Below are positions 1-64,000 of a stretch of 64,000 nucleotides of DNA, one piece after another (the stretch's first letter is position 1; every line of letters starts with the position of its first letter). A program made the position numbers and the translations under genes. The stretch lies in contig CAYNXC010000001.1 of the NCBI GenBank assembly GCA_964401135.1, positions 122,778 through 186,777 on the forward strand, in the 5' to 3' direction. This DNA comes from an uncultured Candidatus Saccharibacteria bacterium. Its GTDB lineage: Bacteria > Patescibacteriota > Minisyncoccia > Phycocordibacterales > UBA9988. Below the pieces are notes generated by a model that did no database searches, was not told the origin of the DNA, and saw nothing but the letters and a program-made list of their open reading frames with translations.

Positions 1-1076
1 TGATTGAGCGAGTCCATACTCATGATGCTATTAAGTGAAGCGAGAGGACCCATACCGAGCACACCTTCACCTGCCTCAAGATTACCATCTCCGTCATCAT
101 TCCAAGTGATAACATTGATGAAGCTTGAAAGCTCACCCTTTCCTTCAGGATTACCTACTCCCGCTGCATCACCATCTTCCTCCTCTGTCTCAAGGAGAGA
201 ATTCTCTTGATCATCTTTGTTGCTCGTGATCAAGCAGGCGTAAGCATCATTGTCGTACACATGAAGTGAGATGACATTGGTACCCCAGTCAGCCGGCTTA
301 ATATCGTTGAAACCAAAGAAGTGATCACCTTCTCCTAAATCCTTTTCCTGCCAGAGTTTGCATTGATTCTGGAAGTCCTGTTGGAAGTATTCGTCACTGC
401 AATCGCCATCAATGGTCAATTTATAGAGAAGACCAGCTGGATTGCCTGAAACTGATCCGCCAGGAACCCCTTTATTCTTCACTACAAATTTGATTGTATT
501 ATCTCCTGATATAAGCCATGGCGTGATGAGAGAGGGACCGATAGTATCAGCTACTGCGAAGTTATTGTCATTAACATCATCCGCGACTAAGTGGCCATTC
601 ACATAGACTTGGTAACTGTTATCGGCTGCAACACTGAAATCAATGCTTGCGCTAGGGATAGGACCGACCCAGTTAAAAGACTTCTCAAAGGTGTAGGTAA
701 CATCAGTCACCACATCCTCAATAAGAACTGGATCTGTTGCCCAAATCCATGTCGCCCCAGGTATGCTTGCCGTCCAGTACTGTGTGGTAACAGATGTAGG
801 CGTTACCGCAAGAGCAGATGTAGTAGCAATCGGAACTCCATTCTTCGCGGTTACGATATTACTCGTATCGCTCACGATAGTTACATCACAGGTCTGACAG
901 TCTACGCCGTTGTAGGTCTGGCGAGTGTGATCTACCTTGAGATCAATGGAACCAGCGGTGAAGATGTTCCCCGTGGAGGTCTCGGTGTCGTTGTAGAAGG
1001 CTACAGTGCCTCCTATCACGACTACTGCCGCCACCGCGAGTGTCCCGAGGCTCAACAATATTTTATTTTTACTCAT
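1..1076 (-). CDS. TasA/camelysin-like secreted protein (SipW-cognate signal-peptide family). The ATG is at 1076 and the C-terminus runs off the window start.
   Basis: The reverse-strand translation begins MSKNKILLSLGTLAVAAVVVIGGTVAFYNDTETSTGNIFTAGSIDLK, an N-terminus paralogous to the next gene. The plus-strand ORFs 4..210 and 591..1220 are antisense artefacts. Confidence 0.55.
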   Translation of the reverse strand, partial: MSKNKILLSLGTLAVAAVVVIGGTVAFYNDTETSTGNIFTAGSIDLKVDHTRQTYNGVDCQTCDVTIVSDTSNIVTAKNGVPIATTSALAVTPTSVTTQYWTASIPGATWIWATDPVLIEDVVTDVTYTFEKSFNWVGPIPSASIDFSVAADNSYQVYVNGHLVADDVNDNNFAVADTIGPSLITPWLISGDNTIKFVVKNKGVPGGSVSGNPAGLLYKLTIDGDCSDEYFQQDFQNQCKLWQEKDLGEGDHFFGFNDIKPADWGTNVISLHVYDNDAYACLITSNKDDQENSLLETEEEDGDAAGVGNPEGKGELSSFINVITWNDDGDGNLEAGEGVLGMGPLASLNSIMSMDSLN

Positions 1077-1116
1077 ATCATTTCTGTGGGATTAGTAAGA
1101 AGGCTATTTGTCATCA

Positions 1117-1887
1117 CTAGTTCTGAGGAGCGCAAACAAAGCTGGAGTTATTCCGTGACTGTTCTACACGAAATGAAATGTCAGCTGTTACTGAGTCCGT
1201 CTGAGACTCATTACCCATAAGAAGTCCTGAACATGTAGTAGTACCTGTTCCAAGATCAACTGTCATATCTCCAGCACACCACTGTAAGCCAATGTATTGT
1301 GTGGTATTTGAAGCCATCGGCACTGTTAATGAATCGGCAATAGTGTATGTCTTACCGTTAAGTACATCACTTGCCTGTCCGATTCCACTTGCCTGTGTAA
1401 AGAGTTTTATTTCTGATGACGCTGGCTCAAAGACTCCATCCCCATCGATATCCGCCCATGCGAAGAAGTCCAAGTTTTGAGCGAGTTCACCTTCTCCTGC
1501 CCCGTCAGCATCGGCATCCACTTCATCTTCAGGCTCTGTAAGTCCATTACCATCATTGTGGAGGTTAGTAATGTCTAAACATGCGTATGCATCATTGTTT
1601 GAGACATGAAGACTAATAACATTCGTACCACTATCTCCAGGCTTTACATCACTGAAGTTGAAAAACTTATCTGATGTAGGGACAAGATTTTTCATCGTCC
1701 ATGTAGAAGTTGCCCATGCATTACCGTTATAGGTCGCAGTACTGTCAATCGTCAAATCAATTGCGCCTGCGGTGAAAGTGTTACCGCTTGAGGTCTCGGT
1801 ATCACTAAAAAAAGCACCCGTTGCGCCAGCAACAACAGCTCCCGCGAAGGCGATCATCGTCAAAGAAAAGAGAATCCTCCTATTCAT
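1117..1887 (-). CDS. TasA/camelysin-like secreted protein (SipW-cognate signal peptide class)
   Basis: The N-terminus MNRRILFSLTMIAFAGAVVAGATGAFFSDTETSSGNTFTAGAIDLTID is the classic SipW-cognate signal and TasA/CalY motif. It is a tandem paralog of the upstream gene. Confidence 0.65.
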   Translation of the reverse strand: MNRRILFSLTMIAFAGAVVAGATGAFFSDTETSSGNTFTAGAIDLTIDSTATYNGNAWATSTWTMKNLVPTSDKFFNFSDVKPGDSGTNVISLHVSNNDAYACLDITNLHNDGNGLTEPEDEVDADADGAGEGELAQNLDFFAWADIDGDGVFEPASSEIKLFTQASGIGQASDVLNGKTYTIADSLTVPMASNTTQYIGLQWCAGDMTVDLGTGTTTCSGLLMGNESQTDSVTADISFRVEQSRNNSSFVCAPQN

Positions 1888-2209
1888 AATTATTGTTACT
1901 GTGAATAATTAACTGTTGATAATGAAAGAACAATATTCATTGTACCCTCTTTTATTTCTTGATTCGACCAAGGCAATCAGACGAGTACCTCCAGGGAGTA
2001 CGCTTGAAGTTACCCTAGCCGCTATTATTGTCTTAAGGATAGCCATTGTCAACTCTATCGTCTCTTTGTCTAGAGGACAAAGTCTCCCTGCCTATTTCAA
2101 TAGGTCATTGTCCTTTACTTCAGACTTATCTTGTCTCACATTCTTTGTCTTTTATGCGTCCTATAGGACAAATTCAAATTTATACACACTATGTTATGAT
2201 AGATGGATT

Positions 2210-4369
2210 ATGGATGAACGGTTAAAAAAGCCGTACAACCCCGTAGAGAATGAGGAGAGCGCTTACCGACTCTGGGAGTCTAGTGGTTTTTTTAATCCAG
2301 ACAACCTCACGGGTAAGCGCGAGAAGAGCTACACCATCCTTATGCCGCCACCCAACGCCAACGGCCACCTCCATGTGGGACACGCCTTGGGCACTACCAT
2401 CCAAGATATTATGATCCGCTACCGCCGTATGGCAGGCTACAGAGCACTCTGGCTCCCCGGCGCTGACCATGCAGGCTTTGAGACACAGGTAGTGTATGAG
2501 AAGAAGTTAGAGAAGGAGGGTCGCTCGCGCTTAGGTATGCCACGAGAAGAGCTCTATAAAGAGATACTTGCCTTTACCTTAGAGAATAAAAAATTTATGG
2601 AGGACGAGGTACGCGCACTCGGCGCCTCCTGTGACTGGTCTCGTGAAAAATTTACCTTAGATCCAGATATTGTAGAAGTTGTATACGGAACCTTCCGTAA
2701 GCTCTTTAATGACGGGCTCGTTTACCGAGGCAAACGGATGGTCAACTGGTGTACCAAGCACCAAACATCACTCTCTGATCTAGAGGCAGCATCAAAAACA
2801 CAAAAAGATACACTCTATTACATTAGCTACGGGCCACTTACCGTAGCCACCGTCCGCCCCGAGACCATCTTCGGCGATGTAGCAGTTGCCGTACACCCAA
2901 GTGACACACGCTACAGAGCGCTTGTTGGCAGCACTATTACAGTCACCACTCCCATCGGCTCCATGGACTTGCCGGTGATTGCTGATGAGACAGTGGACAC
3001 AGACTTTGGCACCGGGGCACTTAAAATCACTCCCGCCCACGATCAAAACGACTTTGAGATGGGTAAGCGACACTCACTCCCTGTGACTGAAGTGATTGAT
3101 CAGTATGGGAAGTTGAATGAGAAAACAGGCAAATACGCGGGGATGAAGATTGACGAGGCACGGAACGCAGTTGCCAAAGACCTTGCGGAGATGGGGCTCT
3201 TAGTGAAGACAGAGGAGTACGAACACGCCGTGAGTACCTGCTATAAGTGTGCAAAGACTTTAGAACCACGCATACTCCCTCAGTGGTTTGTAAAAATGGA
3301 GCCACTCGCAGCTCGCGCGCTTGAGGCAGTACGGACAAAAGAAGTCACCATACTCCCCGACTACTCTGAAAAAGTATTTAATAACTGGCTCTCGGATATC
3401 CGTGATTGGAACATCTCCCGTCAGATTACATGGGGGATCCCTATCCCTGCCAAGATTTGTAGCGTCTGTGATTACGGCACTGCAGATACAGGACAGAGCG
3501 TATGTCCCGGATGTAGTAAAGAACTCGTGCCCGACCCAGACACCTTTGACACTTGGTTTTCATCTGGGCAGTGGCCATTTGCAACGCTTGGGCACCCGGA
3601 TGGGGAAGACTTCCACACCTTCTACCCCACGGCAGTCATGGAGACTGCCTACGATATTCTCTTCTTTTGGGTAGCGCGTATGATCATGCTCGGTCTCTAC
3701 CGTACTGGGAAGGCCCCCTTCAATCATGTGTACTTGCACGGACTGGTACGCGATGCCACGAGACAGAAGATGAGTAAGAGTAAGGGCAATGTGGTTAACC
3801 CCATTGAGCTCCTCACCCAGTACGGCACCGACGCCCTGCGCATGGGACTCATCGTGGGCAACACTCCGGGGACTGATTTAGCATTTTCTGAAGATAAGAT
3901 AAGGGGCTACAAGCACTTCGCCAATAAAATATGGAATGTTGCTCGCTTTGTGCTAGAGCGTATAGATGAATCTCCTCTCCATGAGAGACCAGAACTTACG
4001 CAGGAGGATGAGGCTCGCTTACAAGAACTCTCTGCGCTCACTCGTGATGTAAGCTCCGACTTGGATGAGTTCCGCTTTCATCTCGCGGGAGAAAAGTTAT
4101 ACCACTACTTCTGGCATACATTTGCTGATAAGATGGTGGAGGAGAGCAAGGTACAGCTGAAAGAAGGGACTGAGGAGGTGAAGCGCTCTACACGCTTTAC
4201 ACTACTCTCTCTCCTCTGTACCTCTCTGGTGCTCCTACACCCTTTTATGCCGTTTATTACCGAGACACTCTGGCAACTCATACCAGCCAAACTGCGCGTA
4301 CTCGTAGGATACCGTGAAGCGCTCCTTATGATTGCCCCATGGCCTCTCTCTCACTCGGAACTATCCTAA
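2210..4369 (+). CDS. valS: Valine--tRNA ligase. The ORF opens at 1916, but the conserved N-terminus starts at Met 2210.
   Basis: Motifs PPPNANGHLHVGHAL, DTWFSSGQWPFATLGHP and KMSKSKGN. It ends right after the anticodon-binding domain, with no C-terminal coiled coil. Confidence 0.85.
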   Translation: MDERLKKPYNPVENEESAYRLWESSGFFNPDNLTGKREKSYTILMPPPNANGHLHVGHALGTTIQDIMIRYRRMAGYRALWLPGADHAGFETQVVYEKKLEKEGRSRLGMPREELYKEILAFTLENKKFMEDEVRALGASCDWSREKFTLDPDIVEVVYGTFRKLFNDGLVYRGKRMVNWCTKHQTSLSDLEAASKTQKDTLYYISYGPLTVATVRPETIFGDVAVAVHPSDTRYRALVGSTITVTTPIGSMDLPVIADETVDTDFGTGALKITPAHDQNDFEMGKRHSLPVTEVIDQYGKLNEKTGKYAGMKIDEARNAVAKDLAEMGLLVKTEEYEHAVSTCYKCAKTLEPRILPQWFVKMEPLAARALEAVRTKEVTILPDYSEKVFNNWLSDIRDWNISRQITWGIPIPAKICSVCDYGTADTGQSVCPGCSKELVPDPDTFDTWFSSGQWPFATLGHPDGEDFHTFYPTAVMETAYDILFFWVARMIMLGLYRTGKAPFNHVYLHGLVRDATRQKMSKSKGNVVNPIELLTQYGTDALRMGLIVGNTPGTDLAFSEDKIRGYKHFANKIWNVARFVLERIDESPLHERPELTQEDEARLQELSALTRDVSSDLDEFRFHLAGEKLYHYFWHTFADKMVEESKVQLKEGTEEVKRSTRFTLLSLLCTSLVLLHPFMPFITETLWQLIPAKLRVLVGYREALLMIAPWPLSHSELS

Positions 4370-5046
4370 CTTTTATCTTAGGCGGGACCATCCCCGCGGT
4401 GATTTGGTTATGGTTTTGGCTCAAGGAGGATGCTGCGCGACCAGAGCCACGAAGCATCATTATTGGAACCTTCATTGCAGGGGCTGTCGCAACGATCCCC
4501 GCCTTTATTTTAGAAAAGTACACCCGTGACATTCTGGGGATGAGCAGTGGAGCGAGCTTATTTCTTATATGGGCGCTCATTGAGGAGACAGTAAAGTATG
4601 GGGCGGCTCTCTTGACTGCCGAGAGGACTAAAAGTTACGACGAACCTGTTGATTCAATGATCTATATGATGACAGCCGCGCTCGGCTTTGCTGCATGCGA
4701 AAACTTATTCTTTCTCATTGATCACAGTATGGATGGTATCGCTCTCCACGAGTTTTTGCTCGGCGGAAATCTGCGCTTCTTAGGTGCTAACATCTTACAC
4801 CCTATCGCCTCGGGTATTGCGGGTGGCATTATTGCCCTCGCTTTCTACCGCAGTACCGCAGAGCGTGCCTACGCTACCACTCTTGGACTTATCACCGCTA
4901 CAGTATTGCACACTATTTTCAACTTGCTTATAATACGGAGTAGCGGCGGAGGGATACTCGCGACATTTTCATTCTTCTGGATTGTTGCCGCGCTTGTCAT
5001 CCTCCTTTTTGAACGAGTAAAACGTATACAACCATATTATGTTTAG
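4339..5046 (+). CDS. PrsW-like intramembrane protease family membrane protein
   Basis: Multi-TM protein carrying IEETVKYG (an EExxK-like motif), GFAACEN and HPIASGIAGG motifs. Confidence 0.4.
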   Translation: MASLSLGTILTFILGGTIPAVIWLWFWLKEDAARPEPRSIIIGTFIAGAVATIPAFILEKYTRDILGMSSGASLFLIWALIEETVKYGAALLTAERTKSYDEPVDSMIYMMTAALGFAACENLFFLIDHSMDGIALHEFLLGGNLRFLGANILHPIASGIAGGIIALAFYRSTAERAYATTLGLITATVLHTIFNLLIIRSSGGGILATFSFFWIVAALVILLFERVKRIQPYYV

Positions 5047-5503
5047 ACGAAAAAGATCATTTTTTGAACGACTCACTGGGAGTATGGCTCTCGAGGATGA
5101 ATTGGATGATGCAAAAGATGGAGATGAGGATCGCATCAACTCACCGAGCCTTGGCTGGGAGCGCGGTGAGGAGATGAGTGACCTCTCTCTGGATCTTTAC
5201 CAGACACCAAATGAGATTATTATCCAGACAATGGTAGCTGGAGTGAAGCCAGAAGATTTAGATGTAAATATCACTCGTGAATCTGTAACGATCAGCGGTA
5301 AGCGGAGCGAACAAAAGCAGGTTGTAGAAGAGAGTTACTTCCTCCGTGAACTCTCATGGGGCTCTTTTGAGCGTACTATTGCACTCCCACAAGAAGTAGA
5401 GCCAGAAGAAGCTGAGGCTGTAGAACGCCATGGACTCCTCACCATCCGCCTCCCCAAGCTCAACAAAGACAAGACACAAAAACTAAAGGTACGGATTGGG
5501 TAG
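5039..5503 (+). CDS. Hsp20/alpha-crystallin small heat-shock protein
   Basis: DLYQTPNEIIIQTMVAGVKPEDLDVNI...GSFERTIALPQEV...GLLTIRLPK, an alpha-crystallin domain pattern. Confidence 0.8.
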   Translation: MFRRKRSFFERLTGSMALEDELDDAKDGDEDRINSPSLGWERGEEMSDLSLDLYQTPNEIIIQTMVAGVKPEDLDVNITRESVTISGKRSEQKQVVEESYFLRELSWGSFERTIALPQEVEPEEAEAVERHGLLTIRLPKLNKDKTQKLKVRIG

Positions 5504-5521
5504 TAAAGTAATTATATAAAC

Positions 5522-6037
5522 ATGAGAAAGAGAAAAACTCCAAAAACATTGTTGGTCATATTACTTGTTATCGTTGCTGGTATTATTGGATACTTTCTGC
5601 TGACAAGACTAGACTCGGATGAGACCACAAATTGGAGGACATACAGGAGTGAGCAGTATGGAATAGAATTCCAGTATCCAACAGATTGGAAAGTTCGGAT
5701 TCTGAGAGAAGGAGATATTGGTAGTATCGTGCAAGTATTTAGCCCAGAATCGTATACTTCTGCGATGAGAGGAGACTCTGACTCCCCCACTGATCAATTT
5801 GCTGTACGAATTTTACATAATAGAGATTATGAGAATATAGTCACAGGTAAAGAGATCATTTTAGATGGTAAAAAGGCGATAGATAGAGGCTGGGAGCAGA
5901 ACGAAATGACGGGAGTTCCACTCAGAATAATTAAGGTTTTAGTTGATCCATCAATCACTATTGAAATAAGTGCCATCTCAACTACTTCTAAAAAGGTGGA
6001 AGAACAGATGCTTTCGACTTTTAAGCTCATCCCATAA
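5522..6037 (+). CDS. Hypothetical N-terminally membrane-anchored protein
   Basis: N-terminal TM helix (LLVILLVIVAGIIGYFLL). No recognisable motif. Confidence 0.35.
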   Translation: MRKRKTPKTLLVILLVIVAGIIGYFLLTRLDSDETTNWRTYRSEQYGIEFQYPTDWKVRILREGDIGSIVQVFSPESYTSAMRGDSDSPTDQFAVRILHNRDYENIVTGKEIILDGKKAIDRGWEQNEMTGVPLRIIKVLVDPSITIEISAISTTSKKVEEQMLSTFKLIP

Positions 6038-6211
6038 ATCCAGATATCTGTGTATTTATACAACCACGCTCGAACCTGCCGACCGGCAGGCAGACCGGCG
6101 ACCCGCCTCTCGCCTGTCTCGCAATGCTAAACATCGGCGAGCCATTCGGACCGGATGAGAAGCAAACTGCTTTGCTTCTCATCCCTTCGCCCTTCAGTCG
6201 ATTTTTGTTCT

Positions 6212-6287
6212 TGGTGTCGAGAGCCGGGCTCGAACCGGCGACCCTTCGCTCTTCAGGCGAATGCTCTACCAACTGAGCTATCTCGAC
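6212..6287 (-). tRNA. tRNA-Phe (GAA), CCA encoded
   Basis: The reverse complement GTCGAGATAGCTCAGTTGGTAGAGCATTCGCCTGAAGAGCGAAGGGTCGCCGGTTCGAGCCCGGCTCTCGACACCA folds as a cloverleaf. The anticodon loop CTGAAGA gives GAA. Confidence 0.9.
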
Positions 6288-6339
6288 ATAATTTCACTAT
6301 ACTCCACCCGGCTCTCTCCTTCAAAGCGTCGAGGCTGAA

Positions 6340-6612
6340 CTACCTAGGCGTGAGGGCGCCATTGATTGCATTCAATTGGCTCTTAGTACTCTCTATCATC
6401 CCCGCAGCCAGATCCCACGCATCCATGACGCTGTTTATCTGCGGTTCAAAGTAGTAGTAGAGTCCCACAGATGAGCCAATGATGATCACCCACCTGAGTA
6501 CACTGAGAGAGATCCCCCAGAGTCGTGCGCGCTGGATAGATCGTAATATGCGATTATTCTCTTGAGCCAACTCAAGGGTCTCGTGTACCTCTTCTCGCAT
6601 ATCATGATCCAT
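6340..6612 (-). CDS. Hypothetical small membrane protein
   Basis: 90-aa ORF with one TM segment (VLRWVIIIGSSVGLYYYF). Confidence 0.3.
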   Translation of the reverse strand: MDHDMREEVHETLELAQENNRILRSIQRARLWGISLSVLRWVIIIGSSVGLYYYFEPQINSVMDAWDLAAGMIESTKSQLNAINGALTPR

Positions 6613-6682
6613 TATCCAATCGTAGCAGAGGGGGTACTAAAAATCAAAAGCCCTGTCCGCCTAAGGCAGGCAGGGCTCTACC

Positions 6683-7135
6683 TCACACCACTATTCGGTG
6701 GAGCAGGAGTAGTGTGAGTTCTTCCCAATCAGGAACGCAGTAAAATCGGTTTGGCAGTCCGTCATGGACTTGGGAACCGAAAAGCAGGCAGTGTGTAACC
6801 GAATCTGGCATCGCATCAAGAACATCAAAACGGTCGTCAATCATATGAGTGAGACCAATTTCCTGTGCGATCACAACTTTTTCCCACCAATGATTACAGT
6901 AGAGTGCATCCACTCTCTTGATGCCGGTTCGCGCCCAGAAATCCCTCTGTGAGAGCCATCGGTTTATAAACCATCGAGATCCTGACAAAGTCTGTGAGAG
7001 AAGATAGATATGGTCAAAACCAGCACAGGCATGGATGCGGGTAATATCCTCTATGGCTCCAGTGACTTCCACACTCCTTGGCCCACGAATGACACCGCCG
7101 ATGTCAATGCCGAGTATCCTAGACATTATGGACAC
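6683..7135 (-). CDS. Hypothetical protein (possible HAD-like or nucleotidase-like fold)
   Basis: The N-terminal ILGIDIGGVI and the later MIDDRFDVL loosely resemble HAD motifs. The match is weak. Confidence 0.3.
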   Translation of the reverse strand: MSIMSRILGIDIGGVIRGPRSVEVTGAIEDITRIHACAGFDHIYLLSQTLSGSRWFINRWLSQRDFWARTGIKRVDALYCNHWWEKVVIAQEIGLTHMIDDRFDVLDAMPDSVTHCLLFGSQVHDGLPNRFYCVPDWEELTLLLLHRIVV

Positions 7136-7196
7136 CTCCTTTCTTATATAAAGTACTCTCCTTTTAGCCTAGCAGACAAGAAAAATAAGACAACAA

Positions 7197-7268
7197 CGCC
7201 CTCGGCAGGAATCGAACCCACATCAACCCCTTAGGACGGGGCTGTTCTATCCGTTGAACTACGAGGGC
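7197..7268 (-). tRNA. tRNA-Arg (CCU), no encoded CCA
   Basis: The reverse complement GCCCTCGTAGTTCAACGGATAGAACAGCCCCGTCCTAAGGGGTTGATGTGGGTTCGATTCCTGCCGAGGGCG folds with a 7-bp acceptor stem, a D stem GTTC/GAAC and an anticodon loop GTCCTAA. The T stem has two G-U pairs. Confidence 0.8.
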
Positions 7269-7371
7269 TACTAGGCGAGATGGTGTTCATTTTTTGAGTC
7301 GCGCCGGAGCCCTTTAGGGTAAAGCGCGAAGAAAGAACACCACGAGCCTTACCTCACTATAACAGAATTAT

Positions 7372-7611
7372 CTAAGAGATTCCGAGGAGGTTAGCGAGGG
7401 TCGGCTGATCAAAGCCAATAACAATATCTTTTTTATCAACTACAATCACCGGTACACCCATCTGCCCCGTCTTCTCAACCATCTCTTGTCGCTTCGCGAT
7501 ATCGCTCATCACATCGTACTCGGTAAAGGCAACTCCGTTCTCGGTAAAGTATTCCTTTGCCCTATGGCAAAAGTGACAGGTCGGCGTGGTATATATCTCA
7601 ACAGTGTACAT
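7372..7611 (-). CDS. Glutaredoxin-like (NrdH/Grx) thiol-disulfide protein
   Basis: A CHFC (CxxC) active site near the N-terminus, 79 aa, thioredoxin fold pattern (GVPVIVVD). Confidence 0.8.
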   Translation of the reverse strand: MYTVEIYTTPTCHFCHRAKEYFTENGVAFTEYDVMSDIAKRQEMVEKTGQMGVPVIVVDKKDIVIGFDQPTLANLLGIS

Positions 7612-7657
7612 AAAAAAGGCGCTTAACGCTTGTAATAATTCTAGTATAGCATAGCTG

Positions 7658-7972
7658 TCAAATTAACGCTGAGAGATCATCTTCAGGGCGCGCTTTGGTA
7701 CTACGCTCCTCACCACAGCGTTCGCATTGATGGACAATCACAAAGGTATCTCGCTTTTTTTCTAATCGCGTAGGCGGCATTAGCCCTCCACACAGCTCCA
7801 GCCTATCGCCAGGAAACATATCCACATGTTTACTGGTGAGACACACGGGGCAGTGGTTGGTATAGCCATCCCCTGCCACCTGTGCTCCACAGCGTTCACA
7901 AGTAAAATCCTCCTTGGTGCGTTTGAATCGCTCGCTCATGTGCGGGTAGGGAGAATCGGACTCCCGTCTCAT
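7658..7972 (-). CDS. RNHCP-domain protein. The true start is probably Met-12, at 7939.
   Basis: Contains YTNHCPVCLTSKHVD, which matches the RNHCP signature, plus flanking CxxC pairs consistent with a zinc ribbon. Confidence 0.6.
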   Translation of the reverse strand: MRRESDSPYPHMSERFKRTKEDFTCERCGAQVAGDGYTNHCPVCLTSKHVDMFPGDRLELCGGLMPPTRLEKKRDTFVIVHQCERCGEERSTKARPEDDLSALI

Positions 7973-8016
7973 GCTTGGGAAGCACGCGTTCTACCACTAA
8001 ACCATACCCGCTCTAT

Positions 8017-8436
8017 TCAAAAAAACCTCTCCCAAAAGGATTCTTTACTCGGCTCTGCCAGAGAGTCACTCGTCGTTGCTTCTACCTTCTCTTCTCCTGC
8101 AATCTGTATCACACCCTCGTCCGGCTTCGCCACAGGAAAGCGTGTCCGTAGTTCTGTCTCTACTCCTTCATCTGTTGAGAGACGCTCTAACTCCGTATCT
8201 AACTGCTCCTTCCGTGCTTGTAGACTTTCTAAATGAATCTCTGCTTCACGGCGACTTGCTTCGGCCGTGCGACTCTTCACATAGAGTCCACGCACCGAGG
8301 ACCCTAAGAGTAGCACAGTGGCAAGGAGGATGAGAAGGACCGGCCACGAGTATAGCCGCCGCAGAGAGGGTGCCGTCTTCTGTCCTTGAAATCTGTGCAT
8401 ACTACGAGTATAGTGTAGGGTAATGTTTGAAAGCAA
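8017..8436 (-). CDS. FtsB/DivIC-like septum-formation protein (TM segment plus coiled coil)
   Basis: A single TM segment (WPVLLILLATVLLLG) followed by a coiled coil EIHLESLQARKEQLDTELERL. The start may be an internal Met. Confidence 0.45.
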   Translation of the reverse strand: MLSNITLHYTRSMHRFQGQKTAPSLRRLYSWPVLLILLATVLLLGSSVRGLYVKSRTAEASRREAEIHLESLQARKEQLDTELERLSTDEGVETELRTRFPVAKPDEGVIQIAGEEKVEATTSDSLAEPSKESFWERFF

Positions 8437-8529
8437 GCACAGAAAGAAAATGCAGGTGGTCTGGGCAGTACTCGTCTTCTTGACCGCGCTCTCTATGATT
8501 ATCCTCTATGCTGCCCCTCTCCTCTCTCC

Positions 8530-10317
8530 TTAGCGCTCACCATTCTTCACCATTTGTAAGAAGACCTCATTGGGGATGGATACCTTCCCCAATTTTTGCA
8601 TTTTCTTCTTCCCCTTCTTCTGCTTCTCACGCAGCTTCATCTTGCGGGTAATGTCTCCGCCATAGAGGTAGTCAGTCACATCCTTACGCAAGGCCGCAAT
8701 GCGCTCTGCCGCAAGGATGCGCCCGAGCGAGCGTGCTTGGAGCTTAATCACGATGAGCTGTGGTGGAAGCAGTTCTTTAAGACGCGAGACTGCTCGCTCC
8801 GCCTCATCTTGCACCCGCCGTCGTGACACGACGCGTGAGAATGCTGGCACTACTTCCTCTGCGACAAGGATGTCTAAGCGAACAACATCCGCTCTCCGCT
8901 CATCTGCGTACTCATACGAGAGCGAGGCGTAGCCGCTCGTCACGCTCTTGAGTGCATCAAAAAAATTCCGCATCAATTCTCGTAGTGGTAAGAGCGCCGA
9001 GAGCGAAACACGCGTATCGCCAAAACCTTCTGTATCCCATACTTCCGCCTCATGTTCATAGAGGAGCGTCACTAAAGAGCCGAGATATTCTGGTGGGCTG
9101 ATAATGCGCACCTTGACCCATGTCTCGCGTACTTCCACTACATCCTTATCTTCGGGAAAGCGTGCTGGAGAGTACACTGTCTCGGTATGCCCATCTCTCC
9201 ACACAATCTTGTAGCTGATGGTAGGAGTAGCCACAATGAGCGAGAGTGAGAACTCACGCCGCAATCGCTCGGTAATAATCTCCAAGTGGAGCATTCCTAA
9301 AAATCCGCAACGGAACCCGCGCCCTAGTGTCCCCGACGATTCTTCCTCAAAGGTAAGCGCCGCATCAGAGAGGTGCAGACGCGAGAGCGCCTGTCTTAAT
9401 AGAGTAAAATCATCTTGACTCTCAGGGTAGATGCTCGCCCATACCACAGGCTTTGGCTCTCGGTAGCCAGAGAGTGCGGGGAGCGGATGCTTTTCTCTCG
9501 TCACGGTGTCTCCCACGCGTGCCTCCCCCGCTTGTTTAATACCAGTCACAATGTAGCCAATAGAGCCGGCTCCGAGCTCTTTGACTTCTTTTTGATCGGG
9601 GGTAAAGACTCCCACTTCAAGCGCTTGGAAGCGTTCCTTCGTCGCGGTAAGCATAAGGCTGTCCCCTCGTGTAAGTGAGCCATCAAGTACTCGCACATAG
9701 ATCACCACACCGCGATGGAGTGAATATTCAAAATCAAACACGAGTGCACGCAGGGCGCTCGTCTCGGTATAAATTTCTTGTGGTGGCGGGATTTGTGTGA
9801 TAATTGCGTCCAATAGTTCACTTACCCCAGCACCTGTCTTCCCCGACACTTCAAAGATTGTATCCTCAGAGATGTGCAAGAGTGCGGCCACCTCCTCCTT
9901 CACCTCCATGGTACGCGCGATGGGGAGATCGATTTTATTCACTACGGGAATAATGGTAAGCCCCAACTCCTCTGCTTGGTGAAGCACAGTAAAAGTCTGC
10001 GCCTGCACCCCCTGCGCTGCGTCAACCACAAGCACCACTCCCTCAACAGCAGTGAGGGCGCGTGACACTTCATAAGAAAAATCAATATGTCCAGGAGTGT
10101 CAATGAGATTAAAGATATGGCCACGATACTGCATCCGCACCGGCTGCATCTTGATAGTGATACCCCGTTCTTGCTCCAGCTCCATACGATCCAAGACTTG
10201 ATCGTGCATCTTACGCTTCTCTACCGTGGCGGTGAGCTCAAGCATCCTATCGGCGAGGGTGGATTTGCCATGGTCAATATGGGCTATAATGCTGAAATTG
10301 CGTATCTGTGACAACAT
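8530..10317 (-). CDS. lepA: Elongation factor 4 (LepA)
   Basis: NFSIIAHIDHGKSTLADR G-domain and the LepA-specific C-terminal region. Confidence 0.95.
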   Translation of the reverse strand: MLSQIRNFSIIAHIDHGKSTLADRMLELTATVEKRKMHDQVLDRMELEQERGITIKMQPVRMQYRGHIFNLIDTPGHIDFSYEVSRALTAVEGVVLVVDAAQGVQAQTFTVLHQAEELGLTIIPVVNKIDLPIARTMEVKEEVAALLHISEDTIFEVSGKTGAGVSELLDAIITQIPPPQEIYTETSALRALVFDFEYSLHRGVVIYVRVLDGSLTRGDSLMLTATKERFQALEVGVFTPDQKEVKELGAGSIGYIVTGIKQAGEARVGDTVTREKHPLPALSGYREPKPVVWASIYPESQDDFTLLRQALSRLHLSDAALTFEEESSGTLGRGFRCGFLGMLHLEIITERLRREFSLSLIVATPTISYKIVWRDGHTETVYSPARFPEDKDVVEVRETWVKVRIISPPEYLGSLVTLLYEHEAEVWDTEGFGDTRVSLSALLPLRELMRNFFDALKSVTSGYASLSYEYADERRADVVRLDILVAEEVVPAFSRVVSRRRVQDEAERAVSRLKELLPPQLIVIKLQARSLGRILAAERIAALRKDVTDYLYGGDITRKMKLREKQKKGKKKMQKLGKVSIPNEVFLQMVKNGER

Positions 10318-10329
10318 CCGTGTAGTCTA

Positions 10330-12015
10330 CTATAAACCTTCCGGTTCTGGGAGTACAAGCTTGCGACGACCTATTTTTTTTTGGAGCGCCGAGGCAAGTT
10401 CTGTAAGCTCGCGATTATCAAAGATGATAAGCAGGAGGATTCCAGCGGCAATACCAAGCCCTCCTGCAATGCATCCTTGGAGTGCAATACCGACAAAAGT
10501 TTGTGTATCAAAAAACCCTTGTACTGCGATGAGTGCGTAGTACACACTCGTACCGACAAGGATAGCGGTTGCAAGCGATTGATATACAGTATCATAGATC
10601 GTTGAGAAAAACTTCCCATGATCGCGCTCAAAGAGTACCCATATGATGACCACATTGATCATAAGTCCAAAGGCAAACGCGAGCGGGAGCATGAGTGCTG
10701 AGGTTCCAGGGAGACCCTCAACACGCAAGAGCCGTTCAAGTACACGCGCAAAGAAGGGTGTGTGATTAAAGATCCATGTAAGAAGTGGTGCCAGTATAAT
10801 GACACCCAGTGATGAGAGCGTGTTCACCACGAGAGGTACACGAGTCTTCCCGCAGGCATAGTACCCGCGGACAAAGAGGAGTACCAAGTTTTGTGCTATC
10901 AAGGAGATTACAAAAATAGCAAAGGCGGCGGCGGTCAGTCGAGTGGCTACCCAATCAAATGATCCAGTCCCTAAAATAATACGCACAATGTGTGCGCGGA
11001 GCACTATGGCGAGCGCAGATAGCGGGAGGGACCAAAAAATAAGGTGCCGTGCCGCTTCTCGGATATAGCCAACAAATTGTTCTCGCTCCCCTTTTGTGTG
11101 CAGAAGGGAGAGTGTGGGAAAAGCCGCCACTGAGTAACTGACTCCAAGAAGTGCAAGAGGGACTGATTGCAGGTTCCACGCAAAGGTGAATATCGCAATA
11201 GATCCCACTTCAAGAAATGAGGCAAGAGCGAAGAGACCCGTAAGTGAGAGCTGATGCGCCGCAAGAGTAATCGTCCGTGGAATAGAGACCGCAATCAGAT
11301 GCCGAAGCTCGTGCCATTCTGCGCCATGCGGAAGCTGTGGAATAAAGCGATACCCCGCCATGCGTAAGGCAGGAAATTGTATGAGGAGATGCAAGAGTGC
11401 GCCAAGTGCAACGCCAAAGGCAAGTCCAAGGAGGCCCAAGGATGGAAAGAGAAGCAGTAGGCCGAGTATGATGCCGAGGTTATAGAGTATGGGAGCCAGC
11501 GCGTAGAGTACAAAACGTTTTTCCATCTGTGTTACACTGCCGAAGACCCCAGAAAGACCGAGGAAAAAAGGAGAGAGGAGCATAATCCGTGCGAGAAGTG
11601 TCAACTCCTTCAATGCCAGCACATCAAAACCAGGAGCAATGATTGCAGCAAGTACGGGCATGATGAACGCAAGAAGAAGGGATATGAGCAGCATGAGCAC
11701 CGCAAAGACGGTACCGACACGAGAGATAAAATGTCCCTCAGCTGCACGGGTACCCCCTTCACGATACTGGGCCAATACGGGGATGAGTACGGTCACCGAT
11801 ACAAAAGAAGCAACAGTGACATAAAGGAGGTCAGGAATACGAAATGCCGCATAGTAAATATCTAGTTCACGCCCCGCCCCAAAACTTCCCGCAAGAAGTC
11901 TATCTCGTAAGAGCCCTAGACACTGCGATAGGAGAGAGCTCACAGCAAGGAGAAAAGCGGCCTGATGCAAGCCGCTCCACTCTCGCTGTAACAGTCGGAA
12001 GAATGTGCTAACCAC
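10330..12015 (-). CDS. murJ: Lipid II flippase MurJ/MviN
   Basis: A polytopic membrane protein of about 14 TM helices. The N-terminus AFLLAVSSLLSQCLGLLRDRLLAGSFGAGRELDIYYAAFRIPDLL is MurJ-like. Confidence 0.85.
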   Translation of the reverse strand: MVSTFFRLLQREWSGLHQAAFLLAVSSLLSQCLGLLRDRLLAGSFGAGRELDIYYAAFRIPDLLYVTVASFVSVTVLIPVLAQYREGGTRAAEGHFISRVGTVFAVLMLLISLLLAFIMPVLAAIIAPGFDVLALKELTLLARIMLLSPFFLGLSGVFGSVTQMEKRFVLYALAPILYNLGIILGLLLLFPSLGLLGLAFGVALGALLHLLIQFPALRMAGYRFIPQLPHGAEWHELRHLIAVSIPRTITLAAHQLSLTGLFALASFLEVGSIAIFTFAWNLQSVPLALLGVSYSVAAFPTLSLLHTKGEREQFVGYIREAARHLIFWSLPLSALAIVLRAHIVRIILGTGSFDWVATRLTAAAFAIFVISLIAQNLVLLFVRGYYACGKTRVPLVVNTLSSLGVIILAPLLTWIFNHTPFFARVLERLLRVEGLPGTSALMLPLAFAFGLMINVVIIWVLFERDHGKFFSTIYDTVYQSLATAILVGTSVYYALIAVQGFFDTQTFVGIALQGCIAGGLGIAAGILLLIIFDNRELTELASALQKKIGRRKLVLPEPEGL

Positions 12016-12017
12016 AA

Positions 12018-14441
12018 TTATTCATCCTCGGCTGCAGCCTTCCCGCCACGGAGTCCAGCGAGAGCGGGAAGCCCAGCCTTAAGATTTGCAAGAATCTTCT
12101 TCACTTCCTCATTGCCAGGATTTAGTTGGCTGATTTCAGTAAACTCCTGAATTGCTCTCTTATTTTCACCAAGCTCGTCATAAGTGAGCGCTAAGAAGTA
12201 CTTTGCATTTGAATAGTTTGGAGAGAGTGCGCGAGCGCGCTCCAGAATGATCCGTGCCTCATCGTAGCTCTTACTCTGGAACTTAAGGTAGCCCGCTTGG
12301 AAGAGTACTCCGAGATCATTTGGGGCGTAGGCAAGAGCGCGTTCTGCGATGACCGCCGCATTTTGAATATTGCCACGACTTGCTTCAATCTGTGAGTAAA
12401 AGAGTATTGCTTCAGGATAATCAGCCTTTTTAGTAATCGCCGCTTCAAGACTCTGCTGCGCCTTAGTAGCCTCACCAAGGGATGCGTACATTCGCGCATT
12501 TAAGTACGGGATGAGCGGACTCTCTGGATTCACAGTTGCCGCTTCTGCGTAGCGCTTAACCGCTTCATCCTTCGCTCCTGTCACCTTGAAGACAGAGAGT
12601 ACTTCGTACACACTCGCAAGACTTGCCACATTCTGATAGAAGTGTGGACGAATCTGGTATGCAGTGAGTGCGTTACGCGTTGCATTATCAACCTGTTGGA
12701 GGAATTGTGCTTGGAGCGCCTGCGCGGGGATATCTGTTTGACTCACGATACGGTTCATCCGGAGAATATTGAGGTTAGTGAGCGCTCTAGCATACTGATC
12801 GCGCACACCGAGACCTGCCGCACGCACGATGTAGGCCTCCGCGGCATTCAAATCGCCGTCTACATTTGCGCGAGCAAGTCCTCTAAAAAAGAGTGTTGTA
12901 GCCCACGATCTCCCCAAAAGTAGGTAGCCACCGCCAACAGAGGTAACGATGAGCGCAATGATGACCAGAGTGCTGATGAAGGTAGCACGAGCAGACTCGC
13001 CATAATCCAAAGAGAGTTCTTGTAGTGCGCCGGAGCGCACAGAAAGTGCGATCATGGTCCCCAATGAGAGTACTGCGAGCATAAGCAGGGTAATGTTCGG
13101 TGTGTAGATGAGTGAAAAGATCCACAGATAGAGTGTCACGAAGAAAGAGATGGCCGCGAGTGGATTAGTCATCTTGTCTCGCAAGACATTACTCATAGTA
13201 CGCCAGCCTTCAATGAGAATTGCTGCAACAAAGATGAGCATACTGATGAGTCCGACAACTCCAGTCGTCACCGCAAAGCTGGGTAGGTAGCCCACTCCGT
13301 CGTCAAAATCAGTGTTCCACGCAAGAGAAGAATTGAAAGAAGCAGGCTTAAACAATGCCCAGGCACTGTCAAAATTATTTGGACCAACACCGAAAATAGG
13401 CTTCTTCCCCAAGACTCGTCCAGTCACCTCAAGCGTGTCAGAGAATCCCGGTCGAGGCTCAAGAGAGAGTACTTGCGGTACGCCCATATAATTATTGATA
13501 CGGGTTACAATCTCACCAATGAAGCCTCTCTGATTGCCACCGAGAACAAAGAGTACCGCGATGACCGCTACAAGTAAGGAGGGGCGAAATACACTCTGAC
13601 TGCCTGAAAAGCGCTCGGCGGTCCTGTCCGCAGTCAATGCATACACATAGATCATAATTGACGAGAGTGCCAGCACGATCCACACAGGATAGAAGTTGAT
13701 GAAGGTGAGTCCAAATATAGAGAAACCAAAGAGCGTGTAGATGCCAGCGCGAGGCAGAAATGGAGATCTAAAGTCTCGCAAAAGATCTAGCATCACAATA
13801 ATACCCAGCACAGTAAGCCCAAAGAAGATGCCGAGTTCATTCCACTTCCCTACCAAGCTTACTGGGAGTGCTTGGTACCATTCGTACTTAATAAGCCAGC
13901 GGGCAGGGAGGATGCGGAAGAGTGTGTAGAGTGTGATGATTGCTGATGAGGCAAAAATAGAGAGGTACATGAGGAACACGCGCTTACGATCGGACATGAG
14001 CGTCCCAGAAAGAAAGAGAAGTATAGTGAAGATTGCGAGCCAGAGTGGTGTGCCCAGTTCGTACCCAAGGCCAATAAGGCTGTGTGCGCGGATCGCTGTC
14101 CATAAGCCCGGCACGCAAGACCCTCCTGCCCTACAAAAGAGACTCTGTGTTGACTCAACAAAAAGAGAAGAGAGGACCCCTGCAAGTGTTAGACCCCCCA
14201 GACCTAAGAACACATAGCTCTTGGGGATGGATACACTTGATTTACTCAGCCGTGATACAAGCCAAAAGATGAGCGCGATAAAAATCGCGATACCGACAAA
14301 AAATCGTTTAACAACCTCAAATGGGAGTACGCTCCCGGGGATGAATAATATTGGTGTGATAAATGCGAGTAACAGAAGGACGCTTGCCGCGGAGCCCTCT
14401 GAAGAACGGGCGGAGAGCCGCTCGTGTTCTTGTGAGTCCAT
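12018..14441 (-). CDS. Large polytopic membrane protein with an O-antigen-ligase-like core and C-terminal TPR repeats
   Basis: Many TM helices, then TPR-like repeats (ALSPNYSNAKYFLALTYDELGENKRAIQEF). Lies 3 nt downstream of murJ. Confidence 0.5.
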   Translation of the reverse strand: MDSQEHERLSARSSEGSAASVLLLLAFITPILFIPGSVLPFEVVKRFFVGIAIFIALIFWLVSRLSKSSVSIPKSYVFLGLGGLTLAGVLSSLFVESTQSLFCRAGGSCVPGLWTAIRAHSLIGLGYELGTPLWLAIFTILLFLSGTLMSDRKRVFLMYLSIFASSAIITLYTLFRILPARWLIKYEWYQALPVSLVGKWNELGIFFGLTVLGIIVMLDLLRDFRSPFLPRAGIYTLFGFSIFGLTFINFYPVWIVLALSSIMIYVYALTADRTAERFSGSQSVFRPSLLVAVIAVLFVLGGNQRGFIGEIVTRINNYMGVPQVLSLEPRPGFSDTLEVTGRVLGKKPIFGVGPNNFDSAWALFKPASFNSSLAWNTDFDDGVGYLPSFAVTTGVVGLISMLIFVAAILIEGWRTMSNVLRDKMTNPLAAISFFVTLYLWIFSLIYTPNITLLMLAVLSLGTMIALSVRSGALQELSLDYGESARATFISTLVIIALIVTSVGGGYLLLGRSWATTLFFRGLARANVDGDLNAAEAYIVRAAGLGVRDQYARALTNLNILRMNRIVSQTDIPAQALQAQFLQQVDNATRNALTAYQIRPHFYQNVASLASVYEVLSVFKVTGAKDEAVKRYAEAATVNPESPLIPYLNARMYASLGEATKAQQSLEAAITKKADYPEAILFYSQIEASRGNIQNAAVIAERALAYAPNDLGVLFQAGYLKFQSKSYDEARIILERARALSPNYSNAKYFLALTYDELGENKRAIQEFTEISQLNPGNEEVKKILANLKAGLPALAGLRGGKAAAEDE

Positions 14442-14487
14442 ATGCTTTTTATTTTATGCTTGGCTGGTATAATAGTCAAACTCTTTT

Positions 14488-14712
14488 ATGCACACACGGA
14501 AGCCAAAAAAAGGTGTTACCGTCTCGGCCGCAAGCGAGATTCTCGGGGTCTCTCCCGCAACACTCCGCAATTGGGACCGTTCTGGTAAATTGCGTGCGGA
14601 GCGAGACAGAGACAATGGATACCGGCACTACGCTGTGGGTGATCTGGAACGCTTTGCGGACCAACACGGTCTCCATAAGAGATATCCACGAACATTCAAG
14701 TTATCTACGTAA
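14488..14712 (+). CDS. MerR-family helix-turn-helix DNA-binding protein
   Basis: VSAASEILGVSPATLRNWDRSGKL is a MerR-type HTH. Confidence 0.5.
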   Translation: MHTRKPKKGVTVSAASEILGVSPATLRNWDRSGKLRAERDRDNGYRHYAVGDLERFADQHGLHKRYPRTFKLST

Positions 14713-14745
14713 AAACAAAGAACCCGCCGGTAGGCGAGTTCTTTG
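14711..14745 (-). terminator. Intrinsic terminator closing the RNase P RNA
   Basis: A CAAAGAAC.../...GTTCTTTG hairpin followed by a U-tract on the minus strand (TTTGTTTTT). Confidence 0.5.
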
Positions 14746-14747
14746 TT

Positions 14748-15074
14748 GTATACATCCTGTACCGATAAGCCGAATTCTGTTCTCCGCTAGAGGCGGAGCA
14801 GTAGTTATGTATCTAGGTCCGCCGTCGCCGACAGACTCAAGCGACTCTTCCCAACACAAAGTCGGGACACGGTCTTGCACTCAAGGATAAGGATTTAGCC
14901 GTTTCAGCCGGACTGAACCGGGTCGTTTCTGTTCGCACCTCGCGCGTTACCGCGGGCGGGAGTTACCCGCTACCCTTCCACTGCACGCCGTAAAGGCGGC
15001 GTCAGGGCACGTGTTCGGACTTTCCTCCCCGACCTCTATTAGAGGGCCGGAGCAACTACTTGGTACAGGACTTC
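14748..15074 (-). ncRNA. rnpB: RNase P RNA (bacterial type A)
   Basis: Carries the P4/CR-I motif GGAGGAAAGUCCGAAC (reverse complement of 15015-15030), GGGUAACUCCCGCCCGCGGUAACGCG, and the 3' ACAGAAUUCGGCUUAUCGGUAC motif. P1 pairs 5' GUCCUGUACC with 3' GGUACAGGAU. An extended -10 TGGTATAAT sits at 15079-15087. Confidence 0.85.
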
Positions 15075-15108
15075 TAATATTATACCATTTTTGCCGTCAA
15101 AAGGCACT

Positions 15109-17472
15109 TTACGCCTTCTTCTCCTGCGCCTCGTTTGTGAGAATATCTATCTCGCAGGTACCGCCAGCACAGGCAAGTTCTCGTTTATTTTCTGTTCCAT
15201 CCTCGCGCTCGTAGGTCACGATTTTGGAAAAATCGACATGGGCGAAGCGCTCGATGAGTTCGTTATACTGTCGTTCATCTATCTCTTCGTATGGTGCCAA
15301 TTTGTACACATGGTTCGACCGAGGGAGGAAGGAGAGTCCACCAATGATGTTCCAGTTCTCATAAACCCAATTACCAGTCTTGAGCCACTCATCATCCCCC
15401 ACTGAGATGGTCACTGATGGATTATGCTCGGTATAGTTTACTTTCACATTCTTCCAATACTCAAGAAGCTCAAGAGCAGAGACATTATCACGGAAGATTG
15501 CTCCTGTGGGTGCTTTTACAGGAAAGTCAATCACAAAGGTCGTTGCTGTCTCCAGATTCTGCCCCACTTCCGGATGGTACGGGACACCCTGATCACGGAG
15601 CATCTGGAAGAGCGCATCGGTAGATGCGATGCGCACACGGCGGATATAGTATTGCGCGTGCCGTGGGTGCATCCCTGAGGCACAATCTACCATCTGAGAG
15701 AGTGTTCCAGATGGCTTGGTACAAGTGATACAGGTAGAGGGAGTGACCCCAAAGCGCTTCGCGTATTCACGGTTGTATACCACTGCCGCGTCACGGAGTT
15801 TCCTAAGAGTCTCGGGCCTACGCACGGAAGGAGAATCCCATTGGCCAGTGATTGAGACACCGAGGAGCCGTTCACTTTCACAGTGCTCCTTCCATTCTTT
15901 AGAGAGATAAGGGAAATTGGTGAGTGTAGACTGGTAAGTACCGAGGATAGTGGCAACCTTCATCTTACGCATAAGAGACGCGGGAGTATCCTCCGCCCGC
16001 GCTACAATCTCCGAGAGGTTACAGAATTGTTTTGGCTGGAGAATAATCTCACCACATGGGTTGGTGCCAAGGGTACTGACACTGTCTCCCAACGCTTTAA
16101 TTCGACGCTCTGGCAATGTCTCACGCAGTCCACCACGATTAAAGATGCCACGCTCGCCCGAGTGGCTCTCCATCAGCGCGAGCCACTCGCGCATAAACTC
16201 CTCCGTGCTCGGCTTCTCATCGTAAACCGCAGAATTGTTTGCGAGACTACGCTGGGGCTCTGTCATATAGAACTGACCCCTCTTAGCATCGCGCATCTCT
16301 ACATCATCCAGATCAGAAAGTGAGATAAGTGCAGAACGGCGCACGCCTCCCGCAACTACAATCTCACCAATCTTACATATAATGTCGTGTGCATCTAAGT
16401 TAGTGAGCCGCCTCCCCTGCCGCTTTAGTACGGTGGCGCGGGTGAAGTTGAGTAGATCGCGCAGTGGATCAGGGCCCGATGACTTGCCACCCATCGTCTT
16501 CAGTCGCGCACCAGCAGCGCGCAGTCTACCATAATCAAATTGGATATCGTCCCCTGCGTACCATGTCTTGAGGCCAAGAGTAAGTGCATTACACCAGCCC
16601 TCCTTACTATCATCAATAGTGTGGACTGGTCGCATTTTGCCACTCTGGCGCTTAATGACAGGAAGCTGTTGCACATACTGGCTCTCTACCGAGAAACCCG
16701 CACCCGTCCCGCACATAGAGATGTACATAATTTCTGCAAAATCTTCTAGTCTGGTTGGCGCCGTGAAGGAACAGTTGTAGGCACAGACATTGGTAGCACG
16801 AGCCGCCTTCCCTGCAAATTGGAGAAGCCGCATAGATGGCATGGCCTCGTGTGAGAGGATTGCTTGGCGCACCTCTGCGTACTCTTTATCGGAAAGACGC
16901 TTCCCCAAGTTCTCACGCATAAAGTTCACATAACGATCGACGGTCTCCACCCAAGTCTCACGGCGCCCCTCATCATCTATCCAACGGGAGTAGGTGCGGT
17001 AGTAGATAAACTCACCGAGCGAATTCTTGAAATACTTCTTGCTCTCATTAACCAGATCACGAACTTTCTCGGGGATCTCCCCTTTCTCACGACGCACCTC
17101 AGAACGGCGCTCACGGTAGAGGATGTAGGCCTTTGCTGTTGCCACATAGTCGTGGAGCATCAGCTCCCGCTCTACGAGGTCCTGCGCCTCTTCGACGCTC
17201 GGAATATAGCCTTTTTCATCTCTGTGCGCGGTAGCGAGTCCAAGTGCGACAGCGTGCGCTACTTGCTTGGGCGCCCCCTCTACAGACTCGCCTGCCGCGC
17301 GCATCGCCTTGCCAATGGCGGCCTCGATGCGTGTAACATCAAAATCAACAATCGTGCCATTGCGCTTTCTCACCTGTTTCGGAGATGCTATCTTCTTTTC
17401 TTTTTTTACAGTTTTTACAGTCTTTGCGACTATTTTGGCAACTTTTTTGCTGATTTTTGTCATAATGCACAA
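15109..17472 (-). CDS. nrdJ: Class II ribonucleotide reductase with an N-terminal ATP-cone. B12-dependence is assumed from the class II call.
   Basis: 787 aa with an ATP-cone (VDFDVTRIEAAIGKAM) and a class II RNR core. Confidence 0.85.
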   Translation of the reverse strand: MCIMTKISKKVAKIVAKTVKTVKKEKKIASPKQVRKRNGTIVDFDVTRIEAAIGKAMRAAGESVEGAPKQVAHAVALGLATAHRDEKGYIPSVEEAQDLVERELMLHDYVATAKAYILYRERRSEVRREKGEIPEKVRDLVNESKKYFKNSLGEFIYYRTYSRWIDDEGRRETWVETVDRYVNFMRENLGKRLSDKEYAEVRQAILSHEAMPSMRLLQFAGKAARATNVCAYNCSFTAPTRLEDFAEIMYISMCGTGAGFSVESQYVQQLPVIKRQSGKMRPVHTIDDSKEGWCNALTLGLKTWYAGDDIQFDYGRLRAAGARLKTMGGKSSGPDPLRDLLNFTRATVLKRQGRRLTNLDAHDIICKIGEIVVAGGVRRSALISLSDLDDVEMRDAKRGQFYMTEPQRSLANNSAVYDEKPSTEEFMREWLALMESHSGERGIFNRGGLRETLPERRIKALGDSVSTLGTNPCGEIILQPKQFCNLSEIVARAEDTPASLMRKMKVATILGTYQSTLTNFPYLSKEWKEHCESERLLGVSITGQWDSPSVRRPETLRKLRDAAVVYNREYAKRFGVTPSTCITCTKPSGTLSQMVDCASGMHPRHAQYYIRRVRIASTDALFQMLRDQGVPYHPEVGQNLETATTFVIDFPVKAPTGAIFRDNVSALELLEYWKNVKVNYTEHNPSVTISVGDDEWLKTGNWVYENWNIIGGLSFLPRSNHVYKLAPYEEIDERQYNELIERFAHVDFSKIVTYEREDGTENKRELACAGGTCEIDILTNEAQEKKA

Positions 17473-17654
17473 AAAAATGAGTGATAATGTTTATCTATTG
17501 TATCTGAGATGCGTGTATCGCAAAGCTCATCAAGCTGTGTATAAGAATAACGAACCGTGGCTCAACAGATAACTCCGTCACATTTCTCTGTGACTCAGCA
17601 CTCGTCGTGAAGAGATGATCTCAAGAATCGCCCCTCGTCTATATGCAATCAGTC

Positions 17655-19199
17655 CTATACATCTATATCCGATCCAAGTGTACGGACGACAACTGTTTGT
17701 GTGGATTGTGCTGTCTTCCCTGCTGTATCTGTAACAGTTATCTTCACCGTATAAGTCCCCGCAGTAGTGTAGGTATGCGTAAAGCTCGTCTGTTGAGACA
17801 CCGTTGCTCCTGAAGATGTACCCACCGCAGTGCGGACGTCTGCAACAGTCTCGTCACCCCAGAGAATAGAGTAACTTAACCATTCTCCATCCGGATCATA
17901 GGCACGGATCTTCCAAGTTCCTGTCTTCCCTACCTCAAGACTGGTGGGGCCAGATACGGAAGTAATGGACGGCGCCCGATTGGTAGCGGTAGGTGCAGTA
18001 ATAGTGAAAGTGTTATCACTATGGTCACAATGGGCGCGCCCTGCACTACAAATGCGCAAGAAGTAGTTTCCGCTTACTAATCTATGCTGTCTGATTGTCC
18101 CTCCTCCTTCGTCCGTACCGTACTGAGCGCCAATGCGCCAACTATACGAATTTGTGCCCTCACGAGAATTTAGTCGTGCAATCTGTAATGGCTCAGCAGG
18201 CACCGTGATACAGGCCATTTCGCCTAAACAGGGTGATTCCTCCATATATATCCATACCGTTACCTGCCCTTCTTGTGACGAATTCCACGATATCGTCCTC
18301 GTCTCTCCGATACCCCACGACTCTCCTCCGTTTGGAGAGATGACAGTTATTTTTTGTCCAGTTCCATCTTTTTTTACTTCTATCCTGCGTGTGATAGTAC
18401 GAGTCTCCCCGCCAGAAATTAAGCGGAATGTGACAGTATAGGTCCCTGCTGTCGCATAACTGTGTGTAAAGGTGGTGGTATTGGTAGACCGCTTCTCTGC
18501 GGCACTCGCAGTAGTACCGGTGGTAGGAGCTGGCTCGTCTCCCCATGTCACCGCAATGGTGTAGTCACTACTGCTTGCGGTGGTGATGCCCAACTTCCAT
18601 GTCCCTGTCTCATTTACCTTAAGTGTGCTCGGGGCAGAGATAATGCGTAGCGATACCGTCTGCGATGGAGGGATGGTTATCACACAACCAAAGAGTGCAT
18701 TCAATTTTGCTCGCGTAGAGACTCCCACATACCCTGTCCCTCGTACAAGACCATATGGGGCGAGGACTTCAGAACGATACTGCTCTTGAAAGCCCACCAC
18801 TGCCGCGGCAGTCTGCTCATCAAACTCGTCATTCACAAAAGGTCCGTAACCTGCTTGCGTGAGCACCTGATGGAGTACACGCACGCGCTCTCCTCTATCT
18901 CCCACTCGGAGATTTGCTTTAAGTTCGGTGCACTGCTTCTTCACTGGGCTATCCTCCCATGCCTTACAAGAAGGTGGTACCGTCAAGTTAAACTGCGGAT
19001 ATACTTTTGTTAAGCGGATAATCGTCTTACATGCCGAAGAGATATCATCCTCCCTCGTATCATTGTTACTTGCACGCACCGGACTCTCTGCACGCACTGA
19101 GAGTGGCGCAACAGCAAGGAGCAGGAGTACTGCGCTTGCCACAATCATTATTCTATTCATACTTATTATAGTGTTATGTGCTAATAATAATGGCAGCAC
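17655..19199 (-). CDS. Secreted protein with a peptidoglycan-binding domain and PKD/Ig-like repeats
   Basis: A signal peptide, a PG-binding-1-like region (VLHQVLTQAGYGPFVNDEFDEQTAAAVVGFQEQY), and repeated TYTVTF.../TYTVKITVTD beta-sandwich motifs. Confidence 0.5.
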   Translation of the reverse strand: MLPLLLAHNTIISMNRIMIVASAVLLLLAVAPLSVRAESPVRASNNDTREDDISSACKTIIRLTKVYPQFNLTVPPSCKAWEDSPVKKQCTELKANLRVGDRGERVRVLHQVLTQAGYGPFVNDEFDEQTAAAVVGFQEQYRSEVLAPYGLVRGTGYVGVSTRAKLNALFGCVITIPPSQTVSLRIISAPSTLKVNETGTWKLGITTASSSDYTIAVTWGDEPAPTTGTTASAAEKRSTNTTTFTHSYATAGTYTVTFRLISGGETRTITRRIEVKKDGTGQKITVISPNGGESWGIGETRTISWNSSQEGQVTVWIYMEESPCLGEMACITVPAEPLQIARLNSREGTNSYSWRIGAQYGTDEGGGTIRQHRLVSGNYFLRICSAGRAHCDHSDNTFTITAPTATNRAPSITSVSGPTSLEVGKTGTWKIRAYDPDGEWLSYSILWGDETVADVRTAVGTSSGATVSQQTSFTHTYTTAGTYTVKITVTDTAGKTAQSTQTVVVRTLGSDIDV

Positions 19200-19235
19200 A
19201 GTGCCCTACTTCTAGGGTACCAATTTTCTCAATTT

Positions 19236-20066
19236 TTGCTAGAATGGCCGCGCATGAAGGAGTACCTCATCTGGTTGGGGAATGGTCTCATCTATCTCTT
19301 TGCACTCACCGGCTTCCTGCTTGTCTTCGCCTTCTTTGGCGTTAAGTATGGGTGGACCAATGTACGAGGCATCAATGATCCATCGTTTGCAACCAGCACC
19401 TCGCGCGCACAAGATCGACAAGTCTTTGTATGGGCACAAGGTGAGGAGTGGAAGGCACTTGAAGAGGCAATCATCAAGGATGTGGATCCTATCAACCGTG
19501 CCGCGGCAGTGAGCGGTGTTCCTGCGCGTTTTATTGTCTCCTGCCTCGTCCCCGAACAGCTCCGCCTCTTTACCAGCGAACGAGAAGTATTTAAGTCATT
19601 CTTTGGCCCGCTCAAGGTACTCGGGAACCAGACCCAGTTCAGCTGGGGAGTAATGGGCTTCAAACCCGAGACTGCCCGCGCGGTAGAAACACATCTCGTC
19701 AATAAAGAATCTCCGTTCTATCCTGGGGCACAATATGAACAGCTCTTAGATTTTAGGACTGATGATCCGGACACCGAGCGCTTTGCGCGCATTGCAAACG
19801 AGAAGGATCACTACTACTCCTACCTCTACGCCGCGCTCTACATTAAGCAAGTACTCGCGCAGTGGGAGCGCTCTGGCTTTGACCTTAGTACCCGCCCCGA
19901 TGTGATTGCGACGCTCTTTAATATTGGGTTTGGTAACTCGGATCCAAATGCGGAGCCGCGTGCAGGTGGCGCTCCAATAGAAATAGGCGAGACTGTGTAT
20001 AGCTTTGGTGGTCTCGCCTACGAGTTCTACTATTCTAATGAGTTGACGGAGTACTTTCCCCGTTAA
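19236..20066 (+). CDS. Hypothetical membrane-anchored protein
   Basis: An N-terminal TM segment and no recognised motif. Confidence 0.3.
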   Translation: MLEWPRMKEYLIWLGNGLIYLFALTGFLLVFAFFGVKYGWTNVRGINDPSFATSTSRAQDRQVFVWAQGEEWKALEEAIIKDVDPINRAAAVSGVPARFIVSCLVPEQLRLFTSEREVFKSFFGPLKVLGNQTQFSWGVMGFKPETARAVETHLVNKESPFYPGAQYEQLLDFRTDDPDTERFARIANEKDHYYSYLYAALYIKQVLAQWERSGFDLSTRPDVIATLFNIGFGNSDPNAEPRAGGAPIEIGETVYSFGGLAYEFYYSNELTEYFPR

Positions 20067-20067
20067 T

Positions 20068-20643
20068 CTACTTCTTCTTTCTTCGTGAAGCCTTCTGCTT
20101 GGCTGCGGGAGCCTTGCTGAAAGGCACTCCAATGGCATCAAAGAGTGCGCGTGCCTCTTCACGATTATGTGCAGTTGTCACCAGCGTAATAGCGAGCCCA
20201 AAGATGTCTCGGAGTTCTTCATCTGCAGTCTCGGGGAAGATGGTGTGCTCTTTAATCCCGATAGTGAGGTTGCCCACCCCGTCCACTCCGCTCGCGGCTA
20301 CACCCTTAAAGTCCTTGGTACGGGGCAGTGACGCGTGGATGAACTTATCTACAAATGCGTACATGCGTGCGCCTCGCAGAGTGACTGCGTAGCCAATCAC
20401 ATCTCCCTCGCGTAGTTTGAAGCTGGCAATAGATTGTTTTGCACGGCGCGGAGAAGCCTTTTGGCCCGTGATGATGGCGAGACGCTTAGCCACATGCTCG
20501 TTACGCGTCTTATCTTTGGCGCGACCAGTGCCTGAAGAGACTACTACTTTAACGAGACGCGGCAAGGAGAAGCGGTTTGTCCGCCCCAATTTCTCACCGA
20601 TACTCGGCAAGGCCTTTTCAATCCGTTCTTTTGTTCCAATCAT
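20068..20643 (-). CDS. rplE: Ribosomal protein uL5. The conserved start is Met 20643; the ORF extends to 20790.
   Basis: MIGTKERIEKALPSIGEKLGRTNRFSLPRLVKVVV... Confidence 0.9.
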   Translation of the reverse strand: MIGTKERIEKALPSIGEKLGRTNRFSLPRLVKVVVSSGTGRAKDKTRNEHVAKRLAIITGQKASPRRAKQSIASFKLREGDVIGYAVTLRGARMYAFVDKFIHASLPRTKDFKGVAASGVDGVGNLTIGIKEHTIFPETADEELRDIFGLAITLVTTAHNREEARALFDAIGVPFSKAPAAKQKASRRKKK

Positions 20644-20653
20644 AGTAGTAGTA

Positions 20654-20965
20654 TTAGATTTCTCGTTCGCAACTGCGGCAGATGCGGATCTTCTTTGTTC
20701 CTTCACCGCGCACACCAAAACGTACTCCCTTACCGCACTTCTCACAGAAAAGTGAGGCGCTGGAACGCGCAATTGGTGCCGGCTTCTCAAGTACTTGTCC
20801 CTTCTGCCCTTCTTTACGACTCTTCTGGCGGCGCTTTTTAATATTCACTCCTTCTACCACCAGACGGTCGGTACTGGTTTGTACTAAGATAACTTTACCC
20901 TTCACACCCTTATCTTTCCCTGAGCGTACAATAACGGTGTCCCCCTTTTTAATCGTAAGTGACAT
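20654..20965 (-). CDS. rplX: Ribosomal protein uL24 with a C-terminal C4 zinc-ribbon extension
   Basis: A KOW domain (KKGDTVIVRSGKDKGVKGKV) and a C-terminal CEKCGKG...CRSC. Confidence 0.85.
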   Translation of the reverse strand: MSLTIKKGDTVIVRSGKDKGVKGKVILVQTSTDRLVVEGVNIKKRRQKSRKEGQKGQVLEKPAPIARSSASLFCEKCGKGVRFGVRGEGTKKIRICRSCEREI

Positions 20966-20970
20966 GATAT

Positions 20971-21342
20971 TTACACAATCTCTGGCGCAAGCGATGCAAT
21001 TTTCTGATAACCGCGTTCGGCGATCTCGCGGGGTATCGGACCAAAGATACGCCCACCCTTGGGATCCTGCTTACCCTTCTCAAGAAGTACCACAGCATTC
21101 TCGTCAAAGCGGATGTAGGTGCCATCCTTGCGGCGGATTGCATCCTTGGTGCGCACAACCACTGCTTGGTGTACTTCCTTTTTCTTTGCGGCCTTGCGTG
21201 GCTCAGCGATTTGTACTGAAAGCACGAGTATGTCGCCCACGCGTGCGTAGCGGCGCTTGGATCCACCGAGTATCTTGAAAACGCGTCCGATCTTGGCACC
21301 GGTGTTATCTGCAATTGTTACGAGTGAGCGTGGCTGTATCAT
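20971..21342 (-). CDS. rplN: Ribosomal protein uL14
   Basis: MIQPRSLVTIADNTGAKIGRV... Confidence 0.95.
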   Translation of the reverse strand: MIQPRSLVTIADNTGAKIGRVFKILGGSKRRYARVGDILVLSVQIAEPRKAAKKKEVHQAVVVRTKDAIRRKDGTYIRFDENAVVLLEKGKQDPKGGRIFGPIPREIAERGYQKIASLAPEIV

Positions 21343-21350
21343 AGTAGTGT

Positions 21351-21596
21351 TTAGGCGTAGATAACCTCAAAATGCTTATCCTTAGATAGTGGTCGACATG
21401 AGCGAATTTCTACCGTATCTCCCTCGTGGAATAGTCCCTTAGGATCATGCGCCTTGTAGCGCTTGCTCCGTGAGATGTACTTACCGTACTTGTGGTGCTT
21501 TACATAGCGCTTCACCAAGACGACGACCGTCTGTGACATTTTGTCAGAGACGACGGTCCCGCGGAGTGTTTTACGAATTGTAGTGGTAGTGGTCAT
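21351..21596 (-). CDS. rpsQ: Ribosomal protein uS17 (start at Met 21596)
   Basis: RKTLRGTVVSDKMSQTVVVLVKRYVKHHKYGKY. Confidence 0.85.
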   Translation of the reverse strand: MTTTTTIRKTLRGTVVSDKMSQTVVVLVKRYVKHHKYGKYISRSKRYKAHDPKGLFHEGDTVEIRSCRPLSKDKHFEVIYA

Positions 21597-21600
21597 AGTA

Positions 21601-21795
21601 TTACTGCGTCTTAGCCACACGAGAGAGCTCGGTGAGTATCCGCGCAAGGTCACGACGGTGGATCCTAATGTCCTTGGTATTTTTACCACGACTCCCGGCA
21701 ATGTCAAAGCGCAGCGTCCGGAGCTCCTCGCGACGCTTAGCCACGAGCTCCGTGAGCTCGCTCGCCTTCTTCCCCTTGTGTGTCTCTTTCTTCAT
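21601..21795 (-). CDS. rpmC: Ribosomal protein uL29
   Basis: 64 aa, ASELTELVAKRREELRTLRFDIA. Confidence 0.85.
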   Translation of the reverse strand: MKKETHKGKKASELTELVAKRREELRTLRFDIAGSRGKNTKDIRIHRRDLARILTELSRVAKTQ

Positions 21796-21825
21796 ACTTG
21801 TTCCTTGATCCTTGGTACTTATTAT

Positions 21826-22245
21826 TTACTCCGTTCGACTAACAATGATGGTCTTAACGGGTAACTTTGCCCCTGCCTTACGAAGTGCATCCTTTGACTC
21901 GCTTGCAGTAAGTCCATCAATCTCAAATAGCACCCGTCCAGGGCGCACAGTAAAGACATAACCCTGTGGGTCTCCCTTCCCCTTACCCATACCCACTTCC
22001 GCCGCCTTGGCGGTGTAGGGTCGGTCGGGGAAGATGCGGATCCATATCTTACCCGTCTTCTTAGTCAGACGCGTCATAGTCTTGCGAGCGCTCTCTATCT
22101 GGTTACTCTTGATGCGCGCCGTACCCAGTGACTTAAGTCCGTGCGATCCAAACGAGAGTTTGGTACCACGCGTCTCAACACGCGCCTTGTGCGGGTTAAC
22201 ACGGTCAGTCTGCCACTTTCTAAATTTTACTTTTTTGGGAAACAT
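21826..22245 (-). CDS. rplP: Ribosomal protein uL16
   Basis: MFPKKVKFRKWQTDRVNPHKARVETRGTKLSFG. Confidence 0.95.
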   Translation of the reverse strand: MFPKKVKFRKWQTDRVNPHKARVETRGTKLSFGSHGLKSLGTARIKSNQIESARKTMTRLTKKTGKIWIRIFPDRPYTAKAAEVGMGKGKGDPQGYVFTVRPGRVLFEIDGLTASESKDALRKAGAKLPVKTIIVSRTE

Positions 22246-22254
22246 ACTTCTGTT

Positions 22255-22911
22255 CTATGATTCAAATACCTCACCACGGTAGATCCAGACCTTGATACCA
22301 ATCACGCCGTACGAGAGGTAGGCCTTCTCGCGAGCGAAATCAATATCCGCACGGAGCGTAGAGAGAGGTACCTGCCCTGCTTTGAATGCTTCACGGCGAC
22401 CCATATCTGCTCCACCCAAGCGACCAGAGAGGGCAATCTTGACCCCCTCCACTCCCTTAGTTGCCGTCGCCTTCTCCATTGCCTGCTTGGCAACACGGCG
22501 GAAGGGTAGACGCTTCTCCAATCCTTCGGCTACCATGTAGGCGAGAATAGCGGCATGCGCCTCGGGAGTCTTGATCTCATCGATGTCTAATTTAAAATCA
22601 CGAGGGATGCTGGCTCCTGCCTTACGCAGTACTGCTTGGATGTCGCTCTTGAGCTTGGCAGCACCCTCACCACTTCTACCTATCACCATACCTGGCCGGG
22701 ATGTTTTGATAGTAATGCGGAAAGAGTCCGCACCGCGCTCTATATCTACACCGTCTACATAGAGACCGCGTAGGCGCTTGGTGAGGTACTCGCGCAGAAG
22801 TACATCTGCTTTAAGGAACTCTTGATATTTACCGCGCGTACCAAACCAGCGTGACTGCCAGTCGCGGATGATGCCGAGTCTATGGGCGTATGGGTGAACA
22901 CTATGCGTCAT
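22255..22911 (-). CDS. rpsC: Ribosomal protein uS3
   Basis: GHKVHPYAHRLGIIRDWQSRWF with KH and S3-C domains. Confidence 0.95.
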   Translation of the reverse strand: MTHSVHPYAHRLGIIRDWQSRWFGTRGKYQEFLKADVLLREYLTKRLRGLYVDGVDIERGADSFRITIKTSRPGMVIGRSGEGAAKLKSDIQAVLRKAGASIPRDFKLDIDEIKTPEAHAAILAYMVAEGLEKRLPFRRVAKQAMEKATATKGVEGVKIALSGRLGGADMGRREAFKAGQVPLSTLRADIDFAREKAYLSYGVIGIKVWIYRGEVFES

Positions 22912-23239
22912 GGTGAGAATCTAGAACCACGCGGACATGGCTGGTGTGCTTATGGAGTGGGTATCCGCGACCACGCGCGCCGGGGCGCATACGCTTTAGG
23001 ACCACTCCCTTATCGACGGTAATCTCTTTAATATACAAATCCTCCTTCTTATTGCTTAAATCAGTTGACAGAGCATTGGCAAGCGCACTCTCGATGAGCT
23101 TTTTTACCGGCGCGGCGGCGCGCTTAGGGAGGTGTGTTAAAGTCGTGATGGCATCCCCTATTTTTTTACCACGCACCAAATCCGCGAGGAGTCGCACCTT
23201 GCGCGGAGACTGGCGGTAGTTTGAGAGAGTTGCTTTCAT
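22901..23239 (-). CDS. rplV: Ribosomal protein uL22
   Basis: ATLSNYRQSPRKVRLLADLVRGKKIGDA. Confidence 0.9.
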   Translation of the reverse strand: MKATLSNYRQSPRKVRLLADLVRGKKIGDAITTLTHLPKRAAAPVKKLIESALANALSTDLSNKKEDLYIKEITVDKGVVLKRMRPGARGRGYPLHKHTSHVRVVLDSHHDA

Positions 23240-23242
23240 AGA

Positions 23243-23584
23243 TTATTTTTTGGTATCCGTTACTGTTTTAGCAGCTTTGGCGGCTGCAATTTCGGCCTCT
23301 CTCTTCTTCTCTTCTAACTCTTTTTGCATCTTACCTCCGTGGCGCATAAACTTACGGGTAGGAGAGAACTCGCCGAGGCGATGGCCAACCATATCTTCTG
23401 TCACCAAGACCTCAATGTGACTGCGACCGTTGTGAACGCCAAAAGTAAAGCCCACCATCTCTGGGGCAATCTGGCTTGCGCGGGACCATGTCCGGACCAC
23501 AGCAGAATCCGCGGGGCGTTTGCCTTCTATCTTTTTTAGTAATTTGGGGTCAATGTACGGACCTTTTTTAAGTGATCGCGCCAT
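23243..23584 (-). CDS. rpsS: Ribosomal protein uS19 with a Lys/Glu-rich C-terminal extension
   Basis: [19 protein letters not shown]...[12 protein letters not shown]. Confidence 0.9.
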
Positions 23585-23616
23585 AAAAAAACGATAGCTC
23601 CTACGAGCCAGATTCC

Positions 23617-23645
23617 ATACTACAAAAACACTAGAACCCTGTCAA
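23617..23645 (-). promoter_or_regulatory. Sigma70-like promoter for the rpsS...rplE fragment
   Basis: On the minus strand, TTGACA, a 17-nt spacer, then TAGTAT, located about 30 nt upstream of the rpsS start. Confidence 0.5.
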
Positions 23646-23704
23646 CTAGGGCGTTTTAGGCCTCCTATCAATAAAAAGCCTATCTCTATGGTATATTTAG
23701 TGTA

Positions 23705-24577
23705 ATGCTGCTGAAAATTGACCTCAAAAAAAGCCCTGAGGAAGATATCGCCTTAATACACAGGTATTTTTTTGAGACAAAGACGGACCATTTTAAAAAA
23801 AGGATTCTACGATTCTACAAAACACTAGAAGACAAATTATCTACTGAGACTGAGGAAAATCACGCTCAAGTTATTGATAGTTTTTTTAAAGATATCTATA
23901 GAAATAAGGCGGAAGAAATAGAGACAATAGTGGATCAGAGCGAGAAAATCATTGATGAAGAATCAACACAGTGCTTGGGAGAACTGGCTAAATTGATGGA
24001 TTATGATACTGAGAAGGAAGAAATATTTATCGCAATACCAACATTATTACCCTTTTCCCCTTTTAATCGACCTATTTTTTATTTTTCTATTGTCTCTAGT
24101 CTATTTAAAGATGGAAAAAACAGCATATTAGATACTGCGATTCACGAGATATCCCACTTTCTCCTCTTTGACATCTTGGACGAATTGGAAATCAATCTGA
24201 ACGATACTCAGGAAAATAAAGACTTCCTCCATCTGTTTAAAGAAGCACTGACTGGGATGTTACTGTCAGAGAAAGAAATGAGTGAATGTCTTGGCATGAA
24301 AGAATACTTTGGAAATCCAGAGGTCCATAATTTAAACATCAAACTCGAAGACGGGAAGCAACTGGTATTTCGTGAATATCTACGTTCAATACTCCATCAG
24401 TACCGGCAACAAGATCTCTCCTTTCAACAATTTATTGCAGATACAATAGAGATACTCCGGCCAAAAGCAGAAGAATTCAGTAAGAAAAAAATATTTTGGA
24501 ATAAAAATGAGCAAAAAATATTAAATAGGGATGAAGAATTATCAAAAGAATACGGGCAACCTATTTTAATTCAGTAA
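23705..24577 (+). CDS. HExxH-motif protein, paralog 1 (putative metallopeptidase-like, function unknown)
   Basis: AIHEISHFLLF, then a shared FLHLFKEAL...LL region. Paralogous to 27993..29084 and 30518..31201. Confidence 0.5.
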   Translation: MLLKIDLKKSPEEDIALIHRYFFETKTDHFKKRILRFYKTLEDKLSTETEENHAQVIDSFFKDIYRNKAEEIETIVDQSEKIIDEESTQCLGELAKLMDYDTEKEEIFIAIPTLLPFSPFNRPIFYFSIVSSLFKDGKNSILDTAIHEISHFLLFDILDELEINLNDTQENKDFLHLFKEALTGMLLSEKEMSECLGMKEYFGNPEVHNLNIKLEDGKQLVFREYLRSILHQYRQQDLSFQQFIADTIEILRPKAEEFSKKKIFWNKNEQKILNRDEELSKEYGQPILIQ

Positions 24578-24756
24578 TCATAAAATAAAAAAGTGGATAC
24601 AATACTAGAGATTGTATCCACTTAATAGATTCAGGCAATGCTTTGACAGCTATGGTCACAGCTGTCGCAAGAGTGATCGGAGTCAGTATTGCAGTCTGTA
24701 TCACAGTCGGAACCGCAATCACCACATTGATTTGATGAACATTTCTAATAACATCG

Positions 24757-25002
24757 TTAACTAAGCAACGTTATCTCACTATCCTCAACCTTCCTCATCT
24801 CAAGTATCTCTTCTTTATTGAGGTCTAAGAAATCAATCACTTCATCATTTTTTGCGTTAAATCCTATCCTACATATAGAATCTTTCTCCCACATAAACAC
24901 GCCAACACACTTGTATTGATTGCCATCACTGCCCTGTATGAGTAATTCAACAACCGTGTTGTTTTCTGTATCGTTTCGATCATTGGGGATTATAGTAGTC
25001 AT
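24757..25002 (-). CDS. Hypothetical protein (81 aa), last gene of a small three-gene operon
   Basis: Overlaps the upstream ORF by 4 nt. No recognisable motif. Confidence 0.35.
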   Translation of the reverse strand: MTTIIPNDRNDTENNTVVELLIQGSDGNQYKCVGVFMWEKDSICRIGFNAKNDEVIDFLDLNKEEILEMRKVEDSEITLLS

Positions 25003-25571
25003 ACAATAGTGTGTATATCAGTGATAAACGCTTTGGGTATAATATAGTAGGTAGGCTTTCCATCAGGATGGTTTACCGCCGGAGCAGGATATGTTCGGAT
25101 AGTTTCTGGGTCTCTTAACACGATGTGATCATCGCACACGCTGTGAAGAATTCCTTCGGAATACATTGTGGAGCAATCTCCCCTCTCCGCATTGCCCACA
25201 TACACAACATCTCGCCAAGTAACTGCTACGCGTGACGATTCTTTTAGATTACTGGGGATGGTAATTTTGAAGTCTTTGCTTACAGAGAGTAGCGCGGAAT
25301 CAGGAATGACCAGTCCTTTTACAATAAAGCTGTCATCAGTCCCATCCTGTCTTCCTGATGCAGATACATTTTTTATAAAAGTAATAATGATGTTATCCCC
25401 ATTCTTTTTCACATACCCAAACGCCTCGTGTGGGGATAATTTGGTTTCGCCAACTTTCTCTTCAAAAAGGTAGTAGGCATCAATGTATTTGATTTTACAG
25501 ATTTCCTCCATAGGTTCATTATATAAAGAAAGCGGATAGGTTGGTACAAACCCTATCCGCTCGATGATCAT
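24999..25571 (-). CDS. Hypothetical protein (190 aa)
   Basis: ORF only. Sits 8 nt downstream of a small Ser/Asp-rich ORF. Confidence 0.4.
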   Translation of the reverse strand: MIIERIGFVPTYPLSLYNEPMEEICKIKYIDAYYLFEEKVGETKLSPHEAFGYVKKNGDNIIITFIKNVSASGRQDGTDDSFIVKGLVIPDSALLSVSKDFKITIPSNLKESSRVAVTWRDVVYVGNAERGDCSTMYSEGILHSVCDDHIVLRDPETIRTYPAPAVNHPDGKPTYYIIPKAFITDIHTIV

Positions 25572-25578
25572 GGTACTA

Positions 25579-25785
25579 TCAGCCGAAGATGGATTTCCAG
25601 AATCCAGTTGCTGCTTTGCCGGAGTCGTCGTCCCGAGGGAATGGTGTACTGTTCAGTGAAGAATTCCCCCTCTCAAACAATCCAGCATCGGTCGCATCAT
25701 CCCGAGCACTGTGCTCAGCAGAAGAGACTTTACCCAGAGAATCTCCGCTATGTGCAGAGGTATCTCCGTCTGTCCATTTACCCAT
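25579..25785 (-). CDS. Small Ser/Asp/Gly-rich protein (about 68 aa, from the ATG at 25785)
   Basis: AAAGGAAG sits 8 nt upstream of the ATG. The product MGKWTDGDTSAHSGDSLGK... leads the operon immediately after the HK stop. Confidence 0.35.
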   Translation of the reverse strand: MGKWTDGDTSAHSGDSLGKVSSAEHSARDDATDAGLFERGNSSLNSTPFPRDDDSGKAATGFWKSIFG

Positions 25786-25883
25786 AACGCCCACTTCCTT
25801 TCTACAAAGTTCAAGGCTCTGTACTCAGAAAATCTGAGTAGAAGTTACTAAACATAGTTTACACTAATCTACTATTTTGTCAA

Positions 25884-27551
25884 TTACCCCTTCTTCGCAG
25901 GGAGCTCCACAATAAAGGTGGAACCGGTACCGGCACCAGTACTCTCGGCCCAGATCTTGCCTTTGTGTGCCTCCACCATCTGCTTGGCCACATATAAGCC
26001 CAGACCGGTACCAGAGTAGTTGACCTTGCCGGCGTCATCGGCGCGGACAAACTTCTCAAAGAGCTTGTGCATCACCTCCGGCGTGAGTCCCACGCCGCTA
26101 TCCTTAATCGCAATGCGCACCTTAGCCTCGCCGTCGCTCACCTTTACTTCAATGGAGCCCGTGGGCGTGTACTTAATGGCGTTGTCGACAAGGTTAGAGA
26201 TCACCTGACTCAATTTACCCGGATCGGCGGTAATCTCATATTCCCCTTCCTCGGCAATAAAGTTGAGCGTGAGCCCCTTCTGTTCGGCGGAAACCTTCAT
26301 TGTAGAGACAACCTTCTCGACGAGATCCCTCACATTCAAGTTGGAAAACTCGTACTTCATCCGTCCCAGCTCAATGCGAGTGACATTCAAAAAATCTTCG
26401 ATCACCACCACGAGCCGCTGACTGGAGTCAAAAATATTTTGGAGCGGCTGGTGCATCTTCTCCCCCACCTCGCCGTAGGAGCCCTCCAGTAACATTGAGG
26501 TGTAGCCCTTGATGGCGGTTAAGGGGCTGCGCAATTGGTGCGAGGCAATGGAAACGAATTCCGTCTTTTGCCGATCCAATTCCTTGAGCTTGAGGTTTGC
26601 TGCAAAGAGACTGTCGTTCGCTTTTGCCAAGTCTCCAGCGAGTCGCTCAATGCGCTCGCGTTGCGCCACCTCCCCCTTTACGCTCCTAACCAGGATGTAG
26701 CCAAAACCGATGGCGATGATGAGGGTAATACCCGTGAGCACAATGTTGACCGGATTTCTCACAAAGAAGAACTCGGACGCAATGAGGATGACCAAGCCCA
26801 CCACCAAGGCCTGTGTGGCGAGGAGCTTAATGTTAAAGGCTTTGAACTGCACAATGAGGTACGCCAAGAAGCCCATAAAGACAAGCATCCCAAAGAGGCC
26901 GTACTGCTCCAATTCAAAGTTATCGATCGCGCTCGCCAAGTAGCCGGTAACGAAAAAGGAGAGGAGGAAGAGGAGCATCCCCACACCGAGCGGCACAATC
27001 TGCTTGCGTAGTGCTGGCTTGACCTTACGGTACCGCACAACAATGACCCTAAATGTCCAGAGCATGAAGATGAGCCCAAGGAGATAGTAGTAGCTCGTGA
27101 AGTAGTGCCCTTCGTGTACTTCACAGTTAGGGAGATCAAAATATTGGAGGTTCCATCTTGATGAGGCAAAGAGGATGACGGGGAGTAAAAGGATGGAGAT
27201 AATGAGCTTTGTATTAAACGAAATATCTTTTTTATCTATATACACATAGACGAAGTACAAACAGAGAGCATACAACAGTGAATACAACACTCCAAACGCC
27301 GGCCAGATAAACTGGATCAGACTAACATTATTATTAGTCCAAGCAATTAGGCTAAGAAAAGACCATAAAGAAAAGACTATTGAGATAGACACTAAAATAG
27401 TTCCGACTAAATTACGCGCACGCACAAAAACAAAAATCCCGATCAATAGTGAGACTATGACTGCGGGAATATGCGAATAATAGAGAAGCCCAGGAACAGA
27501 ATCTGAGAAGAATAAAAACTGCGGATTTGGAATATCGCTACAGAAGATCAT
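25884..27551 (-). CDS. Sensor histidine kinase with a large (about 7-8 TM) N-terminal membrane domain
   Basis: HisKA (IASHQLRSPLTAIKGYTSML) and HATPase_c (GTGLGLYVAKQMVEAHKGKIWAES). No response regulator is adjacent. Confidence 0.85.
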   Translation of the reverse strand: MIFCSDIPNPQFLFFSDSVPGLLYYSHIPAVIVSLLIGIFVFVRARNLVGTILVSISIVFSLWSFLSLIAWTNNNVSLIQFIWPAFGVLYSLLYALCLYFVYVYIDKKDISFNTKLIISILLLPVILFASSRWNLQYFDLPNCEVHEGHYFTSYYYLLGLIFMLWTFRVIVVRYRKVKPALRKQIVPLGVGMLLFLLSFFVTGYLASAIDNFELEQYGLFGMLVFMGFLAYLIVQFKAFNIKLLATQALVVGLVILIASEFFFVRNPVNIVLTGITLIIAIGFGYILVRSVKGEVAQRERIERLAGDLAKANDSLFAANLKLKELDRQKTEFVSIASHQLRSPLTAIKGYTSMLLEGSYGEVGEKMHQPLQNIFDSSQRLVVVIEDFLNVTRIELGRMKYEFSNLNVRDLVEKVVSTMKVSAEQKGLTLNFIAEEGEYEITADPGKLSQVISNLVDNAIKYTPTGSIEVKVSDGEAKVRIAIKDSGVGLTPEVMHKLFEKFVRADDAGKVNYSGTGLGLYVAKQMVEAHKGKIWAESTGAGTGSTFIVELPAKKG

Positions 27552-28069
27552 ATATTGTTAATTTTATCTGCAATGTATTGTTGAAAATATCCCTTATATT
27601 TTAACTGGAGCTCAGGAATTTTCCAATCTTCTCCTGTGATTTTAGAACGACAAGAGCTACTGCCACACTGACAATTCATCACATAAAATTGATCTCCTGA
27701 ATGAGCAACGGCCATTGCGTAATCAAAACAAATTTCTTCTTCTTCTTTTATTTTTTTGATTGCAATAAGGCGTATCTGTCCTAAAAATCCAGCATTTGGT
27801 TCACAAGAATGATTGAAGTAATCGGCTAATTCAGATTCACCACAAGAGGATAAGACAAAGTTGTCATCAATCTGAACTCCTGAATCTTTATGCTCCTGAG
27901 GCAGGATTGCTTCCTCCTCCAAGCTTAAGATATAGCCACCAAATAGAGCCAGTGTCTCATTCTTTTTTATATCTGCCTTTGCAAACACCCCTTTGCCATA
28001 CTCACCAGTCTCCTGCACCTCCAACTTTGGGCTCATCCACGAGAAGGGTCTCTGTTGTGCCGATGTCAT
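27548..28069 (-). CDS. SET-domain protein (putative protein-lysine methyltransferase)
   Basis: GKGVFA, NHSCEPN, EEICFDY and a post-SET CQCGSSSC. Its stop and the HK start overlap by 4 nt. Confidence 0.85.
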   Translation of the reverse strand: MTSAQQRPFSWMSPKLEVQETGEYGKGVFAKADIKKNETLALFGGYILSLEEEAILPQEHKDSGVQIDDNFVLSSCGESELADYFNHSCEPNAGFLGQIRLIAIKKIKEEEEICFDYAMAVAHSGDQFYVMNCQCGSSSCRSKITGEDWKIPELQLKYKGYFQQYIADKINNI

Positions 28070-28087
28070 ATCTCTCTATTGTAGCAC
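27979..28087. repeat. Copy A of a roughly 110-bp element repeated three times, covering the SET start codon and first 30 codons
   Basis: Near-identical to 32497..32605 and partly to 30433..30519. The conserved core is GTGCTACAATAGAGAGATATGACATCGGCACAACAGAGACCCTTCTCGTGGATGAG on the minus strand. Confidence 0.8.
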
Positions 28088-29084
28088 CTTCACAATAGGG
28101 GGAGAATCGGTATATACTGCCTCTATGCCAAATAGTTTTCGTATTAACAAATTATTCAATAAATTAATATTTATTGGAGAAATCTGCCAGATCAGAAACA
28201 ACCCTTGGAACAAAGAGCGGGTTGAACAGTGGCTAGCAGGCAATGGTGGTGCACTCTCTACAATTGAACAATCGTCAATAAAGAAAATCACTGATATAGC
28301 ATCAGAAGTAGGCATCAATCTCATTGAGGCTTATTTTTTGACCAAAGAGAATGAACAATTGTGGAATATTTTGGGACAAGAGATTGGAACAACTCACACG
28401 GGGGCAATTAAAGAAGTACTTGAGAATTTTTCTCATCGTTTTGACATCGTCTGGCAGAAAGAAGAAACGCATCTCATGAGAATAAGTAAATTTTTTAACT
28501 CACAATCAAAAAAAATAGAAACGGCATTAGCACAAGTAGAATCCCTCACAGGATTACAGAACAAAACAAAGCTCACTGACATACCCATACAGTTAGCAAT
28601 GAGCAGTGCAGAAGAGGATGATATTGTAGGATGGTACTCAACCTTTGAAGAAAAAACGGATCTTGTGCTGGAATGTTCTGGAGTAATTGAGAATAATTTC
28701 CCTTTTCTTGAAGCAGTGTTACTGCACGAACTGTTCCATCTTGCATTAAGAAGTCACTCTGTAGTGATGCCTTTGATTGTGAGTGTTGCTGATGAAAATC
28801 AAGACCTCCTCAGTCCCCTCTCTCAAGATATGCCGCCTTTCCAAATTCTTGAGGAGCTACTCATCAGTTCTTTTACTCCAGAGGGATACTTGGCAACAAA
28901 ATACTTTAACACCACGATAAGTATTGCGGAAAAAACTGACGAATCAGTGCTTCACAACTTCACATTGATCAGACGGCGGAGTGCTCACGCAATGAGAAAT
29001 CTGGCGAAAGAATATACGGATGAAAAAAAGTGCATAGATAAGATGTACTTAAACTCCCTCACTGAGACAATAAAAAACGGGTAG
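27993..29084 (+). CDS. HExxH-motif protein, paralog 2. An alternative start at 28125 would exclude the repeat-derived N-terminus.
   Basis: LLHELFHLAL and a shared downstream region. The first 44 codons are antisense to the SET N-terminus and repeat. Confidence 0.5.
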   Translation: MPYSPVSCTSNFGLIHEKGLCCADVISLYCSTFTIGGESVYTASMPNSFRINKLFNKLIFIGEICQIRNNPWNKERVEQWLAGNGGALSTIEQSSIKKITDIASEVGINLIEAYFLTKENEQLWNILGQEIGTTHTGAIKEVLENFSHRFDIVWQKEETHLMRISKFFNSQSKKIETALAQVESLTGLQNKTKLTDIPIQLAMSSAEEDDIVGWYSTFEEKTDLVLECSGVIENNFPFLEAVLLHELFHLALRSHSVVMPLIVSVADENQDLLSPLSQDMPPFQILEELLISSFTPEGYLATKYFNTTISIAEKTDESVLHNFTLIRRRSAHAMRNLAKEYTDEKKCIDKMYLNSLTETIKNG

Positions 29085-29122
29085 TGTATATGCACTACCC
29101 GTTATCGGGACCGAGTTGGAGT

Positions 29123-29248
29123 TTATTTCCTGTTGGCCCAGTGCCCTTTATCCCAAGGACCCTTGGCTTCGCCCTTGAGAGCTTGTTCTTTTGCTCGAAG
29201 TAATACTCGCGGAATTACGACTGATTTGCTTTGTTGAGAATTTTTCAC
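29123..29248 (-). CDS. Small ORF (41 aa, GTG start) just downstream of the radical SAM gene. Candidate precursor peptide.
   Basis: AAAGGAGGTGA lies 5 nt upstream of the GTG. The product is MKNSQQSKSVVIPRVLLRAKEQALKGEAKGPWDKGHWANRK. Below the ORF-track length cutoff. Confidence 0.35.
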   Translation of the reverse strand: MKNSQQSKSVVIPRVLLRAKEQALKGEAKGPWDKGHWANRK

Positions 29249-29287
29249 GGTAGTCACCTCCTTTCTGTCCTTAAGATCAATTCAATA

Positions 29288-30358
29288 TTACCCTACCAAT
29301 AAACCGTAGCTTATCAAGGTTTTCTGTATTTCTTCAAAAACTCTGAAATTTGCCGCGCAGACAGTATCTTTATTTCCATTCACATAATCTTTAAGACACC
29401 CACCGTGACAAAGAGTGTTCCATGGACAAGAAGTACATGCTGCTCTTGACCGTTGTGAGAGCTGGAGAAATTCTTGAAAATTGCTTCTCTCTACAACGTC
29501 ACTATAGGATTCCGTGACAGTTCCGAAACAAAAACAAGATTCGTTAAGTAAGCTGTCGCAAGGAAAGATTGACCCATCATTGTAGACAGTCACAAATTGA
29601 TCGCAGCGCCCCATGAGCGTACATTCACGGAATTCGCCGCCAAGAAGGATGTCAATGATGCTTTTGATATCACGAATTTCTAGATCAGGATTATCTATGT
29701 CAATCCAATGATGAAAAATCTTGATCAAAAAATCGGCGTACTGGTCTGCCGTGATAGCGTTTGAATCAGGTTCACGGATACGCAGGAACTTAATTGAATG
29801 GATATCACATGAGAGAAAAAACGAAATAATATCTTTTACCAAAGAGTAGTTTTGTCTTCCTATGCAACAGCTGACCCCGTTGAAAATTCCATTCTCTCGC
29901 AAATGAGTAATCCCACGGAGAACATCCTTGAGGTTCCCTTCCCCAGCACGAGAGACTCGGAGAGTGTCATGGATTACCGGCGGAGCATCAAGGCTTACCC
30001 CGACACAGAATTGTAATCCTGCAAACAACTTTGCCCATTCTTCATTGAGAAGGGTACCGTTTGTCTGCACAAAGTTTGCAATTTTTTTACCTTGGCGAAT
30101 CCATTCTGTCTGTAGCTGCCCAACAGCGCGATAAAATTGCATACCGGCAAGTAGTGGCTCACCTCCGTGCCAGACAAACTCAATTTCATCTTGATGAGAA
30201 CAGAAGAAATTAATGGTTGCTTGCAATGTCTCTTGCGACATTACTGCAGTAGATGACCGTTGTGGATCTAGAATTCCTCGCATGTAGCAATAACAACAAT
30301 TAAGGTTACATGCTCCATTCACCGGTTTAATGATGGGTACACTGAGTGGATTTCTCAC
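29288..30358 (-). CDS. Radical SAM enzyme with a C-terminal SPASM domain (peptide/protein maturase-like)
   Basis: CNLNCCYC (CxxxCxxC) N-terminal cluster. The C-terminal Cys cluster CTSCPWNTLCHGGC is SPASM-like. GTG start with a GAGGT RBS. Confidence 0.85.
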   Translation of the reverse strand: MRNPLSVPIIKPVNGACNLNCCYCYMRGILDPQRSSTAVMSQETLQATINFFCSHQDEIEFVWHGGEPLLAGMQFYRAVGQLQTEWIRQGKKIANFVQTNGTLLNEEWAKLFAGLQFCVGVSLDAPPVIHDTLRVSRAGEGNLKDVLRGITHLRENGIFNGVSCCIGRQNYSLVKDIISFFLSCDIHSIKFLRIREPDSNAITADQYADFLIKIFHHWIDIDNPDLEIRDIKSIIDILLGGEFRECTLMGRCDQFVTVYNDGSIFPCDSLLNESCFCFGTVTESYSDVVERSNFQEFLQLSQRSRAACTSCPWNTLCHGGCLKDYVNGNKDTVCAANFRVFEEIQKTLISYGLLVG

Positions 30359-30432
30359 GGGAGATACCTCGTTTCTTTATTATTTTAAAGGTTCAAATAT
30401 ATCTGGTATTTTTATACCACATTATTCAACTT

Positions 30433-30519
30433 TATGCAAACCTCAGCACTTCCACCTTAAGACTCATCCACGAGAACGGTCTCTGCTGTGCCGATGCCAT
30501 ATCTTTCTATTGTAGCACT
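30433..30519. repeat. Copy B of the element, forming a 22-codon uORF (30433..30501, minus) upstream of the radical SAM gene
   Basis: The uORF encodes MASAQQRPFSWMSLKVEVLRFA*, which is homologous to the SET N-terminus. It shares the junction TTTGCATAAAG...AATAATGTGGTATAAA with copy C. Confidence 0.7.
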
Positions 30520-31201
30520 ATCGGGAGTGAGGAGAAGATAACAGATTGAGTGATGAACTGACAAAAGCCTTCAGATCTTTACCGCTCTTTTCCCAGAGAA
30601 TTTGATGATGTTCTAGTGAGGTTTGTAAGTCGGGATAGAAGAGCTCTTCAGGACGACCAAGTACCACTTGCGCTTCAGGCTCGTTTAGGAGAATAACATT
30701 GAGAATTTCGGAGAGTTCCCACAATGGACCGCCATTCTTACTAAGATGTAGAGTTTCCTCCTTAAAATGCAGGTCAAGATATTTGAAGAAGACAAAGTGC
30801 AGGACCTCGTGGAACGCGACCTCAATGCGGTCCAGTAAATCTTTTTTATAGTAGACTTGGAATGTCTCGTCCTCCACAAAGCGAGGATTGCAATTAAATA
30901 TAGAGAGAAAACCTTTGTACTCGTGCGAGTGACTCTCCTCTCCAAAATAGTGGCGAGTGAAATTAAAGAATGTGGAGGATCGCTGGCCAAGCTCGTTGTT
31001 AGTCTCCTCAAGAATTTTGGCAAACTCTTGAGCATGAGCATCGTAAAATGAGTCTATGTACTGTGTACTATTCTCCGCAGTGATAGTGGAGTGGGCATCG
31101 CGAATCATCGCACCAAAATCGCGCCCAGCAACAGCAAAATTATGAAAATCGGTATAGGTTTCGTAATCCTGCTCTTTGTTCAATTCAATAGTAATCATCA
31201 T
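30518..31201 (-). CDS. HExxH-motif protein, paralog 3 (start at MMITIELNK; the ORF extends to 31291)
   Basis: AFHEVLHFVFF. An ATGA overlap with the upstream CYTH gene. Confidence 0.5.
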   Translation of the reverse strand: MMITIELNKEQDYETYTDFHNFAVAGRDFGAMIRDAHSTITAENSTQYIDSFYDAHAQEFAKILEETNNELGQRSSTFFNFTRHYFGEESHSHEYKGFLSIFNCNPRFVEDETFQVYYKKDLLDRIEVAFHEVLHFVFFKYLDLHFKEETLHLSKNGGPLWELSEILNVILLNEPEAQVVLGRPEELFYPDLQTSLEHHQILWEKSGKDLKAFVSSSLNLLSSPHSR

Positions 31202-31770
31202 TCCTTCTCCAATCCAGCCTGCACAAGTGCGAGATGCATCATCCCTATCGCCTCTGGTCGATCGGTGAGATTGAGGTGCGTGAGTATCCACTGCTTCAGT
31301 TCCCCTCTGATAGAATTACTCACCTCCTTGGGAACTTCTATCTCACACTCTATAAAGTATCGGTGTCCGTTAGAAAAAGTGAGGTCGTCAAGAGAAAATA
31401 CACAGGGGTAGGTAAAGAGCGTACCCGCAAAGTCGCGACGGGTTTTATGCAATGAGAGATGAGTCCCCTCTCCCTGTAACTCTGTCAATTCATCCGCCGT
31501 GCTCGCCCCTTCTACTTCGCGCCGCATCCGTTCTCCTTGCTCGTTTAAATACCATGTTTTTTCTGTTTTTTCGTAGTCCGTCCCGTTGTACACTCTAATA
31601 CGGGTAAAGTCCCATCCTTTGTCATCAAATTTTTTGAAATGGAAATAATGATCGCCTAACGATGACTCCTTACTCAAGGGGTACCCGAGAGTTGGGAGTG
31701 CTTCAATACAGTGTGCATACTCCTCTGTATTCAATTCCAATTTAATCTCGGTCTCAATGTGGTCTTTCAT
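31198..31770 (-). CDS. CYTH-domain protein (class IV adenylyl cyclase / triphosphatase fold)
   Basis: N-terminal ETEIKLEL (the ExExK signature of CYTH). Confidence 0.55.
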   Translation of the reverse strand: MKDHIETEIKLELNTEEYAHCIEALPTLGYPLSKESSLGDHYFHFKKFDDKGWDFTRIRVYNGTDYEKTEKTWYLNEQGERMRREVEGASTADELTELQGEGTHLSLHKTRRDFAGTLFTYPCVFSLDDLTFSNGHRYFIECEIEVPKEVSNSIRGELKQWILTHLNLTDRPEAIGMMHLALVQAGLEKE

Positions 31771-31830
31771 TATTGTATTTGTTTTTAATAAAAACGACTG
31801 AATAATGATCCTTATTCAGTCGTTGGTATT

Positions 31831-32424
31831 TTAGACTAGTTGGATTTTTTCTACAACCTCGTCCAAAGTTAGGTTTGTAGTATCGATTACAATTGGATCA
31901 AAAAGTGTTCTTGCATAATTAACCATAGCCTCTTCCATCCGTAAGAAGAAATCTGGATCCCGTATTACTTTTAAGTCATTCACGGTAACTTTTTCTGGTG
32001 ACTCTTTCATCCTTTTTCGAAGCCTTATCCTCCTCTCTTCAAGACTGGTAGTAAGAATGTAGACGCCTGTAAACCTAGGATGAAGTAAAGCTAAAGCCTC
32101 CAATCTTGCAAGAATCACGCTGAAATGAGCGGCGGCATGATAGGCGAGCGATCGTAAAAGAATTGTAGAGTCTTGGATTGTCGCTGAAATTGGCCAAGAA
32201 AAACGTTTCAGGTCATATTCTAACGCCTTCGCGTAAAGATACCCGATCCATTCAGAACCATCTTTTTCGATTTCTTTTGCAACTTGCAGAATATGATTAC
32301 TACCCAATAGAGATGAATGGCGGACCGTATAGTTTGGGTTGAGATGGTGAAGTCTTCGGATAACACTGGACTTTCCTGAAAGATCTATTCCTTCGACTAG
32401 ATAATACGGGACAGGTTTTTCCAC
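31831..32424 (-). CDS. P-loop kinase, thymidylate-kinase-like
   Basis: Walker A EGIDLSGKSS, then IQDSTILLRSLAYHAA (compare Tmk DRY..SS.AYQ). GTG start. Confidence 0.5.
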   Translation of the reverse strand: MEKPVPYYLVEGIDLSGKSSVIRRLHHLNPNYTVRHSSLLGSNHILQVAKEIEKDGSEWIGYLYAKALEYDLKRFSWPISATIQDSTILLRSLAYHAAAHFSVILARLEALALLHPRFTGVYILTTSLEERRIRLRKRMKESPEKVTVNDLKVIRDPDFFLRMEEAMVNYARTLFDPIVIDTTNLTLDEVVEKIQLV

Positions 32425-32496
32425 TTTTCTTTCCTCAAAAATCTAAGTTTTTTCAAGAGCCATGCTCTATTCCATTTATACCATATTATTTGGCTT

Positions 32497-32605
32497 TATG
32501 CAAACACCCCTTTGCCATACTTCCCCGTCTCCTGCACCTCCAACTTTGGGCTCATCCACGAGAACGGTCTCTGCTGTGCCGATGTCATATCTTCTATTGT
32601 AGCAC
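32497..32605. repeat. Copy C of the element, forming a 30-codon uORF (32496..32588, minus) upstream of the Tmk-like/CYTH/HExxH operon
   Basis: The uORF encodes MTSAQQRPFSWMSPKLEVQETGKYGKGVFA*. The listed 63-aa ORF 32476..32667 lies in a different reading frame. Confidence 0.75.
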
Positions 32606-32666
32606 TCTTTTATTTCTAGCTCCCAGTGGTAATCCGAGGTGCGGTGCGCTATGATAGGGTTACACA

Positions 32667-33965
32667 ATGAATATTCTGTTTATCACCAACGAGCTCATCG
32701 GTGGTGATGTGGCTTATCAGCTGACCAAAGAAGGGCACCAGGTAAAGCTATTCATCAAGGAGCGTGGAAGCAAGCACGACTTGGATGGTCTGGTAGAAAA
32801 GACGAGCAACTGGCGTCATGAGCTCTCTTGGGTCGGTAAGGACGGCCTCATCATCTTTGATGATGTGGGCTACGGCAAAGTCCAAGATGAGCTACGGCAG
32901 AAAGGATTCTCGGTCTTTGGCGGCTGTGAGAAGGCCGACCTCCTCGAGACCAACCGCCAGTACGGCAAGGAGCTCCTTGCCCACCATGGACTCAAAGGGC
33001 TCCCCTCCTACAACTTTGACTCCATCAGTGACGCTATCGGATTTGTGGAGCGCAACCGCGGACGCTGGGTCGTCAAACAGAACGGCCGCGCCTCAAAGGG
33101 CTTCAACTATGTTGGACACTTCCCCGACGGGAGAGATGTCATCAATGTTCTTGAGAACTACCGCGCCTTTGCCCGATACCGCTCATCAGTCATCACTCTC
33201 CAAGGATTTGTAGACGGCATAGAGATTGGAGTCGGCCGCTACTTCAATGGGAAGGATTGGGCAGGCCCTATTGAGATAAACATTGAGCATAAAAAACTAT
33301 TTCCCGGGGACTTAGGCCCAACCACCAGCGAGATGGGGACGCTCGCTTGGTACGACGACAATGAGGAAAATAAACTGTTTAGAGAAGCACTCGCCCCAAT
33401 CAGAGGGCATCTTGAAGAAATTAAGTATAGAGGAGACATTGATGTGAACTGCATTGTCAATGAGCATGGAGCCTTTCCTCTCGAGGTTACCGCGCGCATG
33501 GGCACCCCCGCCATCCACCTACACAGCGAACTGCACACAAGTCCCTGGGGAACATTTTTGAAAGAGATCGCTGACGGCAAGCCAAGCACATTGAAATGGA
33601 AAAAAGGGTTCGGCATCGTCGTCCTCATCGCCGTACCCCCATTCCCCTACGCTAAGCAAGTGCAGACAAACTCATCGCTCAGTACCACCATCCATTTTTC
33701 AGAGAAATTGCGTGCAGAAGGGCTCCCTCACATCCATTTTGAAGAGGCACGCTTTGATACAAAGACCAATCAGTACATTATTTCAGATACAAACGGCTAC
33801 CCGCTCTACATTACCGGCATGGGCGAGACTGTAAAAGAAGCTCGGCACGCAGTGTACCGTAGCATTAAAGAAACTTATATACCAAAAATGTTCTACCGTA
33901 ACGACATCGGGCTCAAATTTATGGAGCATGATGAGGAGAAGCTCCGCTCGTGGGGCTACCTATAA
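32667..33965 (+). CDS. ATP-grasp enzyme, PurD-like (phosphoribosylamine--glycine ligase family)
   Basis: 432 aa. An N-terminal Rossmann-like segment and a central ATP-grasp pattern (WVVKQNGRASKGFNYVGHF). Confidence 0.45.
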   Translation: MNILFITNELIGGDVAYQLTKEGHQVKLFIKERGSKHDLDGLVEKTSNWRHELSWVGKDGLIIFDDVGYGKVQDELRQKGFSVFGGCEKADLLETNRQYGKELLAHHGLKGLPSYNFDSISDAIGFVERNRGRWVVKQNGRASKGFNYVGHFPDGRDVINVLENYRAFARYRSSVITLQGFVDGIEIGVGRYFNGKDWAGPIEINIEHKKLFPGDLGPTTSEMGTLAWYDDNEENKLFREALAPIRGHLEEIKYRGDIDVNCIVNEHGAFPLEVTARMGTPAIHLHSELHTSPWGTFLKEIADGKPSTLKWKKGFGIVVLIAVPPFPYAKQVQTNSSLSTTIHFSEKLRAEGLPHIHFEEARFDTKTNQYIISDTNGYPLYITGMGETVKEARHAVYRSIKETYIPKMFYRNDIGLKFMEHDEEKLRSWGYL

Positions 33966-34262
33966 TGTACTATTGTATTCCACGAAGCACTTAGGCTCCC
34001 CTACTGCACATGAGAGCTCGGGACATTCTTCCTCATCTGGATTACAAGAAGCCATGTACCTCGCCTGTTTATGTATGATTTTGTAGTAGTATGTCTGATC
34101 CCCATCCTCCTCAGTGAAACACTGTTCGCGCTCAGAGTCGCATGAGATATGCGCCACCACCTCGTAGTCCCGCAGTACTACAATACGGTGGTAGGTGATA
34201 ATGATGGAGCCCACAATCAAGAGTCCAAGAATGAGGAAGAGGTACTGCGACTTAACATCCAT
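33960..34262 (-). CDS. Small membrane-anchored Cys-rich protein
   Basis: A TM helix and then 6 Cys (CDSEREQC...CNPDEEECPELSC...C). Confidence 0.3.
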   Translation of the reverse strand: MDVKSQYLFLILGLLIVGSIIITYHRIVVLRDYEVVAHISCDSEREQCFTEEDGDQTYYYKIIHKQARYMASCNPDEEECPELSCAVGEPKCFVEYNSTL

Positions 34263-34325
34263 CGTATAAGTGTAACAAAAGGTAGCGTAAATAAAAATCC
34301 CGCCACAGTAAGCTGTGGCGGGGCA

Positions 34326-35210
34326 TTATGCGCGAGATACGGTGATGATGATCCCGCAGATAACCATGGCCGCAATCGCGGCCAGCTTGCGGGGTAAGCC
34401 TTCCCGTTCACGGATAAACAAATCCGGAAACAAAAAAGAACAGAGGTATGCCCCGCCGACAACAAAGAAAGGCTGGAGGCAGCACGATCCCTCCATCACT
34501 GCGACAGGCATATGGAGCTTACCGATATCAAACAGCGCATCAGCAAGGATGCAGACAAGCTCTGCAAGGGAGCAGAGACCGAGCTTGCTCACGAGTCCGC
34601 GAGTCACACCGCGACGCGCATCTCGAGAGAGTAAGAATGCTGGCGCCCAGATGGCCTTACCAAGCATGTCCGCATAGAGTACCGACACCCAGTCCAGTCC
34701 TCGACCGTAGTGTGCAAAGATCACATCATTCGCGGCAAGGAGACCTGAGGAGAGGAGCATCAGTGCGATCACACGAGATGCGATTGTCGTACCAATACCA
34801 GAGAGGGCAAAGCCACCAACAATCACTCCGACAATAGCAAAGATCTCAAACCACCTAGGCAACTCGCCGAGGATGATGAGTGCAAAGACTATTCCAAACA
34901 CAGGGATCACCTGAAACCACGGCACAACATGAGAGGCGTCCTTCATCTGTAGCGCAATCAGATAGAACCACATAGCGAGTGAAAAGAGAGCACCGTTCAC
35001 CACAGCAAGTGCGATAAATCCTTCAAGGGAGAGTAGAGTTGTACACTCTCCATAGAGGCAGAATGCCGCCCCGAGGTTAAAGATCCCCCCGATTGCCATG
35101 AGCACCGCCGGATTAGACGCCTCTCGTCCTCTACCGCGAACGAGAAAGTTGTCGAGTAGATTAGCAGACGCAAAGAGTATTGGTGGGCCAAGCAGTAAAA
35201 CAAAGATCAC
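34326..35210 (-). CDS. DMT/EamA-like transporter
   Basis: About 10 TM helices with a two-half architecture. Confidence 0.45.
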   Translation of the reverse strand: MIFVLLLGPPILFASANLLDNFLVRGRGREASNPAVLMAIGGIFNLGAAFCLYGECTTLLSLEGFIALAVVNGALFSLAMWFYLIALQMKDASHVVPWFQVIPVFGIVFALIILGELPRWFEIFAIVGVIVGGFALSGIGTTIASRVIALMLLSSGLLAANDVIFAHYGRGLDWVSVLYADMLGKAIWAPAFLLSRDARRGVTRGLVSKLGLCSLAELVCILADALFDIGKLHMPVAVMEGSCCLQPFFVVGGAYLCSFLFPDLFIREREGLPRKLAAIAAMVICGIIITVSRA

Positions 35211-35496
35211 CGTATTTCACCTCCTTTCTTTATAGTGAAGTCAAAGTACTGAGACTAAATGCAGTATGACATATTCTCTATATTATGTCAATTTCTCATA
35301 AATAAAAACGGAATCCACAGTATTCTTCCGTAACTCCCAGAGTCGTAGCTGACGCTTAAAGAATGACACATCGCAGATGGCCAGACGATGTCCCCGAAGT
35401 AGTGGCTCCTATACATCACCTCCTTCTCGTGTGTGTAGGTACGAAAAACCCTGCGAGATACTACTACGCAGAGTTCTTTTTAGCAAAAGTGAGGCA

Positions 35497-35697
35497 CTAG
35501 CGGGCGATGAATGGCAGGAGTGCGAGGAAGCGTGCTCGCTTAATGGCTAGCGCGAGCTTGCGCTGGTGCTTGGAACATACCGAGCTCCGACTCTTCCCTA
35601 TCATGCGCGCGTGCGTATTCATAAAGCGCTTCAAAAGCTCTGTGTCCTTGTAGTCCACATGCTTTACATTACTGGTGCAAAAGTGACATTGCTTCAT
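35497..35697 (-). CDS. rpsR: Ribosomal protein bS18
   Basis: CHFCTSNVKHVDYKDTELLKRFM...RKLALAIKRARFLALLP. Confidence 0.85.
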   Translation of the reverse strand: MKQCHFCTSNVKHVDYKDTELLKRFMNTHARMIGKSRSSVCSKHQRKLALAIKRARFLALLPFIAR

Positions 35698-35699
35698 AC

Positions 35700-36152
35700 T
35701 TAAAATGGAATATCGTCTGGGTTAACTTCTTCACTGGGGTACTCTATCGTCTCTATGTCCGTGGTAGCGCTGGAGACTCTCCCTGTACTTGCAGGAGCTG
35801 AGCTACTTGCCCCCTCCCCTCCATCGCGACGGGGACCAAACTGCATCGTCTCGGCAACAATCTCGGTGCGGTACTTTTTCTGCCCATCTGAAGCATCCCA
35901 ACTCCGCGTCTGCATCCGTCCTTCAATGTACACAGCGCCTCCGCGGTGCAAGTACTGTGCGGCGAGCTCGGCCAGCTTGGCAAAGCAGACTACATTATGG
36001 TACTGCACATCCTCCTGTCGCGCGCCATTCTTATCCTTCCAAGTGCGGTTGGTTGCCACTGAGAAGCTGGTCACCGAGGTACCATTCGGGAGCCGGCGCG
36101 CTTCTGGGTCGCGAGTCAGATTGCCATAGATGAGAGCTTTGTTCAAGTACAT
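35700..36152 (-). CDS. ssb: Single-stranded DNA-binding protein
   Basis: An OB-fold NKALIYGNLTRDPEARRLPNGTSVTSFSVATNRTWKD and the C-terminal acidic tip DDIPF. Confidence 0.9.
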   Translation of the reverse strand: MYLNKALIYGNLTRDPEARRLPNGTSVTSFSVATNRTWKDKNGARQEDVQYHNVVCFAKLAELAAQYLHRGGAVYIEGRMQTRSWDASDGQKKYRTEIVAETMQFGPRRDGGEGASSSAPASTGRVSSATTDIETIEYPSEEVNPDDIPF

Positions 36153-36157
36153 AGGTA

Positions 36158-36655
36158 CTATGCGACTTTCTCCTCCGTCAACAGTTCCTCAATCCCCTTT
36201 GTAATCTCCGCCTCGTCTGCCTCCGTAAGTGAGCGCTTTTCAGCAGTATCCACAGGAGCACCGGCGCGAGCTGCCATCTGCGGTATACGGCGGATCGGAG
36301 CAGGATTCTCTTTACCTGCGATCATAATGAGAAAGCGGACCAGTGTCTCAACTTTTTCTAGTCTCGCCTTCACTGTGAGCACCTCCTCGGGTATGAGGGT
36401 AAATTTAATATATCCAAAGTATGCCTGCTGAAGCTGTTGCTTAACCCCTCCTACACGGTATGCAATGGGGTACGAGAGTGGGCGGAGTGCAGGGTACCCT
36501 TCACCGACAATGACACCCTTGGCCTTCTCGATTTCATCACGAATACGGGCAAGCTCTACTCCAATAGACTCTTCAGAGAGAGACGGGGTAAACAAAAAGC
36601 CGACCTCGTAGGTTGTGTGCTCGTCTGCTTGCGTATATGTTTCCGCTGTACTCAT
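36158..36655 (-). CDS. rpsF: Ribosomal protein bS6 with a C-terminal extension
   Basis: YEVGFLFTPSLSEESIGVELARIRDEI...YFGYIKFTL. Confidence 0.8.
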   Translation of the reverse strand: MSTAETYTQADEHTTYEVGFLFTPSLSEESIGVELARIRDEIEKAKGVIVGEGYPALRPLSYPIAYRVGGVKQQLQQAYFGYIKFTLIPEEVLTVKARLEKVETLVRFLIMIAGKENPAPIRRIPQMAARAGAPVDTAEKRSLTEADEAEITKGIEELLTEEKVA

Positions 36656-36676
36656 ACGGGCTACATACTAACAGAA

Positions 36677-37462
36677 CTAGTGAGCTATTGCAAACACTCG
36701 CCGTGCGTTGTATAGAAGCATCTCAGCGAGCTTCTCTGGAGCCTCACCGCGGATTTCGGCAAGTTTCTGCACCACCTCTCGCACATAGAGTGGCTCTCCG
36801 CGCTTACCACGGTAGGGCTCTGGGGCCACAAAAGGGGCATCCGTCTCGGCAAAGAGCATATTCTCCGGCACCCGAGTGATGATCTCATCATACTGCCGGG
36901 CAAAGGTGATGACACCGGTAAACGAGAGGCTGATGCCCCGTGTGAGGTAGGCCTGTGCAGTGGCCCGATCTCCTGCAAAAAAGTGTGCATGCGCTCGCAC
37001 CTCTGGGTGTGCGTTTAACATCTCTAAGGTATCTGCGTAGGCCTGTTCTGGAGCTGCTGCGGTGGAACGGATGTGGAGCATCAAGGGCTTCCCCACACGC
37101 TTGGCAAGTGCAATGTGTGCCTCAAACAGTCTTTTTTGCTCTGCCTTCTCGTCATCATCCTTCATATAGTAGTAGTCTAAACCACACTCACCAATGGCAA
37201 TCACTTTCTGGTGCTCTGCAAGTGCGAGAAATTCTTTTTCATCAAAACCTTGTTCCCAATCGGTTGGATGCACTCCTACCGTTGCGTAGAGGTGCTCATC
37301 CGCTTCTGCAAGTGCGAGCACCTCTCTACTTGTCGCGAGACTGGTGCCAACATTATTAACCAGCACCCCTTCTTCTTTACAGCGAGCAATCACCTCTTCC
37401 CTATCCACATCAAAGTCCTTAAAGTTGATGTGCGCGTGGATATCAAAATACTTCACCTCCAT
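36677..37462 (-). CDS. tatD: TatD-family metal-dependent hydrolase
   Basis: YFDIHAHINFKDF...GECGLDYYY, just downstream of metG. Confidence 0.85.
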   Translation of the reverse strand: MEVKYFDIHAHINFKDFDVDREEVIARCKEEGVLVNNVGTSLATSREVLALAEADEHLYATVGVHPTDWEQGFDEKEFLALAEHQKVIAIGECGLDYYYMKDDDEKAEQKRLFEAHIALAKRVGKPLMLHIRSTAAAPEQAYADTLEMLNAHPEVRAHAHFFAGDRATAQAYLTRGISLSFTGVITFARQYDEIITRVPENMLFAETDAPFVAPEPYRGKRGEPLYVREVVQKLAEIRGEAPEKLAEMLLYNARRVFAIAH

Positions 37463-37465
37463 ACA

Positions 37466-38893
37466 CTATTTCCTCACAAAGAGTGGGGTGAGGGAGCGGT
37501 TTTCTTTGGTGGCTCTCTGTAGTGCTTCTGCGGTTGCCGGCATAAAGGGAGTGAGAAGGTACGCAATATATGCAAGTGACTGCACTAACTCGGCAATGAC
37601 TTCTTTTGCCGCCTCCGCATCCGTCTTCACCAGTTTAAAAGGTTCCGTCTCCGAAATGCGCGCATCTACCTCTCCTACCAGTTCCCAAATCACCTGCATT
37701 GCATCACTGTAACGGTAGGAATCCATCGCATCTATGTACTCTCTTGGAACTTGATCCTTAGTACTTGGAACTTGATCCTTAGTACTTGGAACTTGATACA
37801 TCTCTGCCATTTTCATAATGCGCGACGCGAGGTTACCTAGCCCATTCGCCAAGTTCCCGTTGTAACTTTCTGTAAATTTTTCCAGAGTAAAGTCCGAGTC
37901 CTCGAAAGGGCTCACCTCACGCAAGAGGTAGTAACGCAAGGCGTCAGTGCCGTACTCATCCACAATCGCGATGGGGTCAATCACATTTCCCAGACTCTTA
38001 CTCATCTTTGCACCGCCAGAGGTCATAAAGCCGTGTATCACAATCTGCTGTGATGGAGGGAGTCCTGCCGAGAGGAGCATCGCTTGCCACATTGCCGCCT
38101 GCTGGCGTGTATTATCTTTCCCCGCAAACTGGACGACTGGCCACCACTTTTCAAACTCCTCCATCCGTTCAGGCCAGCCAATAGTAGAGACATAATTTAC
38201 CAGCGCATCAAACCACACATACATCACCTGTTCAGGATCTTCGGGGACTGCTATCCCCCACGGCATCTTCTCCTTTACACGCGAGATAGAAAAATCTTGC
38301 AAGCCCTGCGATACAAAGCTCTTCACCTCATTCCTACGCGTCTCGGGTACTACAAATTGATCATTACCGTACAGTGCAAGCAGGGCATCTTGATACTTTG
38401 AAAATCTAAAGAAGTAATTCTCCTCGTCGATGAGCTCTAATTCTAAGTTTGGATGGATGGGGCACTTCCCCTCCTCCAGCTCTGAATCTGTCTTCTCCAA
38501 TTCACAGCCGACGCAGTAGCGTACCTGATACTTCTTCTTATAAATATCACCGTTTGCGTAGCAACGCTTCCAAAATTCCTGTGCAGCTATTACATGCGCT
38601 GGGTCACTCGTGCGAATAAAATTAGTGTATGAGAGATTCAACTTCTCTTTGAGTACAGCAAAGTGTGTCACAGCCTCATCAACATAGACTTGCGGATCTC
38701 TCCCCTCCTCTTGCGCCTTCTTCCAAATTTTCTGTCCATGCTCGTCAGTCCCTGTATTAAAGAGTACCTCACGCCCCAAGAGGCGCGAAAAGCGCGCGTA
38801 AGTATCTGCTTGCACTATCTCAAGCGCAAATCCGATGTGTGGATCTGCGTTGACATAGGGCAGTGTCGTAGTAATGTAGGTGCGTTCACTCAT
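37466..38893 (-). CDS. metG: Methionine--tRNA ligase (short form, no C-terminal tRNA-binding domain)
   Basis: TTTLPYVNADPHIGFAL, KMSKSLGN and Zn-knuckle cysteines. Confidence 0.9.
   Translation of the reverse strand: MSERTYITTTLPYVNADPHIGFALEIVQADTYARFSRLLGREVLFNTGTDEHGQKIWKKAQEEGRDPQVYVDEAVTHFAVLKEKLNLSYTNFIRTSDPAHVIAAQEFWKRCYANGDIYKKKYQVRYCVGCELEKTDSELEEGKCPIHPNLELELIDEENYFFRFSKYQDALLALYGNDQFVVPETRRNEVKSFVSQGLQDFSISRVKEKMPWGIAVPEDPEQVMYVWFDALVNYVSTIGWPERMEEFEKWWPVVQFAGKDNTRQQAAMWQAMLLSAGLPPSQQIVIHGFMTSGGAKMSKSLGNVIDPIAIVDEYGTDALRYYLLREVSPFEDSDFTLEKFTESYNGNLANGLGNLASRIMKMAEMYQVPSTKDQVPSTKDQVPREYIDAMDSYRYSDAMQVIWELVGEVDARISETEPFKLVKTDAEAAKEVIAELVQSLAYIAYLLTPFMPATAEALQRATKENRSLTPLFVRK
37745..37800. 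repeat. In-frame 21-bp tandem repeat (about 2.7 copies) inside metG
   Basis: ttggaacttgatccttagtac repeated in tandem, encoding (QVPSTKD)n. Confidence 0.8.
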
Positions 38894-39957
38894 CCAGCTA
38901 TATTCTTTTCAGCGAATACATGCTTCTTCTTCTCCCAGTCAGAGACTAGCTCCATAAAGATCGCCGCAACCGGTACCGCAATGAGGATACCGAGAAAGCC
39001 GGCCAGCTTCGCGCCAATAATCATTGAGATAATCACCATGAGCGCCGGTACCCCCACCATCTTCTTAACCACGAGTGGGTAGAGTAAATGATTTTCAAAC
39101 TGCTGTATAATCACAAAGAAGCCAAGCACAAGAAGCCCTGTGACGAGTCCATCATTTAATCCAAGAAGTACCGCCGGTGTAGCAGAGAGTGTCGGCCCTA
39201 CATAGGGGATGAGCTCAAAGATGCCCGCAAGAATAGCAAGGAGAAGCGCGTATCTAATCCCGAGAAGCGCGAGCCCCAGGTACACAAAGATACCGATGAA
39301 AATACCAAGAAAGATCTGCCCCTGCATCCACAAGCCAATTTTTCTCTGTGAGCGCTTCCACACATCTATCACATAGCGCTCATGTTTGACTGGAGTTATC
39401 ACACGTAGCACATTCTCTACACCGTCCTCTTGTACTGCTAGGTAGAACGAAATCACCACGATGAGCACAAAAGAGAAGATACCTCCAAAGATGATGCTCG
39501 CGGCGCCAAGTGCGCCGCTCGTCGCACCAGAGAGAGACGAGCGCAGAATATCTATCGCATCGTTCACCGTGAGATCCCCCGCAAGATTGACGGCGAGCGA
39601 TCCAAGCGGAGAGACAGACTCGCCCCACGCGGTCAATGATTGGAGACGCTCTGGGATTGTAGACATGATGTCACTAAAGTCCGCAAGTAGTGTTGGGAGG
39701 AGGGAGTACACTAGGCCAAGAATACAGACGAAGGTGGCAACATAAATCATCAAAACAGCAAGCGTCCGCGCAATACCGCGCTTGGTGAGCCATATCACCA
39801 TCGGCTCAATCGCAGACGCTAGCACGACTGAAGACAGGATGACGAGTAATAGTTCTCGGACAATGTAGAGTGCCCAGAGCACCATCAGAGTCGCGGCAAC
39901 TTTGATTACCATCCCAACCGAGACAGTGATATGCATATCACGAGGAGAGACTGCCAT
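38890..39957 (-). CDS. AI-2E family (UPF0118, PerM-like) transporter
   Basis: An 8-TM protein of the typical length and hydropathy. Confidence 0.55.
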   Translation of the reverse strand: MAVSPRDMHITVSVGMVIKVAATLMVLWALYIVRELLLVILSSVVLASAIEPMVIWLTKRGIARTLAVLMIYVATFVCILGLVYSLLPTLLADFSDIMSTIPERLQSLTAWGESVSPLGSLAVNLAGDLTVNDAIDILRSSLSGATSGALGAASIIFGGIFSFVLIVVISFYLAVQEDGVENVLRVITPVKHERYVIDVWKRSQRKIGLWMQGQIFLGIFIGIFVYLGLALLGIRYALLLAILAGIFELIPYVGPTLSATPAVLLGLNDGLVTGLLVLGFFVIIQQFENHLLYPLVVKKMVGVPALMVIISMIIGAKLAGFLGILIAVPVAAIFMELVSDWEKKKHVFAEKNIAG

Positions 39958-39969
39958 AGTGTTAGTGTA

Positions 39970-41256
39970 CTACACCTTCATAAGTGGGACAAACGGTGCA
40001 TCATTCTCGTGCGGACCAATGACGGCAAGGTTCATATGCTTGGTAACAAAAATATCTTGAGCAACTGCGCGCAGATCCGCGGCATTCACCCGCTTAATCG
40101 CACGAATATACTCTTCAGGACTTACCGAAGAATCTTTTACCACTTCCTGTAAGCCATAAAAATCAGCAATATCATCGGAGCGCTCTAAACCAAGCCGGAA
40201 GCGTCCGATGACTGAGTCCTTACTGCGCTTCAATTCCTCCTTCCCCACATCGCTCCGCTTCAACTTGGTCACCTCTTTGATGATCTCAGTGAGTACTTCT
40301 GTAATCCGGGAAGTATCCAGACCTGCAGTGATTTCAAAAATACCGTGATCGGTCAAAGACTCGTGATCGGCACGCACATAGTACGCGGCACCGAGTCTCT
40401 CTCGCACCGTTTGCCAGAGTCGCGAGCTCATGGTTCCGCCCAAGATACTTGCCAAGACGGTTGCCGTGTAAGCACGCTTGTCATACGCCGAGTAAGCACG
40501 AAACGCAATCACAATGTGTGACTGATCTGAAGCCTTAGTGCGCACAGACACTCGCGGTTTTGATTGGCGGTCATCCACGGGGAGCTTCTCCCCTTTCACC
40601 CCGCCACTTAAGCGAGAAAAGAGTCTCTCTACATCACGACGGATGTCTGATTCTTTGAACGCCCCAGAGACGAGCACGATGGTTGACTGTGGCAAGTAGT
40701 GCTTAGCACGGTACTGCAAAAAATCTTCTCGCTTCACCGCGCGGATAATTTCTTTTGTTCCCAAGATGCTCCGTCCCACCGGCTGTGCACCAAAGAGGAG
40801 TGTCATCATATCATCTTGCACTTTACGATTAGGAAGATCCTCATACATATTCATCTCCTCGATAATCACACCCTTCTCTCGCTCAATTTCCTCCAGATTA
40901 AAGATTGGATTGAGGTAGAGATCAGAGACAATCTCCAGTGCTTTTTTTACATTTGTTGGCGCCACCTTTGCGTAGTAGCCGGTAAACTCGTAACTGGTAA
41001 AGGCATTGTACTGTGCGCCAAGGGCATCCAGCTCGGCAGAGATTTGCATCGACTTAGGACGCTTCTTTGTTCCCTTAAAGCACATGTGCTCCAAGAAATG
41101 TGAGATGCCGTTCTCCTCCTCATTCTCATACTTGGATCCTGCCTTCACCAAGACCATCACGGTCACACTCTCCGCACCGCGACGAGGCACCGTAATGAGC
41201 CGAAGGCCGTTTTTAAGCACATGTTTTGTATACGCCATAGCGCTTGGTTGTACCAC
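39970..41256 (-). CDS. M16-family (insulinase-like) zinc peptidase
   Basis: Inverted zinc motif HFLEHMCFKGT. Confidence 0.8.
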   Translation of the reverse strand: MVQPSAMAYTKHVLKNGLRLITVPRRGAESVTVMVLVKAGSKYENEEENGISHFLEHMCFKGTKKRPKSMQISAELDALGAQYNAFTSYEFTGYYAKVAPTNVKKALEIVSDLYLNPIFNLEEIEREKGVIIEEMNMYEDLPNRKVQDDMMTLLFGAQPVGRSILGTKEIIRAVKREDFLQYRAKHYLPQSTIVLVSGAFKESDIRRDVERLFSRLSGGVKGEKLPVDDRQSKPRVSVRTKASDQSHIVIAFRAYSAYDKRAYTATVLASILGGTMSSRLWQTVRERLGAAYYVRADHESLTDHGIFEITAGLDTSRITEVLTEIIKEVTKLKRSDVGKEELKRSKDSVIGRFRLGLERSDDIADFYGLQEVVKDSSVSPEEYIRAIKRVNAADLRAVAQDIFVTKHMNLAVIGPHENDAPFVPLMKV

Positions 41257-41269
41257 AAAAAGACAGATT

Positions 41270-42574
41270 TTACAATGCTGCCGCTACCCAACTAGGGAGC
41301 TCGGTTTCAGGGATACGCTCCTGCGTACCATCATCACGATTTCGTAAAGTGACGGTTCCGTCGGTAAGTGTGTCAAAGTCTACGGTGACACACCACGGGG
41401 TACCAATTTCGTCTTGCCGACGGTAGCGCTTCCCGATGTTGCCGTTGTCGTCAAAAACGACACCCGAGATGCCTCGCTTTAGGGTTTGGAAGAGTTCCCG
41501 CGCACGAGTAACCAACTCTGGCTTATTTTTAAGGAGTGGGAAGACCGCCACGCGGATAGGTGCCATGGAGGGTACCAGACGTAGAAATACTCGTTTCTCT
41601 CCGCCTAGTTCATCTTCAGCATAGGCACTGGTGAGTAAGGCAAGTGCAGTTCGGTCAAGACCAAGCGATGGCTCTATCACATTGGGGAGGAAACGCTCAC
41701 CACTCTGCTCATCTAAGTACGAGAGATCCACACCCGAGCGCTCGGTATGCCGAGAGAGATCGTAGTCACCACGGTAGGCAAGACCATAAAGTTCTTTGCG
41801 TCCAAAAGGAAAATCAAATTCAAAATCAATGGTGCGTTTGGAGTAGTGAGCTCGATCACCCTCCCCCACTTCTACCTCATGAAAGAGTGCGTCAGGAAGT
41901 CCAATGCGCTCTTTCCACTCATGCATCCGCGCTCGCCATGCTTCAAAATGCTCTTCCCACTCACTTGGACGCACAAAGTATTCCAATTCCATCTGTTCAA
42001 ACTCACGCGAACGGAAGAGGAAGTCCCGTGGAGTAATCTCATTCCTAAAAGCCTTGCCAATCTGAGCAATACCAAATGGGAGTTTGGGGTGATAAGCATC
42101 TACCGTATTTTTAAAGTTTACGAAGATTCCTTGCGCCGTTTCTGGACGGAGATATGAGACGGAGGAGCTCTCCTCTGCTGCACCCACGCGCGTCTCAAAC
42201 ATCATATTAAATTGCCGTGGCTCACTCACTGTCCCGCCACACTCGGGACACTCGATAAGTGGAGTATCTACGCGGAAGCGTCGCCTGCACTTGGCACACT
42301 CTACGAGCGGGTCAGTAAATCCTTCCACATGTCCAGACGCTTTCCATACTTCCGCATTCATAATAAGCGCGGCATCCACCATGAGTACATCATCGCGCTC
42401 GTATACAAAGGCCCTCATCCATTCCGCCCTAATACGCTCTTTTAGAAGTACCCCGAGGTGCCCCCAGTCCCAAGTGCCAGATAGGCCTCCGTAAATCTCT
42501 GAACCAGGAAAGATAAAACCGCGCCGTTTGGCGAGCGAGACGATGGCACTCATTCTGTCGATATCAGTACTCAT
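41270..42574 (-). CDS. glyQS: Glycine--tRNA ligase (alpha2 type)
   Basis: RRGFIFPGSEIYGGLSGTWDWGHLGVLLK, class II motifs. Confidence 0.9.
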   Translation of the reverse strand: MSTDIDRMSAIVSLAKRRGFIFPGSEIYGGLSGTWDWGHLGVLLKERIRAEWMRAFVYERDDVLMVDAALIMNAEVWKASGHVEGFTDPLVECAKCRRRFRVDTPLIECPECGGTVSEPRQFNMMFETRVGAAEESSSVSYLRPETAQGIFVNFKNTVDAYHPKLPFGIAQIGKAFRNEITPRDFLFRSREFEQMELEYFVRPSEWEEHFEAWRARMHEWKERIGLPDALFHEVEVGEGDRAHYSKRTIDFEFDFPFGRKELYGLAYRGDYDLSRHTERSGVDLSYLDEQSGERFLPNVIEPSLGLDRTALALLTSAYAEDELGGEKRVFLRLVPSMAPIRVAVFPLLKNKPELVTRARELFQTLKRGISGVVFDDNGNIGKRYRRQDEIGTPWCVTVDFDTLTDGTVTLRNRDDGTQERIPETELPSWVAAAL

Positions 42575-44583
42575 TGGATTACTTGGTCACTCCCACTTCG
42601 GAACACAGGATCTTTTACAATACGCGTAGTGATAGCGGGCTTCTCTGTTGTCACCGTCTTTTCTGTAAATGTATCAGTGCCCTTAAAAAGGGACTGTAAC
42701 ACAAGGGTCGGCGTCTCTCCAACTTGAGAGAGACTAGGGTTAATACCAACTTGGAATGAGGCGGTCCTCGGAGCAGTACCCCCTACTCCCACTCCCGACT
42801 TGAGGTATTGGAGATCCCAGGTAACGGTATGGGTAGATTCGTTATAGATTACCGACTCATTCACCGGTGAGGTAACCCCCTTCCATACAACATACACAGG
42901 GAGCACTGCCTCCACCGTGGCACTCGTAACATTATTTGAAGGGTTCACCAATGCCCAGGTGATGGTATATGTCGTCTCTGATCCGAGCTTTGGCGGTATG
43001 GGACCGCTATTTTTAATGGGCCCAATAGAGTAGTAACCATCAGCAGAGAAGCTGACCTGTGTTGCAAACTTCACCGAGCGAGCAATCACTGATGAAATAT
43101 TTTGTTGAGAGAATCCTTCTGCGGTGCGAGTGCCGGCAAAAGATATACTCAATTCTGCACTCGGATTGAGGGCTGCGCTGCTACGCGTTAATGCTTTCGG
43201 TTTAAAGGTAAATTGCACATTCCCATTTCCGCCTGCCTCGATACTCCCTAATCGTTCAACAACCCGCTTGTCCCAAGTAATAGTATTGTCACGAGAATTG
43301 TAGTAGCCATCATTCCCTACAGTTACTGAGCTAGGATCTACATTCCCCGAGAGTTCAAGGACAAGCACCCCCGAAGAAATGGTGGAATCAGTGCTGTTCT
43401 TCCATGAGATGACGCCTCTCACTTCTTTATCAGCAGGAGCGATTACCGACTTAGCGGTATTCCCGTTCAGTGTGGATGAGAGTGTAAGGTATGGCTCGGC
43501 AACAGAGACCGCGCCAAAGGCAGTGTTGTACACAATAGAGAGTGATCCCGCATCTTCACTGTCCTCGGTGCCTACCGTCGCACTGATTCCCTCTGACTCA
43601 TTACTATCACTTTGTGGGGTTCCCACAATGGTAACTGTCCGCTCTGCTCCGGAGGAGAGGTCGCCCAGCCTCCAGAAAGATGCTCCTTGCGATGGGTCTG
43701 GGTCAGTACTCTTTACCACAAATCCATAGGGAAAATCGACGCGTACCGCAACATTTTTCAGCGTCGTCTTTGCGTTTGAAACAATGCGCACCGTTGCGGT
43801 GATTTCTTGATCAGCATTAATCTCCTTTGGCATCTCTACGTACACATCAACCGGTGCGGCAGAGAGTGTGACAGAGTAAGATTCACTGCGAGAGAAGAGT
43901 GACATTGATTCTGGGAGGTTGTATTCCAATCCTGCAGCTATCTCCGGCTTGGAATCAGCAGAGCCGTAGAGGATTGCCTTGATAGTACGATTAACCACCT
44001 CGCCAGATTTGATTTCTCCTAAGGGAATGCGCTCACGAGTGAGTGTCTTTGCTGGATCCGCCGCATCTCGCGTACCATTTGGGTATTCAATAATGAGTGT
44101 GCTATTCAGTAACGGCTTACTGTCTTTATTGGTAATAGTCACTGTAAAGGTTGAAAGTTCCCCGCCAGCAACCGAGGTAGGACCTTGGATCACCATATCA
44201 ACATTTGTATCACTCACCCCAAGCTTAAAGTAGAGCACAGCGCCTGCGATGGCCACGCAGAGAGAGAAGAAAAGAAGCGAACCAAAGAGGAGTTTAGAGA
44301 TGAGGGACATTGGCTTTTCCACACTAGATGACATTGTGTGTAGTGTATTAGGAGTACTAGCTTCCCATTCTCTTTTTTCTTTTATATCAAGACTCCTCAG
44401 CTCACTTCTACCGCGTTCCGCACCACCCTTCCAGTCGCGGTCATAGAGCTTCTTTTTGAGCACCTCAAGGCTATCTTCGCGCGCCATCTGTTTAGTATAG
44501 CACAGCAGTTTCTGCGACCTGTGCACGAGTAAGTGTCTCTTCTGCAAGCGAAAACCCTCTCGGAGAGACGGGCTCAAACTCAC
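42571..44583 (-). CDS. Large N-terminally anchored surface protein of repeated beta-sandwich domains
   Basis: A TM helix near residue 100. Thr/Ser/Val-rich repeated segments, function unknown. Confidence 0.4.
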   Translation of the reverse strand: MSLSPSLREGFRLQKRHLLVHRSQKLLCYTKQMAREDSLEVLKKKLYDRDWKGGAERGRSELRSLDIKEKREWEASTPNTLHTMSSSVEKPMSLISKLLFGSLLFFSLCVAIAGAVLYFKLGVSDTNVDMVIQGPTSVAGGELSTFTVTITNKDSKPLLNSTLIIEYPNGTRDAADPAKTLTRERIPLGEIKSGEVVNRTIKAILYGSADSKPEIAAGLEYNLPESMSLFSRSESYSVTLSAAPVDVYVEMPKEINADQEITATVRIVSNAKTTLKNVAVRVDFPYGFVVKSTDPDPSQGASFWRLGDLSSGAERTVTIVGTPQSDSNESEGISATVGTEDSEDAGSLSIVYNTAFGAVSVAEPYLTLSSTLNGNTAKSVIAPADKEVRGVISWKNSTDSTISSGVLVLELSGNVDPSSVTVGNDGYYNSRDNTITWDKRVVERLGSIEAGGNGNVQFTFKPKALTRSSAALNPSAELSISFAGTRTAEGFSQQNISSVIARSVKFATQVSFSADGYYSIGPIKNSGPIPPKLGSETTYTITWALVNPSNNVTSATVEAVLPVYVVWKGVTSPVNESVIYNESTHTVTWDLQYLKSGVGVGGTAPRTASFQVGINPSLSQVGETPTLVLQSLFKGTDTFTEKTVTTEKPAITTRIVKDPVFRSGSDQVIQ

Positions 44584-45100
44584 GAAGGAGTGAATCAGAG
44601 AGTGTATGCGGGGTAATAAAACGCACTAGTGAGGCACACTCCTCCAAGAAACCTGCACGAGCGAGCATTCGTAAGAGCGTCAGGAGTTCAGCGTGCGGGG
44701 CAAGTGTCCGTCGAGAGACATCGTCTACACTTAAGTACTCAACCAAGGAGAAGAGGTCATGAAAGAGATCAGTGTGTGGGTCATCGGGGAGCGTGAGCTC
44801 ATAGGCAAGAGAGCAGAGTCGTGCCGTGATAGCGCGTGAATGCGCCAAACGCGTATGAGCGCGTGAAAGTGTCTCCGCGCCGGTCACTCGCCAAATCGCC
44901 TTCCCCCGCACCAGAGAGAGCCGTGTGAGTGTGTAGTCTTGCAAGTGGTAGCGAAGTTTCGACTTGAGCACGCGCACACTCTGCGCGTGTGCAGTGAGCA
45001 CCCCCAGATCCTCTGTCAAAAGATGTAGTATCTTATGTCCCTCCCCTTCTACCCGCGACTTAAGTATGAGCGCACGGGTTGTATGAATGTGGTAAGCCAT
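44492..45100 (-). CDS. recO: DNA repair protein RecO (divergent)
   Basis: An N-terminal OB-like TRALILKSRVEGEGHKILHLLTEDLGVLTAHA. The size is consistent. Confidence 0.5.
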   Translation of the reverse strand: MAYHIHTTRALILKSRVEGEGHKILHLLTEDLGVLTAHAQSVRVLKSKLRYHLQDYTLTRLSLVRGKAIWRVTGAETLSRAHTRLAHSRAITARLCSLAYELTLPDDPHTDLFHDLFSLVEYLSVDDVSRRTLAPHAELLTLLRMLARAGFLEECASLVRFITPHTLSDSLLREFEPVSPRGFSLAEETLTRAQVAETAVLY

Positions 45101-48100
45101 TATGAGCGCGAGATGGCAAACTCCTCTCCTTCAGTAAGAGTCAATACCGTAGCAGTGGCTTGCTCTAACTCCGCGCGATATTTCTCCAACAAGAGTTGCT
45201 CCTCTTTACGTGCATGGATAGTGAGAGTGATTGTCTCTTTCGGTGCGCAAGATCCACTTTTTCTGAAATCTTGTATACTCCGCACAAATTCACGGACCGT
45301 TCCCTCTTCTCGTAATACTGGAGTGATAATCGTATCTAACCACACGAGCTCCCCCATATCACGCCCTTCAAGGACTTCTTTCACATTCACCTCATCACGA
45401 ATGAGCGCGAGGTAGGCCTCCGGCACAAGCGTCTTCACCTTCATCGTAGAGAGTGGCTGGCGGATTTTTATCCCCTCGCGCTCCCTCCACTTGAGAGCCA
45501 CAGATACTAACTCACGAGTGGTCGCCATTAACTGGAGAGTGCCAGGATCTCCTCCCGAGGACACTGGCCAAAGTGCAAGGTGTACACTCTCTGGGTCACT
45601 CGTCTCACGCACTGAGAGGTAGATCTCTTCTGCCAGAAAAGGCATGAATGGCGCGATGATTTTTGAAACTTCTTTGAGTACATGCGTGAGCGTTGCAGAG
45701 ACAATGGATAGTCCCCCTTCATCTTTGAAGCGCTCGCGCGATCGGCGCAGGTACCATGTAGAAAGATCGTCGATGAAGGTGCTGATTGGCTTCGTCGCGC
45801 GATCGAGTTCGTAAGCATCCATCGCCTCTTCCACCTGCGTCTGTAACTCATCTAATCGTGCGCGTATCCACTGATCCAAGAGTACCGTGCTCTCGTGGTA
45901 GTCAGGAAGTACATGTCCTTGTGGTCTATAGAGCTCTAGGAAGGAGCGCACATTCGTGAGGCGGACGACATTTTTTCGGTATACTTCAGCAACACCTTTT
46001 TCAGAAAAATTTAGATCTTCAGCGCGGACTACAGGAGACGAGAGGAGATAGAAGCGCAACGCATCGGCTCCATAGCGCTCCATCACCTCCACAGGGTCTG
46101 GGTAGTTCTTCAGCCGCTTACTCATCTTCTGCCCATCCTCCGCAAGGATGAGACCATTCACAATAACATTGCGGTAGGGAGAGACTCCAAAGAGCCCAAC
46201 ACCGAGTACCAACATGCTATAAAACCATCCGCGCGTCTGATCCAAACCTTCTGCAATAAAGTCCGCAGGGAATCCAGTACCACGCGCAGGATCAAAAGAG
46301 CCCTGCTCCTCAAATGGGTAGTGCGCTTCAGCAAAGGGCATAGAGCCAGACTCAAACCAGCAATCAAATACTTCTGAGACGCGCGTATGTACCCCCCCAC
46401 AAGAACAGGGAAACTGGATCGCATCAATATAAGGACGATGGAGATCAATCTCTCCATCTGCATTTCGCGGTAGTCGTCGAGAGGTAGTGCGATACCACTC
46501 CCCCGTCCCTAAATGCGCCCCCTCTCCCTCGATCACCTTTCTCAACATAAAGAGCGGGAGACCGTGAGACACAACGAGGATACGCTTCCCTAAGTAGCGA
46601 GATTCCGTCTCTTGTAAGAACCCCTCCATCCGCTGAAGCACAGAGTCCCTATCTTCTCCATCGTCCGGCTTGTGCTCCCAATATGACTCCCATGTCCCCC
46701 CAGAAAAATTCCCCGGATTTAACTCTCTCAATGCTGGTACTTCAATAATTTCTTCTTGTGGGATGTCGAGTGCTACCGCAACAATACGCGTGGTCTCCTT
46801 TGTTCGATAGAAAGGAGAATGGAGTATGAGATCTGGCTTCTCTTCTTTCAGTTCCTCTGCACTTTTTTCTACTGTATGTATTCCATCAGGAGTAAGTGGG
46901 GTCACCTTCGTAGCGTCAGCAGAAACTTCTCCCGAAATATTTGCATCTATCTCTCCGTGGCGTAACAGAATGTAGGTATTGTGCAATGGGTGAGCGTCAC
47001 TTAGATCTTTCAAGGAGCCAATCACTGTCATGTCATTACAGGAGTTACAGCGCCACACCGGTAAGGGCGCGCCCCAGAAACGAGAGCGAGAAATAGCCCA
47101 ATCGCGCGCACCCTCGAGCCACTTACCAAAGCGCCCCTCCTTGATGTGTGACGGGATCCATGTGATGGCCTCGTTTGCTTTGAGCAATTCATCTTTGAAC
47201 GCGGTGACCTTCACAAACCATGATGAAGCCGCGTAGTTAAGGAGTGGCGTATCACAACGCCAGCAGTGCGGGTAGGAGTGTATAATTTTTTCTTTTGCAA
47301 AGAGAAGATTTCTTCCCACAAGATACTTGAGGATGAGGATATCTGCTGCTTGTGGATCATCCTTTGACTTTACTGGTATCCCTGCAAAATCACTCACCGC
47401 AAGGGTAAAGCGACCATCCATGCCTACATGCTGGACAAAGGGGAGCTCCTCGCGCATACCGAGCACCATATCATCCTCGCCAAAGGCAGGTGCAATGTGT
47501 ACAATACCAGTCCCATCTTCCGCGGTCACAAAGTCAGCGGCATACACAGTCCAGCCTTTCTCTCTATTTTTCAGAGTCGCATCTTCACTAAAATAGCTAA
47601 ATGGAGGAAGATACTTTTTCCCCACTAATTCAGCGCCGGATAATTCTCCGAGCACATCATACTCGCCAGTAAGAATGTGTGGTGCACGATCCTTGGAGAG
47701 GATGTAGATCTCCTCCCCTACTTTAGCTCGTATGTAAGTGAGTCCAGTTGATACCGCGAGTGCCACATTACCGGGGAGTGTCCAAGGTGTGGTCGTCCAC
47801 GCAAGTAAGAAGGTAAGATCCTCACCCACGAGGGGGAACTTTACTGTAACAGAGATATCGGTCACATCCTTGTAGCCTTGGTTCACTTCAAAGTTAGCAA
47901 GCGTTGTCTCACAGCGAGGGCAGATGTGCATTGGCTTATAACCCTCGTAGATGAGCCCCTTGTCATAGAGTGTTTTGAAAGCCCACCAGACGCTCTCGGT
48001 ATAAGAGGGATCCATGGTGCGATAGTCGTGCACCATATCAACAAAACGCCCAAAGCGCGGGATGATCTCCTTCCACTCCTCGGTGTAGCGGAGTACGCTC

Positions 48101-48426
48101 TTTTTTGCGGCATCATTAAACTTCTCAATACCATACGCTTCAATATCTTTTTTTGTTTTGAGGTCAAGCTCCTTCTCTACCACATTTTCTACCGGGAGAC
48201 CGTGACAGTCCCAGCCCCAACGGCGGCGGAGCTTCTCACCCAGCATCACGCGGTAGCGCGGAACCGCATCTTTGATGGCGCTTGCTAAGAGATGTCCGTA
48301 GTGTGGAAGGCCTGTCGCAAAAGGAGGGCCATCGTAAAAGATAAAGGGTTTGTCCCCGCGATTTTCAGTCTTGGCAAAAATATCCTTCTCCTTCCAAAAT
48401 TGTAGAATCTTTTTCTCGTAGTCCAT
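45100..48426 (-). CDS. ileS: Isoleucine--tRNA ligase (type 2) carrying an inserted histidine-phosphatase domain
   Basis: FYDGPPFATGLPHYGHLL and KMSKRLKN. Residues about 478-658 contain ILLRHGE...LVVSHG, a PGAM-like insert. Confidence 0.9.
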   Translation of the reverse strand: MDYEKKILQFWKEKDIFAKTENRGDKPFIFYDGPPFATGLPHYGHLLASAIKDAVPRYRVMLGEKLRRRWGWDCHGLPVENVVEKELDLKTKKDIEAYGIEKFNDAAKKSVLRYTEEWKEIIPRFGRFVDMVHDYRTMDPSYTESVWWAFKTLYDKGLIYEGYKPMHICPRCETTLANFEVNQGYKDVTDISVTVKFPLVGEDLTFLLAWTTTPWTLPGNVALAVSTGLTYIRAKVGEEIYILSKDRAPHILTGEYDVLGELSGAELVGKKYLPPFSYFSEDATLKNREKGWTVYAADFVTAEDGTGIVHIAPAFGEDDMVLGMREELPFVQHVGMDGRFTLAVSDFAGIPVKSKDDPQAADILILKYLVGRNLLFAKEKIIHSYPHCWRCDTPLLNYAASSWFVKVTAFKDELLKANEAITWIPSHIKEGRFGKWLEGARDWAISRSRFWGAPLPVWRCNSCNDMTVIGSLKDLSDAHPLHNTYILLRHGEIDANISGEVSADATKVTPLTPDGIHTVEKSAEELKEEKPDLILHSPFYRTKETTRIVAVALDIPQEEIIEVPALRELNPGNFSGGTWESYWEHKPDDGEDRDSVLQRMEGFLQETESRYLGKRILVVSHGLPLFMLRKVIEGEGAHLGTGEWYRTTSRRLPRNADGEIDLHRPYIDAIQFPCSCGGVHTRVSEVFDCWFESGSMPFAEAHYPFEEQGSFDPARGTGFPADFIAEGLDQTRGWFYSMLVLGVGLFGVSPYRNVIVNGLILAEDGQKMSKRLKNYPDPVEVMERYGADALRFYLLSSPVVRAEDLNFSEKGVAEVYRKNVVRLTNVRSFLELYRPQGHVLPDYHESTVLLDQWIRARLDELQTQVEEAMDAYELDRATKPISTFIDDLSTWYLRRSRERFKDEGGLSIVSATLTHVLKEVSKIIAPFMPFLAEEIYLSVRETSDPESVHLALWPVSSGGDPGTLQLMATTRELVSVALKWREREGIKIRQPLSTMKVKTLVPEAYLALIRDEVNVKEVLEGRDMGELVWLDTIITPVLREEGTVREFVRSIQDFRKSGSCAPKETITLTIHARKEEQLLLEKYRAELEQATATVLTLTEGEEFAISRS

Positions 48427-48431
48427 ACCTG

Positions 48432-50093
48432 TTACATCCTATCTGGAGCAGACATACCGAGCAAGGTAAGCGTGCGTGCGAGTACTCTACGAGTAGCTGA
48501 GGTGAGTGCTACACGGTAGGCCTCCGCCTCTGAGCCAACAATGCGATTACCTGCGTAGTATGCGTTAAATGCTCCCGCGAGCTCATTTGCGTACGAGACC
48601 AAACGTTGCGGAGCCAGTTCCGTGACGGCGCGTCCTGCCTCCTCGGGGAAGTGAAAAATAAGCCGCTCAAGAACACCCGGCACTTCTGGGCTGTGTACGC
48701 TTGCCGCCACATTGGATTGTGAGAGTACATTGGCCGCACGTGCATGTGTGTACTGGAGGTAAGGACCAGAGTCGCCGGTAAATGAAATAGATTTATCACT
48801 ATCAAAAACAATGTCCCTCCCTATCCCCTGCTTGAGTATTGAGTATTTGAGTGCGGCAACAGAAATAAGATCGAGTGATCCACTTGCCTCCTTTCTCTCT
48901 CCTGCAGAAGCAATACGGATACGAATCTTTTCCCGTACCTCATCTATAAGCCGCTCGGCGGTGAGCACATATCCGGTACGGGAAGACATTTTACCAGACG
49001 GGAGGCGCAGCATCCCGTGCGGGATATGTTTTTGTCTTGCAGCAAGCTCGGGGAAGATTTCTCCCATTGCGACAATGAGCACTTTAAAGTACTCACTAAC
49101 CTCATTCCCCGTCACTACGACCGAGAGATCGTGGGGGTAGCGCTCGTACTTGATCTGCGCGAGACCGAGCTCCTTTGCCTCGTAGGTGGGGAGGCCTTCT
49201 GTATTGAGAAAGACGCGTGTGTGGAACCCCTTTTTTTCACCACGGTAAATGATTGCGCCATCGCTCTCTTCAAATACATCACCCGTATGCTCGCGCACAA
49301 TTTTCTTGCCAAATTCACCCGTCTCGCTCTCGAAGAAATAGTAATCAAAGTGAGTGCCAAGCATTGCGTAGATCGTCTCAAAATATTCTAGAGAGATCCT
49401 TCTCCCCATATCGTAGAGAGTATTTATTTCTGAGTCACTGCGCTCGTATACTTTTTTATTTATCTCCTGAATCTCTCTCTTTGCTTGTTCATCTGACTCG
49501 TAAGATATCGCCCCTAATGTATACGCCTCACCGAGCACAGCGATCGAGCTGGCTCCAACTCCTTTTTTTTGCATACCCCACAATGCCTTTGCCACATGAA
49601 GGCCGATATCGCCCTGATAGTTGGACCGCTTCACCTCTGCCCCACCCCACTCGATAAGTCGTGAGAGAGATTCGCCAATGGTATTACTCATTAAGTGGCC
49701 AATGTGGAAGAGTTTGAAAGGGTTGGGATCAGTGTACTCAATAATCACTTTTTTATCTGCGTAGGCAAGGCTCTTACCGTAGTCTGGATTAGTAGACGCC
49801 TCGGTAATGGCGCGATGGAAAACTTCGTAGCTTAGGAAAAAGTTTATGAATCCTGCCCCAGCAACTTCTATCCGCTCTATCCCCTGTATTTTTGTTTTAG
49901 AGAGTTCAGCAGTAATTCCCTCCGCATGCTCTCGTACTGATGCACCCGTCTTTTTGGCAAGCAAGAAAGCTACATTACACGCATAATCTCCCCTTCCCTC
50001 TCCTCCCCACTCAACAGTAAAGGGGGACTCTGGAAGTCCGAGAGCTCTACAGACACTCTGTACCGCGTCAGCAATCTCATTCTGCACTATCAC
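48432..50093 (-). CDS. argS: Arginine--tRNA ligase
   Basis: YTDPNPFKLFHIGHLMSNTIGESL, with Arg_tRNA_synt_N and DALR domains. Confidence 0.9.
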   Translation of the reverse strand: MIVQNEIADAVQSVCRALGLPESPFTVEWGGEGRGDYACNVAFLLAKKTGASVREHAEGITAELSKTKIQGIERIEVAGAGFINFFLSYEVFHRAITEASTNPDYGKSLAYADKKVIIEYTDPNPFKLFHIGHLMSNTIGESLSRLIEWGGAEVKRSNYQGDIGLHVAKALWGMQKKGVGASSIAVLGEAYTLGAISYESDEQAKREIQEINKKVYERSDSEINTLYDMGRRISLEYFETIYAMLGTHFDYYFFESETGEFGKKIVREHTGDVFEESDGAIIYRGEKKGFHTRVFLNTEGLPTYEAKELGLAQIKYERYPHDLSVVVTGNEVSEYFKVLIVAMGEIFPELAARQKHIPHGMLRLPSGKMSSRTGYVLTAERLIDEVREKIRIRIASAGERKEASGSLDLISVAALKYSILKQGIGRDIVFDSDKSISFTGDSGPYLQYTHARAANVLSQSNVAASVHSPEVPGVLERLIFHFPEEAGRAVTELAPQRLVSYANELAGAFNAYYAGNRIVGSEAEAYRVALTSATRRVLARTLTLLGMSAPDRM

Positions 50094-50117
50094 GCCATTC
50101 TAGCAGAAATCCTTCAC

Positions 50118-50152
50118 TAAAAAAGCCCGCCGTGAGGCGGGCTTTTTTGAGC
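50118..50152. terminator. Bidirectional intrinsic terminator
   Basis: AAAAAAGCCCGCCGTGAGGCGGGCTTTTTTGAG. Confidence 0.55.
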
Positions 50153-50166
50153 TAGGTGGTACTAGG

Positions 50167-50607
50167 TTATGGGAAAGGGACTGAGTCGGTTCTCCATGTA
50201 GAGCCAAAGCTGGTTCCAGTAGGGTGACCTCCCTCCCGCGCAGTCCACGAAGCATGGATCAGTCCTACGGCAACAGTATCCTGATTGGGGAGTGCATTCA
50301 TTCCGTCTTCCCGTCTGCTGATAAAAACAAATGTAACGGGGATGATGACCTCTGTATTTTCAGATAAGATGAAACTATTGTCTAATCCTGTAGTAATCAC
50401 TCCTGTGGGAACAGCAAAGTCGGTCGAGGAAGCTACATGAAGCACTCTCGAGGAGCCATAAACACTACGAAGATAAGTAAACCAAGCTGTACGAGGGAAC
50501 ATCGGTGTTTTTGAAGCGACTGTACCAAAAACGATGTCTCCACCAACAGCTCTTACTTTTACAGTAAACGATTGAGTACCTGCATAGCAGAACTCTTCCA
50601 CGCCCAT
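50167..50607 (-). CDS. Hypothetical protein (146 aa)
   Basis: ORF only. Confidence 0.25.
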   Translation of the reverse strand: MGVEEFCYAGTQSFTVKVRAVGGDIVFGTVASKTPMFPRTAWFTYLRSVYGSSRVLHVASSTDFAVPTGVITTGLDNSFILSENTEVIIPVTFVFISRREDGMNALPNQDTVAVGLIHASWTAREGGHPTGTSFGSTWRTDSVPFP

Positions 50608-50708
50608 TCGTTACCCTCTATAGCGATTAGAGACATCTCTGCACTCCTTTCTTGTAAGAGTTCATTTCTAGCGGGCAGTATGATGAGATAAGTACCAATG
50701 GACAAGGG

Positions 50709-51140
50709 CTAAGTACCGGTACTGCCAAAGCCTCTATCTCCTCGTGGGCTATCCTTGAGAGAGGCCGCCTCACAGATCTCAACCCGCGCAACTGGCTGGA
50801 TCAGTACTTGCGCTACTTTTTCGCCTTTTTTGAACAGATAATCTTTGTCACCGAGGTTTACCACACCAACAAGGTACTCTCCACGGTACCCGGCATCGAT
50901 GACTCCACCAATTGTAGTAATACCTGCTTTGAAAGCAATTCCGCTCTTATCCCACACGAGTGAGACATAGCCATCGGGCAATTCCATTGCAATGCCGGTA
51001 GGAACAGTGGTCCGCTTTCCCTTGCGGACGAGGGTATCTTCTACAGCATAAACATCCATTCCCGCATCCCAAGGATATGCGTATGATGGCAACATAGCAT
51101 CTGACTGTAACTTTTTTACTTGAACCTGAAGCATATTCAT
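50709..51140 (-). CDS. dut: dUTP diphosphatase
   Basis: AGMDVYA...TGIAMELPDGY...IDAGYRGE...RGDRGFGSTG, the dUTPase motifs. Confidence 0.8.
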   Translation of the reverse strand: MNMLQVQVKKLQSDAMLPSYAYPWDAGMDVYAVEDTLVRKGKRTTVPTGIAMELPDGYVSLVWDKSGIAFKAGITTIGGVIDAGYRGEYLVGVVNLGDKDYLFKKGEKVAQVLIQPVARVEICEAASLKDSPRGDRGFGSTGT

Positions 51141-51481
51141 GAGTATAGCAAAAATTGCTAGTCTGCAGACAGACAAGAACATTCACAATAAAGAGAAAAA
51201 GGAGGCGGAATGTCTAATAGAAATCTTACGGCACTGATACATCTCGTTGAATTACGCTCTACCAGCGCGGTACTCCCCACGCTCCAACGCCGTGGCTTAC
51301 AGATGGGACATACGCTCTCCTGTCTCCTTTCTGATTACGAGTTCAAGCTCTACTGTGATGAACAGCCATTTGAGCGCTTTGACCCCAATCGCGGGAAGCA
51401 AGATATTGCTTAAAGAGAACTTGCAGTCCTCTGAAGTAAAAAAATAACCCCTCATTCGCTCGTGGCGAATGAGGGGTTTTC

Positions 51482-52573
51482 TTATGCGAAGTGCTTTGAT
51501 AGTCTTGCGATATTCTGAGAACGGTAGTGTGAGGTTCCAAGTTGATCATAGTGCTCATCGGGTGGCTCCGCCATCCGCTCAAAGCGTACCTTTGCAAAGG
51601 CCTGGCCTTTTCGGATAACCAAATCCTCATAAGGTCTCACCTCAAGCGTGATAGGTCTCCCCTTCCCCTTGCCGCTCTTCCCATAGCCCCAACCAGCATC
51701 TATGTATCCAGCGTAATGAGAACGAAATTCTCCATTTCGCGAGTCCATATCTACCACCTCACACGAGAGATGAGGAGGAACACAGACATACTCATGAGTA
51801 GAGAGCACATAGAATTCTCCACAGCGCAGTCGCAACATCTCCCCATCAGAGTACAGGCGCTCAAAGTAATCGAGCCGACGATAGTTACGACAAGAAAAGT
51901 TAAGCACTCTGGACGGTCTCCGGCACCGGTAGCCAACAAAACCTTTTTTGAGCGACAGAGTAAGGAGTACGGATCCATCAGTATCCGTAATAGAGAGGTC
52001 CGAGTACTTAAGCACGGTACCTTCAGGAGAGAAGATGAGTGAGGTACGCTCCATTTCAATCTGGAGCTCCAGCTCTGAAAATCGCGTATTTGCGGTAAAG
52101 AGCCGCAACTGCGCAATCCGTTCTCCTACTGGGATAATAATTGGGTACGATTTTGGTGTAATGGCCGCCCAGAGTGTTGCCGAGTGGCCTGGTGGAGTCA
52201 CAGCATCAAAACGGGGGACCCCATCCGCCAAGACACGGACATGGACATCGTTCCTCCCTGTGCTCGACTTTGGGTTACAGTACCCGTATACCCCATGAGG
52301 CAGAACTACACTCTCTCTGAGCCGCGCAAAATATGAGACACCAACCTCCATGACTTGATGCAAATCATGTAGCGTTGAACCAGCACAAGCGAGTGAATCT
52401 TCTACTCGCTCATTCACACGAGGTTGGACAATCCCTTCTACGCGCCAACATTGGCCCGAGAGCGACAGATCTACTGACGATGGGTTTACCTGCTCATCTA
52501 ACGCTCCACGGATGTGTCCCGTATGGATAAACGACTGTAACATCTGTTGTGGAAGTACTCCGGCATGCTTCAT
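51482..52573 (-). CDS. DCD-family (2'-deoxycytidine 5'-triphosphate deaminase-like, dUTPase-fold) protein
   Basis: About 360 aa with the size and pattern of the long dCTP deaminase family. A GAGGAGG RBS. Confidence 0.4.
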   Translation of the reverse strand: MKHAGVLPQQMLQSFIHTGHIRGALDEQVNPSSVDLSLSGQCWRVEGIVQPRVNERVEDSLACAGSTLHDLHQVMEVGVSYFARLRESVVLPHGVYGYCNPKSSTGRNDVHVRVLADGVPRFDAVTPPGHSATLWAAITPKSYPIIIPVGERIAQLRLFTANTRFSELELQIEMERTSLIFSPEGTVLKYSDLSITDTDGSVLLTLSLKKGFVGYRCRRPSRVLNFSCRNYRRLDYFERLYSDGEMLRLRCGEFYVLSTHEYVCVPPHLSCEVVDMDSRNGEFRSHYAGYIDAGWGYGKSGKGKGRPITLEVRPYEDLVIRKGQAFAKVRFERMAEPPDEHYDQLGTSHYRSQNIARLSKHFA

Positions 52574-52616
52574 CTCTATCCTCCTCTTCTCAAAGATCTA
52601 TATATTGCTCCTGTAG

Positions 52617-52650
52617 TAGTACAGAAAAACCCCGCCCTTTGCAAGGGCTG
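52617..52650. terminator. Bidirectional terminator after rplK
   Basis: AAAAACCCCGCCCTTTGCAAGGGCTGGGTTTTT. Confidence 0.5.
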
Positions 52651-52691
52651 GGTTTTTAATCCTTTGATCCTTATTACTTGTTCCTTGGTAC

Positions 52692-53117
52692 TTATTTGAT
52701 CACCTCTACTCCCATAGAGCGTGCGGTGCCCTCTACCATACGCATTGCCCCTTCTATATCTGCAGCGTTGAGATCTACCATCTTCTTCTCGGCAATCTCC
52801 TTTACCTGCACCTTGGTGATCTTACCCACCTTCTGTGTTCCCGCTTTGCCCGCCCCCTTATCTAGCTTGGCAGCTTTTAAAATAAACTGCGGGACGGGGG
52901 AAGATTTGAGGATAAAATCAAAGCTCCGGTCATCGTAAATACTCACAATCACCGGGACGATGTCTCCTGCCATCTGTGCGGTTGCCGCGTTGAATTTACT
53001 CACAAAATCACCGATGTTGATGCCAGCGGGTCCGAGAGCAGTACCTACTGGAGGAGCCGGAGTCGCCTTCCCTGCGGGGATCTGAAGCTTTATCTCTTTG
53101 GTCACTTTCTTAGCCAT
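52692..53117 (-). CDS. rplK: Ribosomal protein uL11
   Basis: [26 protein letters not shown]. Confidence 0.95.
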
Positions 53118-53133
53118 GACGCTTTGTTTTACC

Positions 53134-53709
53134 TTAAATTCTCTTAACTTGCAAGAAATCTAGTTCCAAGGGGGTCTCGCGGCCAAACATAGAAACGAGA
53201 ACTTTAACTTTACCACGATCTGTATCTACCTCTGCCACCTTACCCTCAAAGTCTTTGAAGGGACCGTCTACAATTTGTACTGACTCACCTGTCGCTAGCT
53301 CTATGGTGTGCTTCACCGTCTCGTCTCCCATGCGAGAGAAGAGCTCGGCAACCTCCTGCTCATTCAATGGCACCGGAATGACACCCGAGCCAACGAATCC
53401 AGTCACACGAGGCGTGTTGCGAACCACATACCAACTCTCTGGATCGTAGACCATCTCCACAAGCACATAGCCGGGGTAAATTTTCTCTTCTACCGTGATA
53501 CGCTTACCACCTTTCACCTTCACAATCTTTTCAATCGGCACCATCACATTAAAAATCTTCCCTTCCATCCCGAGAGACTCTATACGCTGTTTGAGATTCC
53601 TAAGCACTGTATTCTCGTAGCCAGAGTAGGTATGAATAGCATACCAGCGTTTATCGCCGGATGGAGCCATCTCAAGGAGCGAGGCTGGTTGTGGAGCGTC
53701 AGATTCCAT
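53134..53709 (-). CDS. nusG: Transcription antiterminator NusG
   Basis: [14 protein letters not shown] (NGN) and a C-terminal KOW domain. Confidence 0.9.
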
Positions 53710-53714
53710 ATATA

Positions 53715-53894
53715 TTACACGATGAGTGCGCCAATAAGGTAGGTAAAGATGAGGTCAAAGAGTGCAAGAAAGAGTGATATGCCCGCAGAAAAAATAATCA
53801 CCGTCAGGGTAAAGTTGACTGCCTGATTGCGCGTAGGCCAATTGACATGGTTGAGCTCGCGCTTGGTCTCTTCAAGATATGTTCCAATACTCAT
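53715..53894 (-). CDS. secE: Preprotein translocase SecE (59 aa)
   Basis: Minus-strand translation MSIGTYLEETKRELNHVNWPTRNQAVNFTLTVIIFSAGISLFLALFDLIFTYLIGALIV. Below the ORF-track cutoff. Confidence 0.6.
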   Translation of the reverse strand: MSIGTYLEETKRELNHVNWPTRNQAVNFTLTVIIFSAGISLFLALFDLIFTYLIGALIV

Positions 53895-53994
53895 ATATGT
53901 AGTCTAAATAAAAACGCCCCGCAGGGCAACCTGCCTATCGTAGGCAGGCCCTCAGAATACACCCGCAGGACATCCTTTGTCAAGTTGTTAGACT

Positions 53995-54837
53995 TTACGA
54001 GCGTTTGCCTACTTTGCGGCGAGAGACGATAAAGAGGTTTGAGTACTTCTTAGGGCGGCGAGTCTTTTGGCCCTTGCCGGTCGGCCTACCCCATGCACTC
54101 TTAGCTCGGCGCAATCCCCTGCCTTGACGCCCTTCACCACCTCCATGTGGGTGATCAACAGGGTTCATAGCACTACCGCGCACAGTTGGACGGATACCCA
54201 TCCAGCGAGAACGGCCTGCCTTCCCGATCTTTACCAATTTATATTCCTCGTTAGAAACGGCACCAATACTTGCCCACGCATTCTCATCAATGCGGTGCAC
54301 CTCCGTTGAGGGTAATTTCACATTCACATAGCCTGCGTTTGAGCCCAACACCTCCGCAAAGCTCCCTGCCGATCGCACCAACTTAGCTCCCCCTCTCGGC
54401 TTCATCTCAATGTTATATATAAATGTTCCCGCAGGGATGCGCTTTAAGGGTACACGATTTCCCACCTTCAAGTCCGCTTTTTCAGACACAATAAAGTTGT
54501 CCCCCGCCTTCATACTCTGCGGGATGAGCACATAGCGTCGTTCACCATCACGGTAGAGTGCTACGCCAATAAAGCCCGAGCGATTTGGATCGTATTCAAC
54601 AGATCTGAGCGTAGCGGGAATGTTGTACTTGTTATAACTAAAATCAACTGCACGGTAGAGTCGCTTATGTCCGCCTCCCTTATGGCGCACAGTAACTCGT
54701 CCATCAGCATTCCTCCCCACATGGCGCTTAGCCCCTGTCGTCAAAGACTTAAGTGGTTCTGCATGTGTAAGCACACCCTTGTAGGTGACTGTGCTCATGT
54801 TGCGGCGCGATGGCGTTGTTGCATGGTATGTTTTCAT
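53995..54837 (-). CDS. rplB: Ribosomal protein uL2
   Basis: GRNADGRVTVRHKGGGHKRLYR...HPHGGGEG. Confidence 0.95.
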   Translation of the reverse strand: MKTYHATTPSRRNMSTVTYKGVLTHAEPLKSLTTGAKRHVGRNADGRVTVRHKGGGHKRLYRAVDFSYNKYNIPATLRSVEYDPNRSGFIGVALYRDGERRYVLIPQSMKAGDNFIVSEKADLKVGNRVPLKRIPAGTFIYNIEMKPRGGAKLVRSAGSFAEVLGSNAGYVNVKLPSTEVHRIDENAWASIGAVSNEEYKLVKIGKAGRSRWMGIRPTVRGSAMNPVDHPHGGGEGRQGRGLRRAKSAWGRPTGKGQKTRRPKKYSNLFIVSRRKVGKRS

Positions 54838-54846
54838 ACAGTGTGG

Positions 54847-55149
54847 CTATCCTAATTCAATCGTCTCTCCTTTCTTTAAAAAGACAATTGCTTTTTTAAA
54901 TCCTGCTCGAACGCCACGGATACCACGGCGACCCACGCGGCGTTTGGATGGTACAGAAATAACATTCACCTTCACCGGACTGACTTTATAAAGCTCCTTC
55001 ACGGTACGGAGAATATCACTCTTGGTTGCGCGAGCTGATGCAATAAAGACATAAGCTCCCTTCTCTGCGAGTCCTGCTGCGCGCTCGGAAACATGAGGCT
55101 TAATGAGAGTCGTGGCGCTACGCTTCGTATTGTGTGCAATAGATGACAT
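54847..55149 (-). CDS. rplW: Ribosomal protein uL23
   Basis: Position and pattern (KPHVSERA...YVFIAS). Confidence 0.85.
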   Translation of the reverse strand: MSSIAHNTKRSATTLIKPHVSERAAGLAEKGAYVFIASARATKSDILRTVKELYKVSPVKVNVISVPSKRRVGRRGIRGVRAGFKKAIVFLKKGETIELG

Positions 55150-55150
55150 A

Positions 55151-55816
55151 TTATTTATTCACCCGTTCAGAAAGCTTTTTAAAACCATCCTTCGGATTTG
55201 CGATGACGATGTACTCGTAGGTGAGCAGATCCATGGGGCTAACCGTGCGTAGTTCCTCAACGCGGACGCTGGGGATATTGCGAAAGCCCCTTACCATATC
55301 TCCCTCAAGGGTCGCAGTGGTAATGAGCGCACGCTTACCGCGAGAGTAGCGCAGGCGCGGGCAGTTCACAATTTCTGCAAGCTTACCGAGGCGTTGTGAT
55401 GCCTCCTTTGTCTTTGGCGCCGAGAGTGCTGCTCCTTCTACAAAAAGAATCTCCCCATCGCGTAATTTTTGCGAGAGTACGGTGAGGAGTGCCTTGTCGC
55501 GCATTTTTTTGTTAATCTTGCGCTCGTAGTTACGCTCGTTGGTCGGCCCATGCGTCACACCACCACCCTTCCAGATAGGTGAACGAATGGAGCCGTGCCG
55601 TGCACGGCCAGTCCCCTTTTGGCGCCAAGGCTTTTTACCACCGCCACGGACTTCTCCTCGATCTTTTGCGTGTGCGGAGTTAGCGCGCGCATTACTGCGC
55701 ATAGCGGTAACCACTTGGTGTACGAGGTCCGCATTCCATGGGAGCGAAAAAAGCTCTCCCGGTACTGAGACCATGCCCGCCTTCTTGCCATCCCATGTGT
55801 ATACTTCGTGTTCCAT
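55151..55816 (-). CDS. rplD: Ribosomal protein uL4
   Basis: GGGKKPWRQKGTGRARHGSIRSPIWKGGG. Confidence 0.9.
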   Translation of the reverse strand: MEHEVYTWDGKKAGMVSVPGELFSLPWNADLVHQVVTAMRSNARANSAHAKDRGEVRGGGKKPWRQKGTGRARHGSIRSPIWKGGGVTHGPTNERNYERKINKKMRDKALLTVLSQKLRDGEILFVEGAALSAPKTKEASQRLGKLAEIVNCPRLRYSRGKRALITTATLEGDMVRGFRNIPSVRVEELRTVSPMDLLTYEYIVIANPKDGFKKLSERVNK

Positions 55817-55835
55817 ACTCGTTATTCGTCCAGCA

Positions 55836-56450
55836 CTATGCGGCGGTAACAGCAATCAGCGTCCCGCGACGTCCTGGGATTGCTCCTCCTATGTAGAGCT
55901 CACCCTTCTCGGCATCAACACGGAGTACTTTCAAATTTTTAACCGTTACCTGATCCACTCCCATACGACCCCCCATACGAATCCCCTTAAACACACGCTG
56001 TACACCAGAGGCTCCAATAGAACCTGGCTCGCGTAAGGAGTGCTTTTGTCCGTGACTGCGGCGCCCTCCGTGAAAGCCGTGCCGCTTCACCACACCTTGA
56101 AAGCCCTTCCCTTTAGAGATGCCACGGACCGTTACCGAGTCACCGGGAGTGAACTGGCTCACATCTACCGTATCGCCTACCTTTTTTTCATCACCTTCAT
56201 CTACACGGAACTCCTTAAGATTTTTAAAGAGTCCACCTGAGGCCTTGAGGTGCCCCTTGAGTTGCTTGGTTACCGACTTCTCCTTCGCCACAGTAAAGCC
56301 CACCTGAATAGCAGTGTAACCGTCCTTCTCTTTTGTGCGGACATGGGTCACGGTAACGGGACCTGCTTTGAGCACAGTTGCGCCATAGGCATTGCCGCTC
56401 TCATCAAAGAGCTCCGTCATCGCTGTCTTTGTGGCGAGTAGGTATTTCAT
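55836..56450 (-). CDS. rplC: Ribosomal protein uL3
   Basis: GKGFQGVVKRHGFHGG. Confidence 0.95.
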   Translation of the reverse strand: MKYLLATKTAMTELFDESGNAYGATVLKAGPVTVTHVRTKEKDGYTAIQVGFTVAKEKSVTKQLKGHLKASGGLFKNLKEFRVDEGDEKKVGDTVDVSQFTPGDSVTVRGISKGKGFQGVVKRHGFHGGRRSHGQKHSLREPGSIGASGVQRVFKGIRMGGRMGVDQVTVKNLKVLRVDAEKGELYIGGAIPGRRGTLIAVTAA

Positions 56451-56457
56451 AGGATAA

Positions 56458-56874
56458 CTACATCATCTTCACATCAATATGCACTCCCGATGGGAGTGAG
56501 AGGTTGGTGAGACTCTCAACAATCTTTTGGTTAGGGTTTAAGATATCTAATAGTCGTTTATGGATACGCATCTCAAACTGCTCACGCGAGTTCTTATCAA
56601 TAAAAGACGCGCGATTCACCGTGTAACGCTTGATGCCTGTAGGGATCGGCACTGGGCCGCGCACTTTTGCGTCATAGCGGAGTGCAGTATCTACAATCTG
56701 TTTGACTGAAGCGTCCAGCACCTTATTCTCGTACGCCGAGATGCGGATGCGGAGCTTCCCCAGTTCACCCTCCTTGAGCGCCACCTTAGCTACACCGGCC
56801 CGCTTGTGCGGTGTCGCGGGGCCCTTAGCTTTTGCTTTTGTCGGGGTTGTTGTGGTCATAGTAAGAAAGAACAA
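56458..56874 (-). CDS. rpsJ: Ribosomal protein uS10 with an N-terminal extension of about 35 aa
   Basis: LRIRISAYENKVLDASVKQIVDTA. Confidence 0.85.
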   Translation of the reverse strand: MFFLTMTTTTPTKAKAKGPATPHKRAGVAKVALKEGELGKLRIRISAYENKVLDASVKQIVDTALRYDAKVRGPVPIPTGIKRYTVNRASFIDKNSREQFEMRIHKRLLDILNPNQKIVESLTNLSLPSGVHIDVKMM

Positions 56875-56896
56875 GGTGAGTACACGAGGACACTCC

Positions 56897-58090
56897 TTAT
56901 GCGGTAATCTTGATTACTGCTCCAGCACCTACTGTGTGACCACCTTCTCGGATAGCAAAGCGCTGTCTCTCTTCCAACGCAACTGGTGCAACCAGCTTCA
57001 CCTTGAAGGTCGCTGTGTCGCCCGGCATAACCATCTCTACTCCTTCAGCTAGTGTTACCTCTCCGGTAACATCAGTGGTACGGATATAGAACTGAGGCTT
57101 ATAGCCATTAAAGAACGGGGTGTGGCGCCCTCCCTCATCCTTGGTGAGAATATAAGCCTGTGCCTCAAACTCAGTATGTGGAGTAACTGATCCAGGTTTA
57201 GAGAGAACCTGCCCTCGGGTAATATCCTCCTTCTTCACACCACGCAAGAGGATACCGGCATTGTCGCCAGCCATACCTTCATCCAGCTGCTTGTTGAACA
57301 TCTCAATACCAGTCACGGTTGTCTTGACAGTGTCTTTGAGACCAACAATTTCAGCTTCATCGCCAACCTTCACCACACCGCGCTCAATACGGCCTGTTAC
57401 CACGGTGCCGCGTCCTTCAATTGAGAAGATGTCTTCAATCGGCATTAGGAATGGCTTAGAAGTATCGCGGACCGGCTCGGGGATGTATTCATCGAGTGCC
57501 TTTGCGAGTTCTAAGATTGGCTTTGCAGCCTCATCCTCGGCTGACTTTGCATCAAGCGCCTTTAGAGCAGAGCCACGGATGACTGGGGTCGCCTTGCCGT
57601 CATACTCGTACTTGGTCAAGAGGTCACGGACCTCCTCTTCAACGAGATCAACGAGCTCCTTGTCATCAACCATATCTACCTTGTTTAAGAAGACCACGAT
57701 CTTAGGAACCCCCACTTGGCGGGCAAGAATGATATGCTCACGCGTCTGAGGCATCACGCCGTCAGTTGCAGCAACCACAATAACCGCACCATCCATCTGT
57801 GCGGCGCCGGTAATCATATTCTTAATGTAGTCGGCATGGCCAGGCGCATCAATGTGTGCGTAGTGGCGAGTTGCTGTCTCGTACTCGTTATGAGAAAGTG
57901 CAATAGTAATACCACGCTCGCGCTCTTCAGGGGCGTTGTCAATCTCGTTAACTCCGCGCATCTTAACCTTATTTCCCGCGAGATTAAGGACATGCAAGAT
58001 GGCCGCGGTGAGCGTTGTCTTACCGTGGTCAACGTGTCCGATGGTGCCGACATTAACATGTGGCTTGGAACGATCAAATTTATCTGCCAT
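56897..58090 (-). CDS. tuf: Elongation factor Tu (start at [11 protein letters not shown])
   Basis: [18 protein letters not shown]. Confidence 0.95.
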
Positions 58091-58198
58091 GGTGTTGTTG
58101 CTAACTAAATAATGAGTGCTAATAAGACGACTTTTTGACATCCACAATCAAATGGATACCTTTTGCACAATAAAAAGCACGCAGAATGCGTATCTAGG

Positions 58199-58226
58199 AT
58201 ACTAACAGAACCCCAAGGGAAGTCAA
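58199..58226 (-). promoter_or_regulatory. Sigma70-like promoter for tuf
   Basis: On the minus strand, TTGACT, a 16-nt spacer, then TAGTAT. Confidence 0.4.
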
Positions 58227-58279
58227 CCCCGTAAAGCTAAAGGATTCGTCACGAGGTAAGCCCTCCAGGATAAGATACA

Positions 58280-58308
58280 TTGACAAATTGACAGCAATAT
58301 GCTACTAT
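58280..58308 (+). promoter_or_regulatory. Near-consensus sigma70 promoter on the plus strand (TTGACA, 17-nt spacer, TACTAT) with no downstream plus-strand CDS
   Basis: Seen directly. It would drive a transcript of about 135 nt ending at the terminator at 58420..58448. Confidence 0.4.
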
Positions 58309-58419
58309 ATGCGAAGATACCGAGTACCGAGGATACGGCTTGAACATTGAACATCCCTCCGTCACTTACTAATCCTTAGTAGGTACACAATTCCCCTCTT
58401 GTAGTCCCACCACCACTTT

Positions 58420-58448
58420 GGCCCTCAACAATGAGGGCCTTTTTGTTC
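58420..58448 (+). terminator. Intrinsic terminator (plus strand)
   Basis: GGCCCTCAACAATGAGGGCC followed by TTTTTGTT. Confidence 0.5.
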
Positions 58449-58484
58449 AAAATAAAAATGACTGGAGTCGAACTTCAGTCATTT

Positions 58485-60641
58485 TTATTTGCGAGATTCA
58501 ATGATACTTGCGGCAACGCTCTGCGGTACGATTGAGTACTCCAAGAATTCCATAGTAAAGGTTGCGCGCCCTTCCGTCATTGAGCGCAGCGAGGTTACAT
58601 AGCCAAACATCTCCGAGAGAGGTGCCTTGGCACAGATCACACGGTTACCTCCGCGCTCCTCCATACCCTCAATCTGCCCGCGCTTACTGGAAAGATTGCC
58701 TGTCACATCGCCCATGAACTTCTCCGGCGTTACCACTTCCACTTTCATAATTGGCTCAAGGATCACCGGCTTCGCCTGTCGCGCGGCATCCTGCAGTGCC
58801 ATAGAGCCAGCCATCTTAAAGGCCATTTCAGACGAGTCCACCTCGTGGTAAGAGCCATCGTAAAGATCCACCGAGATATCTACCAATTCAAAACCTGCCA
58901 ACACTCCGCGGCTCATGCCTTCGCGGATGCCCTTCTCTACGGCGGGAATATACTCCTGTGGGATCACTCCTCCCTTGATGTTGTTGATAAATTCAAATCC
59001 CTGCTCACGCATCACATTCTTAGGGATCTTTGTACCTTCTTCTATCTTCTCCAAAGGCTTCACGCGGATGCGTACATGCCCGTACTGACCACGGCCACCC
59101 GACTGCTTGATGTACTTGTTCTCCACCTCGGCAGTGCCGGTGATGGTCTCGCGGTAGGCCACCTGCGGATTACCAACATTCGCCTCCACATTAAATTCGC
59201 GCTTCATCCGCTCAACAATGATGTCTAGGTGTAGCTCACCCATACCAGAGATGATGGTCTCCCCCGTCTCTTGGTCTGATTTGATTCTAAAGGTTGGATC
59301 CTCGTCCGAAAGACGCTTTAAAGCCATCCCCATCTTCTCCTGGTCTGCCTTTGTCTTGGGCTCAATGCGCAGCGAGACCACCGGCTCGGGGAACTCAATC
59401 TTCTCTAAGAGGACCGGGTGCTCGGCGTCACAGAGTGTATCGGAAGTTTTGCTATTCTTGAGTCCTACCATCGCGGCAATCTCGCCCGCGTGGACATCCT
59501 TCACATCTTCACGATGGTTAGCGTGCATACGCACGATGCGTCCAACTCGCTCTTTAGAGTTTGTTGTTGCATTGTAAATGTAGGAGCCAGCCTCAACCAC
59601 ACCCGAGTAAACACGGAAGTAAGTCAACTGGCCAACGAATGGGTCCGTCTGTACCTTGAACGCGAGGGCTGCAAAAGGCTCGTCGTCTGTCGCGTGACGG
59701 ATGATCTCCTCTCCAGTGTTCGGGTCTGTCCCTTTTACTGGAGGAATATCCAATGGTGAAGGGAGGTAGTCCACCACCGCATCAAGTACGAGTTGGACGC
59801 CCTTATTCTTGAGTGCGGAACCACAGAAGACGGGGACCAGATCATTAGCAATGCAGGCCTTGCGCAGAATTGCCTTAAGTTTGGAGAGAGAAATCTCTTC
59901 CCCACCCAAGTACTGAGTCATAGCATCGTCATCGTTCTCAACAATCTTTTCTACGAGAACATCATGATACTTTTTTGCTTCAGCGAGATACTGCTCAGGG
60001 ATCTCGTGTTCGTTGACAGCCTTCCCCTTATCGCCTTCAAAGTAGTAGGCCTTCATGGAGAGAAGATCAATCACACCCTCGTGTGCCTCACTCTCGCCAA
60101 TAGGTATCTGCATCCGTACTGCGTGTGTAGTGAGACGATCCAAAATTGTTTTGAATGAGCGCTCAAAAGAGGCACCAATACGATCCAGTTTATTTATAAA
60201 GCAGATGCGTGGAACTTTGCCCTCGTCTGCGTAACGCCAGTTGGTCTCTGACTGTGGCTCCACTCCAGCTACTCCATCAAACACCACTACTGCGCCGTCC
60301 AAGACACGGAGGCTGCGCTTTACTTCAGCAGTAAAATCGATGTGCCCTGGCGTATCAATAATATTAAAACGGTATTTAAACTGATCTGCGTCCGCCTTTG
60401 CTAAAACTTCATCGGATAAATATGTCGGGATCCACGATGCGGTTGTTGCGGCAGAGGTGATAGTAATGCCGCGCTCGCGCTCTTGCTCCATCCAGTCCAT
60501 CACCGCCTCACCCTCGTGCACCTCTCCTATTTTGTGTGAGAGGCCGGTATAAAACAAAATGCGCTCACTGGTCGTGGTCTTGCCAGCGTCAATGTGCGCA
60601 ATGATTCCAAAGTTGCGTGTCTTAGAAAGGTTTTCGCTCAT
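58485..60641 (-). CDS. fusA: Elongation factor G
   Basis: [20 protein letters not shown]. Confidence 0.95.
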
Positions 60642-61121
60642 TTATTTTCGTGAAGTCCAGGCAAAGTGTGCAAAGGCGCGGTTGGCCTCCGCCATTTTGT
60701 GGACATTCTCTCTCTTTTTTACTGCCTCGCCCTGATTCTGTGATGCGGCAAGTACCTCATCGTATAATTTTTTTGCCATCGGAGCACCCTTCTTAGAGCG
60801 TGCCGCGCCGATCATCCAGCGCAAGGCAAGTGAGGTGCGGCGCTCGGGGCGTACCTCGTGTGGCACTTGGTAGTTAGCACCGCCAACGCGGCGTGAGCGG
60901 ACCTCTACTGTTGGACCAGTATTTCTAATGGCAGTCTCAAAAACTTCCAGAGGATTCTGTTTGGTCTCTGTGGCAAGTTTATCCATCACACTGTACACAA
61001 TTCTTTCTGCAACATTCTTTTTGCCGCGCTCCATCACATAGTTCACAAACTGCGAAACACGCGGGGACTTGAAGCGGTAATCTGGCGCCGGCTTATTCCG
61101 ATTTTTTACTCTCCTTCTCAT
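60642..61121 (-). CDS. rpsG: Ribosomal protein uS7
   Basis: Position in the str operon and the pattern FVNYVMERGKKNVAERIVY. Confidence 0.9.
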   Translation of the reverse strand: MRRRVKNRNKPAPDYRFKSPRVSQFVNYVMERGKKNVAERIVYSVMDKLATETKQNPLEVFETAIRNTGPTVEVRSRRVGGANYQVPHEVRPERRTSLALRWMIGAARSKKGAPMAKKLYDEVLAASQNQGEAVKKRENVHKMAEANRAFAHFAWTSRK

Positions 61122-61124
61122 AGA

Positions 61125-61547
61125 TTATTTTGCTGCCTTTACATTCTTTTTTGCGCCATAGAGTGAGCGAGCCTGGCGGCGCTTCTCAACTCCTCCGGCA
61201 TCCAGCACACCGCGGACGATGTGATAGCGGACACCTGGGAGGTCTTTCACGCGACCACCACGGATGAGTACTACTGAATGCTCTTGTAAATTGTGCCCTT
61301 CGCCTGGGATGTAGGCTGTCACCTCCATACCGTTAGTGAGACGGACGCGCGCAATTTTACGGAGCGCGGAGTTTGGCTTTTTTGGAGTAGTCGTCTTGAC
61401 CTGAATACAGACGCCACGCTTAAAGGGAGATGGGTAAAAGACTGGTTTATTTTTAAGCGTATTGAAACCGCGCGCGAGACCAACAGTGCGCGAGCGTTTG
61501 ACTTGCTTTTTTCTGCCATTCCTGACTAACTGATTAATTGTCGGCAT
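61125..61547 (-). CDS. rpsL: Ribosomal protein uS12
   Basis: [14 protein letters not shown]...[10 protein letters not shown]. Confidence 0.95.
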
Positions 61548-61888
61548 ACGAGCGTTACTGTACTATACACACTCAAAATGTGCAAGAGAAAGCACCTGCT
61601 AGCACGACGTGGTAGATGAATAGGAACTGCCAGAGTCATGGATGGACAGAGGAGGGCGAGACAAGGAAGACAAATCCGCAGCGTGGGAGTGTACCAAGTG
61701 TAGTCAAAGTCGCCGTTGGACAAGTACGACTGGGTGGGACGGTCACCATCATCATTAAAACTGACAACTACAATTATAATAAGACTTTCACGGCCGTGAT
61801 ACTTTTATTACTCAGCTACTCGTGTTCAACCTCCGAGGTTGAACACATGAGACATAAGAGTATTTTGATGTTGGGAGTGAGACCTCCA

Positions 61889-62500
61889 TCACTGCCCCAA
61901 AAGGAGAGTAGCGAGAGAGAGAACGATGTCCGTGAGATAAGGCCAGAGGATGAGTGCAGCAAGGAGAAATATGAACCAGTAGTGCTCTAGTGCCTCTTCC
62001 ACAAAGTGATAGCGGTAGGGCAGGAGCGAGAAGAGCACTTTAGAACCATCTAAAGGAGGCACTGGTATCATGTTAAAGCTGGCCAACACGATATTGATTA
62101 CCACAATAGAGGCCGCCCCTTGGAGGAAGGCTTCAGAGAAGGTAATCCCAAATCCCGGCATGGTCCGTACCGCAAAGGCCATGAGCACCGCAAGTGCCAC
62201 ATTAGAGAGCGGCCCTGCGAGTGCCACAATGGCGGGACCAAAGCGCTTTGCTCTCAAGTTGTAAGGGTTGTATGGCACCGGCTTTGCCCAACCGAGCATT
62301 AATCCTCCTGGCATGATCGCGAGCGCAAGCGGAACGAGAACAGACCCCACAGGGTCTAAGTGTGAGAGGGGGTTAAGTGTGAGGCGCCCGGCGTTACGCG
62401 CGGTGTCATCTCCAAGAGCACTCGCGGCATAGCCATGAGAGACTTCATGGATCACCACCGAGATAATGAGGACGACGATGAGAAAAATGGTTTCTGCCAT
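61889..62500 (-). CDS. Site-2 protease family (M50) zinc metalloprotease, small form
   Basis: HEVSHGYAA (HExxH), a multi-TM protein, and a later LDGS motif. Confidence 0.7.
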   Translation of the reverse strand: MAETIFLIVVLIISVVIHEVSHGYAASALGDDTARNAGRLTLNPLSHLDPVGSVLVPLALAIMPGGLMLGWAKPVPYNPYNLRAKRFGPAIVALAGPLSNVALAVLMAFAVRTMPGFGITFSEAFLQGAASIVVINIVLASFNMIPVPPLDGSKVLFSLLPYRYHFVEEALEHYWFIFLLAALILWPYLTDIVLSLATLLLGQ

Positions 62501-62556
62501 AGTGTTGCAAATTGGCTTGAGTATGATACCATAACGAAACTCATCCGTGAATATAT

Positions 62557-62769
62557 ATGAAGATCTGTCCACTGTGTAAGAGGGGGAGCCAGATGGCGGG
62601 AGGCTACTCCAACCGCGTCCGCGCGACCAAATATAATCCAACCGGCAAGCGCCGTGTTTTTGTGAACCTCCAATGGGCAGCATTACCTACTGGTGGCCGT
62701 ATCAAAATCTGCACACGCTGTCTCAAGGCAAAGAAACACTTAGAGATTTCCCGTCGCTTAAAAGTATAA
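62557..62769 (+). CDS. rpmB: Ribosomal protein bL28 (zinc-ribbon form)
   Basis: MKICPLCKRG...RVFVNLQ...ICTRCLKA, i.e. CxxC...NLQ...CxxCLK. The only clear plus-strand gene in this area. Confidence 0.5.
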   Translation: MKICPLCKRGSQMAGGYSNRVRATKYNPTGKRRVFVNLQWAALPTGGRIKICTRCLKAKKHLEISRRLKV

Positions 62770-63616
62770 TCCTCCCATCCACATCCGTACGCAGAATACG
62801 GATGTTTTGTTTTTGGAGACTCGCAAGCACCTCCTGATGTGGATGGCCATAGCGGTTCCCCTCCCCTGCCGAGATGATGGCGAGCTCCGGCTTGACTAGA
62901 GAGAGAAATCCGGGGAGTGAGGATGTCCGTGAACCATGGTGACCTAATTTCAGCGCCGTACTCTTAAGTGACATACCTCCCTCTGCCATCAGCGCGCGTT
63001 CTACACTAATAGGCGCATCACCAGTCAAGAGTACAGTCGTCGTCCCGTACGCGAGTCTACCAACAATACTCGCCTCGTTTGATTCCACATCTGCCACATC
63101 TCTATTGGGATAGAGCACGGTGAACACGGCTCCACGACTTAAGCGGATGCGCATCCCACGCCGCGCGGTGACATGGATGGACTCCTCTTCTGTAAGCGCA
63201 CGGGTGAGTGCTTTGGTCACCGTAGTCTGATGTGCATTCCCCGAGTCCACAAAGGCGCCTACTGTGTATGATTCAAATACGGGGATGAGTCCTCCAATGT
63301 GATCTGCATCAGGGTGCGTCGCAAGCACTACATCAATACTCCTGTCGTAGAGGGGCATTACAGCACCAAGCTCTCGCAAGACCTCTCTCCCCCTCCCGCC
63401 ATCAATCAACATCTGGTTCCCATTTGGCGCCTCTATATAGATGGCATCCCCTTGACCGACATCTAAAAAGGCGACGATAAGCTCCCCTTGTGATTCTCGC
63501 CATACGGCATACCATACAAGCACCGAGAGGAGCGCGAGTACTAATAGGACTCCAATTTTTAGCCATTCTATCCGTCCCATACCTTTATTGTAGTCCCTGT
63601 CAGGGTATATTGACAA
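62723..63616 (-). CDS. ComEC/Rec2-related metallo-beta-lactamase domain protein
   Basis: AFLDVGQGDAIYIE...HPDADHIGG...GHHGS. Confidence 0.7.
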   Translation of the reverse strand: MSIYPDRDYNKGMGRIEWLKIGVLLVLALLSVLVWYAVWRESQGELIVAFLDVGQGDAIYIEAPNGNQMLIDGGRGREVLRELGAVMPLYDRSIDVVLATHPDADHIGGLIPVFESYTVGAFVDSGNAHQTTVTKALTRALTEEESIHVTARRGMRIRLSRGAVFTVLYPNRDVADVESNEASIVGRLAYGTTTVLLTGDAPISVERALMAEGGMSLKSTALKLGHHGSRTSSLPGFLSLVKPELAIISAGEGNRYGHPHQEVLASLQKQNIRILRTDVDGRIILLSDGKSLSVSLP

Positions 63617-63719
63617 AATATGCTAATATATACGGATATCCGCATTGAGCGGACGAACATTAAAGAGACCTGGAATAGAGAGGTGTTCCACATACCACTC
63701 AAAGATGGACTGTGTTGGT

Positions 63720-64000
63720 TTATAGTGTGTCAGGGCTTTTTCTATACCAATATATCCCAAGCACTCCATAGATGAGTGCAATGACTACCCCACTCCACGC
63801 AGGTACGGTTATAGAGGCGAAAGGTAGTTCAGAGAACAATCGCGCTAGCGTGATGAGTGTACGCAAAAGGAGTATGAGAGGAAAAGCTGAGAGGAGTGCA
63901 AATGGCACATTGACGAACGCGAGGACGCCAGTTATCGCGCCCAAGAGCATAGCAAGTGGCACAAACGGGAGCGTAAGCGGATTAACCACTAAGGCAACAC
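63720..64000 (-). CDS. Membrane protein fragment (possibly ComEC membrane domain), running off the window end
   Basis: All-TM 89-aa segment. The 5' end lies beyond the window. Confidence 0.3.
   Translation of the reverse strand, partial: VALVVNPLTLPFVPLAMLLGAITGVLAFVNVPFALLSAFPLILLLRTLITLARLFSELPFASITVPAWSGVVIALIYGVLGIYWYRKSPDTL

Follow-up and report, generated by a model that had tools for sequence, protein, structure and literature searches.

A 41-amino-acid ORF lies on the minus strand directly downstream of a radical SAM/SPASM gene in the window, the 64,000-nucleotide stretch of DNA that was analyzed as a whole. A third gene, on the plus strand, converges on this pair and encodes a metalloprotein with an HExxH motif. 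The features of the locus are as follows.

30411..30439, minus strand: promoter-like site upstream of the maturase gene, TTGCAT, 17 nucleotides, TGg-TATAAA (predicted extended -10)
29288..30358, minus strand: radical SAM/SPASM peptide maturase, 356 amino acids, GTG start, without an N-terminal RRE (Pfam, NCBIfam, alignment)
29254..29264, minus strand: Shine-Dalgarno (SD) sequence AAAGGAGGTGA of the precursor gene (sequence, enrichment in the window, conserved spacing in relatives)
29123..29248, minus strand: probable precursor peptide gene, 41 amino acids plus stop, GTG start (ORF translation; identical product P0121 in the database)
29189..29212, minus strand: leader motif P13-R-V-L-L-R-A-K20, putative recognition sequence of the maturase (family conservation)
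29126..29158, minus strand: core P31-W-D-K-G-H-W-A-N-R-K41, with W32-D-K34 and W37-A-N39 as proposed cross-link sites (family conservation)
29069..29103, minus strand: intrinsic terminator ending the maturase-precursor operon, an 11-bp stem (6 G-C) with a loop of 6, followed by TTTTTATT
28125..29084, plus strand: convergent accessory gene encoding a 319-amino-acid HExxH metalloprotein, with HELFH at residues 201-205 (DNA 28725-28739)

The initial annotation described a strong SD, a 5-nucleotide spacing, a GTG start, a 41-amino-acid product and a 40-nucleotide gap after the radical SAM gene, all of which were confirmed on the minus strand. About 39-40 nucleotides separate the maturase stop (ORF 30358-29288) from the precursor. 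The SD (29264-29254) is followed by the five nucleotides CTACC and then by the GTG at 29248, and the frame ends in AAA-TAA (stop codon at 29125-29123), which yields the product MKNSQQSKSVVIPRVLLRAKEQALKGEAKGPWDKGHWANRK. The sequence AAGGAGGTGA occurs four times in the window versus 0.11 occurrences expected, a count that 0 of 100 shuffles reached, and at least two of the four sites are 5 to 7 nucleotides upstream of ORF starts, namely at 29254 (the peptide) and 35217 (a 294-amino-acid ORF). A 44-amino-acid version of the peptide beginning at an in-frame GTG at 29257 was rejected. That codon resides within the SD and is an unlikely start because homologues have an ATG at the position of 29248.

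The precursor gene is co-transcribed with the upstream radical SAM/SPASM gene, in the order promoter-like site (30439-30411), maturase, gap, SD, precursor and terminator. The terminator, which the initial annotation does not mention, is strong; it was located at 29103-29076 and begins 19 nucleotides past the precursor stop codon. The promoter-like site sits within a repeated element: a 31-nucleotide stretch (30411-30441) recurs at 32475-32505 (family D2), and this second copy precedes the next minus-strand operon. The site is absent from the list produced by a consensus scan because its -35 hexamer matches at just three of six positions.

The maturase and its HExxH partner

The maturase matches the Pfam Radical_SAM model (8.6e-16) but scores under the cut-off of every curated NCBIfam family. 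Its best match is anSME (TIGR03942; 245 bits, cut-off 349), and the second-best curated model is DynA (214 bits, cut-off 450), which is aligned end-to-end along the DynA profile (profile positions 3-353 of 356). The darobactin models DarW (154 bits) and DarE (148 bits) have a cut-off of 650, so that both darobactin and dynobactin models are missed by far. Matches to the cyclophane-forming YhhB (141 bits, cut-off 445), GrrM (137, 310), AmcB (127, 425), FxsB (116, 370) and XyeB (102, 450) are weaker still, and this ranking of models is identical in all 28 clade members. Among solved structures, a profile of the clade matches anSME best (4K36-39; 270 bits), with the triceptide synthase ChlB second at 139 bits. 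The maturase is nearer to anSME, a Cys/Ser oxidase, than to any characterized cyclophane synthase.

Residues C17/C21/C24, C246, C252, C267, C308, C311, C317 and C321 align with the cysteines of anSME 4K36-39, and C334 fits the last Cys of the SPASM motif. All are invariant or nearly so in the clade, which has the CxxxCxxC motif and the seven-Cys SPASM motif expected for two auxiliary clusters. An Asp beside the third auxiliary Cys is also shared (D268 versus anSME D277), as are length and domain order. The radical SAM core begins at residue 17, with no N-terminal RRE extension. The clade comprises about 60 Patescibacteria proteins of 37-62% identity, and identity drops from at least 37% within this CPR clade to about 30% with true anSMEs. 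An anSME function was nevertheless rejected on substrate grounds: the linked peptide core lacks the sulfatase motif Cys/Ser-x-Pro/Ala-x-Arg, the conserved module has no sulfatase gene, and no sulfatase domain was detected among the neighbors scanned. In the public record, the start of the maturase is miscalled, and the CxxxCxxC motif is lost as a result.

The HExxH protein likely starts at the ATG at 28125, and not at a TTG at 27993 that overlaps a SET-domain gene. It belongs to no Pfam or NCBIfam family. Modeling suggests a fold that may be distantly zincin-like; a Foldseek search of PDB with the model gave no significant match, and a profile of the family found nothing among PDB chain sequences even at E = 10. 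The aKG-HExxH model TIGR04267 likewise does not match the family (1 of 16 members, E = 0.06, 13 bits, cut-off 40).

Conservation of the probable precursor in Patescibacteria

Homologous loci from Patescibacteria MAGs and metagenomes, with maturases that are 37-62% identical, were compared. In all 21 loci with sequence downstream of the maturase, a precursor ORF is found there, and a peptide HMM has no match in 143 anSME-like outgroup loci. These counts support the proposal of the initial annotation that the ORF encodes a RiPP precursor for the adjacent enzyme; it had called for a search for a conserved small ORF beside orthologous radical SAM genes, and that search revealed conservation and not its absence. 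The ORF, SD and terminator come right after the maturase stop in loci L001-L005, L081-L094 and L096. The SD is conserved in the 21 related loci, with 8 nucleotides from GGAGG to the start, and a hairpin with a T-run lies behind the precursor stop codon. Two loci whose maturases are about 34-35% identical to that of the window (L097 and L098) have no recognizable precursor.

The HExxH protein is the only other conserved neighbor, and the maturase clade, precursor and HExxH gene co-occur. A reverse look-up starting from the peptide recovered the same module on four of five contigs, including those reached from peptides P0125 and P0126. The genes upstream of the maturase in the window (w257, CYTH, kinase-like) were rejected as members, since they lack counterparts in L001-L005 and since the upstream genes of relatives differ. 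No transporter, immunity gene or dedicated protease of known family is part of the conserved module.

Fifteen distinct DNA versions of the 11-codon core were observed. Pro and Gly use all four of their codons, and Asp, His and Asn use both, while the amino acids do not change. Such synonymous variation at every degenerate codon, with residues fixed, indicates selection on the protein. The codon-substitution pattern thus supports the view that the precursor is translated and under purifying selection, and favors translation over the mere 3' UTR that the initial annotation had named as the alternative. The short length and GTG start could suggest a spurious ORF, with the stretch being just untranslated sequence (3' UTR or terminator) behind the radical SAM gene, or a structured RNA. 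The region also folds better than shuffled sequences (z = -2.7), mostly because of the terminator hairpin. However, core variation is synonymous only, the frame, SD and stop codon are kept across 21 loci despite diverged DNA, and an Rfam scan of the window found no family at this position. We therefore assign a spurious ORF a nearly negligible probability. An assembly artefact is excluded as the source of the conserved frame because the sequences come from independent samples of many studies.

The ORF could also encode a genuine small protein, regulatory or chaperone-like for example, that is co-transcribed with the maturase but is not its substrate, with the enzyme acting elsewhere. The chemical pairing of enzyme and peptide is a prediction, and anSME, which the maturase most resembles, acts on large proteins. 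In addition, contig L169 lacks a maturase upstream of its precursor gene, and its HExxH gene is frameshifted. This explanation is nonetheless very improbable, given the strict adjacency in 21 of 21 loci and the co-variation of precursor type with maturase subclade. The leader-plus-core architecture described below fits a RiPP precursor, and the core and module lack the sulfatase motif and sulfatase gene, respectively, that an anSME-like role would call for.

The family now includes 80 distinct precursor sequences. As the initial annotation anticipated, automated annotation has largely missed them. Among 5.8 billion protein clusters, a word-seeded search found just 7 called products; scanning all 1.84 billion representatives with a profile yielded 68 clusters, nearly all of 35-87 amino acids. 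Pfam and NCBIfam scans of the peptide found no family.

The leader has the consensus P-x-V-L-L-x-A-K, and P-x-V-L-x is present in 75 of 80 members. In one alignment (A3), P13, V15, L16, L17, R18, A19 and K20 are invariant. Diverged relatives retain related leaders, such as VPEVLLAAAKDA in L095.

Of the 80 members, 78 end in P-W-D-x-G-H-W-A-N-R-(K); W-D-x-G-H-W-x-N-R is found in 78 of 80, as are W-D-(K/Q/E...) and W-(A/S/T)-N. Among these 78, the Asp is kept in 77, the Asn in 76, the Arg in all, and the Pro ahead of the first Trp in 74. Ser or Cys occurs anywhere in the last 11 residues of only 7 of 80 precursors. The repeating unit is W-x-(K/N/Q), mostly WDK, WEK and WAN, and 40 of 78 precursors carry one to four additional WDK, WEK or WNK repeats. 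Distant loci with the maturase and HExxH genes bear other precursors rich in Trp-x-x: WSD/WND in L099, WDD/WLN/WDK in L100, WNK in L095, and WDNG in L116 and L136. The near-invariance of the core over deeply diverged lineages is unusual for antimicrobial RiPPs.

A literature search for the core strings (WDKGHW and others) found no paper with the motif. Likewise, no description of the system was found in the literature on triceptides, RiPPs or SPASM enzymes in Patescibacteria or CPR, the triceptide landscape (~3,900 pathways) aside. The peptides form a so far undescribed precursor family of CPR/Patescibacteria, whose partners are a radical SAM enzyme and an HExxH metalloprotein that is itself new.

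Proposed chemistry and biologic role

Very likely, the ORF is the precursor gene of a RiPP module of three genes in Patescibacteria (CPR), with maturation by a cyclophane mechanism such as the following. The N-terminal part, centered on P-x-V-L-L-x-A-K, would be the leader, presumably bound by the maturase directly because the enzyme has no RRE domain. A 5'-deoxyadenosyl radical would remove hydrogen from the Cβ of residue three in each W-x-x unit (K34 and N39). The resulting carbon radical would attack the indole of W32 or W37, in each case the Trp two positions earlier, and re-aromatization with the auxiliary clusters as electron acceptor would leave a C-C bond. The predicted product has two three-residue cyclophanes in PWDKGHWANRK, each with a loss of 2 Da, and relatives with extra WDK or WEK repeats would have more rings. 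The HExxH protein may act afterwards on the modified peptide, most likely as a metallopeptidase that cuts the leader off near the conserved Pro before the first Trp, or alternatively as an aKG/Fe oxygenase with the invariant Asp or His as its hydroxylation site. What results would be a small peptide, rigid, cationic and rich in Trp. Homology and motif logic are the basis on which cross-link formation, type and sites are predicted.

The direction of the cross-link deserves particular attention, since the initial annotation likened the C-terminus, in what it marked as an inference, to streptide-type cores. Its Lys/Trp-rich character holds, but the K-x-x-x-W spacing does not: just two residues stand between Lys and Trp (K-x-x-W), and 25 of 78 precursors replace the Lys that follows the first Trp (position 34) by Q, E, R, D or N. 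The streptide (StrA/StrB/StrC), WGK/tryglysin and WPR systems also pair radical SAM enzymes with small ribosomal peptides, and some precursors of the new family (L002) even have WGK. Their enzymes make Lys/Arg-Trp carbon-carbon links; StrB forms a Lys Cβ-Trp C7 bond, and WgkB joins Trp and Lys (PMC11851443). In such an arrangement, a residue N-terminal to Trp would contribute the Cβ that is joined to the indole, giving four-residue rings K29/G30-W32 and K34-W37. The window peptide has both K-G-P-W and K-G-H-W, and sequence by itself is compatible with either direction.

We consider links of this direction unlikely. In addition to the spacing and the variable Lys, Gly predominates two residues ahead of Pro-Trp, with no conservation of the Lys in front of it. 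Upstream repeats hold the W-x-K spacing, whereas the distance from K to the next W varies (KAW, KGPW, KGHW). Enzyme affinities lie elsewhere as well: no streptide-type model is among the best 25 NCBIfam matches of the maturase. Streptide, WGK/tryglysin and WPR enzymes have or need an RRE and sit in quorum-sensing operons, and the maturase lacks the N-terminal extension of the 430-470-amino-acid RRE-bearing maturases. Trp-to-Cβ cyclophanes of triceptide or darobactin type (W32-K34 and W37-N39) thus appear to fit better than a streptide K-xxx-W link, on account of the K-x-x-W spacing, the variable Lys, the W-x-(K/N/Q) repeat and the best curated matches of the enzyme.

The defining feature of triceptides is a link from an aromatic residue to Cβ within an Ω1-X2-X3 motif (PMC11499958). 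Like the systems of XyeB, GrrM/OscB, YhhB, FxsB, ChlB, HtkB and MicB, the new module has a SPASM maturase of about 360 amino acids with no RRE, and a precursor with one to several aromatic-x-x motifs near its C-terminus, here WDK, WEK and WAN (PMC11499958, PMC12912966). A Pro precedes the first motif, as in MicA, the one triceptide precursor examined for this feature, in which Pro is immediately before the first cyclophane motif. An HExxH protein is associated, as with ChlB- and FxsB-type enzymes, and ChlB is the second-best solved relative of the maturase. Differences are also apparent. The maturase reaches only 102-141 bits versus triceptide cut-offs of 310-450 and is nearer to anSME, the HExxH partner is a separate convergent gene with no TIGR04267 match, the core hardly varies, the module belongs to CPR bacteria, and the cross-link is a prediction.

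Darobactin carries a link from Trp C6 to Lys Cβ across W-S-K (PMC10125368). Its substrate and that of dynobactin are Trp-containing C-terminal cores like the one described here, and the dynobactin core WNSNVHSYRF shares with it the combination of Trp, Asn, His and a basic residue. However, PWDKGHWANRK is neither WNSNVHSYRF nor the darobactin core WNWSKSF. It has no W-x-W motif for an ether bridge, no DarBCD-type transporter genes are present, the precursor family and leader differ, and the hosts lie outside the Gammaproteobacteria.

The HExxH enzymes that accompany cyclophane synthases either hydroxylate Asp and His or carry out peptide cleavage, and ChlH hydroxylates Asp and His within a pre-formed cyclophane (PMC12636437). 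The accessory protein resembles such aKG-HExxH enzymes (ChlH, BpmH, PflC/PosC) in its motif and its genetic tie to a cyclophane-type radical SAM enzyme, and may do so in a zincin-like fold; the core has both ChlH target residues, Asp and His, in invariant form. It differs from them in having no significant sequence match. Moreover, CPR bacteria are commonly viewed as anaerobic fermenters, in which an oxygen-dependent enzyme would be a surprise.

Near-invariance of the C-terminus, despite maturases that share only 37-45% identity, is typical of cofactor precursors. The peptide might accordingly give rise to a cofactor or another conserved physiological molecule, as in the synthesis of PQQ (PqqA/PqqE), mycofactocin (MftA/MftC) or Trp-derived quinones. 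PqqE and MftC are radical SAM enzymes with a SPASM domain, as is the maturase; the module is minimal, with a maturase, a peptide and one metalloenzyme and no transporter or immunity gene, and the invariant residues include two Trp, one His and one Asp. Yet half of the precursors have one to four extra W-x-K repeats, which sets them apart from cofactor precursors with a single site. In distant relatives, the same two enzymes go with quite different, acidic Trp-rich cores, the way natural products typically diversify. Nearby, neither a partner dehydrogenase nor another tailoring gene is conserved, the family is patchy (68 representative clusters), and the top matches of the maturase do not include the PqqE and MftC models. 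A cofactor precursor is thus quite improbable.

With a core this invariant, a module this small and no export or immunity genes, there is a small but appreciable chance that this CPR-specific system is new in both chemistry and role. The anSME-like enzyme and the HExxH metalloenzyme would then make something other than an ordinary three-residue cyclophane. Candidates are a Trp/His-derived cross-linked or oxidized chromophore or cofactor, or a ligand of fixed shape. Such a product might serve episymbiosis, for example in host attachment or attack, or provide redox chemistry that is otherwise missing.

CPR/Patescibacteria have tiny genomes and mostly resist cultivation, and to our knowledge few natural-product pathways have been described for them. 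The three-gene module is kept across genomes labeled Parcubacteria and Saccharibacteria with a frozen core, which suggests a function important to these bacteria. Together, the 41-amino-acid peptide and two enzymes are a concrete, synthesizable handle on CPR biology, one that most annotation pipelines have overlooked at the precursor gene. The maturase clade is intermediate between anSME on one side and the synthases of darobactin, dynobactin and triceptides on the other. The HExxH protein, peptidase or oxygenase, offers a new family to enzymology. Two further HExxH proteins are encoded in the window (23705-24577, plus strand; 30518-31291, minus strand). A paralogous relationship of these two to the accessory protein is not supported (hhalign probability of about 2%), and they are weakly similar to one another (27% identity, E = 3e-6).

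A two-gene operon and its small ORF

A radical SAM/SPASM maturase gene on the minus strand is followed, after 39-40 nt, by a 41-codon ORF that the initial annotation had read as a candidate RiPP precursor for that enzyme. The reported peptide sequence, SD, 5-nt gap and GTG start are all reproduced exactly. An intrinsic terminator, absent from that annotation, lies 3' of the precursor, and a promoter-like site, inferred by reading the sequence and not listed by a consensus promoter scan, lies upstream of the maturase. Because these two elements bound the maturase and the small ORF, the pair looks like a two-gene operon, with the following features.

30439-30411, minus: promoter-like TTGCAT-17-TGgTATAAA, upstream of the radical SAM gene
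30358-29288, minus: radical SAM (maturase) ORF, 356 codons
29264-29254, minus: SD of the precursor gene, AAAGGAGGTGA, then five bases to the GTG
29248-29123, minus: precursor ORF, 41 codons, GTG at 29248 and TAA at 29125-29123; product MKNSQQSKSVVIPRVLLRAKEQALKGEAKGPWDKGHWANRK
29103-29076, minus: intrinsic terminator, beginning 19 nt past the precursor stop; 11-bp stem with 6 G-C pairs, then TTTTTATT

The exact SD decamer AAGGAGGTGA is found at four sites in the window (0.11 expected), at least two of them 5-7 nt upstream of an ORF start.

Relatives of the maturase were gathered from a 5.8-billion-protein database, 185,000 species genomes, JGI metagenomes, and contigs bearing specific proteins. 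The search for a conserved small ORF beside orthologous radical SAM genes, proposed in the initial annotation, located it ~30-50 nt past the maturase stop in all 21 loci of the maturase clade that have downstream sequence (including L001-L005, L081-L094 and L096). All 21 also share the AAAGGAGGTGA box, a distance of 8 nt from GGAGG to the start, and a hairpin with a T-run past the stop. A profile built from the small-ORF peptides of the clade loci matches all 21 and one further locus, L153, with E values of 1e-14 to 1e-27, and has no match in 143 anSME-like outgroup loci. The last eleven codons of the precursor occur in 15 different DNA versions that encode constant amino acids; Pro and Gly use all four of their codons, and Asp, His and Asn use both. 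Because core codons vary synonymously and residues are fixed, this pattern shows a frame that is translated and under strong purifying selection. The finding is real, and its main reading, a precursor of the adjacent enzyme, holds.

In the reverse look-up from the peptide, the contigs of database proteins P0125 and P0126 have the order maturase, peptide, convergent gene. The sole exception seen, L169 (ERZ27247228 k141_278324, 222-2179), has the peptide and a frameshifted convergent gene with no maturase upstream; the cluster there may be decaying or have been rearranged. Its precursor has its own promoter-like site, TTGACA-17-TATCTT.

The precursor family

A word-seeded search produced only seven called products of the family. 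When 1.84 billion representatives were scanned in full with HMMER, 68 precursors emerged, nearly all 35-87 aa, and database products combined with uncalled ORFs of the loci give 80 distinct precursors. A leader motif, P-x-V-L-x (typically PKVLLQAKKEA), is present in 75 of the 80, and 78 end in W-D-x-G-H-W-x-N-R, usually plus one basic residue.

Residues around the two core Trp positions in these 78 precursors
Preceding first Trp: Pro 74/78
Following first Trp: Asp 77/78
Second past first Trp: K 53, Q 18, E 4, R 1, D 1, N 1
Second past second Trp: Asn 76/78
Third past second Trp: Arg 78/78

One to four additional Trp-x-x units lie upstream in 40 of the 78; these units include 40 instances of WDK, 8 of WEK, and a few each of WNN, WSK, WNK, WDR and WGK. 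From the residue counts at the W-x-x positions and from these upstream repeats, the repeating unit of constant spacing is W-x-(K/N/Q), with Lys itself dispensable. One 57-aa product, P0189, has Arg at both core Trp codons (...KPWDKGHRDKGHRDKGHRANRK) and a triplicated GH-R-D-K unit. It is a natural "Trp-less" variant of the family; mutation of TGG to CGG/AGG could account for it, as could an error in assembly.

More distant loci with the maturase and a HExxH gene also have small, SD-preceded ORFs beside the maturase, with other cores that are again rich in Trp-x-x. The candidate precursors, by locus, are as follows.

L095, upstream of the maturase: ...VSWNKGPGDPYPWNKK
L099: ...GGWSDNWNDGPNHSDSWSDSGWPLKR
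L100: ...GWDDQWLNWDKLDDEDDGHGWGDIGD
L116: ...DAWQQWSDWDNGHADS
L122: ...QWDGEWTEWEDVNYP
L136: ...GWNNWPDWDNGPDFPNWEDIGG

No precursor was recognised in L097 or L098. The window precursor family forms a single cationic branch within a broader group of Trp-x-x precursors that the maturase and HExxH pair serves. A cofactor-like role for the peptide, on the model of PQQ or mycofactocin, would suit the frozen core and the minimal module. However, repeat number is variable and cores are diversified in relatives, and we regard such a role as very improbable.

The L100 locus (Ga0315285_10000001, 135-5119) carries two tandem copies of the module, each a maturase and then a convergent HExxH gene. Past the first maturase lies a Trp/Asp-rich ORF of 68 aa, and ahead of the second an ORF of 54 aa (...EPIWDVDWDNGVDHSHSD).

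The maturase clade and its predicted chemistry

The clade comprises ~60 proteins that are 37-62% identical to the window maturase; the next step, at ~30%, leads to ordinary anaerobic sulfatase maturases. All named members are from Patescibacteria/CPR (Parcubacteria, Saccharibacteria-labelled MAGs, Minisyncoccia and Ryanbacteria). Pfam detects the radical SAM core only. In an alignment to a solved anSME, C17xxxC21xxC24 together with C246, C252, C267, C308, C311, C317 and C321 pair with anSME cysteines, the Asp adjoining C267 matches anSME D277, and C334, at the alignment edge, is consistent with the final Cys of the seven-Cys SPASM motif. The radical SAM and SPASM cysteines are invariant or nearly so across the clade. 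An N-terminal extension big enough for an RRE is absent. The public gene call, P0001 (331 aa), starts 25 codons late and therefore lacks the CxxxCxxC motif; homologues of 355-358 aa span all 356 residues read from the GTG at 30358.

Among NCBIfam models, whose curated cut-offs all lie far above the maturase's scores, anSME ranks first (245 bits), followed by DynA (214), DarW/DarE (about 150), and then a group that includes the cyclophane-forming YhhB, GrrM/OscB, AmcB, FxsB, XyeB and PapB. Each of the 28 clade members tested gives a closely similar order, in which anSME and DynA always lead. In comparisons with solved structures, the clade profile reaches 270 bits with anSME, 139 with the triceptide synthase ChlB and 101 with CteB. 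These rankings make the maturase an unnamed branch with anSME on one side and the synthases of daropeptides and triceptides on the other; a common origin of those two synthase groups has been argued (PMC12912966).

The initial annotation likened the core to the K-x-x-x-W motif of streptide. Because Lys is dispensable and the spacing from Lys to the next Trp is not fixed, the analogy should be drawn instead with the triceptide, darobactin and dynobactin group. We propose that the leader motif would bind the maturase, which would abstract a Cβ hydrogen from the third residue of each W-x-x motif; the resulting radical would attack the indole two residues upstream. The products would be three-residue cyclophanes, W32-K34 and W37-N39, each with a change of -2 Da. 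Such links match the triceptide definition (PMC11499958), and the Trp-Lys link of darobactin is also a match (PMC10125368). Because only a β-CH2 would be needed, the third residue would be free to be K, Q, E, N, D or R, and the proposed mechanism would explain both the fixed W-x-x spacing and the variable distance from Lys to the next Trp. The triceptide precursor MicA has a Pro directly before its first cyclophane motif, the same position as that of the conserved Pro before the first Trp in the window family. The streptide-type direction, in which the cross-link would come from a residue N-terminal to the Trp, seems unlikely.

The HExxH partner and the surrounding region

The third gene of the module is convergent with the operon.

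28125-29084, plus: accessory ORF, 319 aa; stop codon inside the terminator hairpin

A longer, TTG-initiated reading from 27993 is unlikely, as it overlaps a SET-domain gene. The accessory gene holds the same position in L001-L005, and its profile picks up 38 of the 165 fetched loci, among them some with maturases no more than 29-35% identical to that of the window. The protein belongs to no Pfam or NCBIfam family. Sixteen homologues have invariant H201-E-x-x-H205, E243-E244, R283, Y297 and Y308. A confident AlphaFold2 model (pLDDT 89, pTM 0.88) shows a helical N-terminal half, a sheet of three strands, the helix with HExxH and, further along the chain, a helix bearing the two invariant Glu; a Foldseek search of the PDB returned no significant match to it. 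Our conclusion is that the accessory protein represents a new family of HExxH metalloenzymes, one tied to the maturase clade. HExxH enzymes of RiPP clusters hydroxylate Asp or His in a pre-formed cyclophane, or cleave the peptide oxidatively or hydrolytically (PMC12636437). The aKG-HExxH model TIGR04267 reaches E = 0.06 in one family member only, and weak Pfam hints are to Zn peptidases (DUF5700 at 2.9e-4, SprT, M48 and M50). A role as leader peptidase is somewhat more likely than one as oxygenase.

Radical SAM/SPASM-modified RiPPs with aromatic cross-links are well known as a kind, and discovery of new RiPP families is a regular event. What is new is that a maturase branch resembling anSME occurs together with an invariant PWDxGHWANR core and a separate, novel HExxH partner, and that the combination is restricted to CPR. 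The peptide, maturase clade and HExxH protein were not found as a described system in Pfam, NCBIfam or solved-structure sequences, and public records label the proteins "hypothetical" or "radical SAM protein." No description of the module turned up in the full-text literature that was searched, and the clade may be an unnamed node in the 2022 triceptide landscape data set. The peptide family shows unusual conservation. Little secondary metabolism is known in its source organisms, and an uncharacterised metalloenzyme accompanies it. The system lends itself to a direct test with three synthetic genes.

Two further ORFs contain HExxH motifs.

23705-24577, plus: motif AIHEISH
30518-31291, minus: motif AFHEVLH; true start probably near 31200, past the CYTH gene stop

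Neither belongs to a Pfam or NCBIfam family. They are weakly alike (27% identity, E = 3e-6), and kinship with the accessory protein is not demonstrable (hhalign probability ~2%).

A 94-nt direct repeat, corresponding to the 5' end of the SET-domain gene (MTSAQQRPFSWMSPKLEVQETG...), occurs in three copies, the second and third with 95% and 69% identity to the first.

27980-28073: copy 1
30411-30504: copy 2, directly upstream (minus strand) of the maturase operon
32499-32592: copy 3, directly upstream (minus strand) of the kinase-like/CYTH operon
30411-30441 and 32475-32505: adjacent 31-nt repeat bearing promoter-like TTGCAT-17-TATAAA

Copies 2 and 3 are truncated to pseudo-starts (ORFs of 22 aa and 30 aa). 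The arrangement suggests insertion or duplication of gene cassettes at the 5' region of the SET gene. G+C is 0.40-0.42 over 24000-32000, which holds the module and its neighbours, versus about 0.50 elsewhere in the window; the composition is island-like. Other features of the window are as follows.

6212-8011, minus: tRNA-Phe, tRNA-Arg(CCT) and tRNA-Gly(CCC)
14750-15071, minus: bacterial class A RNase P RNA; its 103 bits narrowly exceed the gathering score of 100
31793-31824: perfect 13-bp hairpin, scored as a terminator on both strands, between the CYTH-domain and kinase-like genes, which share a strand

Follow-up and report, generated by a model that had tools for sequence, protein, structure and literature searches.

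A histidine phosphatase domain nested in the CP3 subdomain of a Patescibacteria isoleucyl-tRNA synthetase

What is a phosphatase doing inside an isoleucyl-tRNA synthetase (IleRS), and what, if anything, ties its function to that of the enzyme that carries it? The question is raised by the ileS gene in a 64,000-nucleotide stretch of DNA (hereafter the window) from an uncultured Candidatus Saccharibacteria bacterium. The initial annotation had proposed that a histidine phosphatase domain of the phosphoglycerate mutase (PGAM) type lies in frame within this otherwise contiguous synthetase, a reading that Pfam, the TIGR00392 profile and an alignment to a PDB chain bear out, and its view of the host as a member of the candidate phyla radiation (CPR) is upheld as well. 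The gain of extra domains by aminoacyl-tRNA synthetases (aaRS) is a recognised route to new biology. No description of a phosphatase domain nested in IleRS was found in the literature searched and, as far as that search goes, this is the first bacterial IleRS seen with a further, apparently active enzyme in its CP3 loop.

The host enzyme and the insertion site

The ileS product is a type-2 (eukaryote/archaeal-like) IleRS (Table 1). It scores 842.6 bits with the TIGR00392 ileS profile (cut-off 621.4), contains the class I motifs HYGH (HIGH-type, aa 42-45) and KMSKR (KMSKS), and matches Pfam tRNA-synt_1 at aa 6-478, the match resuming after about residue 656. Its best PDB matches are the IleRS2 structures 8c8v and 8c8u, with an E value of 4.9e-220 for 8c8v versus 3.1e-88 for the type-1 enzyme 1ffy, and IleRS2 and yeast IleRS rank first in a Foldseek search. 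As in other enzymes of this type, a DUF5915-type C-terminus, matched by PF19302, replaces the C-terminal zinc-binding domain. Two more specialised assignments were rejected. The protein reaches 707 and 725.6 bits with the models for the mupirocin-resistance enzymes MupA and MupB, compared with more than 1900 for these exception models, and is thus related to the plasmid enzymes as an IleRS2 and distinct from them. With NF040702, the model for IleRS with a GNAT domain, it reaches 282.6 bits compared with 1999, through the N-terminal IleRS part only, and a Pfam acetyltransferase match is absent.

Table 1. Features of the ileS locus in the window (window coordinates; residue numbers refer to the ileS product)
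Feature	Position	Strand	Basis
ileS, type-2 IleRS with nested phosphatase domain, 1108 aa + stop	45100..48426	-	ORF, TIGR00392, PDB matches
CP3, N-terminal half, aa 457-480; first zinc-knuckle pair CNSC 460-463	46987..47058	-	C460 and C463 each in 119/121 aligned sequences
Nested histidine phosphatase (His_Phos_1) domain, aa 481-657	46456..46986	-	Pfam, alignment
RHGE motif, aa 489-492; R489, and H490 as predicted phospho-accepting nucleophile	46951..46962	-	R and H invariant in 120/120 insert-bearing homologues
N496, conserved phosphate-pocket Asn (RHGxxxxN)	46939..46941	-	Invariant in 120/120 insert-bearing homologues
R541, second catalytic Arg, SPFYRTKETT block	46804..46806	-	Invariant in 120/120
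E568, predicted general acid, LRELNPG block	46723..46725	-	Invariant in 120/120; E, occasionally D, across cluster representatives
H621, second catalytic His, VSHGLP block; SHG aa 620-622	46564..46566	-	Invariant in 120/120
CP3, C-terminal half, aa 658-687; second zinc-knuckle pair CSC 674-676	46366..46455	-	C674 in 119/121, C676 in 118/121 aligned sequences
Rossmann fold, second half, and stem-contact region	45877..46365	-	DCWFESG 688-694, KMSKR 767-771
Anticodon-binding domain PF08264, aa 851-994, and IleRS2-type C-terminal domain DUF5915, aa 1028-1094	45103..45876	-	Pfam
argS, immediately upstream of ileS	48432..50093	-	ORF; synteny with L081, L083, L085, L086, L091
recO-like gene, 1-base overlap with ileS stop codon	44492..45100	-	ORF; homologous genes in L083 and L081 annotated RecO_N

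Alignment to the reference chain 8c8v (P. megaterium IleRS2) pairs query residues 3-479 with chain residues 13-477 and query residues 656-1027 with chain residues 482-856, so that about 176-177 residues stand in place of about 4. This puts the insert in the CP3 subdomain, between the two halves of its zinc knuckle, where subdomain name and zinc motif follow those of T. thermophilus IleRS (PMC7191050), and inside the interval 46450-47000 that had been reported for it. An insert-less relative, P0107, reads KELGEKS/ETDLHRP across the exact insert junction. An AF2 model of the fused protein is confident, linkers included (pLDDT 92.5, pTM 0.84). A fold search of the PDB found no catalytic domain in CP3 among solved IleRS structures.

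So abrupt a break in IleRS homology might also be produced by a chimeric assembly, by an intein or by recent insertion of a mobile sequence, but nothing beyond the break itself speaks for an origin of this kind, and we consider it practically negligible. An identical protein is encoded in a second assembly (P0045), and relatives that are 87%, 78% and 69% identical lie on contigs of up to 672 kb. Conservation of the insert across hundreds of assemblies made independently excludes a chimera, which the initial annotation had named as a possible refutation. The further claim of that annotation, a stable fusion without an intein, also stands: a Pfam search of the window protein found no Hint/intein family at E <= 0.1, and the junctions (AHP/LHN and NAD/GEI) are not intein-like, offering no Cys, Ser or Thr as first residue and no His-Asn ahead of such a residue at the C-terminal end. 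Transposase matches are likewise absent, and the base composition is unremarkable.

Family and catalytic residues of the nested domain

The insert belongs to the histidine phosphatase superfamily. His_Phos_1 (PF00300) matches aa 486-634 with an E value of 6.9e-23 (81.8 bits, cut-off 21.7), the insert has the alpha/beta fold of the superfamily, and the five residues expected of branch 1 (R489, H490, R541, E568 and H621) are all present, so that the RHGE and SHG motifs noticed in the initial annotation are far beyond chance. Together with N496, these residues are invariant among insert-bearing homologues although the inserts are only about 36% identical, and the R and H of RHGE are kept in every complete copy of the domain among 149 cluster representatives. 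The dN/dS ratio of the insert is 0.15, which shows, at the level of sequence, that it is under purifying selection. Apparently, then, the insert is a catalytically competent branch-1 histidine phosphatase. By the proposed mechanism, R489, R541, H621 and N496 would hold a phosphomonoester, which H490 would attack to give a phospho-histidine intermediate; E568 would protonate the leaving group, and water would then free the phosphate.

The same observations bear on the idea that the domain is a neutral passenger or structural pseudo-enzyme, left when a neighbouring gene was accidentally nested in a permissive loop and its catalytic function since gone. The topology of CP3 is known to vary (PMC7191050), the loop tolerates other inserts in relatives such as P0256, whose IleRS contains GNAT and IS200-like segments besides His_Phos segments, and the phosphatase is dispensable in P0107. 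However, neither the six invariant catalytic and pocket residues nor the low dN/dS ratio would be expected of a passenger, and additional copies of the domain elsewhere in IleRS (see below) retain the catalytic residues too, which makes this explanation very improbable.

The insert could not be assigned to any of the named families that were tried. It scores 45.2 bits with the archaeal phosphoglycerate mutase model (dPGM_arch, NF038349, cut-off 225) and 32.1 bits with GpmB (NF002901, cut-off 261), and the HGN(S/T)LR signature of dPGM is absent; the window protein has SHGLPL around the second His, and the position following H-G varies across the family. CobC (TIGR03162, 43 bits, cut-off 162.9), PspA (NF045917, 31.7 bits, cut-off 350) and SixA (TIGR00249, 27.9 bits, cut-off 74.5) were rejected in the same way.

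The closest structural relatives of the domain are enzymes acting on small metabolites. The domain is acidic, an RNA-binding surface is not evident, and most family members keep a full cap like that of small-molecule enzymes. On the grounds of this acidity and the retained cap, a small-molecule substrate is favoured, possibly a phosphomonoester of the nucleotide, sugar or amino-acid phosphate type. In the clade of the window the cap is shorter by 10 residues, and the active site would therefore open to larger substrates. The initial annotation had suggested nucleotide 2'/3'-phosphates, diadenosine tetraphosphate (Ap4A) or tRNA ends as possible targets; of these, Ap4A is chemically unlikely as a substrate for a phosphomonoesterase of this superfamily. 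A protein phosphatase comparable to SixA, PGAM5 or Sts has also been considered, which would keep IleRS or a partner free of phosphate, perhaps in opposition to a HipA-like kinase acting on aaRS ATP-binding loops, or would regulate IleRS in some other way. Against this proposal stand the full cap in most members, the metabolite phosphatases among the best matches and the low SixA score, and the neighbourhoods examined showed no kinase partner; we regard it as improbable.

Nested, multi-copy, split and absent forms

Over a large part of the Patescibacteria, IleRS normally contains the nested phosphatase. Of the 120 closest IleRS, 119 have it, and a genome scan in which the insert alignment extended through the DLHRPYID junction found it in at least 361 Patescibacteria genomes at species level. 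The survey of CPR genomes that had been suggested at the outset is thus positive. Relatives were gathered with a full-length query and an exhaustive profile search; in a 5.8-billion-protein index, the insert with its flanks retrieved short fragments only and the insert alone gave no match. Many of these IleRS are labelled 'class I tRNA ligase family protein' or 'hypothetical protein' by NCBI, and the embedded domain matches phosphoglycerate mutase, CobC and PspA models below their thresholds. Such labels and matches could distort CPR completeness estimates and metabolic reconstructions.

The pattern is wider than the initial annotation had described, with insertions at several sites, multiple copies and a split gene beside ileS. 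Members of the phosphatase family occur at four different IleRS loops, and a single protein has between one and four of them; at all loops, each complete copy keeps the catalytic Arg-His...Arg...Glu...His set. Seven long host proteins were tested, and all are IleRS, none being a ValRS, LeuRS or MetRS. In the split form, a free phosphatase gene of about 190 codons' worth of protein (~190 aa) lies 1-9 nt upstream of an insert-less ileS in 57 of 74 loci, and within 2.4 kb of ileS in 63 of the 74; some free homologues are located away from ileS. The neighbourhood order argS-(phosphatase)-ileS-recO is conserved, and the split lineages place the free gene at the bracketed position. Gene order is conserved in CPR in general, where argS, recO and a class II aaRS gene also adjoin ileS, and hence adjacency alone neither proves nor excludes a functional linkage. 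The insert-less IleRS P0107 groups among fused forms and has the look of a clean secondary loss.

Proteins of ~725-765 aa whose start lies some 75 residues ahead of the domain were considered as a further, split IleRS form and rejected: P0168, the example that was checked, begins 32 nt away from the end of its contig, and for this reason they are probably truncated gene calls. Most probably the nested form derives from the neighbouring phosphatase gene by local rearrangement, or else the split form derives from the nested one. Neither was singled out as ancestral by pairwise identities and nearest neighbours of the domains or by a neighbour-joining tree of masked IleRS bodies. The fused, multi-copy and split forms together constitute a natural experiment on the relation of the phosphatase to IleRS.

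Relation to IleRS and comparison with known systems

The phosphatase domain is, on comparison of these sequences, an add-on outside the aminoacylation machinery, since some relatives are cleanly without it and others have it in a gene of its own that directly precedes ileS. We picture a two-enzyme protein in which a functional type-2 IleRS would host a self-contained branch-1 phosphatase at the tip of the CP3 zinc knuckle. On balance we lean, by a modest degree, towards an autonomous phosphomonoesterase with a small-molecule substrate that is physically and genetically tied to a functional IleRS and coupled to it by co-expression and co-localisation. The link would be that the phosphatase is of necessity made, and placed, together with a protein that is essential and constitutively produced, and no active site would be shared.

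A closer relation can also be envisaged, in which the phosphatase is mechanistically coupled to IleRS and acts on a substrate that the synthetase binds or produces. It would, for instance, clear the ends of damaged or toxin-modified tRNA(Ile) of a 2'/3'-phosphate or pyrophosphate ahead of charging, or destroy a phosphorylated adenosine nucleotide that is inhibitory at the synthetic site, and so make for a 'repair-and-charge' or self-protecting IleRS. Three genetic links to IleRS, each independent of the others, point this way: nesting at CP3 in hundreds of species, re-insertion at three other loops in two to four copies with all catalytic residues kept, and the free gene abutting ileS. So do the restriction of the tested hosts to IleRS, the shortened cap in the clade of the window, which would admit bulkier substrates, and the model, whose confident linkers and pTM suggest that the domain is oriented in a fixed way relative to the IleRS body. 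Indeed, the four loops, the up to four catalytic copies and the free gene adjoining ileS fit direct IleRS/tRNA coupling better than co-expression alone. Against it stand the acidity of the domain, its want of an evident RNA-binding surface, structural relatives that act on small metabolites, the clean loss in P0107 and the free homologues that are not near ileS. Furthermore, we know of no histidine phosphatase acting on tRNA ends, and this lack of precedent also weighs against the proposal, which we consider doubtful. Stated more broadly, the phosphatase might serve IleRS as a dedicated catalytic accessory, an aaRS add-on of a new kind that heals or unblocks tRNA(Ile) 3' ends, removes a phosphorylated inhibitor directed at IleRS or reverses phosphorylation of IleRS, and that has been attached repeatedly by selection; this broader form we advance tentatively, as a minority view. 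If it is true, the CPR IleRS would be a bifunctional 'repair-and-charge' or self-defending enzyme, and action on tRNA or on IleRS itself would add a new class to the kinds of quality control or defence that are linked to synthetases.

The window protein resembles several known systems in part. Its IleRS body is similar to the type-2 enzymes 8c8u and 8c8v (TM-score 0.71-0.75, normalised by query length) and shares with these and with T. thermophilus IleRS (1ile) the HIGH-type and KMSKS motifs, the editing domain, the DUF5915-type C-terminus and the Cys4 zinc knuckle in CP3, whereas the 4-residue connection of the reference enzymes is replaced by a 177-residue phosphatase domain. Branch-1 phosphatases of the PhoE, PspA and CobC type (1h2e, 4ij5, 6e4b) are free-standing and have known substrates; the window domain is nested in IleRS, or its relatives lie beside ileS, and its scores with the NCBIfam models for CobC, PspA, dPGM_arch and SixA fall well short of the cut-offs given above. 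NF040702 (isoleucine--tRNA ligase, N-acetyltransferase domain-containing) likewise describes a curated IleRS with an additional enzymatic domain, but there the addition is a GNAT domain instead of a phosphatase. Among NCBIfam models that include a phosphatase, the insert scores best with NF005567 (46.3 bits, cut-off 326), the Rv2228c-type RNase H/CobC-like acid phosphatase, in which a PhoE/CobC-like phosphatase is also covalently joined to a nucleic-acid enzyme; however, that fusion is end to end and the partner is RNase H. Yeast TFIIIC tau55 (2yn0) differs in that its histidine phosphatase domain is N-terminal in a eukaryotic transcription factor and only distantly related. The CP1 editing domain of class Ia synthetases is a precedent for a second catalytic domain within the Rossmann fold of IleRS, ValRS and LeuRS. 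In contrast to CP1, which is universal and acts on the product of its own enzyme, the phosphatase of the window protein sits in CP3, is restricted to a clade and is dispensable.

Domain architecture and site of insertion

Both the host family (IleRS type 2) and the guest family (histidine phosphatase branch 1) were tested for and found in the product of ileS, which reaches 842.6 bits with the NCBIfam IleRS equivalog (cut-off 621.4) and matches PF00300 well above its gathering score (Table). An initial annotation had placed a PGAM-like phosphatase with RHG and SHG motifs inside this gene at 46450-47000; the insert indeed lies within that interval and carries both motifs along with the further catalytic residues. 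Its view that the insert is not an intein is also borne out, as no intein or Hint family matched the window protein and the junction residues are likewise unlike those of inteins.

Table. Coordinates of features of the window (nt), the window IleRS and its homologues (aa)
Feature	Position	Strand	Remarks
ileS ORF	45100-48426	minus	1108 aa
Class I synthetase catalytic domain segments	aa 6-478, again after ~656		Pfam
Anticodon-binding domain	aa 851-994		Pfam
DUF5915, IleRS2-type C-terminal	aa 1028-1094		Pfam
His_Phos_1 (PF00300)	aa 486-634		E 6.9e-23; 81.8 bits vs gathering score 21.7
Insert	46456-46986	minus	
HYGH	aa 42-45		intact
KMSKR	aa 767-771		intact
RHGE	aa 489-492		R541, E568, H621 in expected blocks
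Zinc-knuckle pairs	CNSC aa 460-463, CSC aa 674-676		flank insert on either side; both intact
Copy site 1	480|658		window's own site, CP3
Copy site 2	677|683		also CP3
Copy site 3	~703-710		loop after DCWFESG
Copy site 4	~837-845		loop ahead of anticodon-binding domain
P0256, IS200-like Y1 transposase match	aa 340-461		
P0256, His_Phos_1	aa 680-854		
P0256, GNAT acetyltransferase	aa 935-1063		
tRNA genes Phe-GAA, Arg-CCT, Gly-CCC	6212-8011	minus	
RNase P RNA, bacterial class A	14750-15071	minus	103.4 vs Rfam gathering threshold 100 bits
ORF downstream of recO-like gene	42571-44583	minus	670 aa
Copy sites are in window numbering.

Alignment to the structure of type-2 IleRS from Priestia megaterium matches residues 3-479 with 13-477 and 656-1027 with 482-856, so that about 176 window residues stand in place of four reference residues within CP3, a position at which none of the solved IleRS structures has anything. 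The paper on the Candida albicans IleRS structure identifies this region as CP3, the subdomain that connects CP2 with the Rossmann fold's second half; its topology varies among IleRS structures, and in Thermus thermophilus IleRS it has a zinc-binding motif (PMC7191050). Since the flanking halves belong to this variable subdomain, the phosphatase is nested at the tip of a surface element already known to vary. The full-length AlphaFold2 model, based on 120 homologues, is confident throughout (mean pLDDT 92.5, pTM 0.84; linker blocks 83-93) and shows the insert as a compact alpha/beta domain, which modelled by itself reaches a pLDDT of 94.7 and a pTM of 0.91. Several insert-bearing IleRS (P0174, P0194, P0207, P0225) lack the CxxC cysteines of the N-terminal CP3 half (e.g. 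VWRHSKTKE, IWQNAEGSK); the zinc knuckle is thus not needed for hosting the phosphatase.

Elsewhere in the window, the RNase P RNA match covers 322 nt against a model of 367 positions, which suggests a reduced RNA. The position of the 670-aa ORF is conserved in three related loci (L083, L084, L081; 610-638 aa), where its counterparts have no Pfam match in L083 and L084 and a faint CLIPPER match in L081. With its hydrophobic start segment and Ser/Thr richness, the product may be a surface protein.

Conservation, probable loss and repeated insertion

Contigs of up to 672 kb carry relatives of 87, 78 and 69% identity, and PF00133 and PF00300 occur together in 119 of the 120 best full-length matches, down to about 52% identity. 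Named organisms among these 120 are Patescibacteria/Paceibacterota, including Lloyd-, Vogel- and Yonathbacteria; identity of the window IleRS to the IleRS of the named candidate phyla is only about 55%. Searched exhaustively with a profile, 1.84 billion cluster representatives yielded 497 at E <= 1e-30. Scanning a single genome for each species gave at least 600 pattern matches, at least 361 of them confirmed as encoding insert and junction, and all 80 among the confirmed matches listed are Patescibacteria/Parcubacteria MAGs. The insert is common among these organisms and, as an identical protein is present in another assembly, an artefact such as the assembly chimera considered initially has practically no probability and is essentially excluded. 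When the window protein was aligned with 120 hits, R489, H490, N496, R541, E568 and H621 were invariant in every one of the 120 sequences with an insert, even though these inserts share only about 36% identity with the window's, and dN/dS of the insert is 0.15 relative to the 87%-identical homologue. The domain is under purifying selection as a predicted enzyme, and a dead passenger domain is very improbable, indeed essentially excluded.

Synonymous divergence differs strongly along ileS (window 45103-48426 against L083, the locus of the 87%-identical relative): dS is 0.39 for the N-terminal portion and 0.68 for the insert, with saturation (>2.5) across the C-terminal portion. This pattern suggests a recombination mosaic between strains. 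Many insert-bearing IleRS, called isoleucyl-tRNA synthetase by JGI, are named 'class I tRNA ligase family protein' or 'hypothetical protein' by NCBI, whose labels leave an essential gene systematically under-annotated in CPR MAGs. Two IleRS fragments, P0041 and P0044, have Trp at an expected conserved Gly (e.g. DQTRWRF for DQTRGWF) and look as if they came from lineages that recode UGA and had been translated with the wrong table. P0044 has a second RH...SH...R..T..A phosphatase-like segment behind KMSKS, and the association may extend to Gracilibacteria-like CPR.

The homologue P0107 (946 aa), whose IleRS body groups among insert-bearing proteins, has its two CP3 halves joined exactly at the insert site, and no phosphatase gene was found at its locus. 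Judged from sequence, P0107 looks like a clean secondary loss, and the domain is dispensable for IleRS. Two to four copies are present in 13 of 149 representatives analysed, at four sites, and the same domain family has apparently entered IleRS more than once. Every complete copy among the 149 keeps the catalytic Arg-His...Arg...Glu...His; at the N496 position, one copy has Ala and one has Gln. All long hosts tested (7/7) are IleRS by NCBIfam. Three or four tandem or dispersed phosphatase domains are found in the IleRS fragments P0165 (1161 aa), P0297 and P0178. Each of the four in P0165 has the catalytic residues that its sequence covers, the third with Ala at the N496 position. P0256 (1066 aa, 'isoleucyl-tRNA synthetase' in JGI) contains three foreign segments, and CPR IleRS appears to be a hotspot of in-frame domain accretion.

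A free-standing phosphatase gene beside ileS

In about 28 representatives the phosphatase is a complete protein on its own, about 190 aa long, which ends just past the last strand of the fold. Among seven whose contigs were read, two are located away from ileS and five directly upstream of an insert-less ileS (931-984 aa), separated by 1-9 nt (55 nt for P0237), in an argS-...-ileS-recO neighbourhood ordered as in the window. P0304 (L092 4001-4597), a free homologue apart from ileS, sits amid MazG-like, SLFN-like helicase and DUF3800 genes, a setting suggestive of a defence island or mobile element. A metagenome scan seeded with eight free members yielded 80 loci, one of them nested. Of 74 free-standing loci with enough downstream DNA, ileS starts immediately downstream in 57, lies 0.6-2.4 kb downstream on the same strand in 6 and is absent from the available downstream DNA in 11, a distribution in which the ileS-adjacent fraction may be inflated by seeds from a subfamily already known to adjoin ileS. 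Occurring fused as well as split, phosphatase and IleRS constitute a 'Rosetta stone' pair. This free gene, the dispensability and the multiple sites and copies go beyond the initial annotation.

Predicted chemistry, link to IleRS and known systems

No curated cut-off of a named subfamily was attained by the domain with NCBIfam models, and identities as dPGM (45.2 against 225), CobC (43 against 162.9), PspA (31.7 against 350) and SixA (27.9 against 74.5) were rejected. SixA (17.2), the TFIIIC tau55 phosphatase domain (15.5) and PGAM5 (14.9) are lower-ranked relatives of the insert, and a PDB sequence search with a profile of 41 diverse inserts returned the same set. The domain is a generic PhoE-like member of the superfamily. 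Histidine phosphatases work through a phospho-histidine; by homology, R489, R541, H621 and N496 would hold a phosphomonoester, H490 would accept the phosphoryl group with E568 as general acid, and the phospho-enzyme would then be hydrolysed. The nested domains have an acidic character (pI 5.1 and net charge -10 for that of the window; the median pI of the family is 5.6), they retain the cap segment that separates the catalytic Glu from the GGE motif (21 residues long in the window's clade, 31 in most members), and the nearest structural relatives act on metabolites, which leans towards a small phosphomonoester as substrate rather than a self-standing RNA-binding domain.

That attachment is repeated, and only to IleRS, argues that proximity to the synthetase matters. 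We hypothesize, with modest confidence, that the domain works autonomously as a phosphomonoesterase and that co-expression and co-localisation tie it to IleRS. The main rival, in which the domain would be directly coupled in function to tRNA(Ile), to the adenylate site or to IleRS itself, we consider possible but doubtful; a version in which the domain is a protein phosphatase is improbable.

No description of a histidine phosphatase in or beside IleRS was found in the full-text literature searched, which comprised openly accessible works; public databases already contain the proteins, with Pfam hits precomputed. Comparable cases of extra catalytic domains in synthetases are known from the CP1 editing domain, which is universal, and from the GNAT-containing IleRS of NCBIfam. 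Likewise, in Rv2228c and TFIIIC tau55, PhoE/CobC-like phosphatases are fused to nucleic-acid enzymes.
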